NCBI GenBank assembly: GCA_964616135.1
Contig: CAZTTQ010000001.1
Location: 43,875-107,874, forward strand
Reading direction: 5' to 3'
From: an uncultured Gammaproteobacteria bacterium
GTDB lineage: Bacteria > Patescibacteriota > Patescibacteriia > UBA9934 > GWF2-40-263
Length of the DNA stretch: 64,000 nt
Part shown: in pieces, positions 1-64,000 of the stretch
Numbering within the stretch: the stretch's first letter is position 1
Layout: each line of letters opens with the position of its first letter
Translations under genes and position numbers: made by a program
Notes under the pieces: generated by a model
Databases searched by the model: none
The model's input: the letters and a program-made list of their open reading frames with translations, nothing else
Told to the model about the DNA's origin: nothing

Positions 1-41
1 CTCCCCACCCATCTCCGGCTCCCAGCCGGGAGGAGCTCTTA

Positions 42-413
42 ATGGATTTCGTCATCGCGTCCGCGTGCGTGTTCACCGTCGTCGTCTTGCTCTGGGCGTT
101 CAGCGGAGAACTGGACCAGGCGTTCATGCCCGTCCATACCTGCCTGGCGACCGTGGTCCGGATCGAGATGGCGCCCGTCAACGTTCCTCCGTCGGGATCC
201 GAGGCGGAGTTGCCCGCTTCCATCACGAATATGCGGGTGGCCCAAATCCGCGTCGTTGACCTCGACTTAGATGACGGCGGAAGCGGCCAGTACGCCGGCC
301 AACCGCCCACACTCCTATCCAAGGACGAACGCGTACGGTGCACCTACCGGATCGGCCGCACGGGCCACCGGTATATCCGCACCGTGGACAAGCTTGCCCC
401 CGCCGACGCCTAG
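42..413 (+). CDS. hypothetical small protein with N-terminal hydrophobic segment
   Basis: The ORF is preceded by GGGAGGAG 7 nt upstream of ATG and is immediately followed by a strong hairpin+T9 terminator; the opposite-strand ORFs look like antisense artefacts. Confidence 0.45.
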   Translation: MDFVIASACVFTVVVLLWAFSGELDQAFMPVHTCLATVVRIEMAPVNVPPSGSEAELPASITNMRVAQIRVVDLDLDDGGSGQYAGQPPTLLSKDERVRCTYRIGRTGHRYIRTVDKLAPADA

Positions 414-436
414 CGTCGCGCGGGGGATTTTTTTTT
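396..436. terminator. intrinsic terminator (GC hairpin cccccgccgacgcc/ggcgtcgcgcggggg + T9)
   Basis: Near-perfect inverted repeat followed by attttttttt, read directly from sequence. Confidence 0.7.
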
Positions 437-443
437 GGAACAG

Positions 444-470
444 AAAAGCGCTCCGTTGCCGGAGCGCTTT
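444..470 (-). terminator. intrinsic terminator for small basic ORF (agcgctccg/cggagcgct, 9-bp stem + TTTTCTGTT on minus strand)
   Basis: Perfect 9-bp stem with 4-nt loop directly after the stop codon of 474..599. Confidence 0.5.
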
Positions 471-473
471 CGC

Positions 474-599
474 TTAGGCTTTCGCCTTGGCCTTGGCGGC
501 CAGTTTCGTCAGGCGGATAGCCTTCTGCGTGCGGATGCGGGCGAGGTCCAGCTTGCGCTGTGCCTTCCACATCGTGCGAACCTTTTTGCGCATGCCCAT
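474..599 (-). CDS. small highly basic protein (41 aa, MGMRKKVRTMWKAQRKLDLARIRTQKAIRLTKLAAKAKAKA); ribosomal-protein-like composition but not identified
   Basis: Short Lys/Arg-rich ORF with its own downstream hairpin terminator; upstream extension to 683 is in track but N-terminal part looks non-coding. Confidence 0.35.
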   Translation of the reverse strand: MGMRKKVRTMWKAQRKLDLARIRTQKAIRLTKLAAKAKAKA

Positions 600-683
600 A
601 GGGAAGTAGATCAGTATGTGCCGGAGGATACAGGAATCCCGGAGGGGAGTCAAGAGCCGGGCCTGTGGTACAATGGAGGCCAT

Positions 684-1082
684 ATGATTGCCATGGGGGA
701 CCCGTATTTGGTGCTGTACGGAGCGATGTTGTTCCTATTCGGCATCGCCTTGGCCTTGGTAGCCCTGCTGCCAAAGGCCGAGCACGCCGGCTGGCCGCTG
801 GCCGGGGTGCTGGGGACGCTGACGGCCTTGTTCGCCGGGTTGTTCGCCTATGACTTGGCACGCCTGTACGCGGCGGACGTGCGCCCGCAGGACTTGGGCT
901 ACCGTTGGGCGCTGTACGTGGCCGCGGTGCTGTTGTGCGGTACGGGCACGCTTCTTTTGGGTACCTTTGGGAACCACATCATGGCCCCGCAGGCAAAAGA
1001 ATACCGTTTGGCGACGCTCATCTGCCTGTTGTTGTCCGCCGCCGCGCTGGCCGGGGTCGTCCTTCAACCCTTGTTCGCCTAA
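684..1082 (+). CDS. hypothetical membrane protein (multiple TM helices)
   Basis: The internal ATG at 684 has a GGAGG 6 nt upstream and a TACAAT -10-like box; the product is hydrophobic and the true start lies inside track ORF 435..1082. Confidence 0.5.
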   Translation: MIAMGDPYLVLYGAMLFLFGIALALVALLPKAEHAGWPLAGVLGTLTALFAGLFAYDLARLYAADVRPQDLGYRWALYVAAVLLCGTGTLLLGTFGNHIMAPQAKEYRLATLICLLLSAAALAGVVLQPLFA

Positions 1083-1083
1083 T

Positions 1084-1434
1084 ATGCCGCACCACTCCAC
1101 GCGCTTGCACGAACCGGTGGCCTTGGGTGCCTTGTTCGCGGCCGGCGTCTCGCTCCACGTCCTGTGGATCGCGAACCTGATTACGCTCCGCGCCCCGGGC
1201 GCCGCGCGGACCATGTCGCTGGTGCCGGAACTCGGCCCCGCGTCCGGATTGTTCGCTTTGTGCGCTCTGGTGTATGCCGTCGTATTCCTGGGAACGGTCG
1301 CGCTGTTCCGTGGGCGCGACTGCGAGCCGGCCCGTGACGGAGTGTTTTGGTTCTTCCTGTCCTCCGTGGTCGCGTTCGCTCTGCTGACCCTGCCGTTCGT
1401 CGCCGGGTTTTCCGCCACGCTGCGCTTGGAGTAG
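1084..1434 (+). CDS. hypothetical membrane protein
   Basis: ATG 1 nt after previous stop (translational coupling); hydrophobic segments; internal start of track ORF 850..1434. Confidence 0.5.
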   Translation: MPHHSTRLHEPVALGALFAAGVSLHVLWIANLITLRAPGAARTMSLVPELGPASGLFALCALVYAVVFLGTVALFRGRDCEPARDGVFWFFLSSVVAFALLTLPFVAGFSATLRLE

Positions 1435-1476
1435 TGCAAGGGGATAACCCTTTTGTGTCTCGTTCCGTGTGCGGAT

Positions 1477-2106
1477 CTAAACGCGAATCTCCGCTCCTGC
1501 GCCGAGAAGCGTCGTGCGCGCGCCTTCGACGAGAATAAATTGTCGGTCCGTTAGTATTTTTACTGGATGGGATGCGGCAGGGACGCGTTCCCTCAGTATG
1601 TCGTCCCATTTCGTCTCATAGTGTACTGACAGTAGAAAAGGGACTAGATTCATTGCAGTAAGATCCGTTAGACCAAAACGATTGACGTGTCGGTCTTTCC
1701 AAGTAGCTGTCTCTATTGTTGGACAGGCAATGTATGCTCCTGCGCTTATGCCGATATAGATCTTTCCCTGATCAAGCATTTTTGGCACCAAGGATATGAA
1801 TCCGCTTTCTCGAGCGCATTTTAAAAGGTAGAACGTATTACCGCCTTGTACGTAGATGATGTCTTGATCTTCCAAGGAACGATGCACGTCCTCCGGTCGC
1901 ATCCCCGCGATGTCTACTTCTTTTATTTGGAAACCAGCTTGTTGCAATAGCAGGTTCTGCTTGATGAGGTATTTCCGGTCGGTCCGAACATTTGCTGCTG
2001 TCACAATGTTCGCGAGTTTTAGTTCTTTTGGTGGTTTGGGGAGGAGTTTAAGAATTTCGTCTTGTGTCAGGGACATCCCCGATGAAGTCAAAAGTAATTT
2101 CCTCAT
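1477..2106 (-). CDS. pepE: peptidase E-like alpha-aspartyl dipeptidase (peptidase S51 family)
   Basis: S51 motifs (YVQGGNTF, GISAG). Likely start is MRKLLLTSSG (M39 of the track ORF). The gene body is distinctly lower in GC than its flanks. Confidence 0.7.
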   Translation of the reverse strand: MRKLLLTSSGMSLTQDEILKLLPKPPKELKLANIVTAANVRTDRKYLIKQNLLLQQAGFQIKEVDIAGMRPEDVHRSLEDQDIIYVQGGNTFYLLKCARESGFISLVPKMLDQGKIYIGISAGAYIACPTIETATWKDRHVNRFGLTDLTAMNLVPFLLSVHYETKWDDILRERVPAASHPVKILTDRQFILVEGARTTLLGAGAEIRV

Positions 2107-2220
2107 AAAACCGAGTGAAAGATGACTCGAGACCGTCATCATACAATGATTCACCCTTTCTCTTAATATACCTCCTTTGGCTGTTGCCCTTCTTTTGTTT
2201 TTCACGCAAGATCGAGCCAT

Positions 2221-3696
2221 ATGGAACTCCTCCTCACACAGGCGAATCCGGCGAAAGTCCTATGCGATACGCTGGCGTTGTTTTGGACGGAAGGAAAACA
2301 AAGCGGGATCACCAAAGAAGTGGATACGGCGTTGGACGGACTGTTGACGCAGGTGTCCGTGGAAGAGGGATTCAAGGGGAAGGCGGGTGAAACGCTCGCG
2401 CTGCGGACCGAGGGGAAATTGGCCGCCAAGCGCGTGCTGTTGGTCGGATGCGGCCCGTTGAAAGAACAGGCGGAGGAGACGGTGCGCGTGGCGGCCGCCA
2501 CGGCGTTGAACGCGGTTAAAAAGACCGGCGGGAAGTTGGTGATCGGCCTGGACGCGTTGAAGGACGTGGGAATGGGCGAAGCCGCCAAGGCGGCCGCGGA
2601 AGGCGCGTTGCTCGCGGGGTATCGGTACGGGCAATTCAAGACGCTGGAAGCGGAAGGGCCCGCGCTGGTCGTTTTGCTCGTTTCGGACGCAAAGGCGTTG
2701 AAGCAGGCGAAAGAAGGATTCGCCCTCGGGAAGCTGTTTGCGGAGGCGACCAAAACCGCCCGCGACTTGGTGAACCACCCGGGCGGGCACCTGACGCCGG
2801 CGGAACTGGCGAAGCAGGCCGAAGCGCTGGTGGCCGGCAAGGCGCGCGTTTCGTTCACGTCGTACGACAAGGCGAAGTTGTCGGAGATGGGCATGGGCGG
2901 GCTGTTGGGCGTCGGGCAGGGGAGCGACCATGACCCGGTGCTCGTCCACATGGCGTACTCGCCCGCCAAGGCAAAGAAGCGCGTGGCGCTGGTCGGAAAA
3001 GCGATCACGTTCGATTCGGGCGGCCTATCCATCAAGACCAGCAAGGGCATGGAGACCATGAAGTGCGACATGGCCGGCGCCGCGGCCGTCATCGGCGCGT
3101 TCTCCGCTATTTCGGCCTTGAAGCCGGACGTGGAAGTGCACGGTATTTTCGGCGCCTGCGAGAACATGGTGAGCGGCAACTCGCTCCGTCCCGGCGACGT
3201 GGTGAAAACCATGGGTGGCAAGACGATCGAAATTCTGAACACGGACGCCGAAGGCCGCGTGACGCTGGCGGACACGCTCCATTACGCAACGACGCTCGAA
3301 CCGGACTACATCATCGACTTGGCGACACTGACGGGCGCCGTCGTGGTCGCGCTCGGGGAGGAAATCACCGGCCTCATGTCCAACGACCCGCGTTTGGCCG
3401 CCAAGGTGAAAGCCGCGAGCGTCGAAGCCGGGGAGAAAATGTGGGAGCTTCCGCTCGAGCCGAACTACACGTTCGAACTGAAGTCCGACGTCGCGGACTA
3501 TAAGAACGACACGAGCCGCAACGGCATGTCGCTGACGGCCGGGTTGCTGCTGCAGGAATTCGTCGCCGGGAAGCCGTGGGTCCACTTGGACATCGCCGGC
3601 CCCGCGTTTGCCGATCGCCCGCACAACGCCTACACCAAAAAAGGCGGCACGGGACACGGGGTGCGCACGTTATTGACGTGGTTGCGCGCGCAGTAG
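2221..3696 (+). CDS. pepA: leucyl aminopeptidase (M17 family)
   Basis: Full-length M17 signature including NTDAEGRL-type motif (NTDAEGRVTLADTL), 491 aa. Confidence 0.9.
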   Translation: MELLLTQANPAKVLCDTLALFWTEGKQSGITKEVDTALDGLLTQVSVEEGFKGKAGETLALRTEGKLAAKRVLLVGCGPLKEQAEETVRVAAATALNAVKKTGGKLVIGLDALKDVGMGEAAKAAAEGALLAGYRYGQFKTLEAEGPALVVLLVSDAKALKQAKEGFALGKLFAEATKTARDLVNHPGGHLTPAELAKQAEALVAGKARVSFTSYDKAKLSEMGMGGLLGVGQGSDHDPVLVHMAYSPAKAKKRVALVGKAITFDSGGLSIKTSKGMETMKCDMAGAAAVIGAFSAISALKPDVEVHGIFGACENMVSGNSLRPGDVVKTMGGKTIEILNTDAEGRVTLADTLHYATTLEPDYIIDLATLTGAVVVALGEEITGLMSNDPRLAAKVKAASVEAGEKMWELPLEPNYTFELKSDVADYKNDTSRNGMSLTAGLLLQEFVAGKPWVHLDIAGPAFADRPHNAYTKKGGTGHGVRTLLTWLRAQ

Positions 3697-3702
3697 GCGG
3701 GA

Positions 3703-3730
3703 AAGAAAAAGCGGCCCGACGAAGTGTCGG
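3703..3730. terminator. imperfect hairpin between convergent pepA and 3742..5265
   Basis: gcggcccgac...gtcggaccgc inverted repeat in 45-nt convergent gap. Confidence 0.35.
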
Positions 3731-3741
3731 ACCGCGAGAGA

Positions 3742-5265
3742 TTACTCGGCGTCTGCCATTGCCGGGACGAACGTCACGGCGACGACGGACGGGGTGAGAT
3801 GGCGGCCGTTCGGGTGGAACAGGACGACGTCGCCGTCGCGCGGGAAGTAGCGGTGGTTGCCGCGTTCCTGCACGTAGAGCGTCTTTCCGTCCTCGACCGC
3901 CTGTTGGAAGCCGCCCTTGGGGTGGCGCCGCCGCACGATGGTGCCGAGTCGGTACCCCGCCAGCTGGAGATGGCGGCGAAGGGCCTTCTCCAGGCCATCG
4001 TCCTCGCGTCCCAGCTGCCGCCAGGCGACGTACACCTTGGAGGCGTTGGCGGACAGGAGGACCCGGCTCACGGTCTTGGCGTAAAAGCCGTGGCGCTCCT
4101 CCGGCGGCAGCTCCAGGAGGAGCGTGAACAGGAACTGCGCCGTCGGCTTCACGAGGAAGTCCTTCTCGACGGCCGCCAGCCGTTCCGCGAAGCGCGTGCG
4201 CTGGTCGACGGACAGACGTGCCCACTCGTCCGCGGGGACGTCCGAGACGGAATCGAGGCGGTCCAGCGCGTCTCCGACGATGATGTCCGCGGCGGCAGCG
4301 TCGAGGCGGCGCAGGATCCGCGCCCGCGCCTTGACCGTCTCGCCCGGGGCCTTCTCGGCGCAGAGGAGGAGTGCGGTCTCGAGCTCGCGGTTCGTCAGCA
4401 CGGACCAGGGGTTCAACCCGCAGAAAGCCGCCGTCCACTTCTCGGCCGCGGTCGGCCGCGCGTGCGGCGGAAACTCGAGCACGAAGTGGAAGGGGACGTT
4501 GGGCGGGAGACCGGCGTCCATCCGGGCGTTCTGCTCTGCCACCGTCTTCTCGATGGACGGCCAGGCCTTGTCCGGGGCACGGACGAGCTCGTCGTGGCGC
4601 CCGTTGCGCCCGTGTTCGATGCCCAGCCTCCGGACGGTCATCGCGATCGGACTTGCGTCCTCCGGTCGCTCGATCCCGTACCGTAGGAAGTCATGGACGT
4701 CGTTTGCCATCCCCGGTTCGATCCGCGTCCCGCGCAGGCGCTCGAGGAGCGCCTCGGCCATCGTCGCGCGGGAGACGCCTGCCATGGCGGCGGCACGCAC
4801 CCACTCGTTGTTGGTGGCGCCGAAGCGGGGATAGAGATCGCGGACGCAGCGGGTGCGGCCCTCGGGGGAGAGAAGCCGCAGCAGCTCCGGGGAGATGAGG
4901 AAGCTCCGGAAGAACCAGTGGGACGAGAGACGGACGCCCTCGTTCTTCTCCTGCGGATTTCCCTCCGCCCGGTCGTAGAGGCGGACCACGCTCTCCAGGA
5001 AGATGTCCGCGTCGCCGACGATCTGCAGGAACGGTTCCGGGTTCTCCGCGATCCAGCGCATTCCCATGGACACGGGGATCGTCTCGAACCCGCAGGCATC
5101 GATGAGGAGGATGAACCGCAGGAGGTCCGTCGGGGTCGCCGTGCCCGCCTTGACCTTCGCGGGGAAGGCGTCGCGGGCGGCCTGGAGTTCGTCGTAGGCC
5201 GTCCAGGTTCCCGCGATTTCCTGTCCCAGGATCTGTCGTGCGTCGATCAAGCTGACGGTCTGCAT
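3742..5265 (-). CDS. hypothetical protein (~507 aa), no recognisable family
   Basis: Protein-like composition and high GC3; start assigned to MQTVSL (M35) because the first 34 codons have low GC3 and the M35 ATG has GGAG 7 nt upstream; overlapping + strand ORF 3724..4686 has antisense-type composition. Confidence 0.6.
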   Translation of the reverse strand: MQTVSLIDARQILGQEIAGTWTAYDELQAARDAFPAKVKAGTATPTDLLRFILLIDACGFETIPVSMGMRWIAENPEPFLQIVGDADIFLESVVRLYDRAEGNPQEKNEGVRLSSHWFFRSFLISPELLRLLSPEGRTRCVRDLYPRFGATNNEWVRAAAMAGVSRATMAEALLERLRGTRIEPGMANDVHDFLRYGIERPEDASPIAMTVRRLGIEHGRNGRHDELVRAPDKAWPSIEKTVAEQNARMDAGLPPNVPFHFVLEFPPHARPTAAEKWTAAFCGLNPWSVLTNRELETALLLCAEKAPGETVKARARILRRLDAAAADIIVGDALDRLDSVSDVPADEWARLSVDQRTRFAERLAAVEKDFLVKPTAQFLFTLLLELPPEERHGFYAKTVSRVLLSANASKVYVAWRQLGREDDGLEKALRRHLQLAGYRLGTIVRRRHPKGGFQQAVEDGKTLYVQERGNHRYFPRDGDVVLFHPNGRHLTPSVVAVTFVPAMADAE

Positions 5266-5385
5266 CAAGGTCTCCGGTCGGTCGTCGAAAGACGTTGCCG
5301 AGTGAGAGGGGGGGGGTCTCGCATTCTCCGAAGGATTTCGAAGAAATACGAGGGGCGTTCTTATCATAAAAAACCCACGTTGTCA

Positions 5386-5676
5386 ATGGATATAGACGAT
5401 ATGCATCTCCTCCAACCGACGCACCGAAAATGGGTATTGGTTTGCACGAACATGAAAGAACCCGGGAAACCCTGTTGTGGGATCCAGGGGAGTGCCGACC
5501 TGCACCTGAAGTTAAAGGAGGCCATGAAGGCGGCGGACCTGACCGTCCGCGTGTCCAAGACCGGCTGTTTGGACCGTTGTTCCGAGGGACCCGTTGTCGC
5601 CATCATGCCGGATAACCGTTGGTTTGGCGGCGTTACCGAAGCGGACATCCCGGCCATCATTGAAGCGGCGAAATAA
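5386..5676 (+). CDS. thioredoxin-like [2Fe-2S] ferredoxin domain protein
   Basis: The Cys pattern C-x9-CC-x29-C-x3-C matches thioredoxin-like 2Fe-2S ferredoxins (NuoE/Fd4-like); the gene ends at a perfect palindromic terminator. Confidence 0.7.
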   Translation: MDIDDMHLLQPTHRKWVLVCTNMKEPGKPCCGIQGSADLHLKLKEAMKAADLTVRVSKTGCLDRCSEGPVVAIMPDNRWFGGVTEADIPAIIEAAK

Positions 5677-5682
5677 AAACGC

Positions 5683-5706
5683 ACGGCCCCGCGGGGCCGT
5701 GTTTGC
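5683..5706. terminator. bidirectional intrinsic terminator (cacggccccgcggggccgtg + TTTGCGTT)
   Basis: Perfect 20-nt palindrome followed by T-rich tail. Confidence 0.7.
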
Positions 5707-5710
5707 GTTG

Positions 5711-5746
5711 GAAGAAAAATCCCCCGGCCACAGGCGTGGTCGGGGG
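5711..5746 (-). terminator. minus-strand terminator of lipoprotein paralog 1; a copy of the cassette hairpin (cccccggccacAGGCGtggtcggggg + T-rich)
   Basis: Same hairpin sequence as at 7406-7432 and 8918-8944; T/A tract gaagaaaaat adjacent. Confidence 0.6.
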
Positions 5747-5752
5747 AGAAGG

Positions 5753-7279
5753 TCAGAACGACAGGTCTTTGCCGGCGACGAGCGGGTCGCCGTTGACGCA
5801 GAAGCCCTGCGCCATGACGAGGTCCGTGTAGCAGAAGCGGAGAATCTCGACGCGGAGGACGTTGCCCGGAACGGCCCGGGTCGCGTCCATTGCGAAACGG
5901 AAGACCCGTTCGGTCCCGTTTGCAAGCGTCCCGCCGTTTCCCGCCATGTTGATGACTGAGACCGTGGGGGAGATCGCCGTCCGGGTGACATCCGCGAAGA
6001 GTGCGGCGTCCGGCAGGGCGGCGTCCGTGGTCCGAACCGCCTCCGTGCCGCCGTACCACCCGTCGTGGGTGAGGCGGTACCGTACGGAGGTGAGGAGGGC
6101 GTCGTGTCCGGCGGGTGCGGCGGGGTTCACTACGCGGAACGCCAGCGTGTTGGCGAACGACGGGGAGACGGTTCCCGCGGGGGAATCGTCCGTCCGCGCG
6201 GCTTGCGGCATCTGGGGGATCCGGATGAACGCGTAGTCGTGGTGGGACGCGTTCGTCGCGCCGTAGGCGATCTCCGGAACTTCTCCCGTATCGGCGTCCC
6301 GCAGGTCGATGGACCGGAGGGACGCGGCCAGGAGGAAGTTCGGCGCGCCGACGTTCGCGTTCGTCCAACAGAAGACGCCGAGTTCGCCGGATCCATGCAG
6401 GACGAACGGTTGGTCCGCGAACGAGAGGACGGTCCGTCCCTCTTCGGCCGCGGGACGCCGTCCGGATGCCTGTCCCGGAGGCGTGGTTGGCCCCGCGTAG
6501 GAAACGTAGCAGGCGCCGATACGGTCGCGCAGCAAGGAGGAAGACGCCTCCCAGACGTTGGTCCCGTCGAACGGGGCCACGTCCTGGACGACGTCGAGGT
6601 CGATCCTGGCCACGCGGACGTTCCGGTCTCCGGCACGGACGGAGAGGCGGAGGAACTGGAACAGGCCGCCCGGATACGACTGGGTGACCGTGTCCTCGTC
6701 CGGAGACGCGTCCCCGACCGCCACGATGCCGGGCGGCGGGTTTACCAACGGTTCGCATGAGCGGCCGTCCGCGGCGAGGGTTTCCCCCCGTTCGCAGCGC
6801 CGCTTGCACGTGGCGGTTGCCGTGTCGAACAGCCATCCCTCGTCACACGTGACGTCGTAGGCGCAGGATGCATGGCCGGTCTCCCGGTCCATGTTCGGCG
6901 AGAGGCCGTCCGGACACGTGATCGTGACGTCCGGGCACTCCTTTTCGGAGAACACCTCCGCGCCCGTGGAGAGACAGACGTAGAAGATCACTTCTTCCGG
7001 CGGCTGCGTCGTGGGGCACGCGCCCGCGCGCGGGCGGATGGAACCGTCGGCGCAGACGTAGACGCGCTTCTCGACGACCTTCGCAGGACCGCCGAACGGA
7101 TGGCAGGCGATCCCGCCGTCTTCCACCACCGCCCCTTCATCGGGGAGGCAGGGGACTGAGAAGCAGGCGCCGGAGGAGGTCGCGTACGACCCTTCCGGGC
7201 ACGAGGAGGAGACGGGGGCGTCTCCACAGGATGCCAGGGCCGATGCGGCCAGGGCGAAGTACATGAGGCGGGTGCGCAT
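5753..7279 (-). CDS. secreted cysteine-rich lipoprotein, paralog 1 of a tandem family (508 aa)
   Basis: The signal peptide ends in a lipobox (ALASC) and the N-terminal half is cysteine-rich. The C-terminal region aligns with paralog 2 (e.g. VRVDVTGFCYRD / LRVEILRFCYTD). The gene has an ATG start with GGAGGT. Confidence 0.75.
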   Translation of the reverse strand: MRTRLMYFALAASALASCGDAPVSSSCPEGSYATSSGACFSVPCLPDEGAVVEDGGIACHPFGGPAKVVEKRVYVCADGSIRPRAGACPTTQPPEEVIFYVCLSTGAEVFSEKECPDVTITCPDGLSPNMDRETGHASCAYDVTCDEGWLFDTATATCKRRCERGETLAADGRSCEPLVNPPPGIVAVGDASPDEDTVTQSYPGGLFQFLRLSVRAGDRNVRVARIDLDVVQDVAPFDGTNVWEASSSLLRDRIGACYVSYAGPTTPPGQASGRRPAAEEGRTVLSFADQPFVLHGSGELGVFCWTNANVGAPNFLLAASLRSIDLRDADTGEVPEIAYGATNASHHDYAFIRIPQMPQAARTDDSPAGTVSPSFANTLAFRVVNPAAPAGHDALLTSVRYRLTHDGWYGGTEAVRTTDAALPDAALFADVTRTAISPTVSVINMAGNGGTLANGTERVFRFAMDATRAVPGNVLRVEILRFCYTDLVMAQGFCVNGDPLVAGKDLSF

Positions 7280-7346
7280 GGCACCTCCGATATCCCCGGA
7301 ATGGGGACGGGTTTTGGCCCTTTCAAGGGGGCCTGGTTGGGAGAGA
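7280..7346 (-). promoter_or_regulatory. conserved structured 5' leader (copy 1): two hairpins GGCCC-CCUUGAAA-GGGCC and UCCCC-AUUCC-GGGGA before GGAGG
   Basis: ~65 nt of near-identical sequence also at 9860-9925 and 10383-10450, read on the minus strand. Confidence 0.5.
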
Positions 7347-7356
7347 GCAAGGACGA

Positions 7357-7385
7357 ATGATAGGTCTTTTTCAACCGTTTGTCAA
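7357..7385 (-). promoter_or_regulatory. sigma70-type promoter TTGACA-N17-TATCAT (minus strand) for paralog 1
   Basis: Exact consensus -35 and 17-nt spacer; part of repeated cassette. Confidence 0.6.
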
Positions 7386-7393
7386 TCGTCCAT

Positions 7394-7432
7394 GGAAAAG
7401 AAAATCCCCCGGCCACGGCGTGTGGTCGGGGG
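7394..7432 (-). terminator. terminator of paralog 2 (hairpin cccccggccac/gtggtcggggg + ATTTTCTTTTCC on minus strand); cassette copy A
   Basis: GC hairpin immediately followed by T-rich run downstream of stop at 7439. Confidence 0.6.
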
Positions 7433-7438
7433 AGAGCG

Positions 7439-8791
7439 TCAGAACGTCCACGTCTCGCCCGTGATGAGCACGGAGGAGTTGTCCAGGCAGGTTTCCACGT
7501 CCGCGAACGGATCGCGGTAGCAGAACCCGGTGACGTCGACGCGGACGGTGTCCGTGCCGGGCGCCCGCGCCTGCTCCGTGTCCATCTGGAACCGGAGCGT
7601 CAGCGGACGGGACGCCTGGATCGGGACCGCGTCGCGGGCCGTGTCCTGCATGAGGAACAGGAATTCCCCGTTGCTGGCGTTCGTCTGGATGTTGGTGAAC
7701 AACGAGCGCGACGGGTCGCGGATGTCGGTCACCCGTACGGTGGAAGGCGCGGTGTACCAGCCGTTGTCGATGATCGCAAACTGGACGGACCAGGTCTGCA
7801 GATCTCGACAGGACGCGTCGGCCACCACGTCGAACCGGAGGACTTCCCGGAGCGTGGTGGGCGTGGTGGGGTCCCAGTCCGTCTGCCCGACCTGGAGGAC
7901 GGGCGGCGGACAGGGGGGAAGCGGCGCGGCGCGGACCTGGTAGCTGAAATCGCTGTTCAGGTCCTCGAAGGTCACTTCGCTGCCGACGATGGGTTCGCCG
8001 GTTTCCGCGTCGACCAGGGTGACCAGGTCGAGCACGAGCGCCACGTGGTATGCGACCGGCGACGGCTTGAGGTCGCACTGGACGCTCACGTTGATGGACG
8101 TCCCCGAGCCGACGGCTTCGGGAAAGAACACCATCGCCTGCTCGGACAGGGGGACGTGGTCCAAGGACACTGGCCCCGCGACCTGCGCGGTGCTTGCATC
8201 CGTCAGCGTGCAGTCGCCGAGGTATTCGGCGACGTCCGCCTGGGTATGGAGCCACAGGGTCCGGTCGGGCACGACGCCGTCCTGCTCCACGCCGACGTAG
8301 GCGAGGAACCGGACGTCGCGCAACGTCACGGCGCGCGTCTCGTCCTGGATGATGAGCGGAAACAGGTCGGTGCGGGTTCCCACCGTCGTGTCGACGAGCC
8401 GCGGGACGCCGCCGTTCGGCGGGCGGACGGAGACGGTCCCCCGGACCTGCTGTCGGACACAGCCGTCGCCGGAGGCGTTCACCGTCTGGCCGGGCGGGCA
8501 CACCTTGAGGCAGGCCTTGGAGACCTCCTCGTACGCGTACCCGTCCGCGCAGGCCCGGGGACAGTCTTCCGGACGATCGACGTAGGTGTCGGTCGCCACG
8601 CACTTGTACTTGGTGACCGTCTCCTTTACGGTCACGGTTTCCTTGATGACGACCGGGGCGTCGACCGGGCACCGGGCCGGGTCGGTCACCCGCGTCTGCG
8701 CCGCGTCGCGGCAGACGTATTCCTGCGGCACGTCACCGCAGGCGGTGGCAAGGGAAAAGAGCAAGACGAACGGGACAGGGGGACGGAACAT
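7439..8791 (-). CDS. secreted cysteine-containing lipoprotein, paralog 2 (451 aa)
   Basis: Start taken at MFRPPVPFVLLFSLATAC (lipobox) with AAGGAG 6 nt upstream; C-terminal homology to paralog 1; longer track ORF to 8887 rejected. Confidence 0.7.
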   Translation of the reverse strand: MFRPPVPFVLLFSLATACGDVPQEYVCRDAAQTRVTDPARCPVDAPVVIKETVTVKETVTKYKCVATDTYVDRPEDCPRACADGYAYEEVSKACLKVCPPGQTVNASGDGCVRQQVRGTVSVRPPNGGVPRLVDTTVGTRTDLFPLIIQDETRAVTLRDVRFLAYVGVEQDGVVPDRTLWLHTQADVAEYLGDCTLTDASTAQVAGPVSLDHVPLSEQAMVFFPEAVGSGTSINVSVQCDLKPSPVAYHVALVLDLVTLVDAETGEPIVGSEVTFEDLNSDFSYQVRAAPLPPCPPPVLQVGQTDWDPTTPTTLREVLRFDVVADASCRDLQTWSVQFAIIDNGWYTAPSTVRVTDIRDPSRSLFTNIQTNASNGEFLFLMQDTARDAVPIQASRPLTLRFQMDTEQARAPGTDTVRVDVTGFCYRDPFADVETCLDNSSVLITGETWTF

Positions 8792-8868
8792 GGGTTTACT
8801 CCTTCGGTGGGGCGCGGCCTTCGCCATTACGATAACACGTCCGTTCATTTGTGATAGGGCGAGGAGTG

Positions 8869-8897
8869 ACGATAGGCGTTTTTCCAAGGTTTGTCAA
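8869..8897 (-). promoter_or_regulatory. sigma70-type promoter TTGACA-N17-TATCGT (minus strand) for paralog 2; cassette copy B
   Basis: Consensus -35, 17-nt spacer; ~85 nt cassette nearly identical to 7345-7440. Confidence 0.6.
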
Positions 8898-8905
8898 CCG
8901 TCCGT

Positions 8906-8944
8906 GGAAAAGAAAATCCCCCGGCCACAGTGTGTGGTCGGGGG
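8906..8944 (-). terminator. terminator of paralog 3 (cassette copy B hairpin + T-rich)
   Basis: cccccggccacagtgtgtggtcggggg hairpin followed on minus strand by attttcttttcc. Confidence 0.6.
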
Positions 8945-8959
8945 AGGTAGGGGGCGCGT

Positions 8960-9859
8960 TTATGGCGTGTCGCGGGGATCGGGCTCCGTCCCGCAGAGGA
9001 TGTACCGGTTGCCGGCCAGCACGTCGAACGCCGTTTCAGAGAGGATGATCCTCTTACCGGTGGTTAGCCCGTACGCTTCGGTCCGGGAGACCACGAGGCT
9101 CGTGGCCCAGCCGTTGAAGCCGTGGGCATTCCGGCAGACGTTCATGTCGCCGGAGAGGCCAGTGTTGAGCTGGCTCGTCCCTCCCTTTGGGACGAACATC
9201 CGGATGGGGATTTGCGCGTCCGCGTTCACCGCTCCGTCGGCGGAGGCGTGGTACGCCACGTTGCCTTCGTCGGTGTAGTACACGTGACTGGCCGTGATCC
9301 AGCTCGCCCAGTCGCCCTGGAGGCCGAGGCTGCCCAGGCCGAGCGCGACCTTGGTGACCACGAAGTCTTCTCCGACCGCGTGGAACACGAACCCGCTCGT
9401 CTCCGCCCAGCTACCATCGGTTGCCGGAGCGTATTCGACGCGCTCGGTGCCGGCGAGGGTCACGTACACGCGGCTGGTGGCCGCGATGCGGGAGAGCTCG
9501 TCGCCGCCGACCGCCGTGCAGGTGCCGTCCGACTGCAGGACGTTGCCGGCGGCGCAAGGGAACTTCCACGCCGGCGTGCACGACCCATCCTCGTGGAGAA
9601 GATCTTCGTCCCCGCAAGGGAACACCCAGGGTGTCTCGGGGTCGGCCGGCGGGACGCAGGTTCCGTCGGACGCCTCGAGCATGCCGCGGGCGCAGTGCTT
9701 CTCCCGGGCGACCAGGTCGTCCGGATCGGCGCAGACGCCGAGGGACGTGAGCACTTCGCCGGCCCTGCAGGGGAACTTCCACGCCGCGGTGTCGCCGCAG
9801 GCGGAGAGGGTCGCCGCAAGCAGGATTGCCGCGGCGTAGAACGACGTGTGGATGCGCAA
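8960..9859 (-). CDS. secreted lipoprotein, paralog 3 (299 aa) with three internal W-[KV]-F-P-C...G.C repeats
   Basis: The signal peptide ends in the lipobox LSAC. The apparent start codon is TTG, directly after the conserved leader with GGAGGCGCG. Three ~35-aa repeats (WKFPCRAGEVL, WVFPCGDEDLL, WKFPCAAGNVL) are visible. Confidence 0.7.
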   Translation of the reverse strand: MRIHTSFYAAAILLAATLSACGDTAAWKFPCRAGEVLTSLGVCADPDDLVAREKHCARGMLEASDGTCVPPADPETPWVFPCGDEDLLHEDGSCTPAWKFPCAAGNVLQSDGTCTAVGGDELSRIAATSRVYVTLAGTERVEYAPATDGSWAETSGFVFHAVGEDFVVTKVALGLGSLGLQGDWASWITASHVYYTDEGNVAYHASADGAVNADAQIPIRMFVPKGGTSQLNTGLSGDMNVCRNAHGFNGWATSLVVSRTEAYGLTTGKRIILSETAFDVLAGNRYILCGTEPDPRDTP

Positions 9860-9925
9860 CGCGCCTCCGATGTCCCCGGGATGGGGACGGTTTTGGCCCT
9901 TTCAATGGGGCCGAGTTGCGAGAGA
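9860..9925 (-). promoter_or_regulatory. conserved structured 5' leader (copy 3)
   Basis: GGCCCCAUUGAAAGGGCC and GUCCCCAUCCCGGGGAC hairpins then GGAGG; near-identical to copies at 7280 and 10383. Confidence 0.5.
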
Positions 9926-9973
9926 GCTGGAGCTGGTCAAGGCTCGCGAGGGATTCGTGAGCTTTGTGCAGCG

Positions 9974-10004
9974 CCCGACGCGGAGAGAGTCTCTCGCGTC
10001 GGGG
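9974..10004. other. strong near-perfect palindrome (cccgacgcggagaga g tctctcgcgtcgggg) between paralogs 4 and 3, no T-tract
   Basis: ~15-bp stem read directly; may be a processing/stability element or partial terminator; no clear promoter for paralog 3 downstream of it. Confidence 0.4.
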
Positions 10005-10016
10005 AAAGAGAATGGG

Positions 10017-10382
10017 TCACTTCGGAGGGATGACACCTTGGATGTCGTAGTCCATTATGGCGTCGCACTGCAGCTGGTCCTGCATATTGTGACCGCAGAA
10101 GTCGGCGGATGGGTCGTGGGTGACCACGATCGGTGCAATAGGTACGGGGTCTATGTGGAAGAAGAAGATCGGCGGATCCATCTCCTGAGCCATCTTGATT
10201 ACCGGCCCGGGCGGGCAGGAGCGGGGGTCGTTCGCCTCGGTGTCGTCGGCACAGACGTACACCTTTTCCGTCTGGACCACGACCTTCTCAGTCGTGACAG
10301 TGACGATCTCCGACTCGCAGGCCGCGATCAGGTTCGCCAGGGCCAGGATGGCCGCGGCGCAGAACGTGGTGTAAGCGCGCAA
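10017..10382 (-). CDS. small secreted lipoprotein, paralog 4 (121 aa)
   Basis: Signal peptide + lipobox (IAAC); TTG start after conserved leader GGAGGCGCT; Cys-containing. Confidence 0.65.
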   Translation of the reverse strand: MRAYTTFCAAAILALANLIAACESEIVTVTTEKVVVQTEKVYVCADDTEANDPRSCPPGPVIKMAQEMDPPIFFFHIDPVPIAPIVVTHDPSADFCGHNMQDQLQCDAIMDYDIQGVIPPK

Positions 10383-10450
10383 AGCGCCTCCGATGTCCCC
10401 GGGATGGGGACGGTTTTGGCCCTTTCAAGGGGGCCTGGTTGGGAACGTGC
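10383..10450 (-). promoter_or_regulatory. conserved structured 5' leader (copy 4)
   Basis: Same two-hairpin sequence as copies 1 and 3. Confidence 0.5.
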
Positions 10451-10542
10451 TCTTTTGGGCGAGAAGCCCGTACTTAGTGACGTTTCCTAGGCAGAAACAC
10501 TCAATAAATACGGGCCTTCCTCCCTGATCAATTCGAGGGAAA

Positions 10543-10571
10543 ACTATAGCACTTTTTGGCCCGTTTGTCAA
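10543..10571 (-). promoter_or_regulatory. sigma70-type promoter TTGACA-N17-TATAGT (minus strand) heading the lipoprotein array
   Basis: Consensus -35/-10 with 17-nt spacer; flanking sequence ccgtttgtcaatcgt matches the cassette. Confidence 0.55.
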
Positions 10572-10586
10572 TCGTGCCAGGGCAAC

Positions 10587-10619
10587 GAAAAACCCACCCG
10601 TGGAATGGGTGGGTTTTTA
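10587..10619. terminator. bidirectional terminator (aaaaa cccaccc gtggaat gggtggg ttttt)
   Basis: Perfect 7-bp GC stem flanked by A5 and T5; downstream of peroxiredoxin stop. Confidence 0.7.
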
Positions 10620-10627
10620 CGTTCGAT

Positions 10628-11179
<552 letters not shown>

Positions 11180-11190
11180 ATCAAGAGAGA

Positions 11191-11814
11191 TTACAGAGAA
11201 ATGGTTCTGGCTTTTAGGTAGAGTTCTTCTGCTCTTGCCCAGTTGAAGTTCTTCCAGAACGCGGCGATGTAAGCCGCCTTGTCCGCGCCGTAGTCCAGGA
11301 AGTACGCGTGTTCGTAGCAATCCATCACGATGACCGGGACACAGCCCCAGACGCCGCCTTGGTTGTGCGCGTCGCCGTTGTACTGCTTCAGCCGGCCGGC
11401 CTTCAAGTCCCAGCAGACGACGCTCCAGCCGCGCGACGCCATGCCGCAGGCGGAGAGATACGCGAGCGCGTTTTCCACGGAGCCCCATTTTTCGGCCAGG
11501 GCTTTGGAGAGTTCCGGCGCCGCGGCGACGTTGCCGTCCCCGCCTAAGACGTCAAAGTACCACTCGTGCAGGTAGACGCCGTTGACGGCGAAGGTCTCCG
11601 CGTCTTTTAGCGAACGCAGGTCCGAATAGGTGGCGTTGCCGGTGGCGGTGCCAGAGAGCGCCAGTTCTTTCAGCTTTTCGCTTACTTCTTTCAACTTATT
11701 CACGTAGCCGACGTACAGCTTGTCATGGTGGATCTCCACCGTCTTTTTTGAAATGCCGTCCAATTCCTTGGAAAAGGGAAGTGGGTGCGCTTGAACGTCC
11801 GCGTGGGAAGCCAT
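11191..11814 (-). CDS. Fe/Mn superoxide dismutase
   Basis: The product is 207 aa with SOD metal-ligand motifs (H...H, DxWEHAYY-like DCYEHAYFLDY); it lies 11 nt upstream of the peroxiredoxin on the same strand. Confidence 0.9.
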   Translation of the reverse strand: MASHADVQAHPLPFSKELDGISKKTVEIHHDKLYVGYVNKLKEVSEKLKELALSGTATGNATYSDLRSLKDAETFAVNGVYLHEWYFDVLGGDGNVAAAPELSKALAEKWGSVENALAYLSACGMASRGWSVVCWDLKAGRLKQYNGDAHNQGGVWGCVPVIVMDCYEHAYFLDYGADKAAYIAAFWKNFNWARAEELYLKARTISL

Positions 11815-11883
11815 AGGAAGCTTCTGGCATCTAGCTGTTAGCTTCTAGCCAGAATCCAGCTGCCACCGTATTCTAGCAGCGTT

Positions 11884-12957
11884 ATGTCATCACGCAACCA
11901 GCGGATCCTGCTTGTGACGGCGGCGGCGGCCCTCTCGGTCGGGGCCGTGGTTTTGCAATACCGTTCGTATCCGACGCCGCCGTTGGGCGTCGCGGGAGCT
12001 GCCGTCTCCAAATCGGACATTCTGCCGTCCGGTCCCGGACCAAACGGGATGCCGGCATTGGAAGACCCGTCGTTCGAATCCGTGCGCGCCGCGGACCAGT
12101 ACCTGAAGGACGACGGCTACGGCGTGGACGTGGAAGTCGGAGGCAAGCGCCGGTTCTACCCGTACCAAGTGTTGGTGTGGCACGCGGTGGCCAATGACGC
12201 GTTCGGGGGAGAAGAATTGGCCGTGACGTTCTGCCCTTTATGCCAAGGAGCCGCCGTGTACCGCCGCGCCATCGGCGGCAAGGACGCCGTGTTCGTCTCC
12301 GCGGGGAGCACGTGGAACGGCAATACGGTGTTGGTGGACCGTGAAAGCGGGTCGCTATGGCTGCAGGCGTCCGGGGAATCCATCGACGGCGCGCTCAAGG
12401 GGCGTCGCCTGGAGACGTACCCGTTCCGCGTCGTCGCATGGAAACGCTGGAAGGCCGCCTATCCGGACGGCCAGGTTCTTTCCCGCGTCACCGGCGTTGA
12501 TCGTGACTACACGCTGGACCCGGCGCTGACGTATGCGGCCGGCCAGTCCCTGCCGTTTCCCTCCGCCCGCGTGGACGCTCGGGAATCCGCCAAGACGCCC
12601 GTGGTCGGGTTGGAGGCGGGAGACGCGCACGTGGCGTACAACGTCGCGGATGTGTCGCGCCTGGGCGTCGTGAACGACGTCGTCGGGGACGTGCCGGCCA
12701 GCGTCTGGTTTGACGCTGACGCGGGCACCGCCGCCGCGTTCGACCGCCGGTTGTCCGACGGTCGCACGCTGACCTTCGTCCAGCGTTCCGGCGGCACCAT
12801 TGAAGACAAGGAAACCGGCTCCGCGTGGCGTCGGGACGGAAAAGCCGTCGCCGGCGCGCTTAAGGGCCGCACGCTTACGCCATTGTCCCTCCGTCCCATG
12901 TTCTGGTCCTGCTGGGCGGGTGCGTTTCCAGGAACTAACCTCTACGAACTTCCGTAA
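11884..12957 (+). CDS. DUF3179-family protein (FCPLC motif, N-terminal TM)
   Basis: Recalled similarity to DUF3179 proteins; signal/TM segment then conserved CPLC. Confidence 0.5.
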   Translation: MSSRNQRILLVTAAAALSVGAVVLQYRSYPTPPLGVAGAAVSKSDILPSGPGPNGMPALEDPSFESVRAADQYLKDDGYGVDVEVGGKRRFYPYQVLVWHAVANDAFGGEELAVTFCPLCQGAAVYRRAIGGKDAVFVSAGSTWNGNTVLVDRESGSLWLQASGESIDGALKGRRLETYPFRVVAWKRWKAAYPDGQVLSRVTGVDRDYTLDPALTYAAGQSLPFPSARVDARESAKTPVVGLEAGDAHVAYNVADVSRLGVVNDVVGDVPASVWFDADAGTAAAFDRRLSDGRTLTFVQRSGGTIEDKETGSAWRRDGKAVAGALKGRTLTPLSLRPMFWSCWAGAFPGTNLYELP

Positions 12958-12959
12958 GT

Positions 12960-13637
12960 ATGCCGGGTATCCTGTACGTCGTCGCCACGCCGATCGGCAA
13001 CCTGTCGGACGCCTCGCCGCGGTCGCATGAGATTTTGCGTTCCGTGGACGCCATTGCCTGTGAAGATACGCGCGTGACGTCCAAGTTATTGGCCGCCGCG
13101 GGGATTTCCCGCACGCTTATCGCCTACCACCAGCACTCGGACGACAGCCGCGTGCAGGACATTTTGGCGGAGCTGGAAGAAGGAAAGAACATCGCGTTGG
13201 TCACCGACGCCGGCACTCCCGCCATTTCGGACCCGGGCGGCATGCTGGTCCGGGACGTGGTGGAAGCGTTCGGCGCGGAGGCCAAGATCGTCCCGATCCC
13301 GGGGCCTTCCGCCTGCATCGCCGCCTTGTCCATTGCCGGGTTCCCGGCGGACCGGTTCGTCTTCCTTGGATTCCCTCCGCACAAGAAGGGGCGCAACACG
13401 TGGTTCAAGGAAATGGCCGGACGTCCGGAGACGGTGGTGTTTTACGAAAGCACGCACCGGATTGAAAAGACGTTGGAGCAACTGGCTGAAGTAGCTCCGT
13501 CCCGTCCGTTGGTCGTCTGTCGCGAGTTAACCAAGATGTACGAAACCACGTATCGCGGAACAGCCGTGGAAGTCATGGCGGCCCTGAAGGCCTCCAGCGA
13601 CAAAGGGGAGTTCGTAATTGTCGTCGGGCCCGTATGA
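12960..13637 (+). CDS. rsmI: 16S rRNA (cytidine1402-2'-O)-methyltransferase
   Basis: Tetrapyrrole-methylase fold motifs (ATPIGNLSD, ACEDTR, SDAGTPAISDPG). Confidence 0.85.
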   Translation: MPGILYVVATPIGNLSDASPRSHEILRSVDAIACEDTRVTSKLLAAAGISRTLIAYHQHSDDSRVQDILAELEEGKNIALVTDAGTPAISDPGGMLVRDVVEAFGAEAKIVPIPGPSACIAALSIAGFPADRFVFLGFPPHKKGRNTWFKEMAGRPETVVFYESTHRIEKTLEQLAEVAPSRPLVVCRELTKMYETTYRGTAVEVMAALKASSDKGEFVIVVGPV

Positions 13638-14239
13638 ATAAGATCATCCTGATCGGCGGTTCGCCGACAGCGGGGAAAACCCACGCCGCGAAAGCGCTGG
13701 CCAAGGAACGCAACCTGCCGTGGATGTCCACGGACACGGTGCGCGAGCAGATGCGTGCGCTGGTGAAGCCCGCGGAGTACCCGGCCCTGTTCCGCTTCGC
13801 GGACGAAACGTCGGGCACAGCCGCGGAAGTCCTCACCGGCAACACGCCGGCCCAGATGGTCGCGCATGAAAAGGCCGAGGGGGAGGAAGTGTGGCGCGGC
13901 GTGAAGGCGCTGATTGAAACCGATTACGCGTGGGGCGACTTCATCATGGAAGGCGTCGCCATTCTCCCGCACCTCGTCGCGGAGTTGTCGGTGCCGGATA
14001 AGGAAATCAAGGCCGTGTTCTTGATCGATGAGGATGAGGCGCGCGTACGTAACACGATCTTCACCCGCGGGCTCTGGGACGAAGCGCACAAGTACCCCGA
14101 CGCTGTGAAGGAATTGGAAGTCGCGTGGATCTTGGCGTTCAATGCGTGGATCAAGAAGGAAGCGCAGGCGTACGGTTTCCCGGTCATCTCCGTGAACCGC
14201 ACGGACCATTTGGAAGAATTGAAGCGCCTTACGGCGTAG
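13634..14239 (+). CDS. P-loop NTPase/kinase family protein
   Basis: Walker A GGSPTAGKT near N-terminus; overlaps rsmI stop by 4 nt (ATGA). Confidence 0.55.
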   Translation: MNKIILIGGSPTAGKTHAAKALAKERNLPWMSTDTVREQMRALVKPAEYPALFRFADETSGTAAEVLTGNTPAQMVAHEKAEGEEVWRGVKALIETDYAWGDFIMEGVAILPHLVAELSVPDKEIKAVFLIDEDEARVRNTIFTRGLWDEAHKYPDAVKELEVAWILAFNAWIKKEAQAYGFPVISVNRTDHLEELKRLTA

Positions 14240-14242
14240 AAA

Positions 14243-14271
14243 GCCCCGCCTCCGGGCGGTCTTTCTTTTTG
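14243..14271 (+). terminator. intrinsic terminator (ccgcc tccg ggcgg + TCTTTCTTTTT)
   Basis: Hairpin + T-tract directly after stop at 14239. Confidence 0.6.
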
Positions 14272-14280
14272 GCTGCAGGA

Positions 14281-14309
14281 TTGACACGCGACCGTTTTTG
14301 CCCTAGAGT
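14281..14309 (+). promoter_or_regulatory. sigma70-type promoter TTGACA-N17-TAGAGT
   Basis: Exact -35, 17-nt spacer, good -10, ~55 nt upstream of ATG 14367. Confidence 0.6.
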
Positions 14310-14311
14310 GT

Positions 14312-14350
14312 CCCCCTTGCGATCCCGTCGGGTTGCAAGGGGGTTTTCGG
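14312..14350 (+). promoter_or_regulatory. leader hairpin cccccttgc...gcaaggggg followed by TTTTCGG (attenuator-like) upstream of SD AAAGGAG
   Basis: 9-bp stem + U-run located between promoter and RBS. Confidence 0.4.
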
Positions 14351-14366
14351 ACCCAAAGGAGATGCT

Positions 14367-14927
14367 ATGGACCTGCTTGCCGTCGCCCCCACCGTCGCCT
14401 GGGGCGCGTTCATCGCCTACGTTCTCGACTTGGTGACCAAGAGGCCGGACCGCGAGTGGGAGACGTTCGCCCGCTACGCCCCGGTTCGGTGGTTCGTTTC
14501 ACCGGAAGGCCGCCAGATCGGCTGGTGGGCCGGAGCGTTCCTGCTCCTGTGCGCCGTCGCGAGCGCCTGGCAGCGGCCGGTCGAAGCCCTGATCGGCTTC
14601 GTCCTGTACGCCGTGACCTTCGGCCAGACCCGCTGGCCGTGGCGCAAGAAGCAGGCGGACGACCCGCTCGGGCGCTCCGCCTTCACCCTGGGCCTGCGCG
14701 TCGCCGCCGACACGTTCGAGACCCTCGAGCGCCGTCTCGGCAACCGCGCCAAGACCGCGAACGTCACCGGCATACGCTTCCAGTCCGGCATCCTCACGGT
14801 CTACGTGCGGGAAGCCGACCCGGTGCTCGAGTCCTTCGTCAAGGACTACGTCCGCGATCGGCGGCCCGACCTGCCGACCTACGTGGTCGAGGACCGCCCG
14901 CCGGATCCCGACCCGAACGTCATGTAA
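14367..14927 (+). CDS. hypothetical membrane protein
   Basis: High GC3, TM segments, SD AAAGGAG; overlapping minus ORF 14499..15323 looks antisense. Confidence 0.55.
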   Translation: MDLLAVAPTVAWGAFIAYVLDLVTKRPDREWETFARYAPVRWFVSPEGRQIGWWAGAFLLLCAVASAWQRPVEALIGFVLYAVTFGQTRWPWRKKQADDPLGRSAFTLGLRVAADTFETLERRLGNRAKTANVTGIRFQSGILTVYVREADPVLESFVKDYVRDRRPDLPTYVVEDRPPDPDPNVM

Positions 14928-14933
14928 TCCTCG

Positions 14934-14963
14934 CCGCCCCGCGCTTCGGGGTGGTTTTTTTAT
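14934..14963 (+). terminator. intrinsic terminator (ccccg cgctt cgggg + TGGTTTTTTTA)
   Basis: Hairpin + T7 right after stop. Confidence 0.65.
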
Positions 14964-14990
14964 TGGTTTTGCGGTAGGATTCACGCATCT

Positions 14991-15542
14991 ATGGATTCCA
15001 CATCGCCCGTTACGTTCGAAGAAACGATTGATTGGAAGGTGGCGTTCTACGTCTATTTGGCCATTGCTGTCATTGTCTTGGCGGGTCGTATCCTTATGGC
15101 TTTCGTCGAAGGTCTCGCTGGGTTCGGGGAGATCGCGGGGTTTGCGGTGGTCATCGCGTTTCTCTCGGTCTGCGGATACTGGTGGTTCCGCGAACGCCAT
15201 ACGACCATCCGTGTAGACCAGACCGGTCTCACTGTCACGGACATAAGCGGCGCCAAGCACATTCCGTTCAACCAGATTCGCTCGGTCCGTCTTGCGCGTA
15301 TCGGCATCGCTCGGCATGGCCACTACGCGTATCTCAGAGAGGCGACGGATTTTAAGACGAATATTCTTAGTTTGCAGCCACGCGTCAATGTGATGTATCG
15401 CAATCCGGGAATGTTCTTTACCTTGAAGCGGGGTGGGCCGAATGCGGTTTTATTGGACATTGGCGCGGATAAGCCTCAAGCCATTCCCTGTAAACGTATC
15501 GATGAACTGCTGACGGCAATCCAATCCGGTCTGTCCCGTTGA
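14991..15542 (+). CDS. hypothetical membrane protein with PH-like (bPH/DUF304-like) C-terminal region
   Basis: Two N-terminal TM helices; lower GC3/atypical codon usage versus neighbours. Confidence 0.5.
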   Translation: MDSTSPVTFEETIDWKVAFYVYLAIAVIVLAGRILMAFVEGLAGFGEIAGFAVVIAFLSVCGYWWFRERHTTIRVDQTGLTVTDISGAKHIPFNQIRSVRLARIGIARHGHYAYLREATDFKTNILSLQPRVNVMYRNPGMFFTLKRGGPNAVLLDIGADKPQAIPCKRIDELLTAIQSGLSR

Positions 15543-15545
15543 CCT

Positions 15546-17051
15546 ATGTCCAAGTATTACCTGACCACCACTTTGCCGTACGTGAACGCCGACCCGCACG
15601 TCGGGTTCGCGCTGGAAATCGTCCAGGCTGACGCGTTGGCCCGCTACCGCCGCCTATTGGGGGACGAAGTCGTCTTCAACACCGGTACGGACGAACACGG
15701 CCAGAAGATTTACGAGAAGGCCTTGGAAGCGAAGCTGGATCCCAAAACGTATTGCGACGGGTACGCCAAAAAGTTCGAAGAGCTCAAAGGAGCCCTCAAT
15801 TTGACGTACACGCACTTCATTCGCACGACGGACGAAAAGCACATCGCCGCCGCCCAGGAATTCTGGCGCCGCTGCGACGCCGCGGGCGACATCTACAAAA
15901 AGGCCTACCAGACCAAGTACTGCGTCGGCTGCGAATTGGAAAAGACGGACTCGGAACTGGTCGAAGGGAAGTGCCCGGTCCACCCCAAGCTGACGGTGGA
16001 ACTGCGCGACGAGGAAAACTACTTCTTCCGTTGGTCGAAATACGAGGGCGCGCTGAAGGTACATTTCGCCGCGCACCCGGACTTTGTCGTGCCGTCCGGC
16101 CGCTTCAACGAAATCAAGTCGTTCTTGGAAGGCGGCCTGCAGGACTTCAGCATTTCGCGCCTGAAATCGAAAATGCCGTGGGGGATTGAAGTCCCGACGG
16201 ATCCGGACCACGTCATGTACGTGTGGTTCGACGCGCTCGTGAATTACATCTCCACGCTCGGTTGGCCGAACAAGGGCTCCGAGTTCGACCAGTTTTGGCC
16301 CGGCACGCAGGTCGCTGGGAAAGACAACCTGCGCCAGCAGTCCGCCATGTGGCAGGGCATGCTGCTGTCCGCCGGCGTTCCGCTGTCCAAGCAGATTTTC
16401 ATCCACGGCTTCATCACGGCCGAAGGGCAGAAGATGTCGAAGTCCTTGGGTAACGTGGTGAACCCGTACGACCTGGTGAACCAGTACGGCACGGACGCGA
16501 CGCGCTACTACCTGTTGGGCGCGCTTCCTTCCCACAGCGACGGGGATTTCTCCAAGAAGATTTTCGAAGACACGTACCTGGCGCGTTTGGCGAACGGCAT
16601 TGGCAACCTGGCCGCGCGCGTGACGACCATGGCCGGCAAGTTCTGCGACGGCAAGGTTCCGGCGCCGTCCACGGACCGCTTCGGCACCGCCGCCGCGTGG
16701 AAGAATTATGACGCCGCGCTGTCCCACTTCCGCTTTGACGACGCGGTGAAGGCGGCCGAGGAACTGATTACGGCCTGCAACCAGTCCATTGACGTAGAGG
16801 CGCCGTGGAAAAAGGCCAAGGCGGGAGAAGACGTGTCCCCGTTCATGTACCAGCTGCTGGAGGCGCTGCGCCACGCGGGCATGATGCTGCTGCCGGTCAT
16901 TCCGGCCGCCGCGGAGAAACTGTTGGCCCAGCTCGGCGTGGACGCCGCCAAGGTCTCGTTACCGAAGGACGCCGCCTGGGGCGGCCTGAAGCAGGGAACC
17001 GCCGTGCAAAGCGGCGTGATCCTGTTCCCGCGTTTGGAAACTAAGTCCTAA
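15546..17051 (+). CDS. metG: methionyl-tRNA synthetase (short form lacking C-terminal tRNA-binding domain)
   Basis: Class I motifs: PYVNADPHVGF (HIGH variant) and KMSKSLGN. Confidence 0.9.
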   Translation: MSKYYLTTTLPYVNADPHVGFALEIVQADALARYRRLLGDEVVFNTGTDEHGQKIYEKALEAKLDPKTYCDGYAKKFEELKGALNLTYTHFIRTTDEKHIAAAQEFWRRCDAAGDIYKKAYQTKYCVGCELEKTDSELVEGKCPVHPKLTVELRDEENYFFRWSKYEGALKVHFAAHPDFVVPSGRFNEIKSFLEGGLQDFSISRLKSKMPWGIEVPTDPDHVMYVWFDALVNYISTLGWPNKGSEFDQFWPGTQVAGKDNLRQQSAMWQGMLLSAGVPLSKQIFIHGFITAEGQKMSKSLGNVVNPYDLVNQYGTDATRYYLLGALPSHSDGDFSKKIFEDTYLARLANGIGNLAARVTTMAGKFCDGKVPAPSTDRFGTAAAWKNYDAALSHFRFDDAVKAAEELITACNQSIDVEAPWKKAKAGEDVSPFMYQLLEALRHAGMMLLPVIPAAAEKLLAQLGVDAAKVSLPKDAAWGGLKQGTAVQSGVILFPRLETKS

Positions 17052-17054
17052 ACT

Positions 17055-17127
17055 CGTCATTGCGAGCCGAAGGCGAAGCAATCCTCTCAGAAAAGATTGC
17101 TTCGTCACTCCGTTCCTCGCAATGACG
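17055..17127. other. nested inverted repeats (12-bp outer cgtcattgcgag/ctcgcaatgacg; 9-bp inner gaagcaatc/gattgcttc) in metG-cvpA gap
   Basis: Perfect IRs read directly; ends 8 nt before cvpA ATG; no T-tract. Confidence 0.4.
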
Positions 17128-17134
17128 GACACAT

Positions 17135-17629
17135 ATGCCCTGGATCGACATTGGTCTGCTCGTACTCATCGTCGGGTTCACCCTTGTCGGTTTTTGGTTG
17201 GGGTTCGTCCAGATGATGGGGAACCTACTGGGCACGTTCCTGGGCATCACGGTCGCGGGGCGCCTGGTGGATCCGGTCATGACGTGGATGCACAGCGACA
17301 GCGGGTGGACGCGCGTCATTGTCTTCATCGTCGCGTACTCCATCGTCTCGCGTGTCTTCGACGTCGTCTTCTGGTTCGTCCGCAAGACGTTCGGCGTGAT
17401 TTCCTGGCTGCCGCTCGCGGGTTTGGCGAACCGCATGGTCGGCGCGGTGCTCGGTTTGGCCGAAGGGATCATTGCCATCGGCGCGGCACTGTTCGTCGCG
17501 TCCGCGTTCGTCCCCGAACCCACGTTGCAGGCCTGGCTCGCGACGTCGTCCGTCGCCTGGGCGCTCCTGGCCATCATGCAGCTCTTCAAATTCCTTCTTC
17601 CCGAGGCCATCCGCCTTCTGAACCGGTAA
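17135..17629 (+). CDS. cvpA: CvpA family membrane protein (colicin V production protein-like)
   Basis: 164-aa 4-TM protein with CvpA-like organisation. Confidence 0.65.
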   Translation: MPWIDIGLLVLIVGFTLVGFWLGFVQMMGNLLGTFLGITVAGRLVDPVMTWMHSDSGWTRVIVFIVAYSIVSRVFDVVFWFVRKTFGVISWLPLAGLANRMVGAVLGLAEGIIAIGAALFVASAFVPEPTLQAWLATSSVAWALLAIMQLFKFLLPEAIRLLNR

Positions 17630-17631
17630 GT

Positions 17632-18471
17632 ATGTTGATTGATACTCATTGCCATGTCAGTTTTGAAGCGTACAAGGACGACGCAGAAGAAGTCGTGAAG
17701 CGCGCGCTTGCCGCCGGCGTGCAGATGGTCACGATTGGCACGCGCATCGAGACTTCCGTTGCCGCGGTGAAGTTTGCCGAGGCACATGAAGGCGTGTGGG
17801 CGACGATCGGCCTCCATCCGGGCCACGTGCACGCGCAGGAGTATGTGGATAAAAACGAAGTGCCCGCGGACCAAGTCGGCGCCGGGCACGCGGCGGAAGT
17901 GTTTGATGCGGAAGCGTATCGGAAACTGCTTGCGCATCCGAAAGTCGTCGCGATCGGCGAATGCGGGTTGGATTACTATCACGCGCCAAAAGACGCGGCG
18001 GACGACGCGTGGAAAACGGAGCAGCAGGCGGTCTGTCGCGCGCAACTCAAGCTCGCTTCTGAAGCGGGGAAGCCGGTGGTGATCCATTGCAGGGACGCGC
18101 ACCAGGACCAGGCGCGGCTCATCCGTGACGAAATCGCCGCGGGAGGCCTCGCCCGCCGCGGAGTGATCCATTGCTTCACCGGCACGGCCGAAGAAGCGGC
18201 GATGTATCGCGAACTGGGATTCATGGTCGCGTTCGGCGGCATTATCACGTTCGGCAAGAGCGTGGCGGACGCGGCCGCGCAGGTTCCGCTCGACCAAATC
18301 GTGCTGGAAACCGACGCGCCGTACCTTGCTCCCGCGCCGTACCGCGGCAAACGCAACGAACCGGCCTACGTCACGGAGGTCGCGCGCAAACTCGCCACGC
18401 TCAAAGGCACGACGGTGGAAGAAATTTCCCGCGTGACGACGGAGAACGCGAAACGGCTGTTCCAGATATAA
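17632..18471 (+). CDS. tatD: TatD family metal-dependent hydrolase/DNase
   Basis: MLIDTHCHV N-terminus, GECGLDY, HCRDA motifs. Confidence 0.85.
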   Translation: MLIDTHCHVSFEAYKDDAEEVVKRALAAGVQMVTIGTRIETSVAAVKFAEAHEGVWATIGLHPGHVHAQEYVDKNEVPADQVGAGHAAEVFDAEAYRKLLAHPKVVAIGECGLDYYHAPKDAADDAWKTEQQAVCRAQLKLASEAGKPVVIHCRDAHQDQARLIRDEIAAGGLARRGVIHCFTGTAEEAAMYRELGFMVAFGGIITFGKSVADAAAQVPLDQIVLETDAPYLAPAPYRGKRNEPAYVTEVARKLATLKGTTVEEISRVTTENAKRLFQI

Positions 18472-18517
18472 AAAATCACCGCCCCGTCCGGAGTACCGGA
18501 GGGGCGGTTTCGCGTTT
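18472..18517. terminator. bidirectional terminator, member of repeated family (ccgcccc gtccggagtaccggag gggcgg + TTTCGCGTTT)
   Basis: Near-identical (~40 nt) to element at 19142-19187. Confidence 0.65.
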
Positions 18518-19059
18518 CAGTACTGGGCGCGGAAGCGCTCCAGCAGCCAGCCGGGACGCGTCGCGAAGCCGAAGACGTCGCAGAGGGCGTTCGGCAGCTT
18601 GTGCCGGTCCTGGTAGCCGTCCTTCACGCCGTAGAGGAGCGGCGCCTCGAGCCGGCCGGCGAGCAGGGCCGCGCACGTGTGGTTGTGCAGCGGTGGCGCG
18701 CGGAAGAAGTAGTGGAGGAGGGCCTCCGCTTCCACCTTCGGCAGGTGCAGGACGTCCGTCCGCTTCTTCTCCTGGGAGACGAGCGTCGTGTCCGCGCGGA
18801 GGAGGGCGTCGTTGTCGTGCGTCTCGCGCTCGACGTCGCGGACCGGCAGGTCGAAGCGGTCCGTGATCACGGGCAGCTGGCCCTTGGCGAGCAGCTCTCG
18901 CGTGTCTGGTAGCAGGTCGTCCGGTTCCGGCACGGCGAAGCGGATGAACCAGCAGCCGATGCCGGGAATACTCGTGTTCATCGTGACCGTGCAGTCCGCG
19001 ATGTCCACGATGATGGTGTTGCCTTCGCACGCGAAGATCCTTGTCGTATAGTCCGACAT
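18517..19059 (-). CDS. hypothetical protein (180 aa)
   Basis: High GC3; own promoter and SD GGAGGAAATAG; flanked both sides by copies of the same terminator element. Confidence 0.55.
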   Translation of the reverse strand: MSDYTTRIFACEGNTIIVDIADCTVTMNTSIPGIGCWFIRFAVPEPDDLLPDTRELLAKGQLPVITDRFDLPVRDVERETHDNDALLRADTTLVSQEKKRTDVLHLPKVEAEALLHYFFRAPPLHNHTCAALLAGRLEAPLLYGVKDGYQDRHKLPNALCDVFGFATRPGWLLERFRAQY

Positions 19060-19101
19060 CCTATTTCCTCCGTCCCGGTTGACTGTTAGGCGGGACGAAG
19101 C

Positions 19102-19130
19102 ACCCTAGCTGAACGGCTGGCCATTGTCAA
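19102..19130 (-). promoter_or_regulatory. sigma70-type promoter TTGACA-N17-TAGGGT (minus strand)
   Basis: Consensus -35 with 17-nt spacer directly downstream (minus sense) of terminator repeat. Confidence 0.55.
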
Positions 19131-19141
19131 TGTATACCGGT

Positions 19142-19187
19142 AAAAAAACGCCGCCCTTCCGGAGTACTGGAGGGGCGGTTTGCGTTT
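19142..19187. terminator. terminator repeat copy 2 (A7 gccgccc ttccggagtactggag gggcgg TTTGCGTTTG)
   Basis: Immediately after NUDIX stop (19192) on minus strand; A-tract/T-tract flanks. Confidence 0.65.
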
Positions 19188-19191
19188 GCGG

Positions 19192-19719
19192 CTACCAGCG
19201 AGGCTTGCCGCTGGCGCGGTCGCGCCGCTCGCGGAAGTAACGGTCCAGGACCGCCTGGTGGGTGGAGAAGACGAGCGTGTCTCCTTCGCGCAGGATGACC
19301 CGTTCCCGGACCTCGGCGTTCGGGACGAACGGGGGCAGGTCGCCGTTCAGGGCGGGAGTGATACCGAACAGCAGGATGATGTTCGATTCCGTCGCATCCC
19401 CCGCGTCGTACTGGAGGATCGAGTGCGGGGGCACGTGGATGCCCAGCTCCTCGTGCAGCTCCCGGGCGCCCGCGGCGCGCCACGGTTCGCGCCGGTTGAC
19501 GTACCCGCCGGGGAAGGCGAGGCCTCCCTTGCCGGGGTCGATATTCCGCCGCACGCCGAGCAGGCCGTCCCCGTAGGGAACCAGCAGAGCGGCGGCCGGC
19601 AGGGGGTTGCCGTATTCGACGTGCCCGCAGCCGGGACAGGTGAGAGGCCAGGCCTCTTGCTCGGGTAGGAGGTGCGTGCAGCGCGTGCAATGAAGGGCTT
19701 CGGGGATCGCGTCGGACAT
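19192..19719 (-). CDS. NUDIX hydrolase with N-terminal zinc ribbon (NudC-like architecture)
   Basis: NUDIX box (GGYVNRREPWRAAGARELHEELGI) plus CxxC...CxxC N-terminus; start at MSDAIPEAL (M57 of track ORF). Confidence 0.8.
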   Translation of the reverse strand: MSDAIPEALHCTRCTHLLPEQEAWPLTCPGCGHVEYGNPLPAAALLVPYGDGLLGVRRNIDPGKGGLAFPGGYVNRREPWRAAGARELHEELGIHVPPHSILQYDAGDATESNIILLFGITPALNGDLPPFVPNAEVRERVILREGDTLVFSTHQAVLDRYFRERRDRASGKPRW

Positions 19720-19759
19720 CCGTCTCCTCAAGTCCCGCCGGGAACGTGGCGGGAGAGGA

Positions 19760-19788
19760 ACGATAGGCGAAATAGGGCCCCTTGTCAA
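19760..19788 (-). promoter_or_regulatory. sigma70-type promoter TTGACA-N17-TATCGT (minus strand) for NUDIX gene
   Basis: Consensus -35, 17-nt spacer; sequence cgataggcg...ttgtcaa resembles the lipoprotein cassette promoter. Confidence 0.55.
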
Positions 19789-19833
19789 TCCGCCCTCGCC
19801 GCTTTTCGCCCGCCGGTTTACACTGTCCCCGCT

Positions 19834-22737
19834 ATGGCCAACCTCCTCGAGAACGCCAATCCGGAGCAGCTCTCCGCCATCACCCACCGGGAGGGGCCGT
19901 TGATGATTGTGGCCGGGGCCGGGACGGGCAAAACGTCCGTCATCACCCAGCGCATCGCCTGGTTGATCGAACAGGGCCTGGCGACGCCGGAAAACATCCT
20001 GGCGCTGACGTTCACGGACAAGGCCGCGGGCGAAATGGAAGAGCGCGTGGACCTGCTGTTACCGTTCGGCTACGCGAACCTGCAGATCTCCACCTTTCAC
20101 GCGTTTGCAGAAATGACGTTGCGCGAATGGGGCGTGGAAATCGGCCTGGCCAAGGACTTCACGCTGCTGGCCGAATTGGACGCGTGGCTCCTGACCCGCC
20201 AGCACTGGGACCGGTTCCAGCTGACCTACTACAAGCCGATGGGGAACCCGACCAAGTATTTGCGCGGGCTGCTTTCGCATTTCTCCCGGGCAAAGGACGC
20301 GGCGATTACCCCGGCGATGTACCGCGACTTCGTCACGCAGAAGGAACGCGACATGCCGCCCAATCCGACGGCGGAAGAACAGGACGAATTGGTGCGCGCG
20401 AAAGAACTGGCCGGCGCGTATGAAACCTACCAGGCGATTTTGCAGGAGAACGACGCCTGCGACTTCGGCGACCTGATGGTCTACCTGTTGGAATTGCTCC
20501 GCCGCCGCCCGCGCGCGCTGAACGCCATCCGCGAACGATTCACCTACGTTCTGGTGGACGAATTCCAAGACACGAACCAGGCGCAGTATGAAATCGTGAA
20601 GTTGGTCGCGGCGCCCCGCAACAACCTGACGATCGTCGGCGACGACGACCAGGCCATCTACAAGTTCCGCGGCGCCAGCATTGAGAACATCCTGCGCTTC
20701 TCGGCCGACTATCCGACGGCCAAGAAGGTGGTGCTCACGCGCAACTACCGTTCGGTCCAGCCGATCTTGGACAAGGCGCACGGATTCATCCAAGCGAACA
20801 ACCCGCGCCGCTTGGAAGCGAGCGACCCGACGTTGAACAAGAAGCTGTCGTCGGAGAAAGCCGGGGAAGGGAACGTGGAACACCTGCATTTCCCGTCGTT
20901 GGAGGACGAAGTGGACGCGGTCGCGATGAAGATCATGGAATTGAAGCAGCTCCATCCGGACGCGGAATGGAGCGACTTCGGCATCCTGGTCCGCGGGAAC
21001 GACGCGGCCAACCCGTTCTTGGGGCCGCTTGAACGCGCGGGCATTCCGTACCGCTTCCACGCGCTTTCCGGCTTGTACACCAAGCGCGTGTTGCTCGACC
21101 TGCTCGCGTTCTTGCGCGTGATCGACGACCCGTACGACGGCCCCAGCACCTACCGCCTGCTGACGCTGCCGATCCACGCCATTCCGGTAGAAGCGATCGT
21201 GGCGGTGACGCATGAGGCGCACAAAAAAGGGAAATCGCTCACGGACGCGTGCGAACTGGTGCGCGCGGCCGGCGGATTCGCCCCGGACGTGGCCGACAAA
21301 ATCGGCAGCCTGCTTTCCACCCTGGCCAAGCTGCGCGAGGACGCGCCGAAGATGCGCGTCACGGAGTTCTTCCTGAAGGTCGCCAAGGACACGGGCTACC
21401 TGCACTGGCTGAACCAGCAAAAGGAACAGCAGAAGCTGGAGGACTTCCGCTATTTGCAGCAATTCTACGAACGCCTGAAGCGGTTTGAAGAGCGCCAGGA
21501 CCATCCGGTTCTCCGGCGTTTCTTGGAGGAATTCAAGCATGAACGTGACGCGGGCGAGGACGGTTCGTTGGCCCAGGACGTAGAGGCGGGCCCGGACGTC
21601 GTGAGTATCATGACTGTGCACGGTTCCAAGGGGTTGGAGTTCCGGTTCGTGTTCGTCGTGTCGTTGGTGGACCGCAAATTCCCGGCGCAGGCGCGCGCGG
21701 AAAGCATCCCGCTGCCCGCGGGGCTTCTTCCGGCCGAAGCGGAAGACGGCGACGCGCACTTGGAAGAAGAACGCCGCCTGTTCTACGTGGCCGTGACGCG
21801 CGCCAAGGAACACCTGTACTTCACGTCCGCGGACGACTACGGCGGCAGCCGCAAGCGCAAGCCGTCGCGGTTCTTGGTCGAATTGGGATACGTGGAAGAG
21901 CAGAAGAAACTGACCAAAAAGGAACGCGACCTCGCAAAACAGATCGAAGCGGCGGGGAAGCCGCCCGAACCCGTTTCGGACGACATGCCGGTGATTGAAG
22001 TGCCCAAGGCGTTTTCGTTCACGCAGTTGGCCGCGTTCGCCAGTTGCCCGTTGCAGTACAAGTTTGCCCACGTCTACAAGATCCCGATCTTCGGCAGCCG
22101 GTCGATGTCGTTCGGCAAGACGGTCCACAACGCGCTGCAGCAGTTCTTCCAAGCGTGGATTGACCGGAAGGGAGGGGTGACGCTGGATGAACTCGAATCC
22201 TTCTACCGTGACCACTGGCAGGATGATTGGTACAAGGACGACAACGAGCGCGAGCAATTCCGCCAGCAGGGCCTGGACATGTTGCGGACGTATTACGGAA
22301 CCCTGGCCGAAGCGAAGCCGGATCCGCTGTTTCTGGAACAAGCATTCACGTTGAAACTGGCCGGCGTGATCTTGAAAGGACGCATCGACCGCATCGACCG
22401 CTGCGGCGACGGCGTGGAAATCATCGACTACAAGACCGGCAGCCCGAAAACCGAAGACGACTTGAAAAAGGACAAGACCAAAAAGGAACAGCTGTACCTG
22501 TACCAGCTGGCGGCGCGCGACGTGTTGGGCTTGGACGTGAAGAAACTGACGTTCCATTATTTGGAAGACGGTTCCCGCGTGTCGTTCCTGGCGGATCCGG
22601 GCGAACTGCTCACGTTCCAAGAGGACCTGGCGGACCGCGTGGAGCGCATCAAGAAGGGCGTGTTCGACGCGACGCCTGGCTTCCATTGCCGGTTCTGCGA
22701 CTTCAAGGACATCTGCGAATTCAGGGCGAAAGAATAA
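19834..22737 (+). CDS. UvrD/PcrA-family ATP-dependent DNA helicase fused to C-terminal PD-(D/E)XK (Cas4/AddB-like) nuclease with Cys cluster
   Basis: The helicase region has Walker A GAGTGKT, motif II DEFQDTN and UvrD motifs. The C-terminal ~250 aa carry RIDRID...DYKTG...QLYLY and CRFCDFKDIC, typical of RecB-fold nucleases with an Fe-S cluster. Start is MANLLEN (M55). Confidence 0.85.
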   Translation: MANLLENANPEQLSAITHREGPLMIVAGAGTGKTSVITQRIAWLIEQGLATPENILALTFTDKAAGEMEERVDLLLPFGYANLQISTFHAFAEMTLREWGVEIGLAKDFTLLAELDAWLLTRQHWDRFQLTYYKPMGNPTKYLRGLLSHFSRAKDAAITPAMYRDFVTQKERDMPPNPTAEEQDELVRAKELAGAYETYQAILQENDACDFGDLMVYLLELLRRRPRALNAIRERFTYVLVDEFQDTNQAQYEIVKLVAAPRNNLTIVGDDDQAIYKFRGASIENILRFSADYPTAKKVVLTRNYRSVQPILDKAHGFIQANNPRRLEASDPTLNKKLSSEKAGEGNVEHLHFPSLEDEVDAVAMKIMELKQLHPDAEWSDFGILVRGNDAANPFLGPLERAGIPYRFHALSGLYTKRVLLDLLAFLRVIDDPYDGPSTYRLLTLPIHAIPVEAIVAVTHEAHKKGKSLTDACELVRAAGGFAPDVADKIGSLLSTLAKLREDAPKMRVTEFFLKVAKDTGYLHWLNQQKEQQKLEDFRYLQQFYERLKRFEERQDHPVLRRFLEEFKHERDAGEDGSLAQDVEAGPDVVSIMTVHGSKGLEFRFVFVVSLVDRKFPAQARAESIPLPAGLLPAEAEDGDAHLEEERRLFYVAVTRAKEHLYFTSADDYGGSRKRKPSRFLVELGYVEEQKKLTKKERDLAKQIEAAGKPPEPVSDDMPVIEVPKAFSFTQLAAFASCPLQYKFAHVYKIPIFGSRSMSFGKTVHNALQQFFQAWIDRKGGVTLDELESFYRDHWQDDWYKDDNEREQFRQQGLDMLRTYYGTLAEAKPDPLFLEQAFTLKLAGVILKGRIDRIDRCGDGVEIIDYKTGSPKTEDDLKKDKTKKEQLYLYQLAARDVLGLDVKKLTFHYLEDGSRVSFLADPGELLTFQEDLADRVERIKKGVFDATPGFHCRFCDFKDICEFRAKE

Positions 22738-22738
22738 T

Positions 22739-23074
22739 ATGAAAAACGCGATCCCCATCGGCGACCTGCTCGGCCGCGCCATCAAGCGCGCCGGCATTGA
22801 GAGGGAAGTGACGCGCGCGCAGCTGTTGGAAGCGGCAAATGAAGCGGTGGCCAAGGCCCTGCCCGCCGGCCACGCGGCGGACGCCAAGGCGGTGTCTTTG
22901 AAAGACGGCCTCCTGCTGGTGGCCTGCCGCCACGCCGCCGCCGCCAGCGCCGTTTCGCGCGCGGGAAACGAGGTATTGGCGGCGCTGAAGCGCGCCGCCC
23001 CGCGGGCGGACGTCCGCCGGCTCCTGACGCGGGTAGAGTCCTCGCTCACGCGCGCCGACGGCATGGTAGAATAA
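22739..23074 (+). CDS. DUF721 (DciA-like) domain protein
   Basis: IGDLLGRAIKRAGIE...LKDGLLLVACRHAAAASAV pattern matches DUF721 consensus as recalled. Confidence 0.55.
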   Translation: MKNAIPIGDLLGRAIKRAGIEREVTRAQLLEAANEAVAKALPAGHAADAKAVSLKDGLLLVACRHAAAASAVSRAGNEVLAALKRAAPRADVRRLLTRVESSLTRADGMVE

Positions 23075-23081
23075 GAACGCT

Positions 23082-23471
23082 ATGACCTTCCGGGACTACC
23101 TGCTTGTCATGTCCGCCGGCACCGGCGCCGTTTGGTTGGCGTTCGTCGTCGTGTTGCTGGCGATTGATCCCACGCGCTCGGGCACTCTCGGATTCGTCCT
23201 GTTCTACGCCACGTTCGGCCTGTCCGTCTTGGGTACGTTCGCCATCGCCGGCACGGCCGTGCGGACCCATTTCCACCCGGAGGACGTCGTGTCGCGCCAA
23301 GTCGCCCGGGCGTTCCGCCAGGCCCTGCTCATTTCGGCCATCCTCATCGGTTCCATGATGTTGTCCGCCGCCGGATTGTTCCGTCCGTGGACCGGCATTC
23401 TGCTGGTGTTAGCGGCGGCATTGGTCGAATTGGCGTTCCTGGCCGCCGGACGTCCACGGCAAGGCGCGTAA
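23082..23471 (+). CDS. hypothetical membrane protein (3-4 TM)
   Basis: Hydrophobic composition, high GC3. Confidence 0.45.
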   Translation: MTFRDYLLVMSAGTGAVWLAFVVVLLAIDPTRSGTLGFVLFYATFGLSVLGTFAIAGTAVRTHFHPEDVVSRQVARAFRQALLISAILIGSMMLSAAGLFRPWTGILLVLAAALVELAFLAAGRPRQGA

Positions 23472-23523
23472 CGGCCTTGCGTCGCCCCGCTTCGGCTGTT
23501 AAGGTCGTTCCAGTTTTCCTCGT

Positions 23524-24576
23524 GTGTTCAACCGCATTCTCGGCGCATTCTCCAAGGACCTCGGCATCGACCTCGGGACCTGCAATACCCGGGTGTTTTC
23601 GCGTGACAAAGGCATCGTCGTGCAAGAGCCGTCCATCGTGGCGGTGAACATGCGCACGGAGCAGATCGTCGCCGTCGGGCTGGACGCCAAGGACATGATC
23701 GGCAAGACGCCGCCGCACATCGTCGCGTCCCGTCCGCTGGTGAAAGGCGTGATTTCGGATTTTGAAATCAGCGAGAAGATGCTGAAGTACTTCATCAATA
23801 AAGTGCACGCGGAATCCTTCACCATCGTCCCGCGTCCGCGCATTGTCATCGGCGTGCCGTTGGAAACGACGGAAGTGGAGCGCAAGGCCATTGAGGACGT
23901 CGTGATCTCCGCGGGCGCCCGCCAGGTGTTTTTGGTGGAAAACCCGATGCTGGCCGCCATCGGCGCGCGCCTGCCGGTCACGGATTCCGTCGGCACCATG
24001 GTCGTGGACTTGGGCGGCGGCAAGACGGAAATCGCCGTGTTGTCGTTAGGAGGCGTGGTCACGTGGAAGTCGTTGCCCATCGCCGGGGACGAACTAAACC
24101 GCACCATCACGCAGTACGCGCGCGAAGTCTTCAACCTGCTTCTCGGCGACAAGATGGCGGAACAGGTGAAGATGCGCATCGGCTCGGCCGTGCCCGGCGA
24201 CGCGCCGTCGCAGATGGAAATGCGCGGCCGTGACTTGATCACGGGCCTGCCCAAGGAAATCACCGTCAACGACGGCCAGATCCGGGAGGCCATGCACCGT
24301 TCCATCGCCTCCATCGTTGAAAACATCAAGGCCGCGTTGGAAAACACGCCGCCGGAACTGGTCGCCGACATCTATGAACGCGGCATCGTGCTGACGGGCG
24401 GCACGTCGTTGTTGCGCGGATTGGACGTTCTTATTTCCCGCCAGGCGCAGATTCCGGTCCGCGTCGCGGAAGACCCGATGACGTGCGCCGTCCGCGGGGC
24501 GGGAGCGTTGCTGGACCAGGACGCGATTTTGAAGGACATGGCCCTGCCGTCCACGCTCACGGGCGGATTGGTCTAA
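23524..24576 (+). CDS. mreB: rod shape-determining protein MreB (actin-like ATPase)
   Basis: GIDLGT...N, actin-fold motifs over 350 aa; GTG start per track. Confidence 0.9.
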   Translation: MFNRILGAFSKDLGIDLGTCNTRVFSRDKGIVVQEPSIVAVNMRTEQIVAVGLDAKDMIGKTPPHIVASRPLVKGVISDFEISEKMLKYFINKVHAESFTIVPRPRIVIGVPLETTEVERKAIEDVVISAGARQVFLVENPMLAAIGARLPVTDSVGTMVVDLGGGKTEIAVLSLGGVVTWKSLPIAGDELNRTITQYAREVFNLLLGDKMAEQVKMRIGSAVPGDAPSQMEMRGRDLITGLPKEITVNDGQIREAMHRSIASIVENIKAALENTPPELVADIYERGIVLTGGTSLLRGLDVLISRQAQIPVRVAEDPMTCAVRGAGALLDQDAILKDMALPSTLTGGLV

Positions 24577-24585
24577 CCGTTCCCT

Positions 24586-25383
24586 ATGCTCCAGGACACC
24601 GTATCCCGCGCCCGTCGGCGTCGGAACCAGACGGTGGTCGCCGTCCTCGCCTTATTGGCGCTGGCGGCGTTTTTTCCGTTCCGCCGTTCGTTCGGGTTCA
24701 TCCAACGGCCGTTCGTGATCCTTGGCACGTGGGTGGCGAACGCGGGATTCGGCTTGTTCCAGCCGGGATCCGTTTCTCCGGAACGCGTGAAGGAATTGGA
24801 GGCGCAGCGCGACGTGCTGGCCGCGGATGCGGCCGTTTTGCGCCGCACGCTGGATGAAAATGAGGATTTGCGCCGCCGCCTCGCCTTTGTGGACCGTACG
24901 CGCGCGCAAGTCGCGTCCGGCCACATCGTCGGGCGCGTGACGGGCGCGGACCGCGCGGCATTCGCCATCGACCTGGGCGCCGCCGATGGCGTCGGCGTTG
25001 GGATGGCCGTCATTGTCGGTGACGGATTGCTGGTAGGGAAGGTCGCCGCCGTCACGTCCTCGGGCGCGACGGTCTCGGCGCTGACCGATCGCGGCACCGC
25101 GACCGCCGTGTCCTTGTTGAACAGCGCGCGTACCATCGGCGTCGCGCAGGGGTTGGACGCGACCCTGTTGTCCGTCGGGTACATCCCCAAGGACCAGCGT
25201 GTCCAAGTGAATGATTTGCTGGTGACGTCCGGGTTGGAAGACTTGGTGCCTGCGGGCTTGTTGGTCGGTATCGTGAACGCGGTGCAAAGCGACGACGGGG
25301 ATCCGTTCCAGCGCGCCGTCGTGGAACCGCTCGCCGACGCGCGCCGGTTGGAGACGGTCACGGTCCTGTTGGGACGCCTATGA
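24586..25383 (+). CDS. mreC: rod shape-determining protein MreC
   Basis: N-terminal TM, coiled-coil then beta-rich domain; position after mreB. Confidence 0.8.
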   Translation: MLQDTVSRARRRRNQTVVAVLALLALAAFFPFRRSFGFIQRPFVILGTWVANAGFGLFQPGSVSPERVKELEAQRDVLAADAAVLRRTLDENEDLRRRLAFVDRTRAQVASGHIVGRVTGADRAAFAIDLGAADGVGVGMAVIVGDGLLVGKVAAVTSSGATVSALTDRGTATAVSLLNSARTIGVAQGLDATLLSVGYIPKDQRVQVNDLLVTSGLEDLVPAGLLVGIVNAVQSDDGDPFQRAVVEPLADARRLETVTVLLGRL

Positions 25384-25889
25384 CCCCCGGCCGCATTCCG
25401 CCGGCGATCCTGCTGTTCCTGGTCGCCTCTTGCTTTGAAACCGGGTTGGTCGCGTCCATTCCCGGCCCATTAGGTTTGGTGCCGTTCACGTTGGCGGCGG
25501 GGATTTACCTGACCCAATCGCGCAGTTGGTGGGGCGGGCCGTGGCTTATCGCCGGATTTGGCCTGTTTTCCGATGCGGCCGGTCTCTCGCCTCTCCCCGG
25601 CCAGACGTTCGCCTGCGCGGCCGCTGCGTTGGCGGCATGGCTCTCGGCCCGCGAGCTCTTCTCCAACCGTTCGCTCTACGGCATCCTGGGCTGCGGTGTC
25701 GTCGCGTGGAGCGCGCACGCCGTGGTGCAGACGGCCATTTGGCTCATTCAGCGCCTGATGGGCGGCGGCGCGTCCGGCGTTGCGTACGCGACGTGGATGG
25801 GCTGGCGATTCGTCCTGTGCCTTCTCCTGCTCTCCGTGTTTTTTTACGCGGTGCCGCGCCGAAGCCGCGTTGCCTTCACCGTCCGTTAG
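25380..25889 (+). CDS. mreD: rod shape-determining protein MreD (polytopic membrane)
   Basis: Small multi-TM protein overlapping mreC stop, between mreC and PBP2. Confidence 0.6.
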   Translation: MTPGRIPPAILLFLVASCFETGLVASIPGPLGLVPFTLAAGIYLTQSRSWWGGPWLIAGFGLFSDAAGLSPLPGQTFACAAAALAAWLSARELFSNRSLYGILGCGVVAWSAHAVVQTAIWLIQRLMGGGASGVAYATWMGWRFVLCLLLLSVFFYAVPRRSRVAFTVR

Positions 25890-25892
25890 CAC

Positions 25893-27872
25893 ATGCCCAA
25901 GCCCGACCTGCGCATTTTCGCCATCCAGGAAGACGGCCGATTCGGCTCCGTCTCGTCTTCGGTTGGCGATCGGCCGTGGGACGAGGCCGTGACGCGCGAC
26001 GGGTACGCCCGCTCCTTGGAACAGGAAGGGCTCGGGTCGCCGTTGCCCGCGCGCCGTTTCCGCTGGGCCTTGGTCTTTTTGTTGGTCCTGTTCGGCGGGT
26101 TGTTTGCCCGCGCCGCACAACTCCAGGTGGTTTCCGGCGCGTCGTACCGCGCGCTGGCGGAACGCAACCGCGTGCAGACACGCGTGCTGCCCGCGCCGCG
26201 CGGCGCCGTCACGGACCGGTTCGGCGCGCCGCTTGCGGCGAACGTCCCGACCTTCGCGCTGACGGTCCGGCCGGACGAACTGCCGCGCGTCCGCGCGTCG
26301 CAACCGCCGGAGGACCAGGCCCGCGCCGCTGCGGAGCGCGCGTCCGCCATTGCGCGCGCGTCCGCCTTGTCCGGCATGGCGCCGGACGAGCTGACGGCTC
26401 GCCTGGACGAATTTTCGCCAACCACGTCCGACGAGGTCACGCTGAAGCGCGGCATCCCGTACGAGGCGGCGATGCGCCTGGCCGTGGCCCTGCCCACGTT
26501 GCCCGGGTTCGGCCTGCAGACGACTTCCATCCGCTCCTATGACACCACGGTGCGGTCCTTGGGCCACGTGCTCGGGTACGCGGGGCTGATTAGCGCTGCT
26601 GAATTGGAAACGCTCCGCAAGGATGGCTACCGCCCGGTGGACGCGGTGGGGAAGACGGGCTTGGAAAAAAGCGCGGAGAAATTGTTGCGTGGCACCGCGG
26701 GGCGCGTCTTGGCGGAAGTGGACGCCCGTGGCCGAGAACTGCGCCTGGTCGACAAGACGGAACCCGTGCCGGGATCCAACCTGACGCTGTCCATTGACCT
26801 CGCGTTCCAGCGGTATGCGGAAGAACGCCTATTGGCCACGTTGAAGCGCACGGGCGTGGAGAAGGCGAGCGTGGTCGCGTTGGATCCGCGCGACGGCGCG
26901 GTGCGCGCGCTCATCAGCTGGCCGTCGTATGACGCGAACGCGTTCGTCCAAGGCATCAGCGCGGACGCGTACAAGGCGTTGGCGGAAGACCCGGCCCATC
27001 CGCTGTTTCCCCGCGCCGTTTCGGGCGAATTCCCGGCCGGCTCCACGTTCAAGCCGTTCGTTTCGTACGCGGCATTGAACGAAGGCGTCGTGAATGAGCA
27101 CACCAGTTTCCTCTCCACGGGCGGCCTTTCCGTCGGCCCGTGGTTTTTCCCGGACTGGAAGGCGGGCGGCCACGGCGTGACGGACGTGCGCAAGGCCATC
27201 GCGGAGTCCGTGAACACGTTCTTCTACATCGTCGGCGGCGGGTACGACGCCACGACCGGCCTCGGGGTAGAACGCATTACGGACTATGCGCGCCGCTTCG
27301 GCTTCGGCCAAAAGACGGGCGTCGACCTGCCGGGCGAAGCGGACGGATTCCTGCCGTCCAAGGAATGGAAGGAGCAGGCCAAGGGCGAACGCTGGTTCGT
27401 CGGCGACACGTACCACCTGGCCATCGGCCAGGGGGATTTGCTCTCCACGCCGTTGCAACTGGCGTCCGCGGGCGCCGTGATCGCGAACGGCGGGCGGCGC
27501 GTGGTGCCGCACGTGGTCGAGAAAATCGACGGCGTACCGGCGCAAACGCAAACGCCAGAAGGGGCGTTTGACGCGGACAATATCGCGATCGTGCGTCAGG
27601 GAATGCGGCAGGCGGTCACGTCCGGCAGCGCGCGCTCCCTGGGCGACTTGAAATTTCCCGTGGCCGGTAAGACGGGGACGGCACAGCCGGGCGGGGACGT
27701 GAAAACCCACGCGTGGTTCCTCGGCTTCGGCCCCTACCAAGATCCAACGCTGACCGTCGTCGTGTTGTTGGAAAACGGCGGGGAAGGGTCGTCGTACGCG
27801 GTGCCGATCGCCAAGGACCTCTTTGCGTGGTGGTTTGCCCATCGCGGATCGGGCGACACGCTGGTACAATAA
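25893..27872 (+). CDS. mrdA: penicillin-binding protein 2 (peptidoglycan D,D-transpeptidase)
   Basis: SxxK (GSTFKP), SxN and KTG(T) motifs; N-terminal TM. Confidence 0.85.
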   Translation: MPKPDLRIFAIQEDGRFGSVSSSVGDRPWDEAVTRDGYARSLEQEGLGSPLPARRFRWALVFLLVLFGGLFARAAQLQVVSGASYRALAERNRVQTRVLPAPRGAVTDRFGAPLAANVPTFALTVRPDELPRVRASQPPEDQARAAAERASAIARASALSGMAPDELTARLDEFSPTTSDEVTLKRGIPYEAAMRLAVALPTLPGFGLQTTSIRSYDTTVRSLGHVLGYAGLISAAELETLRKDGYRPVDAVGKTGLEKSAEKLLRGTAGRVLAEVDARGRELRLVDKTEPVPGSNLTLSIDLAFQRYAEERLLATLKRTGVEKASVVALDPRDGAVRALISWPSYDANAFVQGISADAYKALAEDPAHPLFPRAVSGEFPAGSTFKPFVSYAALNEGVVNEHTSFLSTGGLSVGPWFFPDWKAGGHGVTDVRKAIAESVNTFFYIVGGGYDATTGLGVERITDYARRFGFGQKTGVDLPGEADGFLPSKEWKEQAKGERWFVGDTYHLAIGQGDLLSTPLQLASAGAVIANGGRRVVPHVVEKIDGVPAQTQTPEGAFDADNIAIVRQGMRQAVTSGSARSLGDLKFPVAGKTGTAQPGGDVKTHAWFLGFGPYQDPTLTVVVLLENGGEGSSYAVPIAKDLFAWWFAHRGSGDTLVQ

Positions 27873-27878
27873 GCTCCT

Positions 27879-29003
27879 ATGATCCGTCGTCTTTTTGCCG
27901 CGCTCGCGTTCGTCCTGCTCTTGCCCTATTCCGTCCATGCGCAGACGGCCGCGGGCGACGTGCCTCCGCAGGGCAGTTCCCAGAACGTCCAAGCCGTCGT
28001 GACCGAGGTGGAAAAAGACTGGACCGTGAACGGGAAACGGCAGATGATTTTCGACGCCAAGACGCAAGACGGCGCCACGTACCGCGTGGATACCACGCAA
28101 GGATACGTGGAGGGTCTCCGCTACGACGTAAAAGAAGGCACGCGCGTGTTGCTGGAAGTGAACAGCGGGGACGACGGCACCCAGGCGTACCTGGCCGACG
28201 TCGTACGCACGGACGGTCTCTTGGTGATCTTCCTCGCCTTCTGCCTGCTGACGGTGGCGGTCGGCTATTGGCGCGGGTTCGCCGCATTGATCGGTTTGGG
28301 CTTGACCCTGGGCGTCCTGTTCGGGTTCGTGTTCCCGCGCATCCTGGCCGGCGACAACCCGCTCCTCATCACCGCCGCTGGCGGCGTGGTAATTTTGGCG
28401 GTGAACATGCACCTGTCCCACGGGTTTTCCCGCCGGACGTTCGTCGCGTTCCTGTCCACGCTCGGCGGGTTCTTCCTGGCGCTCATCGCCAGCGTCGCCT
28501 TCGTCCGCCTGGCGCATTTGTCCGGCCTCGCGTCGGAAGAAGCGAACTTCCTGTTCTGGCGTTTCGGTTCCTCCACGTATCCGCAGGGAATCCTGCTCGC
28601 CGCCATCCTGCTCGGCGCGCTCGGCGTGCTGGACGACATCACCGTGACCCAAACGGAAACCGTCGCGGAGCTGAAACACGCGGACCCGTCCTTGTCCGCC
28701 AAGGAGCTGTACGTGCGCGCCATGCGCGTCGGACGCCATCACATCGCCTCCACGGTGAATACGCTCATCCTGGCGTACGTGGGCGCTTCCATGCCGCTTT
28801 TCCTCCTGTTCCTCTCCACGCCAGGCATGACGTTCACCCAGTTCCTCAACACGGAACAGGTCGCGGAAGAAATCGTCCGCACGTTGGCCGGTACCGCGGC
28901 GTTGGTGCTGACTGTCCCGTTGTCTACGTGGCTCGCGGCCCTGGTCGTGCGGGCCAAGGACGGTCACGGCGCGGGACACGGACATACCCACAGCGGTGCT
29001 TGA
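27879..29003 (+). CDS. YibE/F-family membrane protein
   Basis: Signal peptide, extracytoplasmic N-domain then ~6 TM; recalled similarity to YibE/F. Confidence 0.5.
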   Translation: MIRRLFAALAFVLLLPYSVHAQTAAGDVPPQGSSQNVQAVVTEVEKDWTVNGKRQMIFDAKTQDGATYRVDTTQGYVEGLRYDVKEGTRVLLEVNSGDDGTQAYLADVVRTDGLLVIFLAFCLLTVAVGYWRGFAALIGLGLTLGVLFGFVFPRILAGDNPLLITAAGGVVILAVNMHLSHGFSRRTFVAFLSTLGGFFLALIASVAFVRLAHLSGLASEEANFLFWRFGSSTYPQGILLAAILLGALGVLDDITVTQTETVAELKHADPSLSAKELYVRAMRVGRHHIASTVNTLILAYVGASMPLFLLFLSTPGMTFTQFLNTEQVAEEIVRTLAGTAALVLTVPLSTWLAALVVRAKDGHGAGHGHTHSGA

Positions 29004-29089
29004 CGGCCCCCGCGGCGCTCCGTACAGTAGAGCAAACGATGTTGGACACGCTCGTGGCGATTTCCGCCGCGGGCCCTTTTTTTCGCCTT

Positions 29090-29542
29090 ATGCCCACGTA
29101 TCTTTCCGCGGACGGTTTGGAGAAATTGAAGCAGGAATGGGAGGACCGCAAGACCAAGGTCCGTGCGGAAATCGCGGAAAAAATCAGCGCCGCCAAGGAA
29201 TTGGGCGACCTGTCCGAAAACTTCGAATATCAGGAGGCAAAAGAACAGCAGGGGCAAAATGAGGGACGCATCATGGAGCTTGAATCCATGATCAAGGATT
29301 TTTCCCTGGTGGAGCAGCAAAAAGGCGGCACCATCAACCTCGGTTCCCGGTTCTCGGTCCAGGTGAACGGCGCCAAGCGCCAATTTGAAATCGTCGGTTC
29401 GTCCGAGGCGGATCCGCTGCAGGGCAAGATCAGCAACGAGTCCCCGCTTGGCCAGGCCTTCATGGGCCGCGGAGAAGGAGAAGTGGTGGAGGTGAAAGTT
29501 CCGTCCGGCCTCATGTCGTATAAGATCCTCTCCATCGCCTAA
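29090..29542 (+). CDS. greA: transcription elongation factor GreA
   Basis: ELGDLSENFEYQEAKEQQ and C-terminal FKBP-like domain; start chosen by alignment to E. coli GreA (alternative ATG 29039). Confidence 0.85.
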   Translation: MPTYLSADGLEKLKQEWEDRKTKVRAEIAEKISAAKELGDLSENFEYQEAKEQQGQNEGRIMELESMIKDFSLVEQQKGGTINLGSRFSVQVNGAKRQFEIVGSSEADPLQGKISNESPLGQAFMGRGEGEVVEVKVPSGLMSYKILSIA

Positions 29543-29543
29543 T

Positions 29544-31019
29544 ATGCAAGAAGAACAGGCACGCAGGGAACGGTTGGAGGCGCTGCGCGCGTCCGGCGTT
29601 GACCCATACCCGGCCCGGGTGTCCCGGACCCATTTCGTGTCCTCGTTCTTGGCGGCGTTTGACGCGCTTGCCGCGGCACAGCAGTCCGCCACGTTGGTCG
29701 GCCGCCTCCGCACCGTGCGCAAGCACGGCGGATTGACGTTCGCCCAGCTGGAGGACGGCTCCGGCGTGGTCCAGATCGCCATCCGTAAGGACCACGTGGG
29801 TGAGGACGTCTATGAGTTCTTCCACAAGACGGTCGACATGGGGGACTTCGCGGAAGTCACGGGCGTCCCGTTTATCACCAAAAAAGGCGAACGCTCGTTG
29901 GATGCCGCGTCCTACCGCGTCATCACTAAGACGCTGTTGCCGATGCCGGAAAAGTGGAGTGGGCTCCAGGACGTGGAAACCCGTTACCGCCAGCGCTATC
30001 TGGATTTGATGTCGAATGAGGACGTGCGCCGCATTTTCCGCGTGCGCGCGGCCATGCTGACGGGCTTCCGCCGCTACCTGGACGAACACGGGTTCTTGGA
30101 AGTGGAAACCCCGGTACTTCAGGCCATTCCCGGCGGCGCCTCTGCCCGTCCGTTTATCACGCACCACAACGCGTTGGACGCGGACTTGTACCTGCGCATC
30201 GCGCCGGAATTGTATTTGAAGCGCCTGCTGGTCGGCGGCTATGAGCGCGTGTATGAAGTCGCGCGTTGTTTCCGCAATGAAGGCATCGACCGCTCCCACA
30301 ACCCGGAGTTCACGCAGATCGAGGCGTACGCCGCCTACATGGACTACCGCGAGCTGATGGACTTCGTGCAGGGCATGGTCGTGTCCGGCATTACCGCGAC
30401 CGGCTTGGATCCCAAGGCCGTACCGTGCCAAGGCGACGTGCTGGATTTCGCGTCCCCGTGGCCGCGCCTCACGTACCGTGACGCGTTGTTGCAATACGCC
30501 AAATTGGACATCGAACAATGCCCCACGCGCGACTTGCTCGCCAAGGCCGCCATGAAGTTGGGCGTGCCCGTGGAAAAAACCGACAGCCACGGCACCATCG
30601 CCGACAACGTCTACAAGCATTTCGTCCGTCCGAATATCGTGCAGCCGACCTTCGTCATTGATTTTCCGGCGGAATTGACCCCGCTTGCCAAGCGCAAGGC
30701 GGAGGATCCGCGCTACGTGGAAATGTTCCAGTTGGTGTACGGCCGCGGCGTGGAAAACGTAAAGGCGTTTTCCGAGCTGAACGACCCGTTGGACCAGGAG
30801 GCGCGCTTCAAGGAACAAGAAGCCGCGCGCCAGGGCGGAGATGAAGAGGCCCAGTTCGGGGACGACGATTTCGTCACCTCGTTGAAGCACGGCATGCCGC
30901 CGACGGCCGGCTTCGGCATCGGCATCGACCGTTTTGCCGCCACGCTCGCGGACGCGCACGCGTTGAAAGAAGTGATTTTGTTCCCGACCCTGAAGCCGGC
31001 GGCGCCGGCCCAGGAGTAA
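29544..31019 (+). CDS. lysS: lysyl-tRNA synthetase (class II)
   Basis: OB-fold N-domain, class II motifs 1-3 (FRNEG, GIGIDR). Confidence 0.9.
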   Translation: MQEEQARRERLEALRASGVDPYPARVSRTHFVSSFLAAFDALAAAQQSATLVGRLRTVRKHGGLTFAQLEDGSGVVQIAIRKDHVGEDVYEFFHKTVDMGDFAEVTGVPFITKKGERSLDAASYRVITKTLLPMPEKWSGLQDVETRYRQRYLDLMSNEDVRRIFRVRAAMLTGFRRYLDEHGFLEVETPVLQAIPGGASARPFITHHNALDADLYLRIAPELYLKRLLVGGYERVYEVARCFRNEGIDRSHNPEFTQIEAYAAYMDYRELMDFVQGMVVSGITATGLDPKAVPCQGDVLDFASPWPRLTYRDALLQYAKLDIEQCPTRDLLAKAAMKLGVPVEKTDSHGTIADNVYKHFVRPNIVQPTFVIDFPAELTPLAKRKAEDPRYVEMFQLVYGRGVENVKAFSELNDPLDQEARFKEQEAARQGGDEEAQFGDDDFVTSLKHGMPPTAGFGIGIDRFAATLADAHALKEVILFPTLKPAAPAQE

Positions 31020-31027
31020 TCCCGCGT

Positions 31028-31402
31028 ATGTCCGCCCGAAAACTCGTGCTTGCCTTCGGAACCTTCGACGTGTTCCACAAGGGGCACGAGTTTTTGCTTG
31101 CCGAAGCGGCCAAGTTGGGGGATCTGCGCGTGGCCGTGGCGCGTGACGCGCACGTGCGTGCCCTGAAGGGCAGGGAACCCGCGCGCGGGGAGGCGCAACG
31201 CCTCGCGACCGTGGCGCGCGTGCCGGGCGTCGCCTCCGCGGTGCTGTCCGACGTGGAGTTGGGCACCTACGGCGTCGTCCGCGCCTACGCGCCGGACCTG
31301 ATCGTCCTCGGCCACGACCAAACGGCGCTCAAGGCGGATTTGGAACGCTGGATGGAAGAAACGGGCGTCCGCGCGGCAGTGGTTCAACTTCCCAAGGTCT
31401 GA
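31028..31402 (+). CDS. cytidylyltransferase-like nucleotidyltransferase (HxGH motif)
   Basis: GTFDVFHKGH motif of the cytidylyltransferase superfamily; 124 aa. Confidence 0.55.
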   Translation: MSARKLVLAFGTFDVFHKGHEFLLAEAAKLGDLRVAVARDAHVRALKGREPARGEAQRLATVARVPGVASAVLSDVELGTYGVVRAYAPDLIVLGHDQTALKADLERWMEETGVRAAVVQLPKV

Positions 31403-31403
31403 T

Positions 31404-32543
31404 ATGCCCATGCACCGCACCTGGGTCGAATTGGACGAGCGCGCGTTGGTGAATAATCTGAACGTGCTGCGTTCATTGATGGCGCCGGGCGCCCGTTTTT
31501 GCGCCGTCGTGAAGGCGAACGCATACGGCCACGGCTTGCGCGAAACCGTCCAGATCTTGGCACGTAATGGCGTGGATGCGTTTGCGGTGGATTCTCTGGA
31601 CGACGCGTTGGCGCTGCGTTCGATTTTGCCGTCCGCATTGGTGTTGGTCACCGGCTACGTGTTGCGCGAACGGCTGGCCGAAGCCGCGCGCGCGGACCTG
31701 TCATTGACCGTATACGATCGGGAGACGATCCGCGCGTTGGAGGAACTAGCGGCGGGAGACGCCCGGACGGTGCGCGTCCATCTGAAATTAGAAACGGGCA
31801 CGAATCGCCAAGGGGTGCTGCCTGAAGGCCTTTCGGACGTCCTGGAGACCCTTCGGCAATGCCCGCGGGTTCTGTTGGAAGGCGTCTCCACCCATTTCGC
31901 CAACATTGAAGACCCGGCGGACACGCGTTTTGCTACCTTGCAGCTGACGCGTTTTCAAGAAGGGTTGAATGCGGTGCGCATGGCCGGATTCGATCCTTCC
32001 TTGGTGCACTGTGCCTGCAGCGCGGCGCTCATTTTGTATCCTGACACGCATTTTTCCATGGTCCGGGCGGGCATTTCGCTCTACGGCCACTGGTCCGCGC
32101 CGGAAACGCAACTCGCCGCGATCAAACACGTGGTAAAATGCGACCTAAGCCCCGTGCTGTCCTGGAAGACGCGCGTCGCCCAAGTGAAGCAGGTGCCCGC
32201 GGGTGTTTCCGTGGGCTACGAGTTGTCCGAAGTGACGCGCAAACCGACGCGGCTGGCGATTTTGCCCGTGGGATACTGGGACGGGTATGACCGGTCCTTG
32301 TCCTCCGTGGGCGAAGTGCTCATTGCCGGCAACCGCTGCAAGGTGGTCGGCCGCGTGTGCATGAACATGCTGATGGTCGACGCTTCCGCCGTGCCGAACC
32401 TCCAGCCGGAACAAGAAGCCGTCCTCATCGGCCGCGGCGGCCGCCACCACGTGACGGCGGAGGAAATCGCCGCGCGCACCGGCACCATCGCCTACGAGAC
32501 CTTGTCCCGCATCCATCCAACCCTTCCGCGTATCGTCGTGTGA
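31404..32543 (+). CDS. alr: alanine racemase
   Basis: PLP-binding motif VVKANAYGHG; 379 aa. Confidence 0.85.
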   Translation: MPMHRTWVELDERALVNNLNVLRSLMAPGARFCAVVKANAYGHGLRETVQILARNGVDAFAVDSLDDALALRSILPSALVLVTGYVLRERLAEAARADLSLTVYDRETIRALEELAAGDARTVRVHLKLETGTNRQGVLPEGLSDVLETLRQCPRVLLEGVSTHFANIEDPADTRFATLQLTRFQEGLNAVRMAGFDPSLVHCACSAALILYPDTHFSMVRAGISLYGHWSAPETQLAAIKHVVKCDLSPVLSWKTRVAQVKQVPAGVSVGYELSEVTRKPTRLAILPVGYWDGYDRSLSSVGEVLIAGNRCKVVGRVCMNMLMVDASAVPNLQPEQEAVLIGRGGRHHVTAEEIAARTGTIAYETLSRIHPTLPRIVV

Positions 32544-33433
32544 GACACCGCCCCTCCTATTTCCAACGGGCCCAACACAAGCGCTATGAATCGCGCTCGT
32601 TTCAGAATCCGTATTTCCGCCCGAAGGAACCGCGGCGCTGGATCGGCTACGCGGTCGGCGTCCTCTGCCTTGCGGGCACCGTGGGCGGCACCTGGGCGCT
32701 GTTGTCCGCTCCCGCGTTCGCGTACGCGGACGTGCGCGTAGAAGGCACGGAGACCATCCCCGCCGCGGACGTGGAACGGGACGTGCGCGCGTACATGGAA
32801 GAACCGGTCCTCCGCGCGTTCCGCCACGCGAACCGATTTCTCTTTGACGCCGACGCGTTGCGGGACCGCTTGTCCGCCGCGTACCCATTCGACCGCGTAA
32901 CGGTGGAGGCCAAAGGGAAGGGGGTCAGCGTGCGCGTCCGGGAACGCCAAAGCGAACTGCTGTGGCGCAGCGGCGGGCGCCTATGGCTCGTCGACCTGCA
33001 AGGCGCGGTCATCCGCCCGCTTTCAGAGGAAGAAACTGTGGGCATCGCCGGACCCGCGCCCGCGTGGGAACCGGGCGCACCGTTGCCGCCGCTGTTGCGA
33101 CTGAAGCGCCTGCAGACGTTCGTCGACGTGAACGGAGAGGACGTCGCGGTCGGCGGCTCGGTGCTGTCCGCCGCGGAAGTGTCGGGCATCCGCCAGGTCC
33201 AGGACAAACTGTTGGACCTGGGTATCCCGTTTACGGAAACGCGGGTCGACCGCATCGCGGGACAACGCGTTTCCATCCGCGCCCTGTCCGGTTACGACAT
33301 CCTGATCAACCCGCTGGGCGACCCCGCGGCACAGGCGGACCGTCTGGCCGCGTTGCTCCGGAATACCATCAAGCAGCCGAAGACCCTCGAATACGTAGAC
33401 CTCCGTTTCGGCGATCACGTGTACTACAAATAA
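32540..33433 (+). CDS. cell division protein FtsQ/DivIB-like (POTRA domain)
   Basis: Basic N-terminus, single TM (WIGYAVGVLCLAGTVGG), POTRA-like region; GTG start overlapping alr stop (GTGTGA); upstream part of track ORF overlaps alr and is rejected. Confidence 0.55.
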   Translation: MRHRPSYFQRAQHKRYESRSFQNPYFRPKEPRRWIGYAVGVLCLAGTVGGTWALLSAPAFAYADVRVEGTETIPAADVERDVRAYMEEPVLRAFRHANRFLFDADALRDRLSAAYPFDRVTVEAKGKGVSVRVRERQSELLWRSGGRLWLVDLQGAVIRPLSEEETVGIAGPAPAWEPGAPLPPLLRLKRLQTFVDVNGEDVAVGGSVLSAAEVSGIRQVQDKLLDLGIPFTETRVDRIAGQRVSIRALSGYDILINPLGDPAAQADRLAALLRNTIKQPKTLEYVDLRFGDHVYYK

Positions 33434-33440
33434 CCGGCCT

Positions 33441-34700
33441 ATGGATTTGTTGAAATACGACGGCGGCTACATGCGCATTACCGACGCGGACCGCGCTTCG
33501 TTCCGCCCAAAGACGGAGGCGGCGCACGATCGCGTGGAAGCCGTCCGCGCCTCGGGCGCCCAGGGGTGGTTCGACCTGCCTTCGACCAATGTGACGGACG
33601 TCCTGGCGGAAGCCAAGCGTCTGCATAAGGCATTCAAACGGCTCGTCGTCGTCGGCATCGGCGGGTCTGATTTGGGTGCCCGCGCCCTGGTACAGGCATT
33701 GGGGAAACCCGGCGCCATGGAAGTCAGCTTCGTCTCGTCTCCGGACGCACACGTGCTGCAGCCGTACTTGAAGGCTTCCAAGGATTGGTGGGCCGGCACG
33801 GCGCTGTTTGCCGTATCCAAGTCCGGCGGCACGGTGGAGACGCTGACGGCATTTTTCTTGCTGCGCAAGGCCTTGATGAAGGCCGTGGGCATGAAGGCGC
33901 ACCGGGCGCACGTGAGCCTGATGTCGGACCCGGTGCCGGGTAATCCGTTGGTCGCGTTTGCCGCGCAAGAGGCGTACGCGTTTTTACCGCATCCGGTGAA
34001 CGTCGGCGGGCGGTTTTCCGTGCTCTCCGGCGTGGGCTTGCTGCCCGCCGCCTGCGCGGGAGCGGACGTGAAGCGTTTATTGGCCGGTGCCAAGGCCATG
34101 GAAGACGCCCGGCGCAAAGAAGGCGCCAAGCACGCCTCCATGCGGTACGTCGCCGATCAGTTCATCTCCATGATGGGCGGGCGCCGTATCCATGTCCTCA
34201 TGCCGTATAGCCAGGCGTTGGAACAGGTCGGCCGTTGGTACCGCCAACTCTGGGCCGAATCCTTGGGGAAGAACGGCCAGGGCCCGACGCCGGTCGCCGC
34301 CTTGGGTCCCGTGGACCAGCATTCGCAGATGCAGCTGTACGTCCAAGGGCCGGAGGACAAGACCGTGACGTTCATTGAAGTGGCCGACTACGGATCAGAG
34401 CTCGTCGTGCCCGCCATCTCGGGTGCGCCGGCGTTTGCTTGGCTCTCCGGCCTTGAATCGGGGCAGATCCTGCGGGCCGAACGCCGCGGCAGCGCGGACG
34501 CCTTGGCTGCCGCGGGACGTCCATGCTCGACGATCACGCTCGCCAACTTGGAACCCGAATCCGTCGGCGCGCTGCTCATGTTTTACGAACAATCGACCGT
34601 CAACCTGGCGGCGCTTATGGGCGTGGACGCGTATGACCAGCCGGGGGTGGAAGACGGCAAGCGCCGCGCAAAAGCCCTCTTAACGGGCCGTAAGGTCTGA
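33441..34700 (+). CDS. pgi: glucose-6-phosphate isomerase (short form)
   Basis: PGI family similarity over 419 aa (VVVGIGGSDLG...). Confidence 0.8.
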   Translation: MDLLKYDGGYMRITDADRASFRPKTEAAHDRVEAVRASGAQGWFDLPSTNVTDVLAEAKRLHKAFKRLVVVGIGGSDLGARALVQALGKPGAMEVSFVSSPDAHVLQPYLKASKDWWAGTALFAVSKSGGTVETLTAFFLLRKALMKAVGMKAHRAHVSLMSDPVPGNPLVAFAAQEAYAFLPHPVNVGGRFSVLSGVGLLPAACAGADVKRLLAGAKAMEDARRKEGAKHASMRYVADQFISMMGGRRIHVLMPYSQALEQVGRWYRQLWAESLGKNGQGPTPVAALGPVDQHSQMQLYVQGPEDKTVTFIEVADYGSELVVPAISGAPAFAWLSGLESGQILRAERRGSADALAAAGRPCSTITLANLEPESVGALLMFYEQSTVNLAALMGVDAYDQPGVEDGKRRAKALLTGRKV

Positions 34701-34706
34701 CCGGCT

Positions 34707-35114
34707 ATGAAGATCCGTTACGTCTTCGGGACGATGGCCGCCGTATACCTTCTCAACTCCTTTTTTTACCCAGCGATGAGCGCTTGGTGGCGCGAGGTGG
34801 ACGTGCCGATGCATTTCTTGGGCGGGCTTCTGTCGGGCCTGCTCGGCCTTGCGTGTTGGGAGTGGCTTCAGGCCCGTTATCACGTGAAAAACGTTCCTAC
34901 GTGGACGGTGGCGCTCTTGGCCGTGTGTTTTACCGCGTTCGTCGCCGTGTCCTGGGAACTGTATGAGTTCGGCGTGGATGCTTGGCACCGGAGCAGGGGA
35001 ATCATCGCCCTCACGCAACAGCCGTCCGTCGCGGACACGATGGCGGACATGGCGTTAGGTCTGTTGGGTGCCGCAGTCAGCACGTTGACCTTGGTGCGTC
35101 GTTCGAGGTCGTAA
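34707..35114 (+). CDS. hypothetical membrane protein
   Basis: 4 predicted TM segments; high GC3. Confidence 0.45.
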   Translation: MKIRYVFGTMAAVYLLNSFFYPAMSAWWREVDVPMHFLGGLLSGLLGLACWEWLQARYHVKNVPTWTVALLAVCFTAFVAVSWELYEFGVDAWHRSRGIIALTQQPSVADTMADMALGLLGAAVSTLTLVRRSRS

Positions 35115-35183
35115 GGATTACTCTTTCCAGGTAGTGTCGTAAAACGAAGTAACAGGGAAGGACGGAGCAGGGGAAGGTGATCG

Positions 35184-35218
35184 CAAAAACGGGTACCGAT
35201 GCGGGTACTCGTTTTTCG
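35184..35218 (+). terminator. intrinsic terminator (acgggtacc gatgc gggtactcgt + TTTTT)
   Basis: Hairpin with A-tract before and T5 after, 75 nt downstream of 35114. Confidence 0.5.
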
Positions 35219-35696
35219 TTCGTCCCCATCTCTGCGCGCGGGAAAAATGTTTTCCGACGCGTCCGGATTTTTCTCCTACGCGGTTTTATTTTTTGCGCGG
35301 AAGAAAAATTTCGTCGCACGAATCTTTTCTTTGTGTCTGGTTATATCTTCCGAGAGGCCCTTCGACTGCGCTCAGGGCGGTCAGCATCATAAAGAGCAAA
35401 AAATGCTGACCGTTTAAAATCGCCTAGGTTGATTTGAGGGGTACTAGGATACCTGTGGCTATAGAGCCCTATGGCGCGTTTTTACGGCTTTGCGTGCATG
35501 GGGTCATCTGGAGCATGGAAAACGTCCTGAGGCACGTATAGAGGGCCGTGCGGGTTTGAAATAGAGGTACGTAGATAGGTCCAAATACAAACGGAGCGAA
35601 TAGAGATACGGACAGAAACGAATCCGCAAACGCGGAATCTATTTTGCGACAACGGCTTAAGAAGACCCGCAGAGCAGGTGTCGACAAAATGGATTC

Positions 35697-35752
35697 ATCT
35701 TAGATGACACTACAGCCCCGCGGCCTTTTCTAGGCTGTAGTGTCGTCTAAGA
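35697..35752 (-). terminator. long hairpin (20-bp stem tcttagatgacactacagcc/ggctgtagtgtcgtctaaga, 15-nt loop); likely 3' end of Cys-rich gene transcript
   Basis: 19/20 complementary positions; on minus strand followed by gaauccauuuug. Confidence 0.5.
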
Positions 35753-35877
35753 TATAATGTGCGACACCACGTATCGAATAAGGAAACCGGGCGGAAAAGA
35801 AGAAAACCCCCTGCCCTCCGATGCGGATCGGAAGAGGCAAGGGGCAAGGAGGTCCATGAAGACGGACCGGACGTATT

Positions 35878-36237
35878 TCAGAACCTGGAGAGGTCCTTCA
35901 GCTCCACGGCGTCATCCGGGTGCGGACGGCAGAGGACGCAGCGCGGCGCTTCCAGGGCCGTTCCCTGCTCCACGACGGCGTGGAAGGTCTCGGCGCTGCA
36001 CGGAACGCACGAACGCGGTTCGTAGCGCGTCACGACGATCGGGACATGCTCATCGCTCTCGCCGAAGACCGTGACGGTCTTGCAGCGCTCGCAGACGTTC
36101 GCGGGACGGATCGTCCCGTTCACGAAGTTTCCCTTGTGCTGCAGCGTATTCGTGCCGCAGCGTTCGCACCTCCTGTGTCCGACGGTGGTCTGCACCAAGT
36201 TGGTGGGCCTGGACGGGACGGTCGTGGCGGGCGCCAT
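35878..36237 (-). CDS. small protein with four CxxC motifs (two zinc-ribbon-like modules), 119 aa
   Basis: Codons are almost all G/C at position 3 (typical for this genome) whereas the overlapping + frame has mixed third positions; CERCGT...CERCKT and CVPCS...CVLCRP. Confidence 0.55.
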   Translation of the reverse strand: MAPATTVPSRPTNLVQTTVGHRRCERCGTNTLQHKGNFVNGTIRPANVCERCKTVTVFGESDEHVPIVVTRYEPRSCVPCSAETFHAVVEQGTALEAPRCVLCRPHPDDAVELKDLSRF

Positions 36238-36305
36238 GCGGGGCGTGCCCTCTTCGAGGAACGTGGGACCGGAAGTGGTCCGGAACGAGCCTACCAGGTC
36301 TTTCC

Positions 36306-36338
36306 GCCAAACGCAAAACCGCCCCGTGGAGGGCGGTT
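36306..36338 (-). terminator. terminator (aaccgccc cgtgga gggcggtt + TTTTGCGTTTGG on minus strand)
   Basis: 8-bp perfect stem; tail shares GGGCGGTTTTGCGTTTG motif with terminators at 18501 and 19171. Confidence 0.6.
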
Positions 36339-36348
36339 GGCACGGCGC

Positions 36349-36567
36349 TTACGCGAGTTGGTTCAGGAACGGCGTGAAGTAGGCTAAGGCGAGCATGGCG
36401 CTTCCCAACAGCACCAGGGAGAACGCGAGCGAGACCAGGCCCTTCAGCAAGGGATCCTCATTGGAGACGTTCATCAGCACGTAGACCGTAATGGCGAACG
36501 TGGCGGTGATGGGACCGATCACGAAGATCCAACCGACGGCCTTCACGATGAATAACAGGTTGAACAT
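36349..36567 (-). CDS. small membrane protein (2 TM, 72 aa)
   Basis: Hydrophobic ORF 5 nt downstream of the M23 peptidase gene on same strand. Confidence 0.45.
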   Translation of the reverse strand: MFNLLFIVKAVGWIFVIGPITATFAITVYVLMNVSNEDPLLKGLVSLAFSLVLLGSAMLALAYFTPFLNQLA

Positions 36568-36571
36568 AGAC

Positions 36572-37792
36572 TCAGAATGACGGGAGGTATGGCAGCGGAT
36601 TCACCGGAATGCCTTCTTTGCGGACTTCAAAGTGCAGGTGCGGGCCCGTGGACAATCCGGCGCCGGGCGACCCGGCAAGGCCGCCGGAGAGCGCGATCAC
36701 GTCGCCGCGGTTCACGAACTGGTCCGGCTTTACGAGCGGCTTGGACAAGTGGGCGTACAAGGTCGCCAGACCGTCCGCGTGGATGATCATGACGTAGTTG
36801 CCGTATTGCGACCCTTTGCGGACCCAGGCAACGTATCCAGGCGCCGCAGAACGGACCTGCGTTCCTTGGGGCTGCGGGATGTCCAAGCCCATGTGCTCAA
36901 ACAGGTAGCGGAACGGATACGTGGGGTCATGGAACAAGGTGGAAAGACCGCGGTAGCTTGGGTCCACCGGCCACGCCATCGGGCCGCTGGTGTCTTCCCC
37001 GTCCAATTTTGATTCCAGTTGGCGTTGGAGCTTTGCCACTTCGCCGTTGGTCCGCTGCTGTTCTTCTTTTAGGTCCAGCAGGAGCGTGCGGAACTGGTTT
37101 TCAGACGACTTGGTGGCGGCCAGCAAGCCTTCCTTGGCCCCCGTCTCCGTCTGCAGGCGCGTCTTCATGGTTTGGAGCTGGCCTTCCAGTTCTTCCAACC
37201 GCTTGCGCTTGCCGTCTTTGGCCGCGCGCGTGGCAAGCAGTTGGTCCCGGGCAAGTTTTGCCTTGCGCGACGCTTCGGCGAGGTCCGTATTGAGGTTTTC
37301 CAGTGACTGGAGGCGGTCGAAAATCTCTCCGAACGTCTCCGAGCCGAACAGGACCTGCAGGTTCATGTCGTTGTCCAGCGAATTGATGCGCAGCAAAAGC
37401 TGGGACATCAGTTCTCGCTGACGGGCCAGACGCGCGTTGGCGTCCGCCGCCTGGCGGTCCAAGACGGCAATCTCCGCGTTCACGGCGTCCATGTCCACGT
37501 GCGTCGCCTCCAGGTCCAGGTTGGTCTTTTCCACGCGGTTGGACAGGAGGTCCAACGAATCCTTGAGGGACTTCCCTTCCTGCTCTTTCTTTTTGATCTG
37601 CGCGCTGTACGTGTCGATGCGCCGCTGCAAATCCGTGAGCCGCGCCTTGCTGGCGGCGATGTCCTCATTGAGGCTGCGGATGCCGACGTCTTCCAATGGC
37701 AGGGTCCCCGTTTGCGCATACGTAAAACCGACCCCACCGGAAACGAGGAATATCGCACCCAGCAACGTCGGAAGAACGCGCATGTACTTCAT
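36572..37792 (-). CDS. M23-family peptidoglycan metalloendopeptidase with N-terminal coiled coil (EnvC-like)
   Basis: Signal peptide, long coiled-coil, C-terminal M23 motifs (HxxxD...GPHLHFEV). Confidence 0.8.
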   Translation of the reverse strand: MKYMRVLPTLLGAIFLVSGGVGFTYAQTGTLPLEDVGIRSLNEDIAASKARLTDLQRRIDTYSAQIKKKEQEGKSLKDSLDLLSNRVEKTNLDLEATHVDMDAVNAEIAVLDRQAADANARLARQRELMSQLLLRINSLDNDMNLQVLFGSETFGEIFDRLQSLENLNTDLAEASRKAKLARDQLLATRAAKDGKRKRLEELEGQLQTMKTRLQTETGAKEGLLAATKSSENQFRTLLLDLKEEQQRTNGEVAKLQRQLESKLDGEDTSGPMAWPVDPSYRGLSTLFHDPTYPFRYLFEHMGLDIPQPQGTQVRSAAPGYVAWVRKGSQYGNYVMIIHADGLATLYAHLSKPLVKPDQFVNRGDVIALSGGLAGSPGAGLSTGPHLHFEVRKEGIPVNPLPYLPSF

Positions 37793-37816
37793 GCCGGAAT
37801 CCTAACACTTTTGCCT

Positions 37817-39283
37817 CTACTTGGCCAGGTTTTTGAGGGCGAGATCCAGACGGCGCAAGGTTTCGGCCTTGCCGAGGATCCAGGCGAATTCGAACGGGCC
37901 GGGAGACATGGCGCGGCCGGACAGCGCGACGCGGGTCGGCCACAGCACGTTGCCGTTTTTGAGTCCGTTGGCGGCGATGTAGCCGAGCACTTCCGCTTCC
38001 AGCGCCTTCAGGTCCGCGAACGCCGCTTCCGGAAGGCCGTCCAGCAGTTTGGACACGGCCTGCAGGCTGCGGATGGCGTCCTTCGCGTCCGCTTTCTTCC
38101 AAACGAGCAGGGACGGCTCATACGCGGGCAGCGCGGCAAACGTTTCCACGGACGCGTTGATGTCCGACAGCTTCACCAGGCGCGCGCGCTCGACGGCGCA
38201 GAGTTTAAGAAGGAGCGTTTCTTCCACGGGCGCCGCCAGGAACGGACGGCAGAGGTCCGCGAGCTCCTCCGGTGTTTTCTTTTGGAGGTACTGCTGGTTC
38301 ATCCAGTCCAATTTTTCCAAGTTGAAGACGCCTCCGGCGCTGTTCACCTTGGACAGGTCGAAGAGCGAGATCATTTCCTCCCGCGTATAGATTTCCTGGT
38401 CGCCCTTGGGATTATAGCCGATGAGCGAGAGGAAGTTTTCCAACGCCTCGGGCAGGTAGCCCTTCGCCAAATAGTCTTCCACCGCGACGTCGCCCTGACG
38501 CTTGGACAATTTGCTCTTGTCCGCGTTTAGGATGAGCGGCAGGTGGGCGTACACGGGCTTTTCCCAACCGAACGCGTCAAAGAGACGGTAGTGCTTGGGC
38601 AGCGAAGACAACCACTCTTCCCCGCGGATGACGTGGGTCGTGTCCATCAGGTGGTCGTCCACGGCGTGGGCGAGGTGGTACGTCGGGAAGCCGTCCGTCT
38701 TGAGGGCGATGAAGTCCTCTTGGTCGGCGTTCGGGAAGCGGACCGTGCCGCGGATGACGTCCTTGGTTTCCGTGACGCCTTCGTCCGGCATGCGGACGCG
38801 GATGACGTGCGCCTCGCCGGCAGCGGCGCGCTTGGCACTTTCTTCCGCGGACAATTTCACGCAGGCGCGGTCATACTTGAGCGGCTGCTTGGTAGCTTCC
38901 TGGACCTTGCGCACTTCGTCCAGGCGTTCGCGGGTGCAGAAACAGCGGTACGCGTGGCCGTCCGCGACCAACTGGGCCGCGTACTTCTTATACAAGTCCA
39001 AGCGGTTGGATTGGACGTACGGGCCTTTGTCTCCCTTTTCCGCTAGCGTGCCGTCCGCCTTCAGCACGGGGCCTTCGTCATACTCAATGCCAAGTCGGCC
39101 CAAGGTGCGGATGAGCGCCTCTACCGCGCCAGGAACGAGGCGTTCCTGGTCCGTGTCTTCGATGCGGACGAAAAACGTGCCACCGTTTTGGCGGGCGACG
39201 TAGTACGCGTAAAGGGCGGTGCGCAAATTGCCGACGTGCAGGTAGCCGGTCGGCGACGGGGCGATACGGGTGCGAACGCGCAT
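37817..39283 (-). CDS. gltX: glutamyl-tRNA synthetase
   Basis: Start at MRVRTRIAPSPTGYLHVGN (HIGH-type HVGN), KLSKR (KMSKS-type); N-terminal 166 aa of track ORF are non-coding-looking. Confidence 0.9.
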   Translation of the reverse strand: MRVRTRIAPSPTGYLHVGNLRTALYAYYVARQNGGTFFVRIEDTDQERLVPGAVEALIRTLGRLGIEYDEGPVLKADGTLAEKGDKGPYVQSNRLDLYKKYAAQLVADGHAYRCFCTRERLDEVRKVQEATKQPLKYDRACVKLSAEESAKRAAAGEAHVIRVRMPDEGVTETKDVIRGTVRFPNADQEDFIALKTDGFPTYHLAHAVDDHLMDTTHVIRGEEWLSSLPKHYRLFDAFGWEKPVYAHLPLILNADKSKLSKRQGDVAVEDYLAKGYLPEALENFLSLIGYNPKGDQEIYTREEMISLFDLSKVNSAGGVFNLEKLDWMNQQYLQKKTPEELADLCRPFLAAPVEETLLLKLCAVERARLVKLSDINASVETFAALPAYEPSLLVWKKADAKDAIRSLQAVSKLLDGLPEAAFADLKALEAEVLGYIAANGLKNGNVLWPTRVALSGRAMSPGPFEFAWILGKAETLRRLDLALKNLAK

Positions 39284-39293
39284 AAGAAAAGGC

Positions 39294-40100
39294 TTAGCGC
39301 CCGGCAAGGAGAAGGCCGAAGACGCGGCGGCAGGCGGAGAAGAATTTTTTCTGCTTGAGTGTAGCCAAAGCGACGGTGGTTGGGAAGACAACGACGGCGC
39401 GGGCGATCCGGACGAACCGGCGCGGTTCCAGGCCCAGGCGCCACAGCCATTCCCACCCTCGGTCACGCCAAGCCTGCGGCGCGCGCGGGAGAACGCCTCC
39501 CAGCATTTCCAGGGCGCCGCCGACGCCGATGGCGACGCGGACGTCCGGGAATCCGGACAGAACCTCTTCCATGAACAGTTCTTGCTTCCCCTGGCCGAGC
39601 GCCACCGCGACGACCGACGGGCGGCGGAGGCGGAACAGGTCCCGCGTGCTGGGTGACATGGTCCATGTCCCGTTTTCCGCGCGCAAAACCGTGCCGGGGT
39701 CATGGGCCTCAACCCGGAGCGTTGGGTACAGGCCGCGCAGATAGGCGGCGGCCGCTTCCCCGCTGCCCGTTTTGCCGCCAAGAAGCATCAAGGACTTTCC
39801 ATGTGCCGCGCACATGGCCGCCAACTCCTTTAGGACGTCCACGCCCGCGTGGCGATGCTCCAACCGGTCGCCGAACGCGGCGGCGGCGTACTGCAGGCCG
39901 ACGCCGTCCGGAACGGAGAGATCCGCCCGGTTCAACCGGGCGGCAAAGGCCTCATCTTTTTTGGCCTGCAGGAGGATTTCCGGGTTTGGCGTGACGACCG
40001 TATGCAAGCGCGGTTCTTCAAACCACGCCTCTACAAGCCCCCGCAGCTCCGCGAGGGTCAGGTCTTGGACGACGACACCGAACAGGGGGACGGGACGCAC
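39294..40100 (-). CDS. WecB/TagA/CpsF-family glycosyltransferase
   Basis: TPNPEIL and VPDGVGL motifs align with TagA/WecG; start uncertain (candidate GTG at 40100; no clear SD). Confidence 0.65.
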   Translation of the reverse strand: MRPVPLFGVVVQDLTLAELRGLVEAWFEEPRLHTVVTPNPEILLQAKKDEAFAARLNRADLSVPDGVGLQYAAAAFGDRLEHRHAGVDVLKELAAMCAAHGKSLMLLGGKTGSGEAAAAYLRGLYPTLRVEAHDPGTVLRAENGTWTMSPSTRDLFRLRRPSVVAVALGQGKQELFMEEVLSGFPDVRVAIGVGGALEMLGGVLPRAPQAWRDRGWEWLWRLGLEPRRFVRIARAVVVFPTTVALATLKQKKFFSACRRVFGLLLAGR

Positions 40101-40219
40101 ATGGGGGCACGGTAGCGCGAATAGGGAGGAAAAGAAAGGGGGCGCGGGTCTTGCCCGCACCCGCCTTTTCTGGTACCTTCCGGGTCCACGTCCGATCATT
40201 CCATCCGTCCGGAGGCCCC

Positions 40220-40657
40220 GTGGAAGTCTCGTTCCTGTCCGCTCGTGAACTGCAGCAGCGCTATCCATCCGCAACCAAGGCGTTCCGCCCGCCTGGCGGC
40301 CGCCACCCGTACGCGTTTGTCGCGACGAAGACGGAGGCCGTGGTCGGCGACGTCGGGAACCACCTGGCGCTGGCGCTTGCCGCGTGGCCGCCGTTCCCGG
40401 TGGACCTCACGTCCTATCTGCTCCGCGCGGTTTCCTTGGACACCCGTACCCAGGTGGTCGGGCTGGTCCGGCCGCACGTCGTCGTCGGCGGCCTGCTCGA
40501 CGTGCAAGGGATCGTGCGTTCGTGCGAGTGTCCCTCCGTCGGCGTCTTTTTCAGCGAACAGGACACCCCGCACGAAACGGTCCTGTACCTGAACGACCTG
40601 CGCGCGGCACTCTACGATTTCTTCGCGGAGCGGCGGCGCGCCCACCTCTCTCCCTGA
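40220..40657 (+). CDS. hypothetical protein (~145 aa) on opposite strand to flanking genes
   Basis: GTG start 4 nt after GGAGG; possible TTGCCC-N17-TACCTT promoter; ends at strong terminator; overlapping minus ORF 40196..40645 has antisense-like composition. Confidence 0.4.
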   Translation: MEVSFLSARELQQRYPSATKAFRPPGGRHPYAFVATKTEAVVGDVGNHLALALAAWPPFPVDLTSYLLRAVSLDTRTQVVGLVRPHVVVGGLLDVQGIVRSCECPSVGVFFSEQDTPHETVLYLNDLRAALYDFFAERRRAHLSP

Positions 40658-40680
40658 CCCGGCTTCCCGGGTCTTTTTTA
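40658..40680 (+). terminator. intrinsic terminator (cccggcttcccggg + TCTTTTTTA)
   Basis: Hairpin+T-tract immediately after stop 40657. Confidence 0.7.
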
Positions 40681-41679
40681 TACGGTGAACCGTCCGTCTT
40701 GGAATACCACGTCTTCGTCGATGAACACGCGGTCCGTATCCACGAACACGTCGATGTGGTACCGGCCGTCCTTGCGGGACAATCCGGGCTTGGCGTAGAT
40801 GGGGTGCTTCGCCCCGATGGACAGATGGACGCCCGTCATGCGTTCGTACGCGGTGATGTCGTCCACGACGCGGTGGCGGTCCATGGCCGGGTTCAACCCC
40901 AAGCCGAATTCCCGTACGAGCGGTCGTTCATGGCCCGAAACCAGTTCCATGACTTTGGCGAAATCCGCCGGCGCCGCGCTCCAGTCCGTGACAAGCCCGT
41001 CTTTCACTTCCAGGCGGAACGGCTCCACAATGCGGACGATGTGGTCGTCCGGAGCGTAGCCGTACACCAGAACCGCGCCGTTCACGCGGGTGAGATCCGC
41101 CGGCTCCGTGAAGACTTCCCCGATCGGGAATCCTCCGCCGACGTTTTTCAGTCCCTCATAGTTCCCCGTGTTCATTTTGGCGGGCTCCATGGCCCCGTCA
41201 TAGCGCAATTCGGCGCCGTGGCACACCACGCGGGCCGAGGCGCAGCGGTCGAGGCGTTCTTTCAGGCGGCGGCCGACGGCGCCGTCGCGTTCCGGGTGGA
41301 AGCCGAGCGACGCGACGTACGTGGCTTCCTGTGTCGGCGGGATGCGGTTCAGATGGCCGTGTTCGACCACTTTTAGCCCGCGGGCGAACAGTTCCACGCG
41401 GATGCGGAATTCGTTCAGGCGGAAATTGGCCGACTGGACGAGCACGACCAGTTCGCCGGGGACGCAGGCGTTCAGCGCGTCCTTGGTGGCGTCGACGCCC
41501 GCTTGGTCAAAATCCAGCACGCGCGCCCGCGGCAAAACGGCCTTGTACGCGTCGGTCAGTACGCGCGACAACGGGGACTGCAGGTCGAATACCAACAAGG
41601 CCGGCGCGTCGGCCGGGTGCCGGATGGCGTCCCGGACGATGGTGCCGGCGTGCTGCGTCGCAAGGGCGAGGAGGTCCAT
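40678..41679 (-). CDS. aminopeptidase, probably M29 (aminopeptidase T/S) family
   Basis: GFPIGEVFTEP and VHLSIG-type motifs recalled from M29; start at MDLLALATQ (M46). Confidence 0.45.
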   Translation of the reverse strand: MDLLALATQHAGTIVRDAIRHPADAPALLVFDLQSPLSRVLTDAYKAVLPRARVLDFDQAGVDATKDALNACVPGELVVLVQSANFRLNEFRIRVELFARGLKVVEHGHLNRIPPTQEATYVASLGFHPERDGAVGRRLKERLDRCASARVVCHGAELRYDGAMEPAKMNTGNYEGLKNVGGGFPIGEVFTEPADLTRVNGAVLVYGYAPDDHIVRIVEPFRLEVKDGLVTDWSAAPADFAKVMELVSGHERPLVREFGLGLNPAMDRHRVVDDITAYERMTGVHLSIGAKHPIYAKPGLSRKDGRYHIDVFVDTDRVFIDEDVVFQDGRFTV

Positions 41680-41789
41680 ATCGCGGGAAGGATACGGCAA
41701 AACGCCTTCCGCGGGAAGGGTTGACGCGCCGCGTGTTTTCTGGTTGAATGCGACGTCCGGCAGTCGGACACTGTCCCGAGGTGCAGCCC

Positions 41790-42713
41790 ATGGTGAAGAA
41801 AGCTTCCCCCTCACGTCAGGGGAAACGGTCGTCGAGGGGGTCTTCCTCTTCGCTCGGCGTGGATGCCTGGTTCCGTTACCAGGCGGAGATCAGCTCGCAT
41901 CCGATCCTGACGGCAGAGGAAGAACAGGATCTTGCACGGCGGTTTCGGGACGAAGGCGACCTGGACGCCATGCACGCGCTTATCACCTCGAACCTCCGGT
42001 TCGTCGTGAAGGTCACCTACGAGTACCGCAGCTACGGCTTTCGGCTGGCCGACCTCGTGCAGGAAGGCAACATCGGGCTCATGAAGGCCGTCCGGAAGTT
42101 CGACCCGGACCGGAATATCCGGCTCATCACGTACGCTGTCTGGTGGATCCGCGCGTACATCCAGAGCTTCATCCTGAGGAACTGGAGCCAGGTGAGGTTG
42201 GGAACGACCAATGCGCAGCGCACGCTGTTCTTCTCCCTTGCCCGCGTCCAGCGCGAGCTGGAACGGATGGGCGAAGAAGAGACCACGGACGAATCCATCG
42301 CGGAGCTGCTCCGGACCAAGCCGGAAGAGGTGCGCAACATGCGCGCCCGGCTCGAGGCGCGGGACGTGTCGCTCGACACGCCCGTCGGCGAGGAAGGGAC
42401 GGCGACGGCGCTGGACTTCCTCTCGGACGCGGCGCAATTGTCCGCGCACGATCTCCTGGAGGACGCGACGCGCGGACGCCTGGTCCGCGACCAGGTCGCC
42501 CGGGCGTTACGGTGCCTGAACCCGCGTGAGCTCTACGTCGTCAAGCAGCGGGTCATGGCCGATCCCCCCATGCCGCTCCAGGACGTCGGCAAGCATTTCG
42601 GCGTTTCACGCGAACGCGCCCGCCAAATCGAGGTGCGGGCGAAGCAGCGTCTCCGCTCCATCCTCGGCGCGTACCTGGAAATCCCGCTTGAGGACGAAGA
42701 AGAGAAGAAGTGA
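41790..42713 (+). CDS. sigma-70 family sigma factor, RpoH (sigma-32)-like
   Basis: Regions 2-4 present; QRTLFFSL resembles the RpoH box Q(R/K)(K/R)LFFNLR; start MVKKASPS with GAGGTG SD; possible TTGACG-N17-TTGAAT promoter at ~41721-41749. Confidence 0.8.
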   Translation: MVKKASPSRQGKRSSRGSSSSLGVDAWFRYQAEISSHPILTAEEEQDLARRFRDEGDLDAMHALITSNLRFVVKVTYEYRSYGFRLADLVQEGNIGLMKAVRKFDPDRNIRLITYAVWWIRAYIQSFILRNWSQVRLGTTNAQRTLFFSLARVQRELERMGEEETTDESIAELLRTKPEEVRNMRARLEARDVSLDTPVGEEGTATALDFLSDAAQLSAHDLLEDATRGRLVRDQVARALRCLNPRELYVVKQRVMADPPMPLQDVGKHFGVSRERARQIEVRAKQRLRSILGAYLEIPLEDEEEKK

Positions 42714-42722
42714 TCTCCCCTC

Positions 42723-42758
42723 CCCCGCCTCCGCCACTCGGAGACGGGGTCTTTTTTA
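42723..42758 (+). terminator. intrinsic terminator after sigma factor gene
   Basis: ccccgcctccg/cggagacgggg stem + TCTTTTTTA. Confidence 0.6.
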
Positions 42759-42769
42759 TGCGGACAGGT

Positions 42770-43579
42770 TTATGCGGACAGGACGACTTCCACCGGGCAG
42801 TGGTCGCTGCCCATCTGCGAGGCGAGGATGGCGGCGGACCTGATGCGGCTTTTCAGCGCCTTGCTGGCCAGCCAGTAGTCGATGCGCCAGCCGACGTTGC
42901 GCGCGCGGGCGTTCGCCCAGTGCGTCCACCAGGAATAGTGGCCGTTCCCTTTGGTGAACAGGCGGAACGTGTCGAGGAATCCGGCGTCCAGGAACGCCTG
43001 GAATCCGGCGCGTTCCTCCTCCGTGAACCCGTGTTTGCCGACATTCTGCTTGGGGTTTGCCAGGTCGTCTTCCGTATGGGCGACGTTGAAGTCCCCGGAG
43101 ACCAACACGGGCTTGGTCTTTTCCAGCAGCTTCACGTGGGCCAAGAACGCCGGATCCCAGTGTTTTTTCCGCAGGTCCAGGCGCGACAAGTCCTCTTTGC
43201 TGTTGGGCACGTAAGCCGTGACCACCCAGAAGTCCTTGAACTCCGCGCTGATGACGCGGCCTTCGCACGTCGGGTCGCCGTATTCGTCCGCACCGAGTTT
43301 GTATTTTTCCGCAATGCCGTCCGCAAAGCCGTAGAGAACGGAGATCGGCTTTTCCTTGCTGAAGATGGCGGTGCCGCTGTAACCGGCTTTTTCCGCGCTG
43401 TTCCAGTATTCCTCATAGTCCGGCAGGTCCACGTCGGCCTGGCCTTGCTTTGCCTTGGTTTCCTGCAGGCAGAGGACGTCGGGTTCGTACGCTTCAATGA
43501 ACGCGCGAAAATCCCCCTTGTTCAACACGGCGCGGATCCCGTTTACGTTCCAGGAAATGAGGCGGAGGGTTTTGGGCAT
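42770..43579 (-). CDS. xth: exodeoxyribonuclease III (AP endonuclease, Xth family)
   Basis: LISWNVNGIRA, LCLQETK, SDHCPV motifs. Confidence 0.9.
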   Translation of the reverse strand: MPKTLRLISWNVNGIRAVLNKGDFRAFIEAYEPDVLCLQETKAKQGQADVDLPDYEEYWNSAEKAGYSGTAIFSKEKPISVLYGFADGIAEKYKLGADEYGDPTCEGRVISAEFKDFWVVTAYVPNSKEDLSRLDLRKKHWDPAFLAHVKLLEKTKPVLVSGDFNVAHTEDDLANPKQNVGKHGFTEEERAGFQAFLDAGFLDTFRLFTKGNGHYSWWTHWANARARNVGWRIDYWLASKALKSRIRSAAILASQMGSDHCPVEVVLSA

Positions 43580-43662
43580 AACGCGGGCAGTATACCACTT
43601 GCGCGGGCGGCGAAAACGTAGTAGGTTCGGGGACCGGCATTGGTGCCGATAGGAGTCGACGG

Positions 43663-44496
43663 ATGTCCGCAGATGTCGAAAAAGCGCTGGACCGCGCCCT
43701 GAAGTACATTCTCGAAACGTATCGGGAGCACGTTAGGACTTCCATGCCGAACGACACGGTCCTCATGCTCTCCCGGTTCTGCCGGGGCATAACGCAGTCG
43801 TTGGATAGCCCCGAGGGGGAGGAGACCCGCCGATTCATGGTCGCGGCACGTCCCCAGGGGATGTCCGAGGACGAAGCGGACTTCCAGTACGCTCTGGCGT
43901 TCTTCGCAATCCTCCTTGTCCAGTACGACCCCGAGGTCTACCGGCGTCTCCGCAAGGTCTTTCTCACGTCTCATCCGGACGGAACCGGGCGGATCCCGCC
44001 GCGCCCGGCTCCGGCGGATCTGCGCCTGACCGCCCTGCGTCTCCGGGCACAGGTCGCGGATTGCGTTCCGACCATCGAGCCGCTGATCGCACGGGGCGAG
44101 TACGACCGTGCCGAAGGCTTCCTTAAGGAGGCCGAACGGGCAGCGCGTGTCCGTCAGGAGCGCGCCGATCTGGAGGCGGAGGCGTCTGCCCTCGGCGTCC
44201 CCTTCCCGGCCGACGAGGCGTCCGACCGGATCCGCCTCCGCTTGGCGAAAGCCCGCCGCGTCCAGCGTGCGCGGCAGGAAGACGAACGGCGGCAGGCGGA
44301 GGCGATGCGCCTGCGGGATCTGGAGCGGGAACGCCGCCGGCAGGAGCTGGCGCGCCTCTCCGGTCTGTGGGAACGGACGCCCGTGCACAAACGTCCGTCC
44401 GAGGCCGCGCTTGCGCAACTCACCACGCTCGTCGACGCGGCCAAGCCCCGGGACTTCCGCAAGGCATGTCACGTCTTCGAACGGCAACTCTCCTGA
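43663..44496 (+). CDS. hypothetical protein with Arg/Glu-rich C-terminal coiled-coil
   Basis: SD AGGAG before ATG; followed by hairpin+T7 terminator at ~44497-44528. Confidence 0.55.
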   Translation: MSADVEKALDRALKYILETYREHVRTSMPNDTVLMLSRFCRGITQSLDSPEGEETRRFMVAARPQGMSEDEADFQYALAFFAILLVQYDPEVYRRLRKVFLTSHPDGTGRIPPRPAPADLRLTALRLRAQVADCVPTIEPLIARGEYDRAEGFLKEAERAARVRQERADLEAEASALGVPFPADEASDRIRLRLAKARRVQRARQEDERRQAEAMRLRDLERERRRQELARLSGLWERTPVHKRPSEAALAQLTTLVDAAKPRDFRKACHVFERQLS

Positions 44497-44532
44497 ACCG
44501 CCTTGTGCGGTTCTTTTTTTGCGCCGCCCCTG

Positions 44533-44565
44533 ATAAAAAATCCCCCGTTCGAAAGAAGGGGGGAT
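44533..44565. terminator. bidirectional terminator (A6 cccccg ttcgaaagaa cggggg-type hairpin)
   Basis: GC stem flanked by A-run (plus) / T-run (minus), after stop of 44565..44942. Confidence 0.55.
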
Positions 44566-44942
44566 CAAGAATCTTCCCGGGCAAGTGCCCGCGCCGCCTC
44601 GCGTGCCGCGGTCGTCACGCGGCGCTCAACCCGTGCGATCTCGGCGGATGCGTTCGCCAGACGTTCCTTCACGTCCGCCAGCAGCCGGCCCGTCCGCGTC
44701 GTGCTGCCGAAGCCGGCCCCTTCCATCGTTTCCAGCGTCGCCGCGACGAATTCGAGCTCCGCCTTGGGCACGCCGACGGCCGCGCGCGCCACCCGGGCCC
44801 CGTGCGTCTGGACGAGGCCGACGGCCGCGTCCAGGGCGATGATGCTCCGTTCAAGCGCCTGCAACCGTTCGACCAACTTGCTTTGCGCGTAACTGTCGGT
44901 CAGCTTGCCGGCGCGTTTCCGTTCCTGCGCTTCATCCGTCAT
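44565..44942 (-). CDS. hypothetical protein (125 aa)
   Basis: Start MTDEAQ with GGAG 7 nt upstream. Confidence 0.5.
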   Translation of the reverse strand: MTDEAQERKRAGKLTDSYAQSKLVERLQALERSIIALDAAVGLVQTHGARVARAAVGVPKAELEFVAATLETMEGAGFGSTTRTGRLLADVKERLANASAEIARVERRVTTAAREAARALAREDS

Positions 44943-45056
44943 GCGTTTCTCCGGGGGAATGTCCGCGGCATACGCTGGCACGTTTTTCGCGGAACGTCAA
45001 TGGACTTCCCCTAGGTGCTTAAACGAAAATCCACGCGGATGCGTGGATGTCCTGCC

Positions 45057-45455
45057 TTACACCGCCAACCGTTGCAACAGCTTGTGCAGCAGGGCGATTT
45101 CCGGCGCGGCCATGCGGGAGAAGATGCCGGCGCCGTGTTCCTCCAACGCCTCACGCAGCTGGCCGGCGGCCTTTTTGCCGTTGGCGGTGAGTGAGAGCAT
45201 CTTGGCGCGCTTGTCCTTGCCGGTCTTTTTGCCGACCAGTTTTTCTTCTTCCAGCTTGGCGATCTGCTCCGACATGGCGGCCGGTTTCATGGCCAGGTGT
45301 TCTCCCAGCTCCGACAGCGTGACCGGAGCGTCTTCCAGGCCGATCAGGATGGCGGCGGTCAGCATGGAGTCCGTGCTGCCGGCCTTGGCCGCGAATTTCA
45401 CGCGGCGGCCGACGCGGTACAGGGCCAGGAGGGTCTCGGTCTTTTCGTATTTCAT
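45057..45455 (-). CDS. MarR-family transcriptional regulator
   Basis: Winged-helix MarR pattern (…LSELGEHLAMKPAAMSEQIAKLEEEKLV…). Confidence 0.75.
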   Translation of the reverse strand: MKYEKTETLLALYRVGRRVKFAAKAGSTDSMLTAAILIGLEDAPVTLSELGEHLAMKPAAMSEQIAKLEEEKLVGKKTGKDKRAKMLSLTANGKKAAGQLREALEEHGAGIFSRMAAPEIALLHKLLQRLAV

Positions 45456-45489
45456 ACTTCACCTAGTATTACGGTTTCCGAACCTGCCG

Positions 45490-46458
45490 TCAAGTCCCCT
45501 CCTCTGCCGCGCAGGCGGCGAACGTGCGGGTAAACAGGGCGCGGTCCAGGGCGCGGCCAATCAGTACCACGTCGCTCCGGCGCTCTTCCCCCTCCTTCCA
45601 CGGACGGTCAGGCAGCGTTTCGAAATGGTGGTGCACGCCTTGGAAGACGAAGCGCTCCTCGCGTCCCTCGATGAAGAGGATGCCCTTGTAGCGCATGAGC
45701 TGGTCCCCGTTCAGCAACAGCGTTTCCGCGACCCAGCGGGACACCTTGGCCAGCGCGAGCGGTCGGGTTTCCTTTAACGCCACGCTCATCACGGCCGGGT
45801 TGTGGCCGTGGCGGTCTTGGGAAAAGCCCGTGGCGCGTTCATACGCCCGTCCGGAGGCGTTGGGCGCGAAGAGAACGTCCAGCGGGAGCTCCGAGCGCAC
45901 CGTGCGGACGACGCGGACGTGCTCGTTGTATTTCCGGATGACGTCCTCCAGTCTGCGCAGCGCGTCGGGGGCGACCAGGTCCGTCTTGTTGAGCAGGACG
46001 ACGTCCGCCGCGGCCAACTGTTCCGCCGCCTCCTTGGTTTCGGCCAGCTGGCCCTCCAAGTGGAACGCGTCCGCCACGGTGACGATGGAATCCAGCGCGT
46101 ACGCCTTGGCGAGCGAGGGGCGGTTCAGGAACGCCTTTACCAACGGGAACGGGTCGGCCAGGCCCGTGGTTTCGATGAAGACGCGTTCGAGACTCCCTCC
46201 CTCCCGCTTCAATTCCAACAGCTGCACCAACGCGTTGGCGGTGTCGCCGAGGGCGGCGCAGCAAATGGCGCCGTTCGACAGGGTCACGGTGGCGCCGGTG
46301 CCTTCCGGCAGGATCTGGTCGTCGATGCCGACGTCGCCGAATTCGTTCACCACCACCGCGACGCGGCGGCCGTGGAAGTCGTTCAGCAGGCGGTTCAACA
46401 GCGTGGTTTTGCCCGCGCCGAGAAAGCCGGTGATGAGGGTGACGGGGATGTGGGACAT
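45490..46458 (-). CDS. CobW/COG0523-family G3E GTPase (putative metal chaperone)
   Basis: Walker A GFLGAGKTT, CxCC-type motif (GAICCA), 322 aa. Confidence 0.75.
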   Translation of the reverse strand: MSHIPVTLITGFLGAGKTTLLNRLLNDFHGRRVAVVVNEFGDVGIDDQILPEGTGATVTLSNGAICCAALGDTANALVQLLELKREGGSLERVFIETTGLADPFPLVKAFLNRPSLAKAYALDSIVTVADAFHLEGQLAETKEAAEQLAAADVVLLNKTDLVAPDALRRLEDVIRKYNEHVRVVRTVRSELPLDVLFAPNASGRAYERATGFSQDRHGHNPAVMSVALKETRPLALAKVSRWVAETLLLNGDQLMRYKGILFIEGREERFVFQGVHHHFETLPDRPWKEGEERRSDVVLIGRALDRALFTRTFAACAAEEGT

Positions 46459-46460
46459 AC

Positions 46461-46835
46461 TTATTTGGTTTTGGCGCGCTTGGCTGCGGCGGCGGCGGCT
46501 TCCGCCCAGCGGACGGCTTCTTCCGGACGTTCCAGGATTTCCTCCGGCACGGAAAGGTAGCCCAGGGACACTTCCGTCCGGTCCTTGGCCGCGTAGGAGA
46601 ACGGTTCCCCGCCCGCCGCGGCCATCATGGCGCGGTTCTTTTCATCCACCTTAAGGTACAGGATGCCTTCCGCAACGATGCCGAAAAAGACGGAACCGGC
46701 GTACAGGCCATGCCCGCCGAACATGGCACGGGCCCGCAGCCCGGGCAGCCCGGCCAAGACGTCACCTAACACGTGTTCGACGAAACGGTCCGGTTTGCGG
46801 GCCATAGGAAGGATGGTGAGGGTCTTCTGTACCAT
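46461..46835 (-). CDS. TfoX N-terminal domain protein
   Basis: RARAMFGGHGLY...LYLKVDE matches TfoX_N consensus; start at MVQKTL (M91 of track ORF). Confidence 0.6.
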   Translation of the reverse strand: MVQKTLTILPMARKPDRFVEHVLGDVLAGLPGLRARAMFGGHGLYAGSVFFGIVAEGILYLKVDEKNRAMMAAAGGEPFSYAAKDRTEVSLGYLSVPEEILERPEEAVRWAEAAAAAAKRAKTK

Positions 46836-46911
46836 GTTTCGCCCCGCGGCGGTAGGGGCGAGGGGCGCCCCATGTTCAAACGTCCGCGTTTGCCCTATTG
46901 TACTTCCTCGT

Positions 46912-47265
46912 ATGGATTTCACCGAATTCGAACGCCTGGTCTCCGAGGCCGTCGATTCCCTGCCCGCCCACGTTTCGTCCGAGTTGGACAACGTGGCGTT
47001 TCTGGTCGAACCCGCAAGCCCGAACGGCGACGCGTTGGGCGAATACATCGGCGTGCCGCGCACGGAGCGCATCGCGTCGGATCCGTTGGAGTTGCCGGAC
47101 CGCATCGTGCTCTACCATGCCGACATCGTGGACGAATGCGACGGGGATCCCGCGGCGATCAGGGTGGAAATAGAACGCACGCTGTGGCATGAGATTGGCC
47201 ACCACTTGGGTTGGGACGACGACGTGATGGAGGAAGTGGAACGCAGCAAAGGATGGCGGGAATGA
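46912..47265 (+). CDS. zincin-like metallopeptidase family protein (HEIGHH)
   Basis: HEXXH motif WHEIGHHLGWDDD in a ~117-aa protein. Confidence 0.5.
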   Translation: MDFTEFERLVSEAVDSLPAHVSSELDNVAFLVEPASPNGDALGEYIGVPRTERIASDPLELPDRIVLYHADIVDECDGDPAAIRVEIERTLWHEIGHHLGWDDDVMEEVERSKGWRE

Positions 47266-47357
47266 GGCGGACGGACCCTGGACAACGGGGTCCGTTTTTG
47301 CTAGGCCCCGCGCGCCTTAATGTCCGGATGTCCCGGACTTTTGGCAAGAGGTAGGCC

Positions 47358-47636
47358 GTGAAGCGTGACTTGTACTGGCTGTTTGATCAGGCGTTGCAGA
47401 TCCTGGATCCGGCGAAGGCGTTCGACCTCACATTCAACACGTCCGGATTCGGTCCGGACTACGCCGTGTACTTCCCTGACGACGAAGGGGCTGTGCGCTA
47501 CTCGAGCGAGTCGCCGCACCGCCTGAGGGTCGCCATCATCGAAGGCGCCCGCACGGGCCTGACCTGGGCCGGCACGCGACAACCCCCGCCGCTCCGATCT
47601 GGAGCCGGCGGGGATTTTTTATCGCTGAACGATTGA
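47358..47636 (+). CDS. hypothetical small protein (C-terminus overlaps terminator hairpin)
   Basis: GTG with GAGGTAGG SD; protein-like N-terminal 75 aa. Confidence 0.35.
   Translation: MKRDLYWLFDQALQILDPAKAFDLTFNTSGFGPDYAVYFPDDEGAVRYSSESPHRLRVAIIEGARTGLTWAGTRQPPPLRSGAGGDFLSLND
47583..47622 (+). terminator. terminator, member of repeated pair (cccccgccgctccgatctggagccggcgggg + ATTTTTTAT)
   Basis: Near-identical 40-nt copy at 48431-48468. Confidence 0.65.
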
Positions 47637-47661
47637 CAAACCCCCCGTTTTGCTGTATAAG
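47633..47661 (+). promoter_or_regulatory. sigma70-type promoter TTGACA-N17-TATAAG
   Basis: Consensus -35/-10; ~70-nt structured leader to ATG 47736. Confidence 0.6.
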
Positions 47662-47735
47662 AAAAATGTCGGATACCTCCGACGACCCGCGGCCGGTTTT
47701 GGTCGTTTCGTAGGACGAAAGGATGTGAAGGCACG

Positions 47736-48422
47736 ATGGGACTGACCCTGCTCTGGGTACTGAACTTTGCCATCTCGTGGTTCAACGCGTGGGCCTGCGG
47801 CCAGGCGTGGAACGAAAGCAAGAAGCAGGGCGGCTTCCCGCATCTGACCAACTGGGCGGGTGCGATCATGTCCGCCAGCGGCTTCAGCTGGTGCTACATG
47901 GTGGTTCTCGCCTGGTTCGGCGCCACGGTGCCGTTCACGGACAAGAAGACCCACGTGGTGTCCACCCTGCTCAGCCAGGCGGACCTGCAGGCCTTCTGCG
48001 ACCTCGGCTACGCCGTGATCGTGATCCCGATCATCGGGTCGGGCCTGATCATCATGCTCGACACGTGGGCGCACTTCTACCGGAAGCGCACCATCGGGAA
48101 CGCCCTGCTCTCCGGGTACAACACCTTCGCCCAGCTGCACAACATGTACAGCGCGGCGCAGCACCTGCCCGGCGTCTTCACGCGGCTCGGAGACTTCTTC
48201 TTCGCCAAGGGCAGCAAGGACGGAAAGGGCAAGCTCATCATCGCCCTCGTCGTCCTCTCCGTGGCGGGCGGCATCCTGACGGCCCGCGCCATCCTGCTCG
48301 CGTCCGCCGGCAGCCGCGCCCGCCGCACCTCCGACGACCTTCACGACGCGGAACGTGAGTTCAAGCGCCGCGAACGCGAACGTGGGCACGCCGCCGGCAG
48401 CGGAGCCGCTTCCGCCGCCTGA
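47736..48422 (+). CDS. hypothetical polytopic membrane protein
   Basis: Hydrophobic, SD AAGGATG; flanked by two copies of the same terminator. Confidence 0.55.
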   Translation: MGLTLLWVLNFAISWFNAWACGQAWNESKKQGGFPHLTNWAGAIMSASGFSWCYMVVLAWFGATVPFTDKKTHVVSTLLSQADLQAFCDLGYAVIVIPIIGSGLIIMLDTWAHFYRKRTIGNALLSGYNTFAQLHNMYSAAQHLPGVFTRLGDFFFAKGSKDGKGKLIIALVVLSVAGGILTARAILLASAGSRARRTSDDLHDAEREFKRRERERGHAAGSGAASAA

Positions 48423-48430
48423 AACGCAAT

Positions 48431-48468
48431 CCCCGCCACTCCGATCTGGAGCCGGCGGGGATTTTTTA
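48431..48468. terminator. bidirectional terminator repeat copy 2
   Basis: ccccgccactccgatctggagccggcgggg + ATTTTTTATT; also directly follows ATPase stop on minus strand with TTGCGTTT tail. Confidence 0.65.
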
Positions 48469-50325
48469 TTCCGCAGAAGCGACGCGCAGCGCGTTCAAGA
48501 TGACGACGACGTCCACCGCCTCCTGCAGGATGGCGCCGTAGAGCGGCGGGAGATATCCGGCCGCGGCGACGCCCATGAGGAGAAACGACAGCGCCATGCC
48601 GAGTTGGATACCGCCGACGGCGACGCTCACCGTGCGTTTGGCGATGGCGCGGACTTCCGCGACCTTGTGTACGTCGTCCAAGGTGATGACGATGTCCGCC
48701 GTTTCCGCGGAGGCGGCGGATCCGTTCGCCCCCATCGCGATACCGACGTCGGCGGCAGCCAGCGCGGGCGCGTCGTTCACGCCGTCGCCGACCATGGCTA
48801 CCGCGCCGCGGGTTTGGAGCTGGGCGATCCGCTTCACCTTGTCGCCCGGCAGGCATTCGGCAAACACGCGGCTGACGCCCGCTTCTTTTGCCAGGGCCTT
48901 TGCGACGGTCTCTTTGTCGCCGGTGAGCAATTCCACGTCCTTTACGCCCGCGCGGCGCAGTTCCGCGACGAACGCGGCCAGTCCGGGACGGGCCTTGTCC
49001 GAAAACGAGATGGATCCGCGGAGCCGGTTCCCTTCTGCCAAATATACGGTGCGGATGCCGCGGGACTTTTTCTTTTCCGCGTCCTTTGCCAACGCCCCCG
49101 GGATGGCGACGCCTAATCCCTTGAGGAAGCTGAGGCGGCCGAACGCGTACGTCTTTCCGCCCAGGCGGCCGGTGACGCCGCGGCCCACGTCTTCCTTAAA
49201 GCGTTCCGGGAACGGCAGAGCGAGTCCGCGCTCTTCTGCCTGAGCCGTCAGGGTGCGGGCCAATACGTGGGACGATCCCTGGTCCAAGGACGCGGCGAGG
49301 CGCAGTACGTCTTCTTCCGAGCCGTATTCGGCGGCAATCCCGCGTACGACCGGCGTGCCGAACGTGAGCGTGCCGGTCTTGTCGAAGACGAACGCGCGGG
49401 CGCGGGCCAATACCTCCAAGGCCCCTCCGTGCTTCACGATGATACCCCGGCCCGCCGCCCGGCTGATGCCGGAAATCATGGCGATCGGCGTGGCCAGGAT
49501 AAGCGGGCACGGCGTGGCCACCACTAGCACGGCCAGCACGCGCGTCGGATCGCCGGAAACCATCCACGCCCCCGCGGCCACCAAGAACGTGACGAGGGTG
49601 AAGAATCCGCTATACCGGTCCGCCAGGCGCACGAGCGGCGCTTTTTTGCTTTCCGCCTCCTGCACGAGCGTCACGATGCGTCCGTATTGGCTTTCCGCCG
49701 CGTTGGAGAGCGCGCGGACGGTCAGAAGCGATCCGCCGTTGACGGCGCCGCCGGGAATGCGGCTGTGCGGCGCCACGTCCATGGGCAGTGATTCGCCCGT
49801 CAGGCGCGATGCGTCCATTTGTCCCGTCCCTGCGATGACCACCGCGTCCACCGGCACCACGTCACCCGGTTTAACGGCCAAGCGGTCGCCCGCCTTTACC
49901 TGTTCTACCGGCACGTTTTTCACTTTGCCGCGCACGTACAGGTGCGCCACGGTCGGCGCGGCGGACAACAGCGCCCGGAGCGATCGGCGCGCACGGACGA
50001 GCGCATACGCTTCCAGCGCTTCGCCGCCAGAAAGCATGAGCAAGATGACGCAGCCGGCCACCCACTGGCCGAAGAAGGCCGCCGCGCCCATGGCCGCGAC
50101 CGCGATCACGTCCACGCCGAACCGGCCCTTTGTGAGCTGGCGCAACAGACCGGCTGCCGCGGGGATCCCGCCCGCCGCCAGGAGCAGGACGAACGCCGGC
50201 AGCGCCGCTTCCGCTCCTGATCGGGACTGCCAAGCCAGCGCCGCTCCAAACCACAACGCGAACACGACCGGTTGCACCAAGGCGTGCGCGGCGCGGGAAC
50301 GCTCCTCCTGAGCCTGCTGTTTCAT
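48466..50325 (-). CDS. P1B-type heavy-metal-translocating P-type ATPase (no N-terminal HMA domain)
   Basis: CPx (ATPCPLILATP), DKTGTLT, GDGVNDAPAL; start MKQQAQEE with TATACT box 7 nt upstream (possibly leaderless). Confidence 0.85.
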   Translation of the reverse strand: MKQQAQEERSRAAHALVQPVVFALWFGAALAWQSRSGAEAALPAFVLLLAAGGIPAAAGLLRQLTKGRFGVDVIAVAAMGAAAFFGQWVAGCVILLMLSGGEALEAYALVRARRSLRALLSAAPTVAHLYVRGKVKNVPVEQVKAGDRLAVKPGDVVPVDAVVIAGTGQMDASRLTGESLPMDVAPHSRIPGGAVNGGSLLTVRALSNAAESQYGRIVTLVQEAESKKAPLVRLADRYSGFFTLVTFLVAAGAWMVSGDPTRVLAVLVVATPCPLILATPIAMISGISRAAGRGIIVKHGGALEVLARARAFVFDKTGTLTFGTPVVRGIAAEYGSEEDVLRLAASLDQGSSHVLARTLTAQAEERGLALPFPERFKEDVGRGVTGRLGGKTYAFGRLSFLKGLGVAIPGALAKDAEKKKSRGIRTVYLAEGNRLRGSISFSDKARPGLAAFVAELRRAGVKDVELLTGDKETVAKALAKEAGVSRVFAECLPGDKVKRIAQLQTRGAVAMVGDGVNDAPALAAADVGIAMGANGSAASAETADIVITLDDVHKVAEVRAIAKRTVSVAVGGIQLGMALSFLLMGVAAAGYLPPLYGAILQEAVDVVVILNALRVASAE

Positions 50326-50403
50326 GCGGCCCAGTATAGCGCGTCTTCCCACCCCACCCCAAACCCTGGCGGAATACGGGGATCTCGCCTACACTTCCCC
50401 CGT

Positions 50404-50913
50404 ATGCGTCTCCCTACGAGAAAATCAGAAACCGACCGTATCGCCCTCCAGGGAGAACCGGACCGCTTCCTTACGCCGGAGACCATGGAACGGATGCGGC
50501 GCCAAATTTACGACCTGGAAACCGTCCAGCGCCCGTCCGCTAAGTTGGAGCTGCAAAAAGCGCAGGAAATGGGCGACTTGTCCGAAAACTTCGGCTATCA
50601 GGAAGCCAAACGCCGGCTGCGCAACATCAATGACCGCATCGTGATGCTGGAAGAAAAGCTCAAAGTTGCCGTCCCGATCCACGCCGGGTCTGAAGACGGC
50701 AAAATCCGCATCGGTTCCACGGTCACGGTGGAAACCGGCGGCAAGGAGACCGAATACATGATCGTCGGTGCGCAGGAAGCCATGCCGCTCCGTCGCAAGA
50801 TTTCGTATCTGTCGCCGCTTGGTGCGCTCCTTATGGGCAAATCCGCGGGCGACGTCGTGACGGTCAAAACCGAACGCGGCGACGCCGTCTACCGCATTTT
50901 GTCGGTCGCGTAA
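50404..50913 (+). CDS. GreA/GreB-family transcription elongation factor (second paralog)
   Basis: MGDLSENFGYQEAKRRLR and C-terminal domain similar to 29090..29542 product. Confidence 0.75.
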   Translation: MRLPTRKSETDRIALQGEPDRFLTPETMERMRRQIYDLETVQRPSAKLELQKAQEMGDLSENFGYQEAKRRLRNINDRIVMLEEKLKVAVPIHAGSEDGKIRIGSTVTVETGGKETEYMIVGAQEAMPLRRKISYLSPLGALLMGKSAGDVVTVKTERGDAVYRILSVA

Positions 50914-50943
50914 AACAACAGACCCCTCGCGGGGTCTGTTGTT

Positions 50944-51741
50944 TTATCCGTACATCCACACACCGAGCGCATCCGACAAGCGGCCGTACCAGGCGGACAG
51001 TGCCGGTCCCCAAAAGAGGACGGCCGTGCCGGCCGCCACCAGGAACGGACCGAACGCCATGGTCGACGTGCGCATCAACCGGCCCGCGGCGATCAGGCAA
51101 AGCGCCACGGCCGCCCCGCCGACGTACGCAAGCAGGAGCGCGGCCAGGATGCCGGGGAATCCCAGTAGGACGCCCAAGGCGAGACCGATCCATGCGTCGC
51201 CCAGGCCGACCCATTTCCCTTTGGAGAGGAAATGCTGCGCGGCGAAGAACCCGACGCCGACCAACGCCCCCGCCGCCACGGACGCGGGCGCCATGCCCAG
51301 CATGAGCTGCGCCGGCACGAGCGCGGCGGCAGATCCGACCATAAGGAGCGGTGACACGTCCTGCCGCAACGCGTCCGTCAGGAAGGTGTACGTGAACACG
51401 CAGAGGACGAACCAGTTCCGCAACAAGGCAAGTTCATTGCCGTCCGCCGCCAGGAATGCCAGGACGAACAGGACGCCGAGCACCGCCTCCACGACCGGAT
51501 ACCGCCACGGGATCAGGCCCTTGCATCCCGCGCACTTCCCCCGTAACGCGATCCAGGAGAATACCGGGACCAGTTCCATCGGCCCCAGCGCCTTGCGGCA
51601 CGCGTTGCAGGCCGACCGGCGGAACGGGGACGACGGTCCGTCCGCGCACGTATGGACGAAGCTGCCGAGCGCGGCGCCGAGCAATCCCGCCAACGCGAGG
51701 ACGGACGGCGAGGACGAGAGGAGGGAGAGAAGTTGGGCCAT
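50944..51741 (-). CDS. prepilin peptidase (A24 family, type IV pilin leader peptidase/N-methyltransferase)
   Basis: Two CxxC pairs in N-terminal cytoplasmic loop, GLGDAWIGLALG catalytic-Asp region, multi-TM. Confidence 0.7.
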   Translation of the reverse strand: MAQLLSLLSSSPSVLALAGLLGAALGSFVHTCADGPSSPFRRSACNACRKALGPMELVPVFSWIALRGKCAGCKGLIPWRYPVVEAVLGVLFVLAFLAADGNELALLRNWFVLCVFTYTFLTDALRQDVSPLLMVGSAAALVPAQLMLGMAPASVAAGALVGVGFFAAQHFLSKGKWVGLGDAWIGLALGVLLGFPGILAALLLAYVGGAAVALCLIAAGRLMRTSTMAFGPFLVAAGTAVLFWGPALSAWYGRLSDALGVWMYG

Positions 51742-51742
51742 A

Positions 51743-52282
51743 TTAGGCGGCGTCCTTCAACAGCGCGCGGAACCGGTCGCGCAGCTTGTCCATTTTAGGA
51801 TTGATGACCAGGCGGCAGTACGCCTTGTCCGGGTTGTTTTGGAAGTACTGGCGATGATACGCCTCGGCCGGATAGAACGCCGGGAGCGGGGCGATTTCCG
51901 TCACGACCTTCTTTCCTTCCTCATTCAACTTGGAGACGAACGCCTCCGCGGCCGCCTTTTGCGCCCGCGTCGTGTAAAAGACGACGGATCGGTACTGCGT
52001 GCCGATATCGTTTCCCTGCCGGTTCAATGTGGTTGGGTCGTGCGTGGCGAAAAACACCGTCAGCAGGTCGTCAAAGGCGACGACTGCGGGGTCGAATTCC
52101 ACACGCAACACCTCCGCGTGGCCCGTTTCACCCGTACAGACCTGTTCGTACGTCGGGTTTGGCACCGATCCGCCCGCGTAGCCGGGCAGGACGGACGTGA
52201 CGCCCTTCAGTGATTCGAACACCGCCTCCGTACACCAGAAGCACCCGCCGCCGAACGCGACCGTCTCCAACATGGAAGCCAT
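51743..52282 (-). CDS. msrA: peptide methionine sulfoxide reductase MsrA
   Basis: GGGCFWC active-site motif. Confidence 0.9.
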   Translation of the reverse strand: MASMLETVAFGGGCFWCTEAVFESLKGVTSVLPGYAGGSVPNPTYEQVCTGETGHAEVLRVEFDPAVVAFDDLLTVFFATHDPTTLNRQGNDIGTQYRSVVFYTTRAQKAAAEAFVSKLNEEGKKVVTEIAPLPAFYPAEAYHRQYFQNNPDKAYCRLVINPKMDKLRDRFRALLKDAA

Positions 52283-52562
52283 AGTGCCCGGATTATCGCA
52301 TATCGTCCGCGCAAACGAAAACGGCCCTGATGGGGCCGTTTTGTATCCGTACTTCCGTCGCGTTACTTCTTTCCCTCTTCCGGCGGAGCCAGCTTCTTGC
52401 CTTCTTCGGGCGGGGCGATGAATACCATAGGATGAGGTTGGTGAATGAATAAACGCGTCTTCAGCACGGCGTTAAGCCGTAGAACGAGGGTACGCCGAAA
52501 ACGGCCCCGCGTCCACCGTTTATGGGGACAAAAAACTTGCGGGAAATCCCCCGTTCTGCCTC

Positions 52563-53762
52563 TTACCATCCCGCCAGCGTACGCAGCTCGTTTCGCCTGG
52601 TTTCAAAGGCTTGACGCGCGTCCGCCTTTATGGGGTCTCCCGCCGGAAATTCGACCTCCAGCGGGTTCACCAATTTGCCGTTGTACGAAACCTCGTAGTG
52701 CAGGTGGGGTCCGGTCGAAAAGCCCGTGGACCCGACGTAGCCGATGACCTGCCCTTGGCTGACCGTACTTCCCTTCTTGACGCCCTTGGCGAAGGCGGAC
52801 AAGTGCGCGTAGTTGGTGCCGTACGTGTCGTTGTGGCGGATCTTGACGAAGTTCCCGTAGCCGGCGGAATTCCATCCCGCGAACGTGACGACGCCGTCAC
52901 CGACGGCCTTGACCGGCGTCCCGACGGCGGCCGCGTAGTCGATGGCGCGGTGCGGCGCGGTCTTTTGGGTGACCGGGTGGAAACGCGCGTACGTGAACCC
53001 GGACGTGATGCGGTTGAAAGCGAGCGGCGCCTTCAGGAACGCGCGCACGAGCGAGTTGCCGTCCGCGTCGTAGTAGCCGCCCTTGCCGTCCTGCTCAAAC
53101 CAAAACGCCTCTTGGCGCTTCCCGGCGTTGGTGAAGCTTGCGGCCAGCACGCGCCCGACGCCGGCGTCCTTGCCGTCGCGGGTCCGCGTCTCGTACAGCG
53201 TCTGGAACGTGTCTCCTACGCGCGTCTGCGTGGCGAAATCGATCGTCCAGGCGAACGCCTCGGCCATCTCCAGCACGGCGATCTCCGGGATGCCGGCGTC
53301 CAAGGCGGACACGTACAGCGACGAGTCGATGGTGCCGGACCCGGTTTTGAGCGCCACGTCGTAGGCGATGGGTTCCTCTTTGGCCGTCCAGGCGTCGCCC
53401 GCCGGTTCCGCGACGACAACGCGCGCGTTGTCCGGCTCGTACGAAATGGAGAGCAAGGCGCCGTCCAGGGATTCGGTGCGGACCAAGGCGCGGCCGACGC
53501 GCACGCGGGTGAAGTCGTACACGTCCGCGGCCGACGCGGCGAGCGCGATGGCCTGCGCGTACGACAGCCCCAAGTCCTGGGCCGCGACGGCGAAGGTCTC
53601 GCCTTCCCCGATGACGTGTTCCTTCCGCACGGTGCGCGGCGCCTCGGGCACGACGGGCGCCGGAACCGAAGCGGCGGGCGAAACGGACGCGGGTCGCAAG
53701 AACCAAACGCTCCCGCCGACGAGCAGCAAGGCGGCGGGAATCGCGAGATAGGCGCGGCGCAT
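52563..53762 (-). CDS. M23-family peptidoglycan metallopeptidase (N-terminal OapA/LysM-like region)
   Basis: HRAIDYAA...GYGNFVKIRH...GPHLHYEV. Confidence 0.8.
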   Translation of the reverse strand: MRRAYLAIPAALLLVGGSVWFLRPASVSPAASVPAPVVPEAPRTVRKEHVIGEGETFAVAAQDLGLSYAQAIALAASAADVYDFTRVRVGRALVRTESLDGALLSISYEPDNARVVVAEPAGDAWTAKEEPIAYDVALKTGSGTIDSSLYVSALDAGIPEIAVLEMAEAFAWTIDFATQTRVGDTFQTLYETRTRDGKDAGVGRVLAASFTNAGKRQEAFWFEQDGKGGYYDADGNSLVRAFLKAPLAFNRITSGFTYARFHPVTQKTAPHRAIDYAAAVGTPVKAVGDGVVTFAGWNSAGYGNFVKIRHNDTYGTNYAHLSAFAKGVKKGSTVSQGQVIGYVGSTGFSTGPHLHYEVSYNGKLVNPLEVEFPAGDPIKADARQAFETRRNELRTLAGW

Positions 53763-53826
53763 AGCCGCCCTACGATACCAAACCGCGCGCGAACAAACAA
53801 AACGGACCCCGAAGGGTCCGGTTCGC

Positions 53827-54270
53827 TTAGATCAGGTTTACGTCCTGAACCACTTCCTTGCCGCCTTCTTCCTCATCTTCGCCGTCTTCGTCGATGTCCT
53901 CCGTGAGGGCTTCGATCAGGGCGTCGAGCTTTTCTTCAATGCGGGCCAAGCGGGCTTCTACCTTGCCCAAGTCCAGGCCGGCGGACGGACGGGACTGGTA
54001 GGCCGGGCGTTCCGCGCGGTCGCCGCCGAAGGACGGGCGGTCGAACGAGCGCTTCGGGCCGGAAACCATGCCCTGGTCGTCTTTCTTGAAGCAGTTGCGG
54101 CAGTAGACCGGCTTGGAACCGTTCGGAATGAACGGGACCTGGCACATGTCGCCGCAGCCGTCGCACTTGGCGTCATGCTTCGGGCGGTCCTGGAATCCAC
54201 CGTAACGGCGTCCGCCGTTGCTAAAGCCACCGGCGCCACCACCACGATTGTCGCGAAAATTATTGTACAT
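53827..54270 (-). CDS. small protein: Gly/Arg-rich (RGG-like) N-terminus, C4 zinc ribbon, acidic C-terminal tail
   Basis: CDGCGDMC...CRNC cysteines; composition consistent with coding; hairpin+T-rich terminator at ~53790-53818. Confidence 0.5.
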   Translation of the reverse strand: MYNNFRDNRGGGAGGFSNGGRRYGGFQDRPKHDAKCDGCGDMCQVPFIPNGSKPVYCRNCFKKDDQGMVSGPKRSFDRPSFGGDRAERPAYQSRPSAGLDLGKVEARLARIEEKLDALIEALTEDIDEDGEDEEEGGKEVVQDVNLI

Positions 54271-54386
54271 ATTGGAATTCGCGAAGGATAGCGGAATCCG
54301 CGCGAAAAGTCAATGGCCGGAGGCCTTATTCGAACAAATGGCGCGGACTGGGGCGTTTTGGCGGGACGACGGGCGACTCCGCAGGG

Positions 54387-54797
54387 TTACGCTTTGCGTA
54401 CGACGGCGTTAAAGGCGGCGGACGCTTGCTCCGGCGGAATGCCGAACTTGCCCAACTGCTTGATGACCTTTTCTTCCTTGGCGCAGTTGCCGCAGAAATT
54501 GGAGACGTTGCGATCCAACCCGACGTGCGCGTACAGGTCACGCCAGACGGCCAGGCGGTCCATGAACTTTTTTACCGAACCGAGGCTGGATTTCCACAGC
54601 GTGCCGTTCAGGCCGAAGCGCCAGTGCGCCCACAGCTGGCCGAAATGCATCACGTCGCCCCACTCTTCCTTCATCCCCGCCTTGTTCCACTTAACGACCT
54701 CCACGGCGAATTCAACCACCTCCGCCCACACTTCTTTGAAGCGGACGCGGTCTTTTGACGTGAACTTCTCGATGTACTCCCGGATGGTCATGTCCAT
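54387..54797 (-). CDS. MazG-like nucleotide pyrophosphohydrolase domain protein
   Basis: EVVEFAVEVV...EEWGDVMHFGQLW resembles MazG EExxE/EELGD motifs; alternative ATG at 54836. Confidence 0.5.
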   Translation of the reverse strand: MDMTIREYIEKFTSKDRVRFKEVWAEVVEFAVEVVKWNKAGMKEEWGDVMHFGQLWAHWRFGLNGTLWKSSLGSVKKFMDRLAVWRDLYAHVGLDRNVSNFCGNCAKEEKVIKQLGKFGIPPEQASAAFNAVVRKA

Positions 54798-54836
54798 ATG
54801 GCGGCCATGGTACGATATCGCAAACGTTTCGCCCAT

Positions 54837-55229
54837 ATGCCCAGTATTCCCGCCGACCTTCGCAAGGCCCTTGCGGCTAACCCTGTAGTCGCGGCCAAGT
54901 GGAAGGACCTTACGCCCGTCTCCCGCCGGGACTTCACCCGTTGGATCGAAGGGGCGAAGCAAGAAGCGACCCGCAAGCGCCGCGTCGTGGTCGCGTGCGA
55001 CAAACTGAAGCGCGGCGACCGCCGCCCGTGCTGTTACGCCGTGGTCCCGATGCCGCTCTACCGCGCCCTGGGCGCCAACCCAAAGGCCAAAGCGGCGTGG
55101 AGCGCCCTTTCCGCCGACCACAAGCGCGACCTGGTCGACTGGGTCGAATCCCCCAAGCCGCCGGAGACGCAAGCGGACCGGATCAAACAAGCGTGCGTAA
55201 AACTCGCCACTGGGAACGTCCGTGCGTAG
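54837..55229 (+). CDS. YdeI/OmpD-associated family protein (tandem helical repeats)
   Basis: LRKALAANPVVAAKW...RRDFTRWI and second repeat YRALGANPKAKAAW...RDLVDWV. Confidence 0.5.
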   Translation: MPSIPADLRKALAANPVVAAKWKDLTPVSRRDFTRWIEGAKQEATRKRRVVVACDKLKRGDRRPCCYAVVPMPLYRALGANPKAKAAWSALSADHKRDLVDWVESPKPPETQADRIKQACVKLATGNVRA

Positions 55230-55261
55230 ACAAAAACCGGCCTGATGGGCCGGTTTTTGCG

Positions 55262-55495
55262 TTAGTTCTTCCACCGTGGGGCAAATCGGACGCTCCAGGC
55301 AAACAACGACGCGAGCAACGGGTGCATGCCGTTTTTGACCATACCTTGGCGGCACACCTCTTGAAACCCCTTCAGGTCACCCTCATAGCACAACCTTCCG
55401 TCCTTAAAGCAGTAGCTGCAATACCGCGGGTCTTCACGCTTCCCGAGGTCCTTTGCGAACGGCATGAGGCAGCTTTGGCAGGCATTTTGGTTCAT
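55262..55495 (-). CDS. small zinc-ribbon domain protein (77 aa)
   Basis: CQSC...CSYC...C pattern; start MNQNACQSC. Confidence 0.45.
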   Translation of the reverse strand: MNQNACQSCLMPFAKDLGKREDPRYCSYCFKDGRLCYEGDLKGFQEVCRQGMVKNGMHPLLASLFAWSVRFAPRWKN

Positions 55496-55502
55496 ATGGC
55501 AA

Positions 55503-55928
55503 CTAGGAATTTTGATCAAACTCCACGGTCCATTCAATCCCGAACTTGTCGCGGAACATGGCAAAGGAGGTTCCCCACGGACTTGCAGCCATCGGCATCT
55601 CTACCGCGCCGCCTGCCGAGAGGCCGTTGAAAATCCGTTCCGCTTCTTCCTTACTGTCCACCGTGACGGAGATCTTGCTCCGGTTTTCATTTTCATTGAC
55701 CGGTCCCAAGAAACTGGGAACGTCGTTGGCGATCAACGTGTTGTTCCCAATGGGCAACACGATGCGCATGATCTTGTGTGCGTCCGCGTCCCCTACCGGA
55801 AATTCAGGACCCGCGATGTCTTTGAATCGAATGATCTTGCCAAACTCGCCACCGAATACGGATTTGTAAAAGGTAAACGCTTCTTCTGCGTTTCCATTGA
55901 AGTTGATCCACGGGTTGATGGAGGGCAT
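55503..55928 (-). CDS. VOC-family protein (glyoxalase/bleomycin-resistance fold, PhnB-like)
   Basis: 141 aa, typical VOC pattern. Confidence 0.65.
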   Translation of the reverse strand: MPSINPWINFNGNAEEAFTFYKSVFGGEFGKIIRFKDIAGPEFPVGDADAHKIMRIVLPIGNNTLIANDVPSFLGPVNENENRSKISVTVDSKEEAERIFNGLSAGGAVEMPMAASPWGTSFAMFRDKFGIEWTVEFDQNS

Positions 55929-55933
55929 AGGCG

Positions 55934-56374
55934 TTATTCAAGGTTGAGCGCGCGTGTCGGTTTCATGATGGCAAGCGGGTCTGTTTTCCACGCGTCGGAA
56001 ACGTCCGCGTACAGTTCAAGCTCGTTTCCGTCCGGGTCCAGGATGTAGATGCTGTGCGTCACGCCGTGGTCGCCCGTGCCGATGATGGGCACGCCTTTCT
56101 CCTTCAGCTCCTTGTACGCCTGCTTGGCGGCTTCCGGCCCGTCGCCGATCTTGAAGCCGATGTGGTACAGCCCGGGCTTGGTTTCTTCCTTGCGTTCCGG
56201 TTCCCCGCCCACTTCCAGCAGCAACATTTCATGGTGCGTGCGCCCGGCGGAAAACGCCGCCGCTCCCGGCCGGCGCGTCAGTTCCTGAAACCCAAGCGTG
56301 TCGCGGTAAAAATCCGCGGAGCGCTGCAGGTCGCTCACGAAGAGCACGACATGGCCGAGTTCGAGGATGTGCAT
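55934..56374 (-). CDS. VOC-family protein (glyoxalase I-like)
   Basis: MHILELGHVVLFVSDLQRSADFY...HIGF typical glyoxalase-fold metal ligands. Confidence 0.7.
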   Translation of the reverse strand: MHILELGHVVLFVSDLQRSADFYRDTLGFQELTRRPGAAAFSAGRTHHEMLLLEVGGEPERKEETKPGLYHIGFKIGDGPEAAKQAYKELKEKGVPIIGTGDHGVTHSIYILDPDGNELELYADVSDAWKTDPLAIMKPTRALNLE

Positions 56375-56381
56375 AGAAATT

Positions 56382-56398
56382 TATTCCCCTTTCGTTAA
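56382..56398. repeat. left copy of 17-bp imperfect direct repeat TATTCCCCTTTCGTTAA bounding low-GC island
   Basis: 15/17 identity with 58533-58549; positioned exactly at the GC-content break. Confidence 0.45.
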
Positions 56399-56441
56399 GC
56401 CGTTGTCGGAAACGAACTAGACCAGCGGGGTATAGGAAAAA

Positions 56442-58238
56442 CTATAGGTTTGTATCTATCCAATCAAAGATCTGGTTGAATCGAGTAATTGTGTCGATAT
56501 GAATTTTTTTCTTAGTAATTGATCCATCCGACACTTTCTCAAAAAAAGATTTAGCAAATACAATCTTCCGTTTTTCACCGATGGACTCAGCTGGATCTGT
56601 TTTTTGAACAATTTTATCGTCAATTAACTTTAAGTCATCCAAATGAAGTAGGTTTTCTACGGATGAAATTCCAATAGTGATATACATCTTGGAGGCAGCA
56701 GCTCCCTCGTCTTTTTCGAAGAGATGTTCTTTGATTTCTTCGTAAGTTTTTTGAGAATCTTTTCCTCGCGAAGAATCGTCATCGAAAATTGCGACCCAAG
56801 AAATACCGTAACCAATACAAAATGAAACTAGAGTGTATTGTTTTCTGACACCTATTCCCGGTATGAAGGCGTAGTCTGCAATATCACGTTTGAGGAGGGT
56901 TCTCATTGCACTGTAGTAATAAAAATCTGAAACTCCTTCCAGAATCACACTCTTTTTATTTGTCAGCCCAAAATCGCTTACCGAGAAGCCAATAGCATTT
57001 GCCACTGGCTGGAGTGCATCTTGTTTATTCTGAGAATCAATTTTGGAGGAAGTGATATTCTCTATCAATGTTCCTTTGGTTTTATCATTTACGATGAGGT
57101 GTATTCTTTCAAGATGATCTGTCCTGATCAAATTTGGCGAATGAGTTGAGTAGAGAAATTGATGCCCCGTTTTTGTTAGAGATTCAAATACATTGAGGAT
57201 GTCGGTCTGAGCTTTTATATGAAGATAGAGTCCGGGTTCATCCGCTAAAACAATCAATTCTCTCTCATGACCACTCGCCTGTAATTCCATCCAAAAAGAA
57301 AGAAACCATACCAATCCCTTACTCCGCATTCGGGGACGAATTTTTTGTTTATCCTTTGTCTCAATATAAAAACTTACAAAAGTGTCATCTTCGGAAGATC
57401 GTTTTTCGAATTTATAGGCAATTTTTACTCTATTATCACCGTGAATTTGTTGCTTCCATGCTTTTGTAAAATCAATCGATATAGCTTCATTATGTTTTTC
57501 CTCAATAGAGTCTCTCTTCAAGTCATCTAGACTGTACAGAGTTTTAAAATCTGCACCTGATATTTTTTCAAAGTTTTTTACGGCCTTATACCCTTTTGAA
57601 TCTTTTTTGTCGCTTTTTAGATCCTTAAGCGAGAAGGTGTCTGGCAATAGATCGCAGAAATCATTAAACAAGATGATTTTAGGAGTATGGTTCCAGAATA
57701 ACTCAGCGACTTCTGAATTCTGATCGTCAGTAAGTTCAATAATCTTTTTCCTCTCCTTCTTTACTGGAGCAACTTCTGCCTCCACATTAACGTCTTCTTC
57801 AAGAATAGAGCTACGAAAGATCTGAAAAACTGCTTCAGGGATAGATGTCTGCACCTTTTTAGAGGGATTTAGCGTTCGAGTAATTTTAAAATCTTTTACC
57901 GTGCGTTTCAGTTTTGGGATGTCAATTAATGATCCGACTTTAGCTCGCTCAATCTCATTCTGTTCACCAAATGTTTTTTCAATTTCATCCCAAAAATCAG
58001 AATCCGATTCTTCAATTTCGTATGTGCATGACACCTCTTGAATTGGTGACTCAAAATCAAATGGTATGGAATCTGATTCAAATTCTGCGTTTTCAAAAGC
58101 AGCCAGACCCTCTAAAATAGAGCTTTTACCAGACTCATTTTGACCAGCGAAAATTGCAATTCTCCCATTACCTAAAGAAATCTCTCCAGTATCCTGAATG
58201 GACTTATAATTCTTAATTCGGAATGATTTCAATTTCAT
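56442..58238 (-). CDS. OLD-family ATP-dependent endonuclease (ABC-type ATPase + C-terminal Toprim), standalone
   Basis: The ATPase half has Walker A GQNESGKSS, Walker B LIVLADEPGLYLH and H-loop STHSP. The Toprim half has Glu (VILEGVSD) and DxD (IFDDDS). Gene GC is ~35% against a ~65% background. Confidence 0.75.
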   Translation of the reverse strand: MKLKSFRIKNYKSIQDTGEISLGNGRIAIFAGQNESGKSSILEGLAAFENAEFESDSIPFDFESPIQEVSCTYEIEESDSDFWDEIEKTFGEQNEIERAKVGSLIDIPKLKRTVKDFKITRTLNPSKKVQTSIPEAVFQIFRSSILEEDVNVEAEVAPVKKERKKIIELTDDQNSEVAELFWNHTPKIILFNDFCDLLPDTFSLKDLKSDKKDSKGYKAVKNFEKISGADFKTLYSLDDLKRDSIEEKHNEAISIDFTKAWKQQIHGDNRVKIAYKFEKRSSEDDTFVSFYIETKDKQKIRPRMRSKGLVWFLSFWMELQASGHERELIVLADEPGLYLHIKAQTDILNVFESLTKTGHQFLYSTHSPNLIRTDHLERIHLIVNDKTKGTLIENITSSKIDSQNKQDALQPVANAIGFSVSDFGLTNKKSVILEGVSDFYYYSAMRTLLKRDIADYAFIPGIGVRKQYTLVSFCIGYGISWVAIFDDDSSRGKDSQKTYEEIKEHLFEKDEGAAASKMYITIGISSVENLLHLDDLKLIDDKIVQKTDPAESIGEKRKIVFAKSFFEKVSDGSITKKKIHIDTITRFNQIFDWIDTNL

Positions 58239-58438
58239 AGGGTATGTCAGAAACTGGTTCAGAGTTATCTATTAAACTTATCGACTTTGGGTAGGAGCTC
58301 GCTCGCAAGAATATTGATCAACACATCGCGACACACCCCAATCGCTGCGCTGCCCAGCTTCCCAAAATTATTCTTTTGAATCTTCGTAGTTTGCATCATA
58401 AACGAAAGGATGATCGTCAACGGAGTCAGAAACATTAA

Positions 58439-58475
58439 TACTCCCGTCGGATTTGAACCGACCAGGCCACAAGCA
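58439..58475 (-). tRNA. tRNA 3'-half-like fragment (T-arm GTCGG-TTCAAAT-CCGAC + acceptor 3' strand GGGAGTA); no complementary 5' half found
   Basis: Canonical T-stem-loop read on minus strand; cannot complete a cloverleaf, so probably an att-site remnant/pseudo-tRNA. Confidence 0.35.
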
Positions 58476-58531
58476 AGCCCCTGCCAGAATCGACAATGTT
58501 GTAAAGGTTCTCTTCTTCTAACGTATCACCC

Positions 58532-59386
58532 CTATTCCCCCTTCGCTAATTCAACCGCTTTCTTTCCCACCATCATTGCCAGGCCGCCGCCGGGGACGAA
58601 GTTGGCCAATTCTTTTCCAAATTCAAAGATCTCGTCGTTGCTGAAGGAACGGCGGAGTTTGTCCGTGATCTTGTTCGCCTTGGGACGCAGTTCGCCCGTG
58701 ACGCCGTCATAGGAGACGGTGACGCGCTTGTCCTTGGCCTTCCAGTGGAATTCAAACGTGTAGATCGGCACGAAGTAAAGCGCCAGTTCATTAATGGCGA
58801 TTTGTTCGTCCAAAATCTGGTCGGCCTGGATGGGCTTGATGAGCGCGTTTACGACTTTGCGAACGAGGAAGGCGGGCTTCGCCTCGAGTGCCACGATCGG
58901 CGTGCCGTCTTTGGTCAGCGCGTCGGTGGTTTCGATGGGTTGGCTCAAGTACGTCAGGTATTTGGCAAAGCCCGGGTCCGCTTGGCCCGTTTGCGCGTCC
59001 ACGATTTCTTCTTGCCGGTATTCTTCCACGCAGCGTTCGACCCCTTCCACTTCAAACGTCTTTCCCTGCGGAGGCACGGTAAACGACGTACCGAGCAATT
59101 CGATTTCCTTCACCATCGGCTCCACGGGAACGTGGTAGGCCTTGCGGCGCTTGTATTCAAAGCGGGAGGAACCGAGCACGCGCCAAAAGGCGTCGTAGCG
59201 CTTTTCCTCATACACGACGTCGATGTCTTCCGGCAGCGGGCGGCTGAACAGCCCGGCGAGGAGACCGAAGGCTTTGACTTTGTGCGCCTGGGCGAGCTCC
59301 TTGGCTTTTTCCATGCCAAGGACGTCTTCCAGGACCAGAAGCTTTTCGCCGTCGATCTTGATGTTGCTGATTCCTTCGCCGGGCAT
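58532..59386 (-). CDS. hypothetical protein (284 aa)
   Basis: Clean ORF with moderate GC; no family recognised. Confidence 0.55.
   Translation of the reverse strand: MPGEGISNIKIDGEKLLVLEDVLGMEKAKELAQAHKVKAFGLLAGLFSRPLPEDIDVVYEEKRYDAFWRVLGSSRFEYKRRKAYHVPVEPMVKEIELLGTSFTVPPQGKTFEVEGVERCVEEYRQEEIVDAQTGQADPGFAKYLTYLSQPIETTDALTKDGTPIVALEAKPAFLVRKVVNALIKPIQADQILDEQIAINELALYFVPIYTFEFHWKAKDKRVTVSYDGVTGELRPKANKITDKLRRSFSNDEIFEFGKELANFVPGGGLAMMVGKKAVELAKGE
58533..58549. repeat. right copy of direct repeat TATTCCCCCTTCGCTAA
   Basis: Overlaps stop codon of 58532..59386. Confidence 0.45.
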
Positions 59387-59396
59387 AGGGACGGGA

Positions 59397-59789
59397 TTAT
59401 TTGCGGACGAAGAGCTGCTTGTACTTGTCCCAGTACGCGTAACCGAAGTAGACGTTCAATACTGTGACAATGATGCCGACAGGCAAACTCTCCGGGGACG
59501 TGCGTGCGTGGAACACTAGGACGCCGATACAGATCGGTGCCAAGAAAATGGCGGCGAGGGCCGGGAGGAATCCCGTGACCAGCATCAGGCCGGCGACGAT
59601 TTCCGTGATCTTAATCATGTGAAAAATCCCCGTGGCGATGAGTGCCTGCGTCATCGGGACCATCTGGGGCGGAATGCCTTCAAGCGTCGGGGACTGCATG
59701 GCCAGGAGGCCGCCCACGCCGGACATGATGAAGAAGAGACCGGTCAGGACGCGCAGCGTGGTGAGCAAATACTTGTTGCGGAAGTTCAT
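59397..59789 (-). CDS. DoxX-family membrane protein
   Basis: 4-TM pattern typical of DoxX; start MNFRNKYLL. Confidence 0.55.
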   Translation of the reverse strand: MNFRNKYLLTTLRVLTGLFFIMSGVGGLLAMQSPTLEGIPPQMVPMTQALIATGIFHMIKITEIVAGLMLVTGFLPALAAIFLAPICIGVLVFHARTSPESLPVGIIVTVLNVYFGYAYWDKYKQLFVRK

Positions 59790-59799
59790 ACGAACGTGG

Positions 59800-60291
59800 T
59801 TATGGTTTTTCTTGCATGATAATGTCATCGATCTGAAAATCGCTGGCGGTCACGCGTACGACAAAGTCAGGATGAACGGATGTTTCCGCGCGCCATTCCC
59901 CACGGACGGGCTGAAACATTTTCCTGGGTAACACGTGGACGTACCCCACTTTTTCTCTCAATCCTGCCAGGACCGCTTTGGACATTTTCACGTACGGCTT
60001 TCCGTCCGCGACTCCAAACGCGCTGTAGTAGCCGTAGTCGGGAAACTGGTCCTGGTTTACGAGCGCGCGGAAGATGGCGATGTCCGCGTGTTCGGTTGCT
60101 GCGACGGCAGGAGCCCCGTCCGGTTCCATACGCCTGCTGGCGGGAGAAAAATTTTTCCCTTGGCGCGGCTCAAGCGTTTCAATGCTCCGCGCCGAGCCAT
60201 GGAACACATAGCGCCCGCTCCGCTCAAGCTCCAACAGACGCTCGCGCGGCGAGCGTTCGCGTTCCGGCGGTTTCGGCATTCCCTGTTCCAT
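59800..60291 (-). CDS. hypothetical protein (163 aa)
   Basis: ORF contiguous with neighbours on same strand; no family recognised. Confidence 0.4.
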   Translation of the reverse strand: MEQGMPKPPERERSPRERLLELERSGRYVFHGSARSIETLEPRQGKNFSPASRRMEPDGAPAVAATEHADIAIFRALVNQDQFPDYGYYSAFGVADGKPYVKMSKAVLAGLREKVGYVHVLPRKMFQPVRGEWRAETSVHPDFVVRVTASDFQIDDIIMQEKP

Positions 60292-60299
60292 ACGGACGG

Positions 60300-60926
60300 T
60301 TAATTGCAGTCAGGACACGGCACGGACACGTTCAACTTGGCGGAAACGACGCCTTCGCCGTCGCATTCCTCGCAGTCGAGCGGCTTGCCGTGTTCGTCGC
60401 GGCGTTCCTCCGGGTCTTCCCCGCTGCCTTCGCAATGGGCGCACTTCATGGTCGGTTCGTATTCCTGCTCCACCTCCTTGGTCCCGTTGCAGCGGGCGCA
60501 GACGCCCGTCGTTTCGCCCGTTCCGTTGCACTGCGGGCATTTCTTCCCGCTGTCTTTGCCCTGCTTCAAGGCCTGTTGTATCCCAAGGAGCGTGAGAACG
60601 CCACCCAGGGCGCCGGCCACGGCGGAGAGGACATTCGAAAGCGGGCCGGACGTCAGGTCCGCCGCCGTTTCCGCGGCTTGTTGCACTTGTTCAAGCGAAG
60701 GTTTCGGCACGGTCGTGGTCGGTGCCGGTTTGGGCGTTGGTGCAGGTGCGGGAACCGTGACGGGCGCGGCGGTTGTCGTCGTGATGGCGGTAGGGTCAAT
60801 CGTCGTGGGTGCCACCATCGGATCAAGGCCAGGAATATTGATCGTGCCCGCGGTCGCGCGGGTCTGGGCGAAGGAAGGAAGCGGAGCGGCTAACGCGGCA
60901 ATGGCGAACAGGAGGCGAATGCGCAT
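60300..60926 (-). CDS. secreted/membrane protein with Pro/Thr-rich linker and C-terminal DnaJ-type zinc-finger repeats (4x CxxCxGxG)
   Basis: Signal peptide MRIRLLFAIAALAAPLPSFA, TM segment, CPQCNGTG/CARCNGTK/CAHCEGSG/CEECDGEG. Confidence 0.55.
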   Translation of the reverse strand: MRIRLLFAIAALAAPLPSFAQTRATAGTINIPGLDPMVAPTTIDPTAITTTTAAPVTVPAPAPTPKPAPTTTVPKPSLEQVQQAAETAADLTSGPLSNVLSAVAGALGGVLTLLGIQQALKQGKDSGKKCPQCNGTGETTGVCARCNGTKEVEQEYEPTMKCAHCEGSGEDPEERRDEHGKPLDCEECDGEGVVSAKLNVSVPCPDCN

Positions 60927-60985
60927 AATTTGCCCCAGAGTACCACCGCGTGGGAAATAGAAAAACACCCGGGAGGGCGTTTTCC

Positions 60986-62032
60986 TTACGGCTTATAGGT
61001 GAACGGCAGGCGGCCGAGCACTTGTCCGCGTTCGGTCTCGACCGTCACGCGCCACTTGCCCGCCGTGACGCGGCTCTTATACGAGTAGCCGCGGTAGCCC
61101 TGTTCACGCCCGCCACTGACGGCGTACGAGAACCGGTCCGTGGTGACCCACGCCTTCTTGGTCGTGTCAAAGCGTTCCCAACGGTGGTAGATGACCGTGT
61201 TCAGGTCCGCGGGCGCATGTACGGCCACGTAGGCGAAGATGCGGCCGTCCTCGTCTCCCTTGATGGTCTGCCACGGCAACAAGCGTCCCAGGAACGAATC
61301 GTCGCTTCCCTTCAGCTCGTATTCGCCGCCGACGCGGCGGACGTTGTTGTAGATGCCGGCCTCGCGGATGGAGAGCGGAATCGGCGGGATGAAGTTGCCG
61401 AAGTAGAGCGCGTTCATGGCCACGAACACCGCGAGCACGCTGCTGAAGAACAGCTTGCGGCGCGCGCGCAGTTTCTCCATGTGGGTCAGCGCGATCACCA
61501 GGACCAGGGACACGGCCGTGCTGGCGACCCCGCCGACGAAGTACACGAGCGGGTCAAGCGAGTTGAGGAGGAACGGGAACAGCAGGGACCCGTACGAGAA
61601 CAGGACGAAGGCGAAGATGGTGACCTGGGCGAACGGACGCTGCAGGTGCGCGCGGAACGCTTCATTGGACACCATGAGCCCCGCCACGACGGCCAAGACC
61701 GGCCAGCTGACGGAGGCCGAGCCGCTGAACCAGTAAAACAGCAGGGACTGGCTGAGGAGCGCGCCGAAGGCGAACTGGACGAAGAACTCCGCGGCGGCAT
61801 GCAGGCGCCCACGCTCCTCACGCGCATGGAGGAACGGGATGCAGAACGCGGTGATGAGCGCGTAGGCGCCCAGGATCTGGAACGTGGTTTCCACCTGGAG
61901 CGTCTTGTAGGTGAATACGTCCAGCAAAAAGCCGCCCAACAAAAAAGCGGGCATGAGCAGCGGCTCGTACCGCTTTTTCCACGCCTCGAATTTCCGTTCT
62001 TCCTTCCACTGGCGGATCTTGTCGAAGATCAT
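60986..62032 (-). CDS. polytopic membrane protein with C-terminal DUF2914-like domain
   Basis: ~8 TM then soluble domain with YHRW...GKWRVTV...GQVLGRLPF recalled as DUF2914. Confidence 0.5.
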   Translation of the reverse strand: MIFDKIRQWKEERKFEAWKKRYEPLLMPAFLLGGFLLDVFTYKTLQVETTFQILGAYALITAFCIPFLHAREERGRLHAAAEFFVQFAFGALLSQSLLFYWFSGSASVSWPVLAVVAGLMVSNEAFRAHLQRPFAQVTIFAFVLFSYGSLLFPFLLNSLDPLVYFVGGVASTAVSLVLVIALTHMEKLRARRKLFFSSVLAVFVAMNALYFGNFIPPIPLSIREAGIYNNVRRVGGEYELKGSDDSFLGRLLPWQTIKGDEDGRIFAYVAVHAPADLNTVIYHRWERFDTTKKAWVTTDRFSYAVSGGREQGYRGYSYKSRVTAGKWRVTVETERGQVLGRLPFTYKP

Positions 62033-62041
62033 GGCGCCAGT

Positions 62042-62602
62042 TTACTTGTTCCGGATCGCCTTTTCAATCGCGGCACGGATTTCGCCGCGGTTCCCTTCTT
62101 CCCGGATGGAGTGGAAGAAGTGCGGGACGGTCGGGTACGCGGTGGCGAGCGTCCGCGACAAAACGGACGTCTCCTGGTGGGTCAGCTTGTCGGACTTGTT
62201 CACGACCAGGACGACGTTCTTGCCGATCTCCAAGATCCAGTTCAGCATTTCCGTGTCCAGGTCCGTCAGCCCGCGGCGGGCGTCGATGACGAGCAGGATA
62301 AGCGCGAGGTGCGCCGTCTGCTCAATGTAGTCCGTGATGAGCGTGGCGAATTTTTCCCGATTGGCCGCGTGCTTGGCATAGCCGTAGCCCGGCAGGTCCA
62401 GCAGGTAGTATGTGTTCGCCAGCTGGTAGACGTTGATGGTCTGGGTGCGACCCGGGGACGCGCTGACGCGGGCCAGGTCCTTTTGCCCGGCAAACGCGTT
62501 GACAAAGGACGACTTGCCCACGTTCGAACGGCCAACCATCGCCACGTGCGGACGCGTGGTCTCTGGCAGGTCCGCGAGGTTGGCGACGGCTTTCAGGAAC
62601 AT
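62042..62602 (-). CDS. engB: ribosome biogenesis GTP-binding protein YihA/YsxC
   Basis: G1 GRSNVGKSS, DLPGYG, NKSD motifs. Confidence 0.9.
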   Translation of the reverse strand: MFLKAVANLADLPETTRPHVAMVGRSNVGKSSFVNAFAGQKDLARVSASPGRTQTINVYQLANTYYLLDLPGYGYAKHAANREKFATLITDYIEQTAHLALILLVIDARRGLTDLDTEMLNWILEIGKNVVLVVNKSDKLTHQETSVLSRTLATAYPTVPHFFHSIREEGNRGEIRAAIEKAIRNK

Positions 62603-62607
62603 AGGGA

Positions 62608-63762
62608 CTAGTTGATGGCCTGGCCGTCCTGGTAGACGGTCATGCCCTTCTTTTTTAATTCGGCGAAGAAGAGGTCGGTCGGCACGCAGCCGTCCGGGGC
62701 GAAGCTGCCGCGGGCGGAAATGCGCCCGTCCAGCAGCATTTGCGCGATAATCGACGCGGGAAAGCCAGTATCGATGTTACACCCCGCTTCTGTCCAGCCC
62801 GGCAGCGTGGAGACGATGCACTCCATGCGCATGAGCTTGATGCCGCCGTCCTTGCCGGTGCCGCTGATTTCGACCCAGAGGTTTTCCTTTTCCATGTAGC
62901 CGTCGGGCTTCCCCAGGCGGGTCAAAATGCGGGAAACGGCGTCCACGGGACGGATGTCGGTGCGTTCGAACTTGAGCAGCTTTTTTCCGCCGAATCCCAA
63001 GCCGATGAGCGTGTTCAGGACCGCCAGCGAGTGGTCCGGGAACCCGGCGTAGAAGCGGATGTTCTTGGGCTTCAGGTCGGCGTAGTCCTGGGTGAACGTG
63101 TACGTCTCCGGATGGCGGACCAGGTAGCACTTTTGCGCGCCGATCTCGCGCACTTCTCGGACGACCTCCGTGTCCTTGGGGTTCTTTTCCAACCAGACGC
63201 CGTTTTCCAACACGGGCGCCGGGTCCGTCAGTTCTTCGATGATGCTCTCCATGGAGAACGGCACGGCGAATTTCTTCACGTTGGAATCCCAGTTGAAGCC
63301 GATCTCAATGGTGTCGATGGCCGAAAAGGACCGCGACGCGTGCTTCATCATGACGTTGTTGATGCCCGGCGTGGAGCCGCAGCCCGTCACGGCCGTCTTG
63401 TCCGCCTTTTTGAAGGCGGCGTCCATGGCCAATTGTGTTTTCGTCATCGGAATGTCGCTGCCCAGGTCCATCACGTGGCAACCCTGCTCCAACGCGACGC
63501 GGTACACGTCGTGGTTCCAGTCCCCTTCCGCGCAGTTCACGATCACCGCGGGCGCCGCCTGGCGGACGAACGTGCGGCACGCCTCCAAGTCGCGCAAATC
63601 CAAGTAGGAGAACGCCGTCCCCGGATATTCGGACAGGATTTCCTCCGAGCCTTCCCGGTACAGGTCCGCGCAATGGACCTTGAACCCGGCCTCCAGGAGG
63701 TCTTTGGTGACGATGCGTCCCTGCATGCCGCTCGAACCGATGACGAGGAAGTCGTAGGTCAT
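62608..63762 (-). CDS. saccharopine dehydrogenase-family NAD(P)-binding protein (carboxynorspermidine/homospermidine synthase-like)
   Basis: Rossmann N-terminus VIGSSGMQG and family-wide similarity. Confidence 0.7.
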   Translation of the reverse strand: MTYDFLVIGSSGMQGRIVTKDLLEAGFKVHCADLYREGSEEILSEYPGTAFSYLDLRDLEACRTFVRQAAPAVIVNCAEGDWNHDVYRVALEQGCHVMDLGSDIPMTKTQLAMDAAFKKADKTAVTGCGSTPGINNVMMKHASRSFSAIDTIEIGFNWDSNVKKFAVPFSMESIIEELTDPAPVLENGVWLEKNPKDTEVVREVREIGAQKCYLVRHPETYTFTQDYADLKPKNIRFYAGFPDHSLAVLNTLIGLGFGGKKLLKFERTDIRPVDAVSRILTRLGKPDGYMEKENLWVEISGTGKDGGIKLMRMECIVSTLPGWTEAGCNIDTGFPASIIAQMLLDGRISARGSFAPDGCVPTDLFFAELKKKGMTVYQDGQAIN

Positions 63763-63771
63763 AAGGAAAGG

Positions 63772-64000
63772 TTACATCTTGCGGCTGTCGTACGCCCAGT
63801 GGAGCAAGGCCTGGCGTTGAACCGGCCGGCACGTTTTGTCTCCCGGCGCGCAGTGCTTTTTGATTTGGCCGACGTGGCGGGCGATGGCTTTCCAACGCTT
63901 GATCTGGCGCGCGTCTTCTTCCGGCAGGCGGCGGCCCAGGTAGTAACGGCAGTACCACTGGAACCACCCGCGCGGGTCGTGTTCCTCATTAATCCAACCC
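63772..64000 (-). CDS. partial CDS (C-terminal 75 aa, ...[33 protein letters not shown]...), product unknown; continues beyond window
   Basis: Open minus-strand frame with high GC3 ending at TAA 63772-63774. Confidence 0.5.

Follow-up and report, generated by a model that had tools for sequence, protein, structure and literature searches.

The gene and its transcription signals

The gene studied here encodes a 147-residue protein with one zinc-finger domain and lies on the minus strand of the window, by which we mean the whole 64-kb stretch of DNA that was analysed. The surrounding features are as follows.

54285..54313, minus strand: candidate sigma-70-like promoter, TTGACT-N17-TATCCT, the sole promoter-like site in 53600..54500
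53827..54270, minus strand: CDS of the 147-aa CxxC-x17-CxxC domain protein, with an ATG start and the stop codon within the coordinates
53793..53820, minus strand: intrinsic terminator, CGGACCC-UUCG-GGGUCCG then UUUUGUUUGU, starting 7 nt past the stop codon
52563..53762, minus strand: M23 peptidase gene, 64 nt downstream of the zinc-finger gene
50272..50913: GreA gene, ~3 kb from the zinc-finger gene

The open reading frame lies exactly where the initial annotation had placed it, and the three strings quoted there were all found in the segment translations, in the order given. GC content at codon positions 1, 2 and 3 is 0.66, 0.43 and 0.76, and this ranking (GC3 > GC1 > GC2) is like that of the other genes in the window. 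We calculated a dN/dS of 0.096 for the ORF against a relative with 94% identity (L001) and of 0.25 against one with 76% identity (L083). By segment, constraint was strongest on N-terminal arm (0.05-0.13), zinc domain (~0-0.07) and helix (0.10-0.13), with the linker and the tail evolving fastest. Since dN/dS values of 0.10-0.25 together with a gene-like codon GC mark a real gene under purifying selection, the 147-aa ORF is a genuine, conserved protein-coding gene. An identical 147-aa protein was found on a 118,310-bp NCBI contig and on a Logan contig.

Upstream of the gene, one promoter-like site was found in the ~900 nt of 53600..54500, compared to 0.1 expected from shuffled sequences. Its -10 box lies 14 nt from the ATG with no Shine-Dalgarno-like purine run visible, which would leave a very short leader. 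Both boxes (-35 and -10), and the sequence between the latter and the ATG, are kept in the relatives L001, L083 and L084, despite a different upstream gene in L001. A GGCC hairpin upstream of the -35 box is of ordinary stability (z = 0.49). The terminator folds at -20.9 kcal/mol (z = -5.3; 0 of 200 shuffles equally stable), and its stem and T-run are kept in the same three relatives, with the single stem-loop change, in L001, falling in the loop. The presence of its own promoter-like site and of a strong terminator suggests that the zinc-finger gene is most probably monocistronic and probably not co-transcribed with the M23 peptidase gene. An operon with the latter was among the candidates rejected, on the strength of this terminator and of the neighbour statistics given below. 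Scans of the window for Rfam families and for tRNA genes gave no matches.

Protein layout and family membership

The protein has a five-part layout: a basic Gly/Arg/aromatic N-terminus, one Cys4 motif, a low-complexity linker, a 26-residue heptad helix and an acidic tail. We built an AlphaFold2 (AF2) model with a 20-sequence alignment, and in this model the protein is predicted to be disordered outside the finger and helix 101-126.

54166..54270, minus strand: residues 1-35, basic Gly/Arg/aromatic-rich arm MYNNFRDNRGGGAGGFSNGGRRYGGFQDRPKHDAK, predicted disorder (pLDDT < 60)
54079..54186, minus strand: residues 29-64, zinc-finger domain RPKHDAKCDGCGDMCQVPFIPNGSKPVYCRNCFKKD, with Pfam and NCBIfam profile matches
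53971..54078, minus strand: residues 65-100, low-complexity linker with FDRPSF/ERPAY-type repeats (pLDDT 43-56)
53893..53970, minus strand: residues 101-126, amphipathic helix LGKVEARLARIEEKLDALIEALTEDI, modelled as a helix by AF2 (pLDDT ~70)
53830..53901, minus strand: residues 124-147, poly-acidic tail EDIDEDGEDEEEGGKEVVQDVNLI, net charge -11, pI 4.05

The HMM search that the initial annotation had proposed identified the domain with two profiles, both above their curated cut-offs: Pfam PF23477 (zf_Tbcl_2; 54 bits vs a cut-off of 27, E 1.3e-14, profile positions 1-36 of 37) and NCBIfam TIGR04272 (CxxC-x17-CxxC domain-containing protein; 53.2 bits vs a cut-off of 36, E 1.8e-14). The cysteines are spaced C36-x2-C39-x17-C57-x2-C60, as expected of the family, with C36-DG-C39 and C57-RN-C60 enclosing 17 residues (40-56). 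Within this stretch lies the core VPF-x-P-x-G-x-KP-[VI]-x-C, of which V45, P46, F47, P49, G51 and P54 are invariant in alignment A1 and vary little or not at all in the domain alignments A2 and A3 (G ≥ 90%); the alignments behind these statements hold 20 to 45 sequences. A fifth cysteine, C43, is invariant in the aligned close and distant homologues and absent from some multi-repeat proteins. This absence makes the four paired cysteines the likely ligands, and C36, C39, C57 and C60 are thus putative zinc ligands.

Residues 31-60 were modelled at pLDDT 82-88, in a model that contains no metal, as a beta-hairpin (32-35/42-45) and a short helix (58-61), and Pfam describes PF23477 as a probable treble clef zinc finger. 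The motif had been annotated as a C4 zinc ribbon; its Cys4 character stands, but both the Pfam description and the modelled hairpin and short helix differ from the classical two-hairpin ribbon. Searching with the AF2 model returned no significant structural neighbour, and a profile search of PDB sequences found no solved structure with the domain. The PDB matches were chance stretches only (C2H2 linkers, the eS26 tail, coiled-coil segments), no single stretch being significant, with a whole-chain E of 0.0012 for tandem C2H2 repeats and of ≥ 0.25 for the others. Two other finger types were tried and rejected. The sequence C-DG-C-G-D-M-C holds no CxxCxGxG of the DnaJ type and gave no DnaJ_CXXCXGXG match at E ≤ 1, and for the RanBP2 type there was no zf-RanBP match at E ≤ 1 and a Foldseek match to a zf-RanBP structure at E 9.2 only.

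A literature search for PF23477, TIGR04272 and zf_Tbcl_2 found no paper. Zinc binding by CxxC-x17-CxxC proteins has been measured, by ICP-MS, for two small proteins of Methanosarcina mazei only (PMC12704099). The M. mazei small proteins with the domain, A00184 and A01980, were detected with high confidence by proteomics, and a role of these proteins in transcription has been raised as speculation only (PMC12704099).

On the N-terminal side of the finger, the arm (residues 1-35) carries a net charge of +4 at a pI of 10.4. Gly accounts for 9 of 28 residues, and Arg and aromatic residues are also abundant. The description of this arm as RGG-like holds for its Gly/Arg/aromatic composition but not in the sense of a canonical RGG box: with one true RGG triplet, one RG and no closely spaced repeats, the arm does not qualify as an RGG/RG box. 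A positively charged N-terminus is nonetheless general to the family, being present in 81 of 82 homologues.

The linker that follows the finger (residues 65-100) differs between homologues in both length and sequence. The helix beyond it has a 3-4-3-4 heptad core, read from the sequence (L101, V104, L108, I111, L115, L118, L122, I126). Residues K114, L115 and D116 of the helix show little or no variation in alignment A1, and 60 of 82 homologues have the core motif. The initial annotation had made no mention of this conserved helix between finger and tail. We consider it a putative coiled-coil oligomerisation element. By the rules for coiled coils, a core with Leu at a and Val, Ile or Leu at d points to a higher-order oligomer, and the residues at these positions hint at such an assembly here, the putative oligomeric state being read from the heptad pattern. 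Coiled-coil and tetramerisation segments in the PDB resembled the helix non-significantly only (E 0.25-7).

The tail proved to be poly-acidic, as annotated. Over their last 25 residues, 26 of the 82 homologues are acidic, 43 are basic and rich in Lys and Ala, and the remaining 13 are neither. Basic tails are found throughout the Paceibacterota-labelled (12 of 12) and Parcubacteria-labelled (3 of 3) genomes, and six of nine Uhrbacteria-labelled genomes have acidic ones. The acidic tail is a lineage variant.

We then considered the extent of the family. A first protein search returned 22 homologues, all with PF23477, and a 93%-identical homologue had already been named 'CxxC-x17-CxxC domain-containing protein' by JGI. 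With a full-length profile run against 1.84 billion representatives, 6664 clusters (at 50% identity) were matched at E ≤ 1e-3 and 3943 at E ≤ 1e-10. The best 150 of the 6664 clusters are all 122-339 aa long, and nearly all match the profile in 2-5 stretches, as would be expected of repeated fingers. A scan of species genomes (one genome per species) confirmed at least 599 loci, so that the conservation in related genomes, which the initial annotation had left to be checked, is borne out along with purifying selection. Among the 80 loci listed, the informatively titled genomes are nearly all Patescibacteria and include Uhrbacteria, Paceibacterota, Saccharimonadales, Doudnabacteria, Peregrinibacteria and Dojkabacteria. 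The window itself belongs in the Patescibacteria, the expected host group, since its MetRS shares 63-74% identity with its nearest named homologues, which are Patescibacteria, Uhrbacteria, Magasanikbacteria and Parcubacteria proteins. A scan of the genome collection with peptides of the single protein found no relative, whereas the alignment-based scan did; scanned viral contigs held no relative, and PADLOC anti-phage defence models gave no family match at E ≤ 0.01.

For comparisons at the level of loci we used 82 homologues, that is, 81 fetched loci and the window. Each locus holds one family gene, of ~90-306 aa, with one finger in 70 cases and two in 12. From alignment A1 and these loci we defined a Patescibacteria-type full-length subfamily, marked by a basic Gly-rich arm, one or two fingers, a heptad helix with K-L-D and a charged tail; the window protein has all of these, the tail in its acidic variant. 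A search with the domain alone returned 990 proteins, of which the best 120 are all stand-alone fingers of 42-74 aa. The named proteins among the best domain-only matches are mostly from DPANN and methanogenic archaea, and the minimal archaeal form is a finger between a short RG flank and a K/R tail. Neither the best 120 domain-only matches nor the best 150 full-length matches (≤ 339 aa) revealed an informative fusion partner, and the 82 loci held no second ORF with the domain. Identity as an RNA polymerase subunit was also rejected, since P0053 and P0055, which bear that label, match PF23477 alone above threshold, as does the unlabelled P0045. The domain order had been called unusual for a bacterial protein. 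For a bacterium of this lineage the view does not hold, given an already catalogued, curated domain family with thousands of members in the ultra-small Patescibacteria (CPR), of which the protein is an ordinary one.

Gene neighbourhoods

We compared the neighbours of the family gene in the 82 loci by all-against-all clustering of ORFs within 6 kb; the figures are raw counts that ignore shared ancestry. The commonest neighbour is an ABC-F translation ATPase, full-length in 28 of the 82 loci and classed by NCBIfam as ribosomal-protection-like or EttA-like. It lies within 600 nt of the zinc-finger gene in 15 loci, 14 of them co-directional (10 upstream, 4 downstream), and the lineage labels for this close linkage are Uhrbacteria, Paceibacterota and Minisyncoccia. 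Other recurrent neighbours are a TIGR00275 flavoprotein (14 loci), MsrA (10), an RluF-like rRNA pseudouridine synthase (10), a DEAD-box RNA helicase (10), DnaX (9), a RecD2-like helicase (8) and an M23 peptidase (6). ABC-F, the DEAD-box helicase and RluF are all absent within the 64-kb window, and the link to translation is therefore not derived from the window locus. There was no consistent pattern of tRNA genes around the homologues.

The M23 peptidase gene, to which the initial annotation had drawn attention, does lie immediately downstream on the same strand, but the adjacency fails as a functional signal, given the neighbour count and the terminator between the genes. The order of zinc-finger gene, M23, MsrA and prepilin peptidase is retained in close relatives only, and the M23 adjacency is a lineage-specific local synteny without functional signal.

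Genes for zinc transporters recur in some contexts. In two of eight sampled contexts, a ZIP/ZupT-like transporter gene stands directly beside a stand-alone homologue, once divergent and once convergent and with otherwise unlike neighbours; in a third it is two genes off, with a faint Pfam match, and the other five contexts are without ZIP. Among the CPR loci, 4 of 82 have a ZIP gene: in L022 and L045 it is the next gene upstream, and in L009 and L020 it lies within 5 kb. The 64-kb window has no ZIP transporter. It does hold, 3.5 kb from the gene, a heavy-metal P1B ATPase (TIGR01525, 518 bits) and, at a distance of 7.4 kb, a COG0523 GTPase, in an order that is the same in relatives. Together these neighbours are faintly suggestive of a link between the family and zinc supply in some archaeal and CPR lineages.

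Candidate functions and known systems

The reading that we prefer, with a confidence that falls a little short of even, is that the protein is a zinc-stabilised, oligomeric nucleic-acid binder, probably of RNA, whose activity is modulated by the tail. One Zn2+ on C36, C39, C57 and C60 would fold a 30-residue knuckle, and this knuckle and the neighbouring basic Gly/Arg/aromatic arm would jointly touch nucleic acid. The target would more likely be RNA than DNA, perhaps RNA associated with the ribosome or with translation. Through its heptad helix the protein would form a parallel oligomer, in which several weak arms could bind multivalently. The acidic tail may serve as a tuner, either by folding back on the basic arm (auto-inhibition) or by recruiting basic partners, and the Lys-rich tail found in other lineages' version of the scaffold would add to binding instead of damping it.

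A role in nucleic-acid binding is suggested by the basic disordered arm beside the finger, the very basic stand-alone forms of archaea, the Lys-rich tails and the RNA- and translation-type neighbours. The initial annotation had proposed a nucleic-acid-binding factor, and on these four grounds this is still the most reasonable inference, although they do not demonstrate binding. RNA is favoured over DNA by the neighbour spectrum and by the analogy with the zinc finger and RGG flank of FUS, in which the finger and the flanking RGG disorder cooperate in RNA binding (PMC12344763, PMC5570134). Residues 1-100 taken alone have a pI of 9.3, and the minimal archaeal forms look as expected of nucleic-acid binders. 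Counted against nucleic-acid binding are the charge of the whole protein (pI 4.9, net -6), an arm without any RGG in 51 of 82 homologues, the ZIP transporters beside homologues and the lack of a fold or sequence match to solved structures, and against RNA in particular the recurrence of the DNA-related neighbours DnaX and RecD2-like helicase.

These last neighbours fit a DNA-binding, nucleoid-associated (histone-like) protein, whose finger and arm would bind DNA and whose oligomerising helix would bridge or compact it. The Lys/Ala-rich tails of 43 homologues, which recall those of histone-H1-like bacterial DNA binders, would suit such a protein as well. We nevertheless regard it as unlikely, because 26 homologues, the window protein included, have a strongly acidic tail instead, neighbours of the RNA and translation type occur more often, and a Gly/Arg/aromatic arm is more typical of RNA-binding disorder (PMC5570134). 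Somewhat less likely again is a part in zinc economy, as an abundant small Cys4 buffer, reservoir or acceptor coupled to zinc transporters, in the manner of the zinc-ribbon ribosomal proteins, which store zinc. Such a part would account for the ZIP/ZupT-like genes near stand-alone homologues and in the four CPR loci, of which two have them directly upstream, and for the P1B ATPase and COG0523 GTPase genes in the window; but the ZIP linkage in CPR loci appears confined to one or two lineages and is missing from the window, one structural Cys4 site per 147 residues makes a poor buffer, and the conserved basic arm and heptad helix are left unexplained. That the M. mazei homologues bind zinc and are readily seen by proteomics also speaks for it (PMC12704099). 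The zinc-economy and nucleic-acid readings are not mutually exclusive.

The initial annotation had offered a chaperone-like factor as a second possibility, for which profile searches gave no support (no DnaJ-type or other chaperone family at E ≤ 1). Were the protein to act as an adaptor or chaperone of ribosomal or other basic proteins, it would make use of a strongly negative tail placed after an oligomerising helix, and the tail resembles the acidic tails of chaperones in general; since the tail is the least conserved part of the protein and is not acidic in most homologues, being basic in over half of them, we think this improbable. Still less can be said for a DksA/TraR-like regulator acting in the secondary channel of RNA polymerase. 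The DksA/TraR finger has the spacing CxxC-x17-CxxC, which the window protein shares along with a helix and acidic residues, greA is ~3 kb away, and databases list some archaeal homologues as 'DNA-directed RNA polymerase'. Against it stand the reversed domain order, the prediction of a single 26-residue helix in place of a coiled-coil hairpin and the lack of a PF01258 (zf-dskA_traR) match at E ≤ 1, and we consider such a regulator very improbable. We give least credence to a partnership with the adjacent M23 peptidase in cell-wall remodelling: the two genes share a strand and their order is kept in close relatives, but they are separated by a strong, conserved terminator and seldom found together across the 82 loci, and the protein lacks any signal peptide-like or membrane segment and has the composition of a cytoplasmic disordered protein.

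Building on the preferred reading of an RNA-binding zinc protein, we advance a wider proposal that we hold to be doubtful in its full form. The family may be a Patescibacteria-wide RNA- or ribosome-associated zinc protein, archaeal in its minimal form, which works with ABC-F, whose supply is tied to zinc uptake and in which a switch between acidic and Lys-rich tails tunes the affinity for RNA. If true, this would give ultra-small cells a lineage-specific translation factor or else a multivalent RNA scaffold in the manner of FUS. Patescibacteria genomes are ~1 Mb in size, and a small protein retained across several lineages with such genomes likely serves a core process. The conserved heptad helix, the lineage-specific flip of tail charge and the recurrent linkage to ABC-F and, in some lineages, to ZIP provide starting points for the study of function. 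The interest thus lies in questions at the level of the family (the ABC-F and ZIP linkage, the tail switch and the role in reduced genomes) and not in the window locus.

Among known systems, the closest are the archaeal CxxC-x17-CxxC proteins, including those of M. mazei (TIGR04272 'cxxc_cxxc_Mbark', PF23477), which have the same domain, the same Cys spacing and the VPFxPxGxKP core. These archaeal forms are stand-alone fingers of 42-74 aa with short basic flanks, whereas the window protein adds a longer arm, a linker, the heptad helix and the acidic tail. The Cys forms of ribosomal proteins such as bL31, bL36 and bS14 are small, basic, abundant zinc-binding RNA binders. Like the window protein, these zinc-ribbon proteins have a small Cys4 motif with basic flanks, and ties to zinc supply and to translation genes may be common to both; in sequence, the window protein matches ribosomal chains in the PDB only over a 10-residue chance stretch in eS26. 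DksA/TraR C4 regulators have the identical x17 spacing, a helical element and acidic residues in common with the window protein, but in the latter the finger precedes the helix, which is single and short and forms no coiled-coil hairpin. As a working analogy we use the FET proteins (FUS/EWS/TAF15), with their order of RGG, RanBP2-type zinc finger and RGG, which likewise set a small Cys4 finger amid Gly/Arg/aromatic disorder. There is no homology between the two: the window protein is bacterial, has one RGG and neither an RRM nor a prion-like domain, and carries a putative coiled-coil helix and an acidic tail.

Immediate surroundings of the zinc-finger gene

Upstream of the zinc-finger gene, a 322-aa ORF on the minus strand (54387..55355) seems to be mostly an artefact of high GC content. 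Three genes are likelier across 54387..55564:

54387..54797 (-), 136-aa protein without a family match
54798..55229 (+), OmdA/YdeI (E 7.5e-36)
55262..55564 (-), Zn_ribbon_2 protein

On the other side, 64 nt (53763..53826, -) separate the zinc-finger stop codon from the start of the M23 peptidase gene, and this stretch holds the T-run of the terminator followed by a weak TATCGT box 9 nt ahead of the M23 ATG. The promoter scan did not pick up this box, which was spotted by eye; as read from the sequence, it may give the M23 gene a short-leader start of its own.

Translation and metal-transport neighbours

In several Patescibacteria lineages, the zinc-finger gene is immediately adjoined by a co-directional gene for an ABC-F translation ATPase, and both gene orders occur. 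A full-length ABC-F ATPase was found in 28 of the 82 loci and lay within 600 nt of the zinc-finger gene in 15 (L003, L006, L013, L018, L028, L053, L054, L071 and L077 are among the loci with the two genes side by side).

Two other genes of the window are found 3.5-8 kb away from the zinc-finger gene:

45490..46458 (-), COG0523/YjiA-like GTPase
48466..50352 (-), heavy-metal P1B-type ATPase (TIGR01525, 518 bits; cadmium/zinc-type subfamily, 469 bits)

The order of GTPase, P1B-type ATPase and zinc-finger gene is kept in the relatives L084 and L085. Elsewhere in the family, genes for ZIP/ZupT-like zinc transporters adjoin, in varying orientations, both stand-alone members of archaeal type (L090-L092, 3101..3850; L094/L095, 4220..4975) and full-length members from the CPR (L022, 5016..5816; L045, 5062..5832).

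Family variation and database labels

Among the 82 homologues (L001-L081 and the window), the charge of the C-terminal tail depends on lineage, being strongly acidic in 26 and basic, rich in Lys and Ala, in 43; the arm, finger and helix remain conserved despite this flip. One MAG (L097) carries two stand-alone copies of the domain, each of 52 aa, in tandem side by side (4001..4159 and 4430..4588), close to a GTPase of the Obg/TGS type and a Ski2-like helicase.

In NCBI/nr, the name "DNA-directed RNA polymerase" is attached to seven stand-alone homologues, archaeal and other (P0053, P0055, P0070, P0078, P0079, P0121 and P0136). Precomputed Pfam assignments gave PF23477 only for all seven, and when P0053 and P0055 were rescanned this family was the sole match above threshold; the polymerase label looks like a propagated mis-annotation. 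Separately, this gene, typical of Patescibacteria, was found in numerous MAG records that bear the title "uncultured Gammaproteobacteria bacterium" (CAZ.../CAY... accessions, behind L002, L004, L005, L008, L015-L017, L019 and others); the taxonomy given in these titles seems to be a placeholder or wrong.

Low-GC island and other genes of the window

Further genes of the window include the following:

19672..22737 (+), AddA-like fusion of a UvrD helicase and a PD-(D/E)XK nuclease
36572..37792 (-), second M23 peptidase, EnvC/PcsB-like in appearance, whose N-terminal part is a long coiled coil
56442..58238 (-), AAA_15 ATPase, 598 aa

The last of these lies in a low-GC island (56000-60000; GC 0.42-0.52 versus ∼0.63 elsewhere), which is missing at the syntenic position in the relatives L001 and L083. 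We consider the ATPase gene to be probably a horizontally acquired defence gene; the top PADLOC matches of its product were Old, AriA and PtuA.

Follow-up and report, generated by a model that had tools for sequence, protein, structure and literature searches.

We found a foreign, AT-rich one-gene segment between two host genes in the GC-rich genome of an Uhrbacteria-like member of the Patescibacteria, and the protein it encodes is, by its domain matches and alignments, an OLD-family ATPase/Toprim with conserved catalytic residues. The OLD family is a known kind of anti-phage protein. We consider it likely that a single-gene OLD cassette from a low-GC Patescibacteria donor inserted, with target duplication, at the stop-start junction between a gene for a 284-aa protein and a glyoxalase gene, and that the gene, detached from restriction-modification (R-M) genes, encodes an OLD-like phage-triggered nuclease. 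As an instance of defence-gene acquisition the case is clean yet fairly ordinary, and this type of gene is already known.

An AT-rich islet at a stop-start junction

In the window, that is, the whole 64-kb stretch of DNA that was analysed, the inserted islet has a unique part of 2134 bp (56399..58532, minus strand; 2151 bp when one repeat copy is counted), delimited by its GC contrast and its absence from the empty-site relatives described below. Its GC content is 38%, compared with 63% (0.632) across the rest of the window. Measured in 300-nt windows, GC falls from 0.54-0.65 to 0.33-0.40 between ~56350 and ~58450, which confirms the drop at 56.4-58.5 kb that had been noted earlier, and this is the single low-GC stretch in 64 kb, every other 1-kb bin reaching at least 0.538. 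Codon-level composition agrees, with a GC3 of 0.32 in the OLD gene and 0.65-0.89 in the neighbouring genes. Horizontal acquisition from a low-GC source, as proposed by the first-pass annotation, is supported by the islet's GC of 0.38, by an empty site in relatives and by low-GC homologues in Patescibacteria; the gene was not found at native GC in relatives, and its product does not lack the Toprim catalytic residues.

The islet is flanked by an imperfect 17-nt direct repeat. Its right copy (58533..58549, minus strand, TTAGCGAAGGGGGAATA) is conserved in the related loci L018, L019, L020 and L102-L106, and consists of the native last five codons and the first two stop-codon bases of a host gene for a 284-aa conserved hypothetical protein of Patescibacteria (58532..59386, minus strand; ORF list, no domain in the Pfam search), whose 3' end is the insertion target. 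The left copy (56382..56398, minus strand, TTAACGAAAGGGGAATA) is followed by AATTTCT and the ATG of a host glyoxalase/VOC-family gene (55934..56374, minus strand, 146 aa; assigned by Pfam and the relatives' loci). Of the ancestral junction it retains both the TAA stop and an SD-like GGGG. The two copies are identical at 15 of 17 positions, and allowing up to 3 mismatches no further copy of the 17-mer occurs on either strand of the 64 kb, with 0.05 expected by chance. The direct repeats that had been thought to bound the islet are thus confirmed as unique in the window, and they mark the insertion.

The unoccupied form of this site exists in nature. Located via cluster members of the flank protein, it is present in four independent assemblies of close relatives (L103-L106), in which the stop of the 284-aa gene directly precedes the glyoxalase start and the junction reads GCGAAGGGGGAATAA followed by TCTATG. 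Thirteen nucleotides of this empty site (L103 nt 2805-2817) align to both repeat copies of the window, so the 17-nt repeat at the islet's edges is a genuine duplication of the target. Among GTDB species representatives, the search for an empty site returned a best relative of 76% identity with poor synteny.

In further relatives (L018, L019, L020, L102) this junction is either free of cargo or occupied by other low-GC DNA. The homology of L018 and L019 to the window breaks off at the islet junction, and their cargos gave no Pfam, PHROG or PADLOC match, so that OLD is the only cargo at this junction that is recognisably defence-related. Variable cargo between conserved core genes, here downstream of the 284-aa gene, is also a feature of the defence-gene hotspots exemplified by P2 and P4 (PMC9122126), from which the present site differs in being chromosomal in a Patescibacteria genome and in that each cargo is a single gene. 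The window also holds a second window-specific insertion, at 55258-55931, at which no direct repeats were found.

The first-pass annotation had read the locus as site-specific integration. Insertion and duplication are borne out, whereas site-specificity is suggested by the duplication itself, in an islet that encodes no integrase, recombinase or transposase and whose ends show no evident terminal inverted repeats (repeat search and inspection). The implied tRNA target did not hold up: the target is the last five codons and the stop of a protein-coding gene, and ARAGORN found no tRNA in the window. A tRNA 3' fragment had also been reported inside the right border. A T-arm-like hairpin is indeed visible there, GTCGG-TTCAAAT-CCGAC (58446-58462; 5-bp stem, TTCAAAT loop), which together with GGGAGTA forms an element at 58439..58462 (minus strand) carrying the candidate tRNA 3'-end sequence GTCGGTTCAAATCCGACGGGAGTA. 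Its origin from a tRNA is unconfirmed: Rfam gave no match at E<=10, neither to a tRNA at the hairpin nor to another ncRNA, the T-loop motif is not over-represented (2 found, 1.0 expected), and none of 26 tRNAs from the fetched loci matched the element. Neither an exact 24-mer scan of viral contigs nor the folding of the hairpin (z=0.21) supported such an origin.

Apart from the OLD gene, the islet contains only a putative small ORF upstream of it (58265..58435, minus strand; ORF list), of 56 aa or, from the ATG at 58399, 44 aa, the form called as a gene on the Logan contig L001. It has no match in Pfam, PHROG or PADLOC, and none by tblastn in related loci.

The inserted gene and its OLD-family product

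The OLD gene (56442..58238, minus strand) is intact and encodes 598 aa, its assignment drawing on the ORF, Pfam, PADLOC, the PDB, an AF2 model and Foldseek. The N-terminal half (residues ~1-395; 57054..58238, minus strand) is predicted to be an ABC-type ATPase from Pfam (AAA_15 at 1e-19 and AAA_21 at 5e-12 over residues 1-371), invariant columns, the AF2 model and its motifs, which are a Walker A GQNESGKS (K38), a signature-like RSKGL (305-309), a Walker B/D-loop LADEPGLYLH (D333, E334) and an H-loop THS (H366), with a dimerisation-type insertion between the ATPase lobes. The C-terminal half (residues ~425-598; 56445..56966, minus strand) would comprise the Toprim and a C-terminal helical region, according to conservation and a HMMER alignment to the OLD protein of Thermus scotoductus (TsOLD). 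This alignment places E434 on Ts E377 and D486/D488 on Ts D431/D433, residues with assigned catalytic roles in TsOLD (PMC7049728); D438, S526-x-E528 and K558 occupy the places where the metal-B ligands and the lysine would be expected. Across 42 homologues, GQNESGKS, RSKGL, LADEPG and THS are invariant or nearly so, E434, D438, D486, E528 and K558 are invariant and D488 is nearly invariant. The window protein keeps every invariant residue of the family, including all catalytic ones.

Model searches agree with the OLD architecture claimed before, with Old as the best PADLOC model (4e-24). Pfam OLD-like_TOPRIM reaches just E=0.047, below the cut-off, and the Toprim is assigned from the TsOLD alignment, family conservation and the fold search. 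TsOLD (PDB 6P74) is matched at 6e-5 with the single sequence and at 1.3e-10 with a profile, and it also leads the Foldseek matches to the AF2 model (pLDDT 84.6), followed by Gabija GajA and Retron-Eco8 OLD.

With the Class 1 OLD proteins (P2 Old, TsOLD and E. coli YbjD), the window protein shares a single polypeptide with ABC ATPase and dimerisation insert, Toprim and C-terminal helical region, as well as the ligands of metal A (E, DxD) and metal B (D, SxE), the conserved lysine, and an arrangement as a single gene without a helicase or retron partner. TsOLD is its best match in the PDB by both sequence and fold, yet the identity in the structural alignment is just 13% (Foldseek), and the HMMER match lies mainly in residues 329-489. 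In contrast to Class 1, the clade of the window gene is R-M-embedded and largely restricted to Patescibacteria. GajA (Class 2) and Retron-Eco8 OLD (Class 3), whose families rank second and third by fold, have the same two-domain architecture; unlike Gabija, however, the window gene has no GajB/UvrD-like helicase, its downstream gene being the glyoxalase, and unlike Retron-Eco8 OLD it adjoins neither a reverse transcriptase nor an ncRNA.

An orphan of a restriction-linked lineage

The nearest homologue of the window protein is 67% identical. Homologues, numbering at least 554, are almost all proteins from Patescibacteria MAGs, with gene GC of 0.26-0.45, and in the tree the window protein nests within a low-GC Patescibacteria clade. 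A phage origin of the gene was considered and rejected, as IMG/VR relatives are at most 33% identical and GenBank gave one weak phage match.

Every other sampled member of the immediate subclade lies inside an R-M operon, mostly of type I between hsdS and hsdR; the arrangements at 55-67% identity are hsdS-OLD-hsdR, hsdM-OLD-hsdS-hsdR and type III-like, and in these operons stop and start codons frequently overlap. In more distant relatives (33-47% identity) R-M linkage is usually missing. A tblastn search of the 64-kb window with HsdM, HsdS, HsdR and YgjP from the relatives' loci found no R-M genes. Since the clade is otherwise confined to R-M operons, of type I or type III-like, the window copy is, by its phylogenetic placement, an orphan of an R-M-linked lineage. 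The description as a class-1 standalone OLD is therefore true of the local context, where no UvrD/PcrA-like helicase, retron or other defence partner stands beside the gene and the neighbours are the gene for the 284-aa hypothetical protein and glyoxalase genes, as had been remarked for UvrD; phylogenetically, however, the gene is nested in an R-M-embedded clade.

Accessory defence genes linked to restriction are known from type I R-M loci, for example PrrC in EcoprrI and the rlo genes of Campylobacter. The nearest relatives of the window protein share this location, in the hsdS-hsdR or the hsdM-hsdS interval, and likewise combine an ABC ATPase with a nuclease. In function, PARIS, which senses the anti-restriction protein Ocr (PMC9122126), may be compared with them. 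The window copy differs in lying outside any hsd operon, and its nuclease domain is a Toprim of OLD type, in place of the anticodon nuclease of PrrC or of DUF4435.

Detachment could also have left the gene stranded and without function: it may be a piece of a larger R-M/OLD mobile element, or a cassette dependent on its R-M partners, that has not yet decayed. The overlapping stop and start codons in the relatives' operons suggest co-translation and complex formation, and the window copy has, besides no R-M genes, no recognisable promoter or SD ahead of it. Against this reading, the ORF is full length (598 aa versus 603-606 in relatives) with all invariant and catalytic residues, linkage to R-M is usually missing in the relatives at 33-47% identity, and nothing left of hsdS or hsdR was detected in the ends of the islet (291 bp upstream, 63 bp downstream) when these were compared with R-M/OLD loci and host relatives by blastn-short and tblastx. 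The intactness says little about decay, because the unameliorated composition points to a recent insertion that left little time for decay to become informative. On balance we regard a functionless remnant as unlikely.

Even less probable, in our view, is that the protein is a fused PARIS-type (AriAB) system rather than OLD proper, which would sense anti-restriction proteins and cleave tRNA. PADLOC does match AriA at 2e-22 over residues 1-371 and fused AriAB at 9e-13, and the R-M linkage of the relatives would fit anti-restriction sensing, PARIS being triggered by the anti-restriction protein Ocr (PMC9122126). The AriAB match, however, covers mostly the N-terminal ATPase, the C-terminal 205 aa have no DUF4435 (PF14491) match at E<=10 and OLD-like_TOPRIM as their sole relevant match, and the best sequence and fold matches are the OLD proteins named above.

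An artefact of assembly or binning, in which low-GC DNA of a different organism was fused into the high-GC contig, as the metagenome-assembled source and the abrupt change of composition at the islet edges might suggest, is very improbable, since a chimeric join would not create the imperfect target duplication, collinearity with relatives holds for either flank, both flanking ORFs are intact, and the independently built L001 reproduces the right junction with 100% identity over 2383 nt.

Proposed history and function

We therefore return to the acquisition of an OLD cassette as the preferred reading. A GC-rich Uhrbacteria-like genome would have received it from a low-GC Patescibacteria donor, exactly at the junction of the 284-aa and glyoxalase genes, with 13-17 nt of the target duplicated. 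The duplication keeps the 284-aa protein unchanged (...ELAKGE*) and provides the glyoxalase gene with a second copy of the SD-like AAGGGG, a motif that had originally been part of the upstream gene's terminus. The OLD gene is co-oriented with the surrounding genes, and read-through from the host operon probably transcribes it.

Its mode of action is most likely that of other OLD nucleases. It would form an ABC-ATPase dimer that gates a two-metal Toprim nuclease through its nucleotide state, and this nuclease would degrade nucleic acid once phage infection is sensed, leading to abortive infection or exclusion. As the nearest relatives lie inside R-M operons, the ancestral role was probably to back up restriction, with inhibition of restriction as a possible trigger. 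In the window the gene has become detached from this context, and if it normally acts together with an R-M complex, it might do nothing by itself.

The neighbourhood-based classes of OLD proteins comprise to date the single gene, Gabija, retron and PARIS types (PMC10568477). A literature search found no description of R-M-embedded OLD nucleases, although its coverage is incomplete and novelty is thus unproven. A more far-reaching proposal, which we find rather doubtful, is that the window gene belongs to an undescribed, neighbourhood-defined OLD class residing in R-M operons of Patescibacteria (type I and type III-like), where it would serve as a guard firing when restriction is blocked. Its members would be detachable as integrase-less single-gene cassettes that duplicate 13-17 nt at the stop-start junction they enter, and small cassettes in these reduced genomes may move this way in general. 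Locus L079 offers a lead on whether solo copies tend to have target duplications at their flanks.

Conclusions

The locus offers a textbook-quality view of the gain of a defence gene, in which an occupied site, its empty counterpart and other cargos can all be seen in natural relatives. Its host belongs to a candidate-phyla-radiation (CPR) lineage, on whose defence systems we found few publications. The more useful lead is a clade of OLD proteins that is wired into R-M operons and absent from the current neighbourhood-based classes (PMC10568477). The orphan copy represents a natural test of OLD function without R-M partners, and it thereby bears on the question whether single-gene OLD proteins defend alone.

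The islet and its insertion site

The GC content of the window falls from 0.54-0.65 to 0.33-0.40 at about 56350-58450 (300-nt windows), and all 1-kb bins outside this islet in the 64-kb window are at or above 0.538. The islet (56399-58532) has 38% GC, compared with 63.2% in the remaining window, and its sole long open reading frame (56442..58238, minus strand; 598 amino acids) has a GC3 of 0.32, as against 0.65-0.89 in ten neighbouring genes. A 17-nt direct repeat (56382-56398 and 58533-58549, 15/17 identical) marks both compositional borders. A repeat search returned it alongside numerous other short families from this region. No further copies with up to three mismatches exist on either strand of the 64 kb (chance expectation 0.05), and since the second copy lies exactly on the other compositional border, it is not a chance occurrence. 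GC drop, GC3 and border repeats thus bear out the low-GC islet described in the first-pass annotation.

The islet lies between the 3' end of a host gene for a conserved 284-aa protein (58532..59386, minus strand) and a 146-aa glyoxalase gene (55934..56374, minus strand). The 284-aa protein has its relatives in MAGs of Uhrbacteria and other Patescibacteria. GTDB representatives, with no more than 76% amino-acid identity and poor synteny, were not close enough; Logan and ENA assemblies supplied closer relatives. The exact empty site that the first-pass annotation had proposed to look for is present in L103-L106, each of which is an assembly of a different sample (284-aa protein in the same 90% cluster, 85-92% nucleotide identity): GTCGAATTGGCGAAGGGGGAATAA is joined directly to TCTATG, and the 146-aa glyoxalase starts 3 nt past the stop of the 284-aa gene. 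In blastn, nucleotides 464-2817 of L103 correspond to window 60887-58533 and nucleotides 2805-3264 to window 56394-55932; because these alignments overlap, 13 nt of the single-copy L103 site match both window copies. Such double matching is the mark of a target duplication, and together with the uniqueness of the repeats in the 64 kb it establishes them as the islet borders, as first proposed. The insertion comprises 2151 bp and leaves the 284-aa protein unaltered (...ELAKGE, then stop), and the left repeat copy still has the TAA of the ancestral site as well as an SD-like AAAGGGG ahead of the glyoxalase ATG. Could the islet be a chimeric assembly? The right junction recurs with 100% identity over 2383 nt in an independently assembled Logan contig (L001), which, together with the imperfect duplication, argues against this. 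The islet is a foreign single-gene cassette with a 13-17-nt target duplication, located at a lineage-variable junction.

The stop of the 284-aa gene (junction at window 58529-58534) is a variable spot, at which relatives have three different low-GC single-gene cargos or none. In L018 (284-aa protein 97% identical), a different gene begins 5 nt past the stop (L018:4325-4645); in L019 (92%), a different 598-bp low-GC insert precedes the glyoxalase (L019:1351-1951). L020 (85%; junction L020:1323-1330) and L102 (same 90% protein cluster, 88% nucleotide identity; junction L102:7855-7866) have no cargo and adjoin a homologue of window gene 54387..54800. Directly past the TAG, the inserts of the window, L018 and L019 start alike, with a similar GGG(G/T)G(A/T)AT(A/G). 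The L018 cargo begins ATGCCCGAT and the native downstream gene of L020 similarly reads ATGCCCGAC, a likeness that hints at a target duplication at L018, too.

Compared with L103, the window has a second specific segment (55258-55931, 674 bp) between the stop of the 146-aa glyoxalase gene and a terminator-like hairpin. It holds a 141-aa glyoxalase/3-dmu-9_3-mt-like gene and a Zn-ribbon gene, has a near-native GC of 0.52 and no flanking direct repeat. At 54798-54840, the starts of two divergent genes, one for a 137-aa protein (minus strand, start 54800) and one for OmdA/YdeI (plus strand), overlap or nearly abut, so that hardly any intergenic space for a promoter is left.

Non-coding ends of the islet

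The islet has no recombinase gene, and no terminal inverted repeats were seen at it. Likeness to relatives' loci starts at the OLD start codon and stops at the OLD stop; neither the 291-nt upstream end nor the 63-nt downstream one has homology to OLD loci, host relatives or the remaining window, and an upstream ORF of 44/56 aa had no matches. The first-pass annotation had placed a tRNA 3' fragment inside the right border, where a hairpin (GTCGG-TTCAAAT-CCGAC plus GGGAGTA; 58439-58462, minus strand) resembles a T arm and acceptor strand. A tRNA link was not borne out: ARAGORN and Rfam did not detect the hairpin, its T-loop motif is as frequent as expected by chance, fold stability in the region is unremarkable, 0 of 26 tRNAs of the fetched loci match, and the exact 24-mer has no IMG/VR match. 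With its 3 additional bp of perfect stem, the hairpin is mildly improbable by chance (by our estimate about 0.02-0.05 per window), and a tRNA origin is a lead rather than a finding.

The predicted OLD-family protein

Residues 1-371 match Pfam AAA_15 (1e-19) and AAA_21 (5e-12). The top PADLOC model is Old (4e-24); ABC-ATPase defence models, AriA, PtuA and GajA among them, have their matches in the ATPase half. Pfam OLD-like_TOPRIM matches at the right location, below its cut-off (E=0.047), DUF4435, the PARIS AriB domain, has no match at all in the C-terminal half, and no NCBIfam model exceeds any curated cut-off. The sole PDB sequence match is the Thermus scotoductus (Ts) Class 1 OLD (6P74), at 6e-5 with the single sequence and 1.3e-10 with a 42-sequence family profile. 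In this alignment, E434 pairs with Ts E377 and D486/D488 with Ts D431/D433, the metal-A ligands, which lower cleavage when mutated (PMC7049728), D438 is at the position of Ts D381 (EGxxD), S526-x-E528 corresponds to the metal-B site Ts S478-x-E480, and K558 to a conserved lysine (P2 K550). E434, D438, D486, E528 and K558 are invariant among 42 homologues of 42-68% identity, as are Walker A G32-S39, Walker B D333/E334 and H366. A confident AlphaFold2 model built from the family alignment (mean pLDDT 84.6) has its best PDB folds in TsOLD (4.5e-15), GajA (8U7I, 8SM3, 8X5I) and Retron-Eco8 OLD (9LP9), representing OLD classes 1, 2 and 3, which outrank SMC, Rad50 and PtuA heads (Foldseek). The Old model, the 6P74 match, the conserved catalytic residues and the predicted fold all support the first-pass identification of an OLD-family ATPase/Toprim nuclease, with a complete catalytic set. 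Assignments as Gabija, retron effector or PARIS were rejected.

Descent from a restriction-modification-linked lineage

Among 554 significant homologues, the sole 100% match is the protein's own NCBI record, followed by a homologue with 67% identity. Named homologues belong to Yanofskybacteria, Paceibacterota, Minisyncoccia, Saccharibacteria and Parcubacteria; no close viral relatives were found. Of the homologues with context, the closest four are each part of a type I restriction-modification (R-M) operon, in which stop and start codons overlap and the gene order is hsdM-(DUF4145)-hsdS-OLD-hsdR-YgjP. Two of these four loci, both R-M/OLD modules, adjoin a large serine recombinase (L010:918-2246, L013:1807-3129), and tRNA genes lie 1-2 kb beyond it (L026:467-730, L013:53-130), an arrangement that would fit modules carried by integrative elements.

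In a context survey of 80 further metagenomic loci, those at least 55% identical to the OLD protein were R-M-linked nearly throughout. The closest clade (L010-L017, L022-L034; 55-67% identity) is built into R-M operons, including hsdM-OLD-hsdS-hsdR (L029-L031) and a type III-like HTH-OLD-Mod-HEPN-like-Res operon (L027). In the non-R-M locus L032 (55% identity), an HTH and M78 peptidase gene (L032:5932-6999) stops 1 nt short of the OLD start and matches PADLOC PD-Lambda-2_B (4e-30) as well as RmrA/CapP-like regulators; the pair may be a distinct two-gene arrangement. The majority of the 44-47% identity clade is without R-M linkage. A neighbour-joining tree nests the window protein inside the R-M-embedded clade, and the 64-kb window has no HsdM, HsdS, HsdR or YgjP homologues; this makes the window gene an orphan of the R-M-linked OLD lineage. 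Family members are all low in GC (0.26-0.45), which upholds the low-GC donor proposed initially; that account was incomplete in that it lacked the R-M-linked lineage.

In the 44-47% identity clade, serine-recombinase homologues lie close to many of the solo OLD genes, which likewise fits integrative elements as carriers. Low-GC single OLD genes in markedly GC-richer DNA (L058, L061, L075, L083 and L095, the latter with 0.37 GC next to 0.65-0.69 upstream) suggest repeated transfer of the OLD gene alone. A distant relative (L079, 37% identity) is also a low-GC single-gene islet, whose apparent 29-nt imperfect direct repeat (3992-4020 and 5854-5882, 79% identical) abuts the OLD start and stop in AT-rich sequence, where it could be due to chance.

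Comparison with known systems and possible function

The window gene resembles Class 1 OLD in architecture and local context, and the initial Class 1-type, single-gene assignment holds to this extent. It differs, however, by descent, which places it in an R-M-linked clade outside the published classes. The R-M operon neighbourhood is absent from these classes, and we found no paper describing such a clade. The islet itself is a known kind of defence-gene islet; the R-M-linked clade and an integrase-less cassette with a stop-start junction duplication, which concern relatives or are inferred, could be new.

Established roles of OLD proteins include lambda exclusion by P2 Old and the abortive or degradative defence provided by GajA and Retron-Eco8 OLD (PMC10568477, PMC7049728). 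By analogy with these proteins, an ATPase dimer would control the two-metal Toprim nuclease (PMC10568477, PMC7049728). According to a review, no cellular Class 1 OLD has been shown to defend broadly alone (PMC10568477); anti-phage phenotypes are noted for E. coli YbjD (2026 note, PMC13261556). PARIS is triggered by the anti-restriction protein Ocr (PMC9122126).

The cassette may have been inserted by a recombinase acting in trans or by illegitimate recombination with staggered ends, each of which would fit the duplication. Its OLD architecture is intact and its relatives are R-M-linked. These R-M-embedded relatives are like PrrC and the rlo genes in position and would be similar to PARIS in function, and a guard-of-restriction role for the R-M-linked OLD clade is therefore plausible.

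Follow-up and report, generated by a model that had tools for sequence, protein, structure and literature searches.

Near one end of a small foreign cassette carrying an OLD-family gene, in a Candidatus Uhrbacteria-like (Patescibacteria) genome, lies a 24-base sequence that resembles the 3′ part of a tRNA gene. We consider the chances about even that this fragment is an inert relic of an earlier integration at a tRNA site, which came in together with the cassette. The evidence comes from a stretch of 64,000 nucleotides with 62% G+C, referred to here as the window, and from its comparison with related contigs.

A T-arm-like hairpin and acceptor-like strand without a tRNA

The fragment, read on the minus strand, begins with a T arm that has a perfect 5-bp Watson–Crick stem, closed by a pair of the G53–C61 type, and a fully canonical T loop; the bases that follow occupy the position of an acceptor 3′ strand (Table 1). 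It is preceded by gtggcctg and followed by ttaatg. The original prediction had placed a T-stem-loop and acceptor 3′ strand on this strand, and the sequence bears this out; the range given at that time, 58439-58475, consists of the fragment and 13 upstream bases without tRNA likeness.

ARAGORN, run over all 64 kb, reported 0 tRNAs and 0 tmRNAs and recognized no complete cloverleaf; it also reported 0 genes in L001. Rfam returned no match at gathering scores, and its tRNA and tmRNA models returned none at E ≤ 10 between 58200 and 58800. In the 2.3 kb upstream of the fragment, we found no 5′ strand that could pair with GGGAGTA, with G–U pairs allowed (pattern T[AG][CT]T[CT][CT][CT]), and none of the candidates beyond this distance is followed by D-arm-like sequence. 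The 69 bases upstream of the T stem resemble the 5′ parts of matching tRNAs no better than shuffled sequences do. Similarity to tRNA stops abruptly at the T stem, and the bases at the position of the variable loop, GCCTG, are not tRNA-like. No further copy of the fragment with up to three mismatches was found elsewhere in the window. Because the sequence is present, the ARAGORN and Rfam searches are empty, no 5′ strand was found and the upstream bases behave like shuffles, the earlier description of a tRNA 3′ piece without a 5′ partner is correct. The fragment is not a functional tRNA gene: both the cloverleaf and the complementary 5′ acceptor strand are missing.

Table 1. Features at and around the tRNA-like fragment (positions in the window)
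Feature	Position	Strand	Description
284-aa host gene, left flank of the cargo	58532..59386	-	Conserved; relatives at 54-97% identity across Patescibacteria; no Pfam domain
Left copy of bracketing direct repeat	58533..58549	-	TTAGCGAAGGGGGAATA; final 17 nt of the 284-aa gene, not counting the third base of the stop codon
Strain-specific low-G+C cargo segment	56379..58531	-	About 2.15 kb (2151 bases); delimited by similarity breaks to relatives and by G+C
Cargo leader	58239..58531	-	293 nt, 45% G+C; apparently non-coding; holds the fragment
tRNA-like fragment	58439..58462	-	24 bases, read from 58462 to 58439: T stem GTCGG, T loop TTCAAAT, T stem CCGAC, then GGGAGTA in acceptor-3′-strand position
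OLD-family ATPase/nuclease gene	56442..58238	-	Full-length, 598 aa, 36.5% G+C; only gene of the cargo
Possible degenerate second T-arm copy	56405..56425	-	CTGGTCTAGTTCGTTTCCGAC against CTGGTCGGTTCAAATCCGAC at 58465..58446; 16/21, one gap
Right copy of bracketing direct repeat	56382..56398	-	TTAACGAAAGGGGAATA; 15/17; at the right cargo end; 7 nt separate it from the glyoxalase ATG
Glyoxalase/VOC-family host gene, right flank of the cargo	55934..56374	-	Pfam Glyoxalase at 1.5e-21

A foreign cassette with a solitary OLD-family gene

With the stop codon of the conserved 284-aa host gene 69 bases upstream, the fragment lies at the start of a sharp trough in G+C content (37.9% in the cargo compared with 62.3% for the window). 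The cargo consists of the leader, which contains the fragment, a gene for an OLD-family protein and a 67-nt tail. The fragment has the orientation of the OLD gene, whose start lies about 200 nt further downstream.

The OLD protein has an N-terminal ABC-type ATPase domain, matched in Pfam by AAA_15 (1.1e-19, residues 1-371) and AAA_21 (5e-12). In PADLOC it matches Old at 4e-24, with the profile aligned to residues 321-488, and AriA at 2e-22; the Pfam OLD-like_TOPRIM match is weak (E 0.058) and below the gathering score. Homologues with 60-67% identity over the full length come from other CPR lineages. For all six of the closest homologues looked up, the gene is part of a type I restriction–modification (R-M) operon, preceded by hsdS or a fused hsdM-hsdS and followed by hsdR. 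A YgjP-like gene is often found downstream of the homologues in these operons, and a large serine recombinase stands beside two of them (L010 and L012). The gene in the window is solitary, with hsdM, hsdS and hsdR all absent; it has lost the R-M partners that surround all six homologues looked up. The homologue loci are L010, which has the fused hsdM-hsdS, L012-L019 and L030 (for example, L012:1490-10295). Neither a tRNA nor GGTTCAAATCCGAC was found near the OLD homologues at 11 loci.

Type I R-M systems have been reported on genomic islands of Patescibacteria (PMC12455944). A search of the literature for OLD genes inside type I R-M operons found nothing useful.

The leader shows no similarity to the DNA of the homologues or of the relatives. 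Three candidate identities for it were considered and rejected. As a remnant of hsdS, it gave nothing by tblastn with five HsdS proteins, by Pfam at E ≤ 10 or by hhalign profile comparison. An open frame of 86 codons runs across the fragment; HMMER matched it only to itself and, spuriously, to plant NLR leucine-rich repeats, matches that are amplified by the repeats. Finally, GGTTCAATCC occurs at a similar offset in the cargo of the relative L028; the alignment score of the leader with that cargo equals the shuffle mean, and tblastn was negative.

The searches for viral relatives of the OLD protein and for a plasmid match to the cargo were both negative. The cargo was also rejected as an insertion sequence or transposon, with no terminal inverted repeat (best score 12 compared with a shuffle mean of 16.5) and no transposase ORF. 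No integrase, recombinase or transposase domain was found by Pfam in 17 ORFs between 36.5 and 60.3 kb, 6 of which had no match of any kind; several ORFs in this interval and those in 60.3-64 kb were judged by translation only. The search for an integrase covered 36.5-64 kb of the window.

A strain-variable site bracketed by a 17-bp repeat

Short metagenome contigs carry three close relatives, ranked by identity of the 284-aa protein: L027 (97%), L028 (92%) and L029 (85%). As far as the stop codon of this gene, their DNA shares about 83-85% identity with the window. The similarity ends at 58529-58532 in all three and resumes at 56378, before the glyoxalase gene, in L028 alone. The downstream gene of the relatives begins 3-7 nt past the stop codon. 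It is an unknown gene in L027; a 193-aa gene of 40% G+C, followed by a glyoxalase homologue (80% identical), in L028; and, in L029, a homologue of a gene found 3.7 kb further on in the window. Neither these three contigs nor eight more distant relatives have a tRNA at the locus. With four different downstream genes in four close strains, the DNA after the 284-aa gene appears to be a strain-variable spot. Each joint of the cargo is contained in Logan contigs that were assembled independently and match the window exactly as substrings, and the cargo is therefore not a binning artefact.

The sequences around the stop codon were compared over 58529-58549 in the window, L027:4310-4340, L028:1330-1360 and L029:1305-1335. 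The downstream genes of L027 and L029 have only their first three codons (ATG CCC GAY) in common and then diverge, a pattern that suggests recombination within about 20 nt. The 193-aa gene of L028 (L028:1357-1938), with a coiled-coil-like N terminus and a hydrophobic C terminus, fills the slot of the OLD cassette and is not bracketed by the 17-mer repeat described below.

An imperfect 17-bp direct repeat brackets the cargo in the window (Table 1). Its left copy is conserved at 15-17 of 17 positions in the close relatives. When the 17-mer was sought with up to three mismatches on both strands of the window, only these two sites were found, compared with 0.05 expected; because the copies sit at independently defined boundaries, the contribution of chance is negligible. 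Both mismatches fall in the left half of the right copy, which leaves an identical GGGGAATA. Such a pattern fits a recombination event in which two similar sites shared a short crossover region; the repeat could also have begun as a long target duplication that later mutated. A cargo-free junction would read ...GGGGGAATAG joined straight to ATTTCTATGCAC. A candidate third copy of the 17-mer near 54860 falls within a plus-strand gene's coding sequence and requires a gap of 5 nt; it was therefore dismissed as coincidence.

A possible degenerate second copy of the T arm (block CTGGTC-GGTTCAAATCCGAC) is located near the other end of the cargo. Its local alignment has p of about 0.07-0.09 against shuffles and random pieces of the window, which is not significant alone.

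Likeness to real tRNAs and to chance

The first 22 bases of the fragment, GTCGGTTCAAATCCGACGGGAG, occur exactly in five metagenome contigs and always inside real tRNAs. Three of these are tRNA-Thr(CGU) of high-G+C organisms, and the other two are tRNA(CAU), both from Candidatus Saccharibacteria, a CPR lineage of the same superphylum. The Saccharibacteria tRNA(CAU) matches the fragment at 23 of 24 bases (acceptor GGGAGGA compared with GGGAGTA in the fragment), and tRNA-Thr(CGU) at 22 of 24. The last two acceptor bases of the fragment, TA, differ from those of all matching tRNAs. In viral contigs, the 22-mer had 0 matches, and a 19-mer matched only an unrelated phage tRNA-Gly. As the five bases that follow the T arm fit two isoacceptor types in a huge database, the identity of the 22-mer contributes little that the T arm does not already give. 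It shows that the fragment is tRNA-like without pointing to a parent tRNA, and it could be combinatorial.

In the Saccharibacteria contigs (L023:2912-3713 and L024:6355-7155), the CAU tRNA belongs to a cluster of the order Phe-Gly-(CAU)-Thr-Tyr-Trp and has an apparent A1-A72 mismatch at the top of its acceptor stem. Each contig also has an extra T-arm motif, at about 3510 in L023 and about 6952 in L024, that ARAGORN does not assign to a tRNA.

We estimated how often such a hairpin would be expected by chance. The sequence GGTTCRAWTCC is expected 0.22 times per window. The full T-arm motif, defined as a 5-bp stem closed by G53-C61, a loop TTCRANN and at most one G-U pair, occurs 0.16 times per shuffled window and at least once in about 14% of block-shuffled windows. 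The window has a second T-arm-like hairpin at 52224..52208 on the minus strand (CGGTG-TTCGAAT-CACTG, with one G-U pair), which lies in high-G+C DNA; it is clearly a chance match and serves as a measure of the background. The seven-base 'acceptor strand' GGGAGTA is unconstrained and has no statistical weight by itself. The fragment rises above this background because of where it lies, namely in the non-coding leader (293 bases) that belongs to the one foreign segment seen in the window. The probability that a chance T-arm hairpin would fall in these 293 of 64,000 nt is of the order of 0.001-0.01, judged post hoc. Overall, the fragment is only moderately above chance.

It is quite possible, if short of probable, that the fragment is a look-alike: a hairpin that arose in AT-richer non-coding or decayed DNA, was never part of a tRNA and has no function. 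Consistent with such an origin are the background just described, the loss of tRNA-likeness outside 22-24 nt, the division of the 22-mer matches between two unrelated isoacceptor types, and an RNA fold around the fragment that is no more stable than shuffles (z = -1.2). The window also contains no parent tRNA, and neither an integrase nor a significant second copy was found. However, the stem is perfectly paired and the loop fully canonical, the position in the foreign leader would be a considerable coincidence, a CPR tRNA matches at 23 of 24 bases, and a weak second copy is present at the other end of the cargo.

Origin of the fragment

Short tRNA 3′ blocks serve as att cores for elements that integrate into tRNA genes. 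If the fragment is a relic of this kind, it would comprise the T arm plus the first 5-7 bases of the acceptor strand, all derived from a tRNA gene's 3′ part. It may have been left by an integration that took place earlier, in a former host or a former, larger island, and would then have entered the Candidatus Uhrbacteria-like genome as a passenger within the leader of the 2.15-kb cassette. The present insertion made no use of it. The cassette fills exactly the interval from the stop codon of the 284-aa gene to the glyoxalase gene, and the imperfect 17-bp repeat around it was copied from the end of the 284-aa gene. We infer all three of the properties that make the fragment a relic, namely its descent from a tRNA, its former role as an att core and its present lack of function.

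Several observations argue for such a relic. The exact 22-nt identity is to genuine tRNAs in 5/5 metagenome matches, and the closest match over the whole fragment is with a tRNA(CAU) from the same superphylum. The fragment is in the leader of the only foreign segment seen, whose limits are set by three close relatives as well as by the bracketing repeat. The OLD gene belongs to mobile DNA elsewhere, type I R-M systems are reported on Patescibacteria genomic islands (PMC12455944), and the weak T-arm copy at the other cargo end points in the same direction. Against a relic stand the roughly 14% shuffle background together with the other chance hairpin, and the abrupt end of similarity with its non-tRNA GCCTG and deviant acceptor TA. 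Also against it, no integrase, parent tRNA, convincing second copy or homologous island bordered by the block was found, and no tRNA lies near the OLD homologues.

The original prediction had gone further and pointed to the attL or attR duplications from which such fragments typically stem when an integrase targets the 3′ end of a tRNA gene. This interpretation is supported in part. It gains from the finding of foreign DNA beside a defence gene, as acquired DNA of this kind is an expected place for tRNA-derived att relics; it loses in that the fragment is not the joint of the present insertion, no integrase was found and the relatives have no tRNA at the site. The fragment begins 68 bases inside the left cargo boundary (58530 / 58529-58532), and the repeat that brackets the cargo is a different 17-mer; it is for these two reasons that it is not the joint. 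For the fragment to be a present-day att site, an integrase would have put a low-G+C element into a tRNA gene here, leaving the fragment as the attL or attR core, and the 5′ part of the tRNA would have been deleted later. The orientation fits attL, with the host gene upstream and the foreign DNA downstream, the 22 nt of tRNA identity are typical of the size of an att core, and there is a possible degenerate direct copy near the other cargo end. However, in the relatives with 85-97% protein identity the 284-aa gene is followed by the next gene after only 3-7 nt, with no tRNA in between; more distant relatives also lack a tRNA there. In the close relatives, similarity to the window breaks off 68 nt short of the fragment, and a significant repeat of another sequence brackets the cargo. 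Moreover, the 17 ORFs scanned with Pfam contain no integrase domain, and the window has no complete tRNA. We consider a present-day att site quite unlikely. The att idea holds only for a relic that an earlier integration left and the cassette brought along; chance is still a serious rival to it.

Very unlikely, in our judgement, is a second kind of active role, in which the end of the 284-aa gene in the Uhrbacteria lineage would be a dedicated site for cassette exchange and the T-arm hairpin, with its weak copy, a working part of the cassette. A recombinase encoded elsewhere would then swap single low-G+C genes at the 17-bp core TTAGCGAAGGGGGAATA, and the hairpin, far from being debris, would serve either as a signal for recombination or as a tRNA mimic that controls the nuclease.

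A related and highly unlikely explanation is that the hairpin in the leader is a functional tRNA-like element, either an RNA signal (a tRNA mimic, or an element for processing or stability) or a recombination site for cassette exchange. Its place in the leader, on the same strand as the OLD gene and about 200 nt ahead of the start of that gene, would suit such an element, and an OLD gene without R-M partners might conceivably be under different control. However, the leader is absent from all homologues and belongs to no Rfam family, its predicted structure is not unusually stable, and RNase P and the CCA-adding enzyme both require a paired acceptor stem, which the fragment lacks. The hairpin is not followed by a terminator-like run of T, is also absent from a terminator scan and was rejected as a terminator. 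That the fragment is half of a split, permuted or intron-containing tRNA gene with its 5′ half elsewhere is scarcely credible: the 3′ piece is well formed and a downstream ACUCC can pair with GGAGU, but the 2.3 kb upstream are conserved protein-coding DNA with no 5′ acceptor candidate that has a D arm, the downstream sequence has neither a D nor an anticodon arm, tRNA likeness is absent from the bases before the T stem, ARAGORN reports nothing, and split or permuted tRNA genes occur in archaea and a red alga and are not known in bacteria.

Relation to known systems

Islands with a tyrosine integrase of the P4 type are an example of integrative elements that use tRNA sites. K.P. Williams, in Nucleic Acids Res in 2002, reportedly described tRNA-gene att sites and the direct repeats of tRNA 3′ sequence that flank genomic islands and prophages. 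The present case is similar in that a short block of T arm and part of the acceptor strand lies in acquired low-G+C DNA with a defence gene. It differs in that neither end has a complete tRNA, and in the lack of an integrase and of a significant second copy. The block is also 68 nt inside the boundary, whereas the repeat that brackets the insertion is an unrelated 17-bp sequence from the 3′ end of a protein gene, and the last two acceptor bases depart from all matching tRNAs.

The OLD family of ATPase/TOPRIM nucleases includes Old of phage P2, and its 'class 1' proteins are encoded by single genes. The 598-aa protein of the window is similar to this family in its N-terminal ABC-type ATPase (AAA_15/AAA_21) and its PADLOC matches to Old and AriA. 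In E. coli, prrC sits between hsdS and hsdR of a type I R-M operon, the same placement as that of the closest homologues of the window's OLD gene. Unlike these ATPase genes lodged in R-M operons, the gene in the window has no hsdM, hsdS or hsdR, and the TOPRIM match of its product is weak (E 0.058).

The insertion site resembles strain-variable defence hotspots. Four close strains have four genes after the same 284-aa gene, and the window and L028 have both flanks in common with different low-G+C cargo between them. It differs from such hotspots in that no recombinase was found near the site, the bracketing repeat is present only around the window's cargo, and the comparison comprises a few short metagenome contigs.

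The fragment itself is ordinary in kind, a tRNA-like scrap in acquired DNA. Integrative elements commonly leave orphan tRNA 3′ pieces behind in such DNA, and the present piece, which may even be a chance hairpin, matters little in itself. More useful is the exact anatomy of a small, recently acquired defence-gene cassette in a streamlined CPR genome, at a strain-variable spot that lies at the 3′ end of a conserved gene and is marked by a 17-bp repeat. This spot could be mined across Patescibacteria metagenomes for the gain and loss of defence genes in small genomes.

Other differences between strains were noted nearby. Compared with L029, the window has about 3.7 kb of extra DNA, which comprises the OLD cassette, two VOC/glyoxalase genes, a 100-aa ORF and a plus-strand ORF. 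The minus-strand ORF at 54387-54830, listed with 322 aa, is probably about 140 aa long; its homologue in L029 begins at window position 54791. The upper part of the listed ORF overlaps a 143-aa ORF on the plus strand (54798-55229). In L027, a 754-aa gene with a DUF5122 match (L027:109-2373) lies between homologues of the 348-aa and 222-aa genes of the window; it is absent from the window and marks another nearby strain difference.
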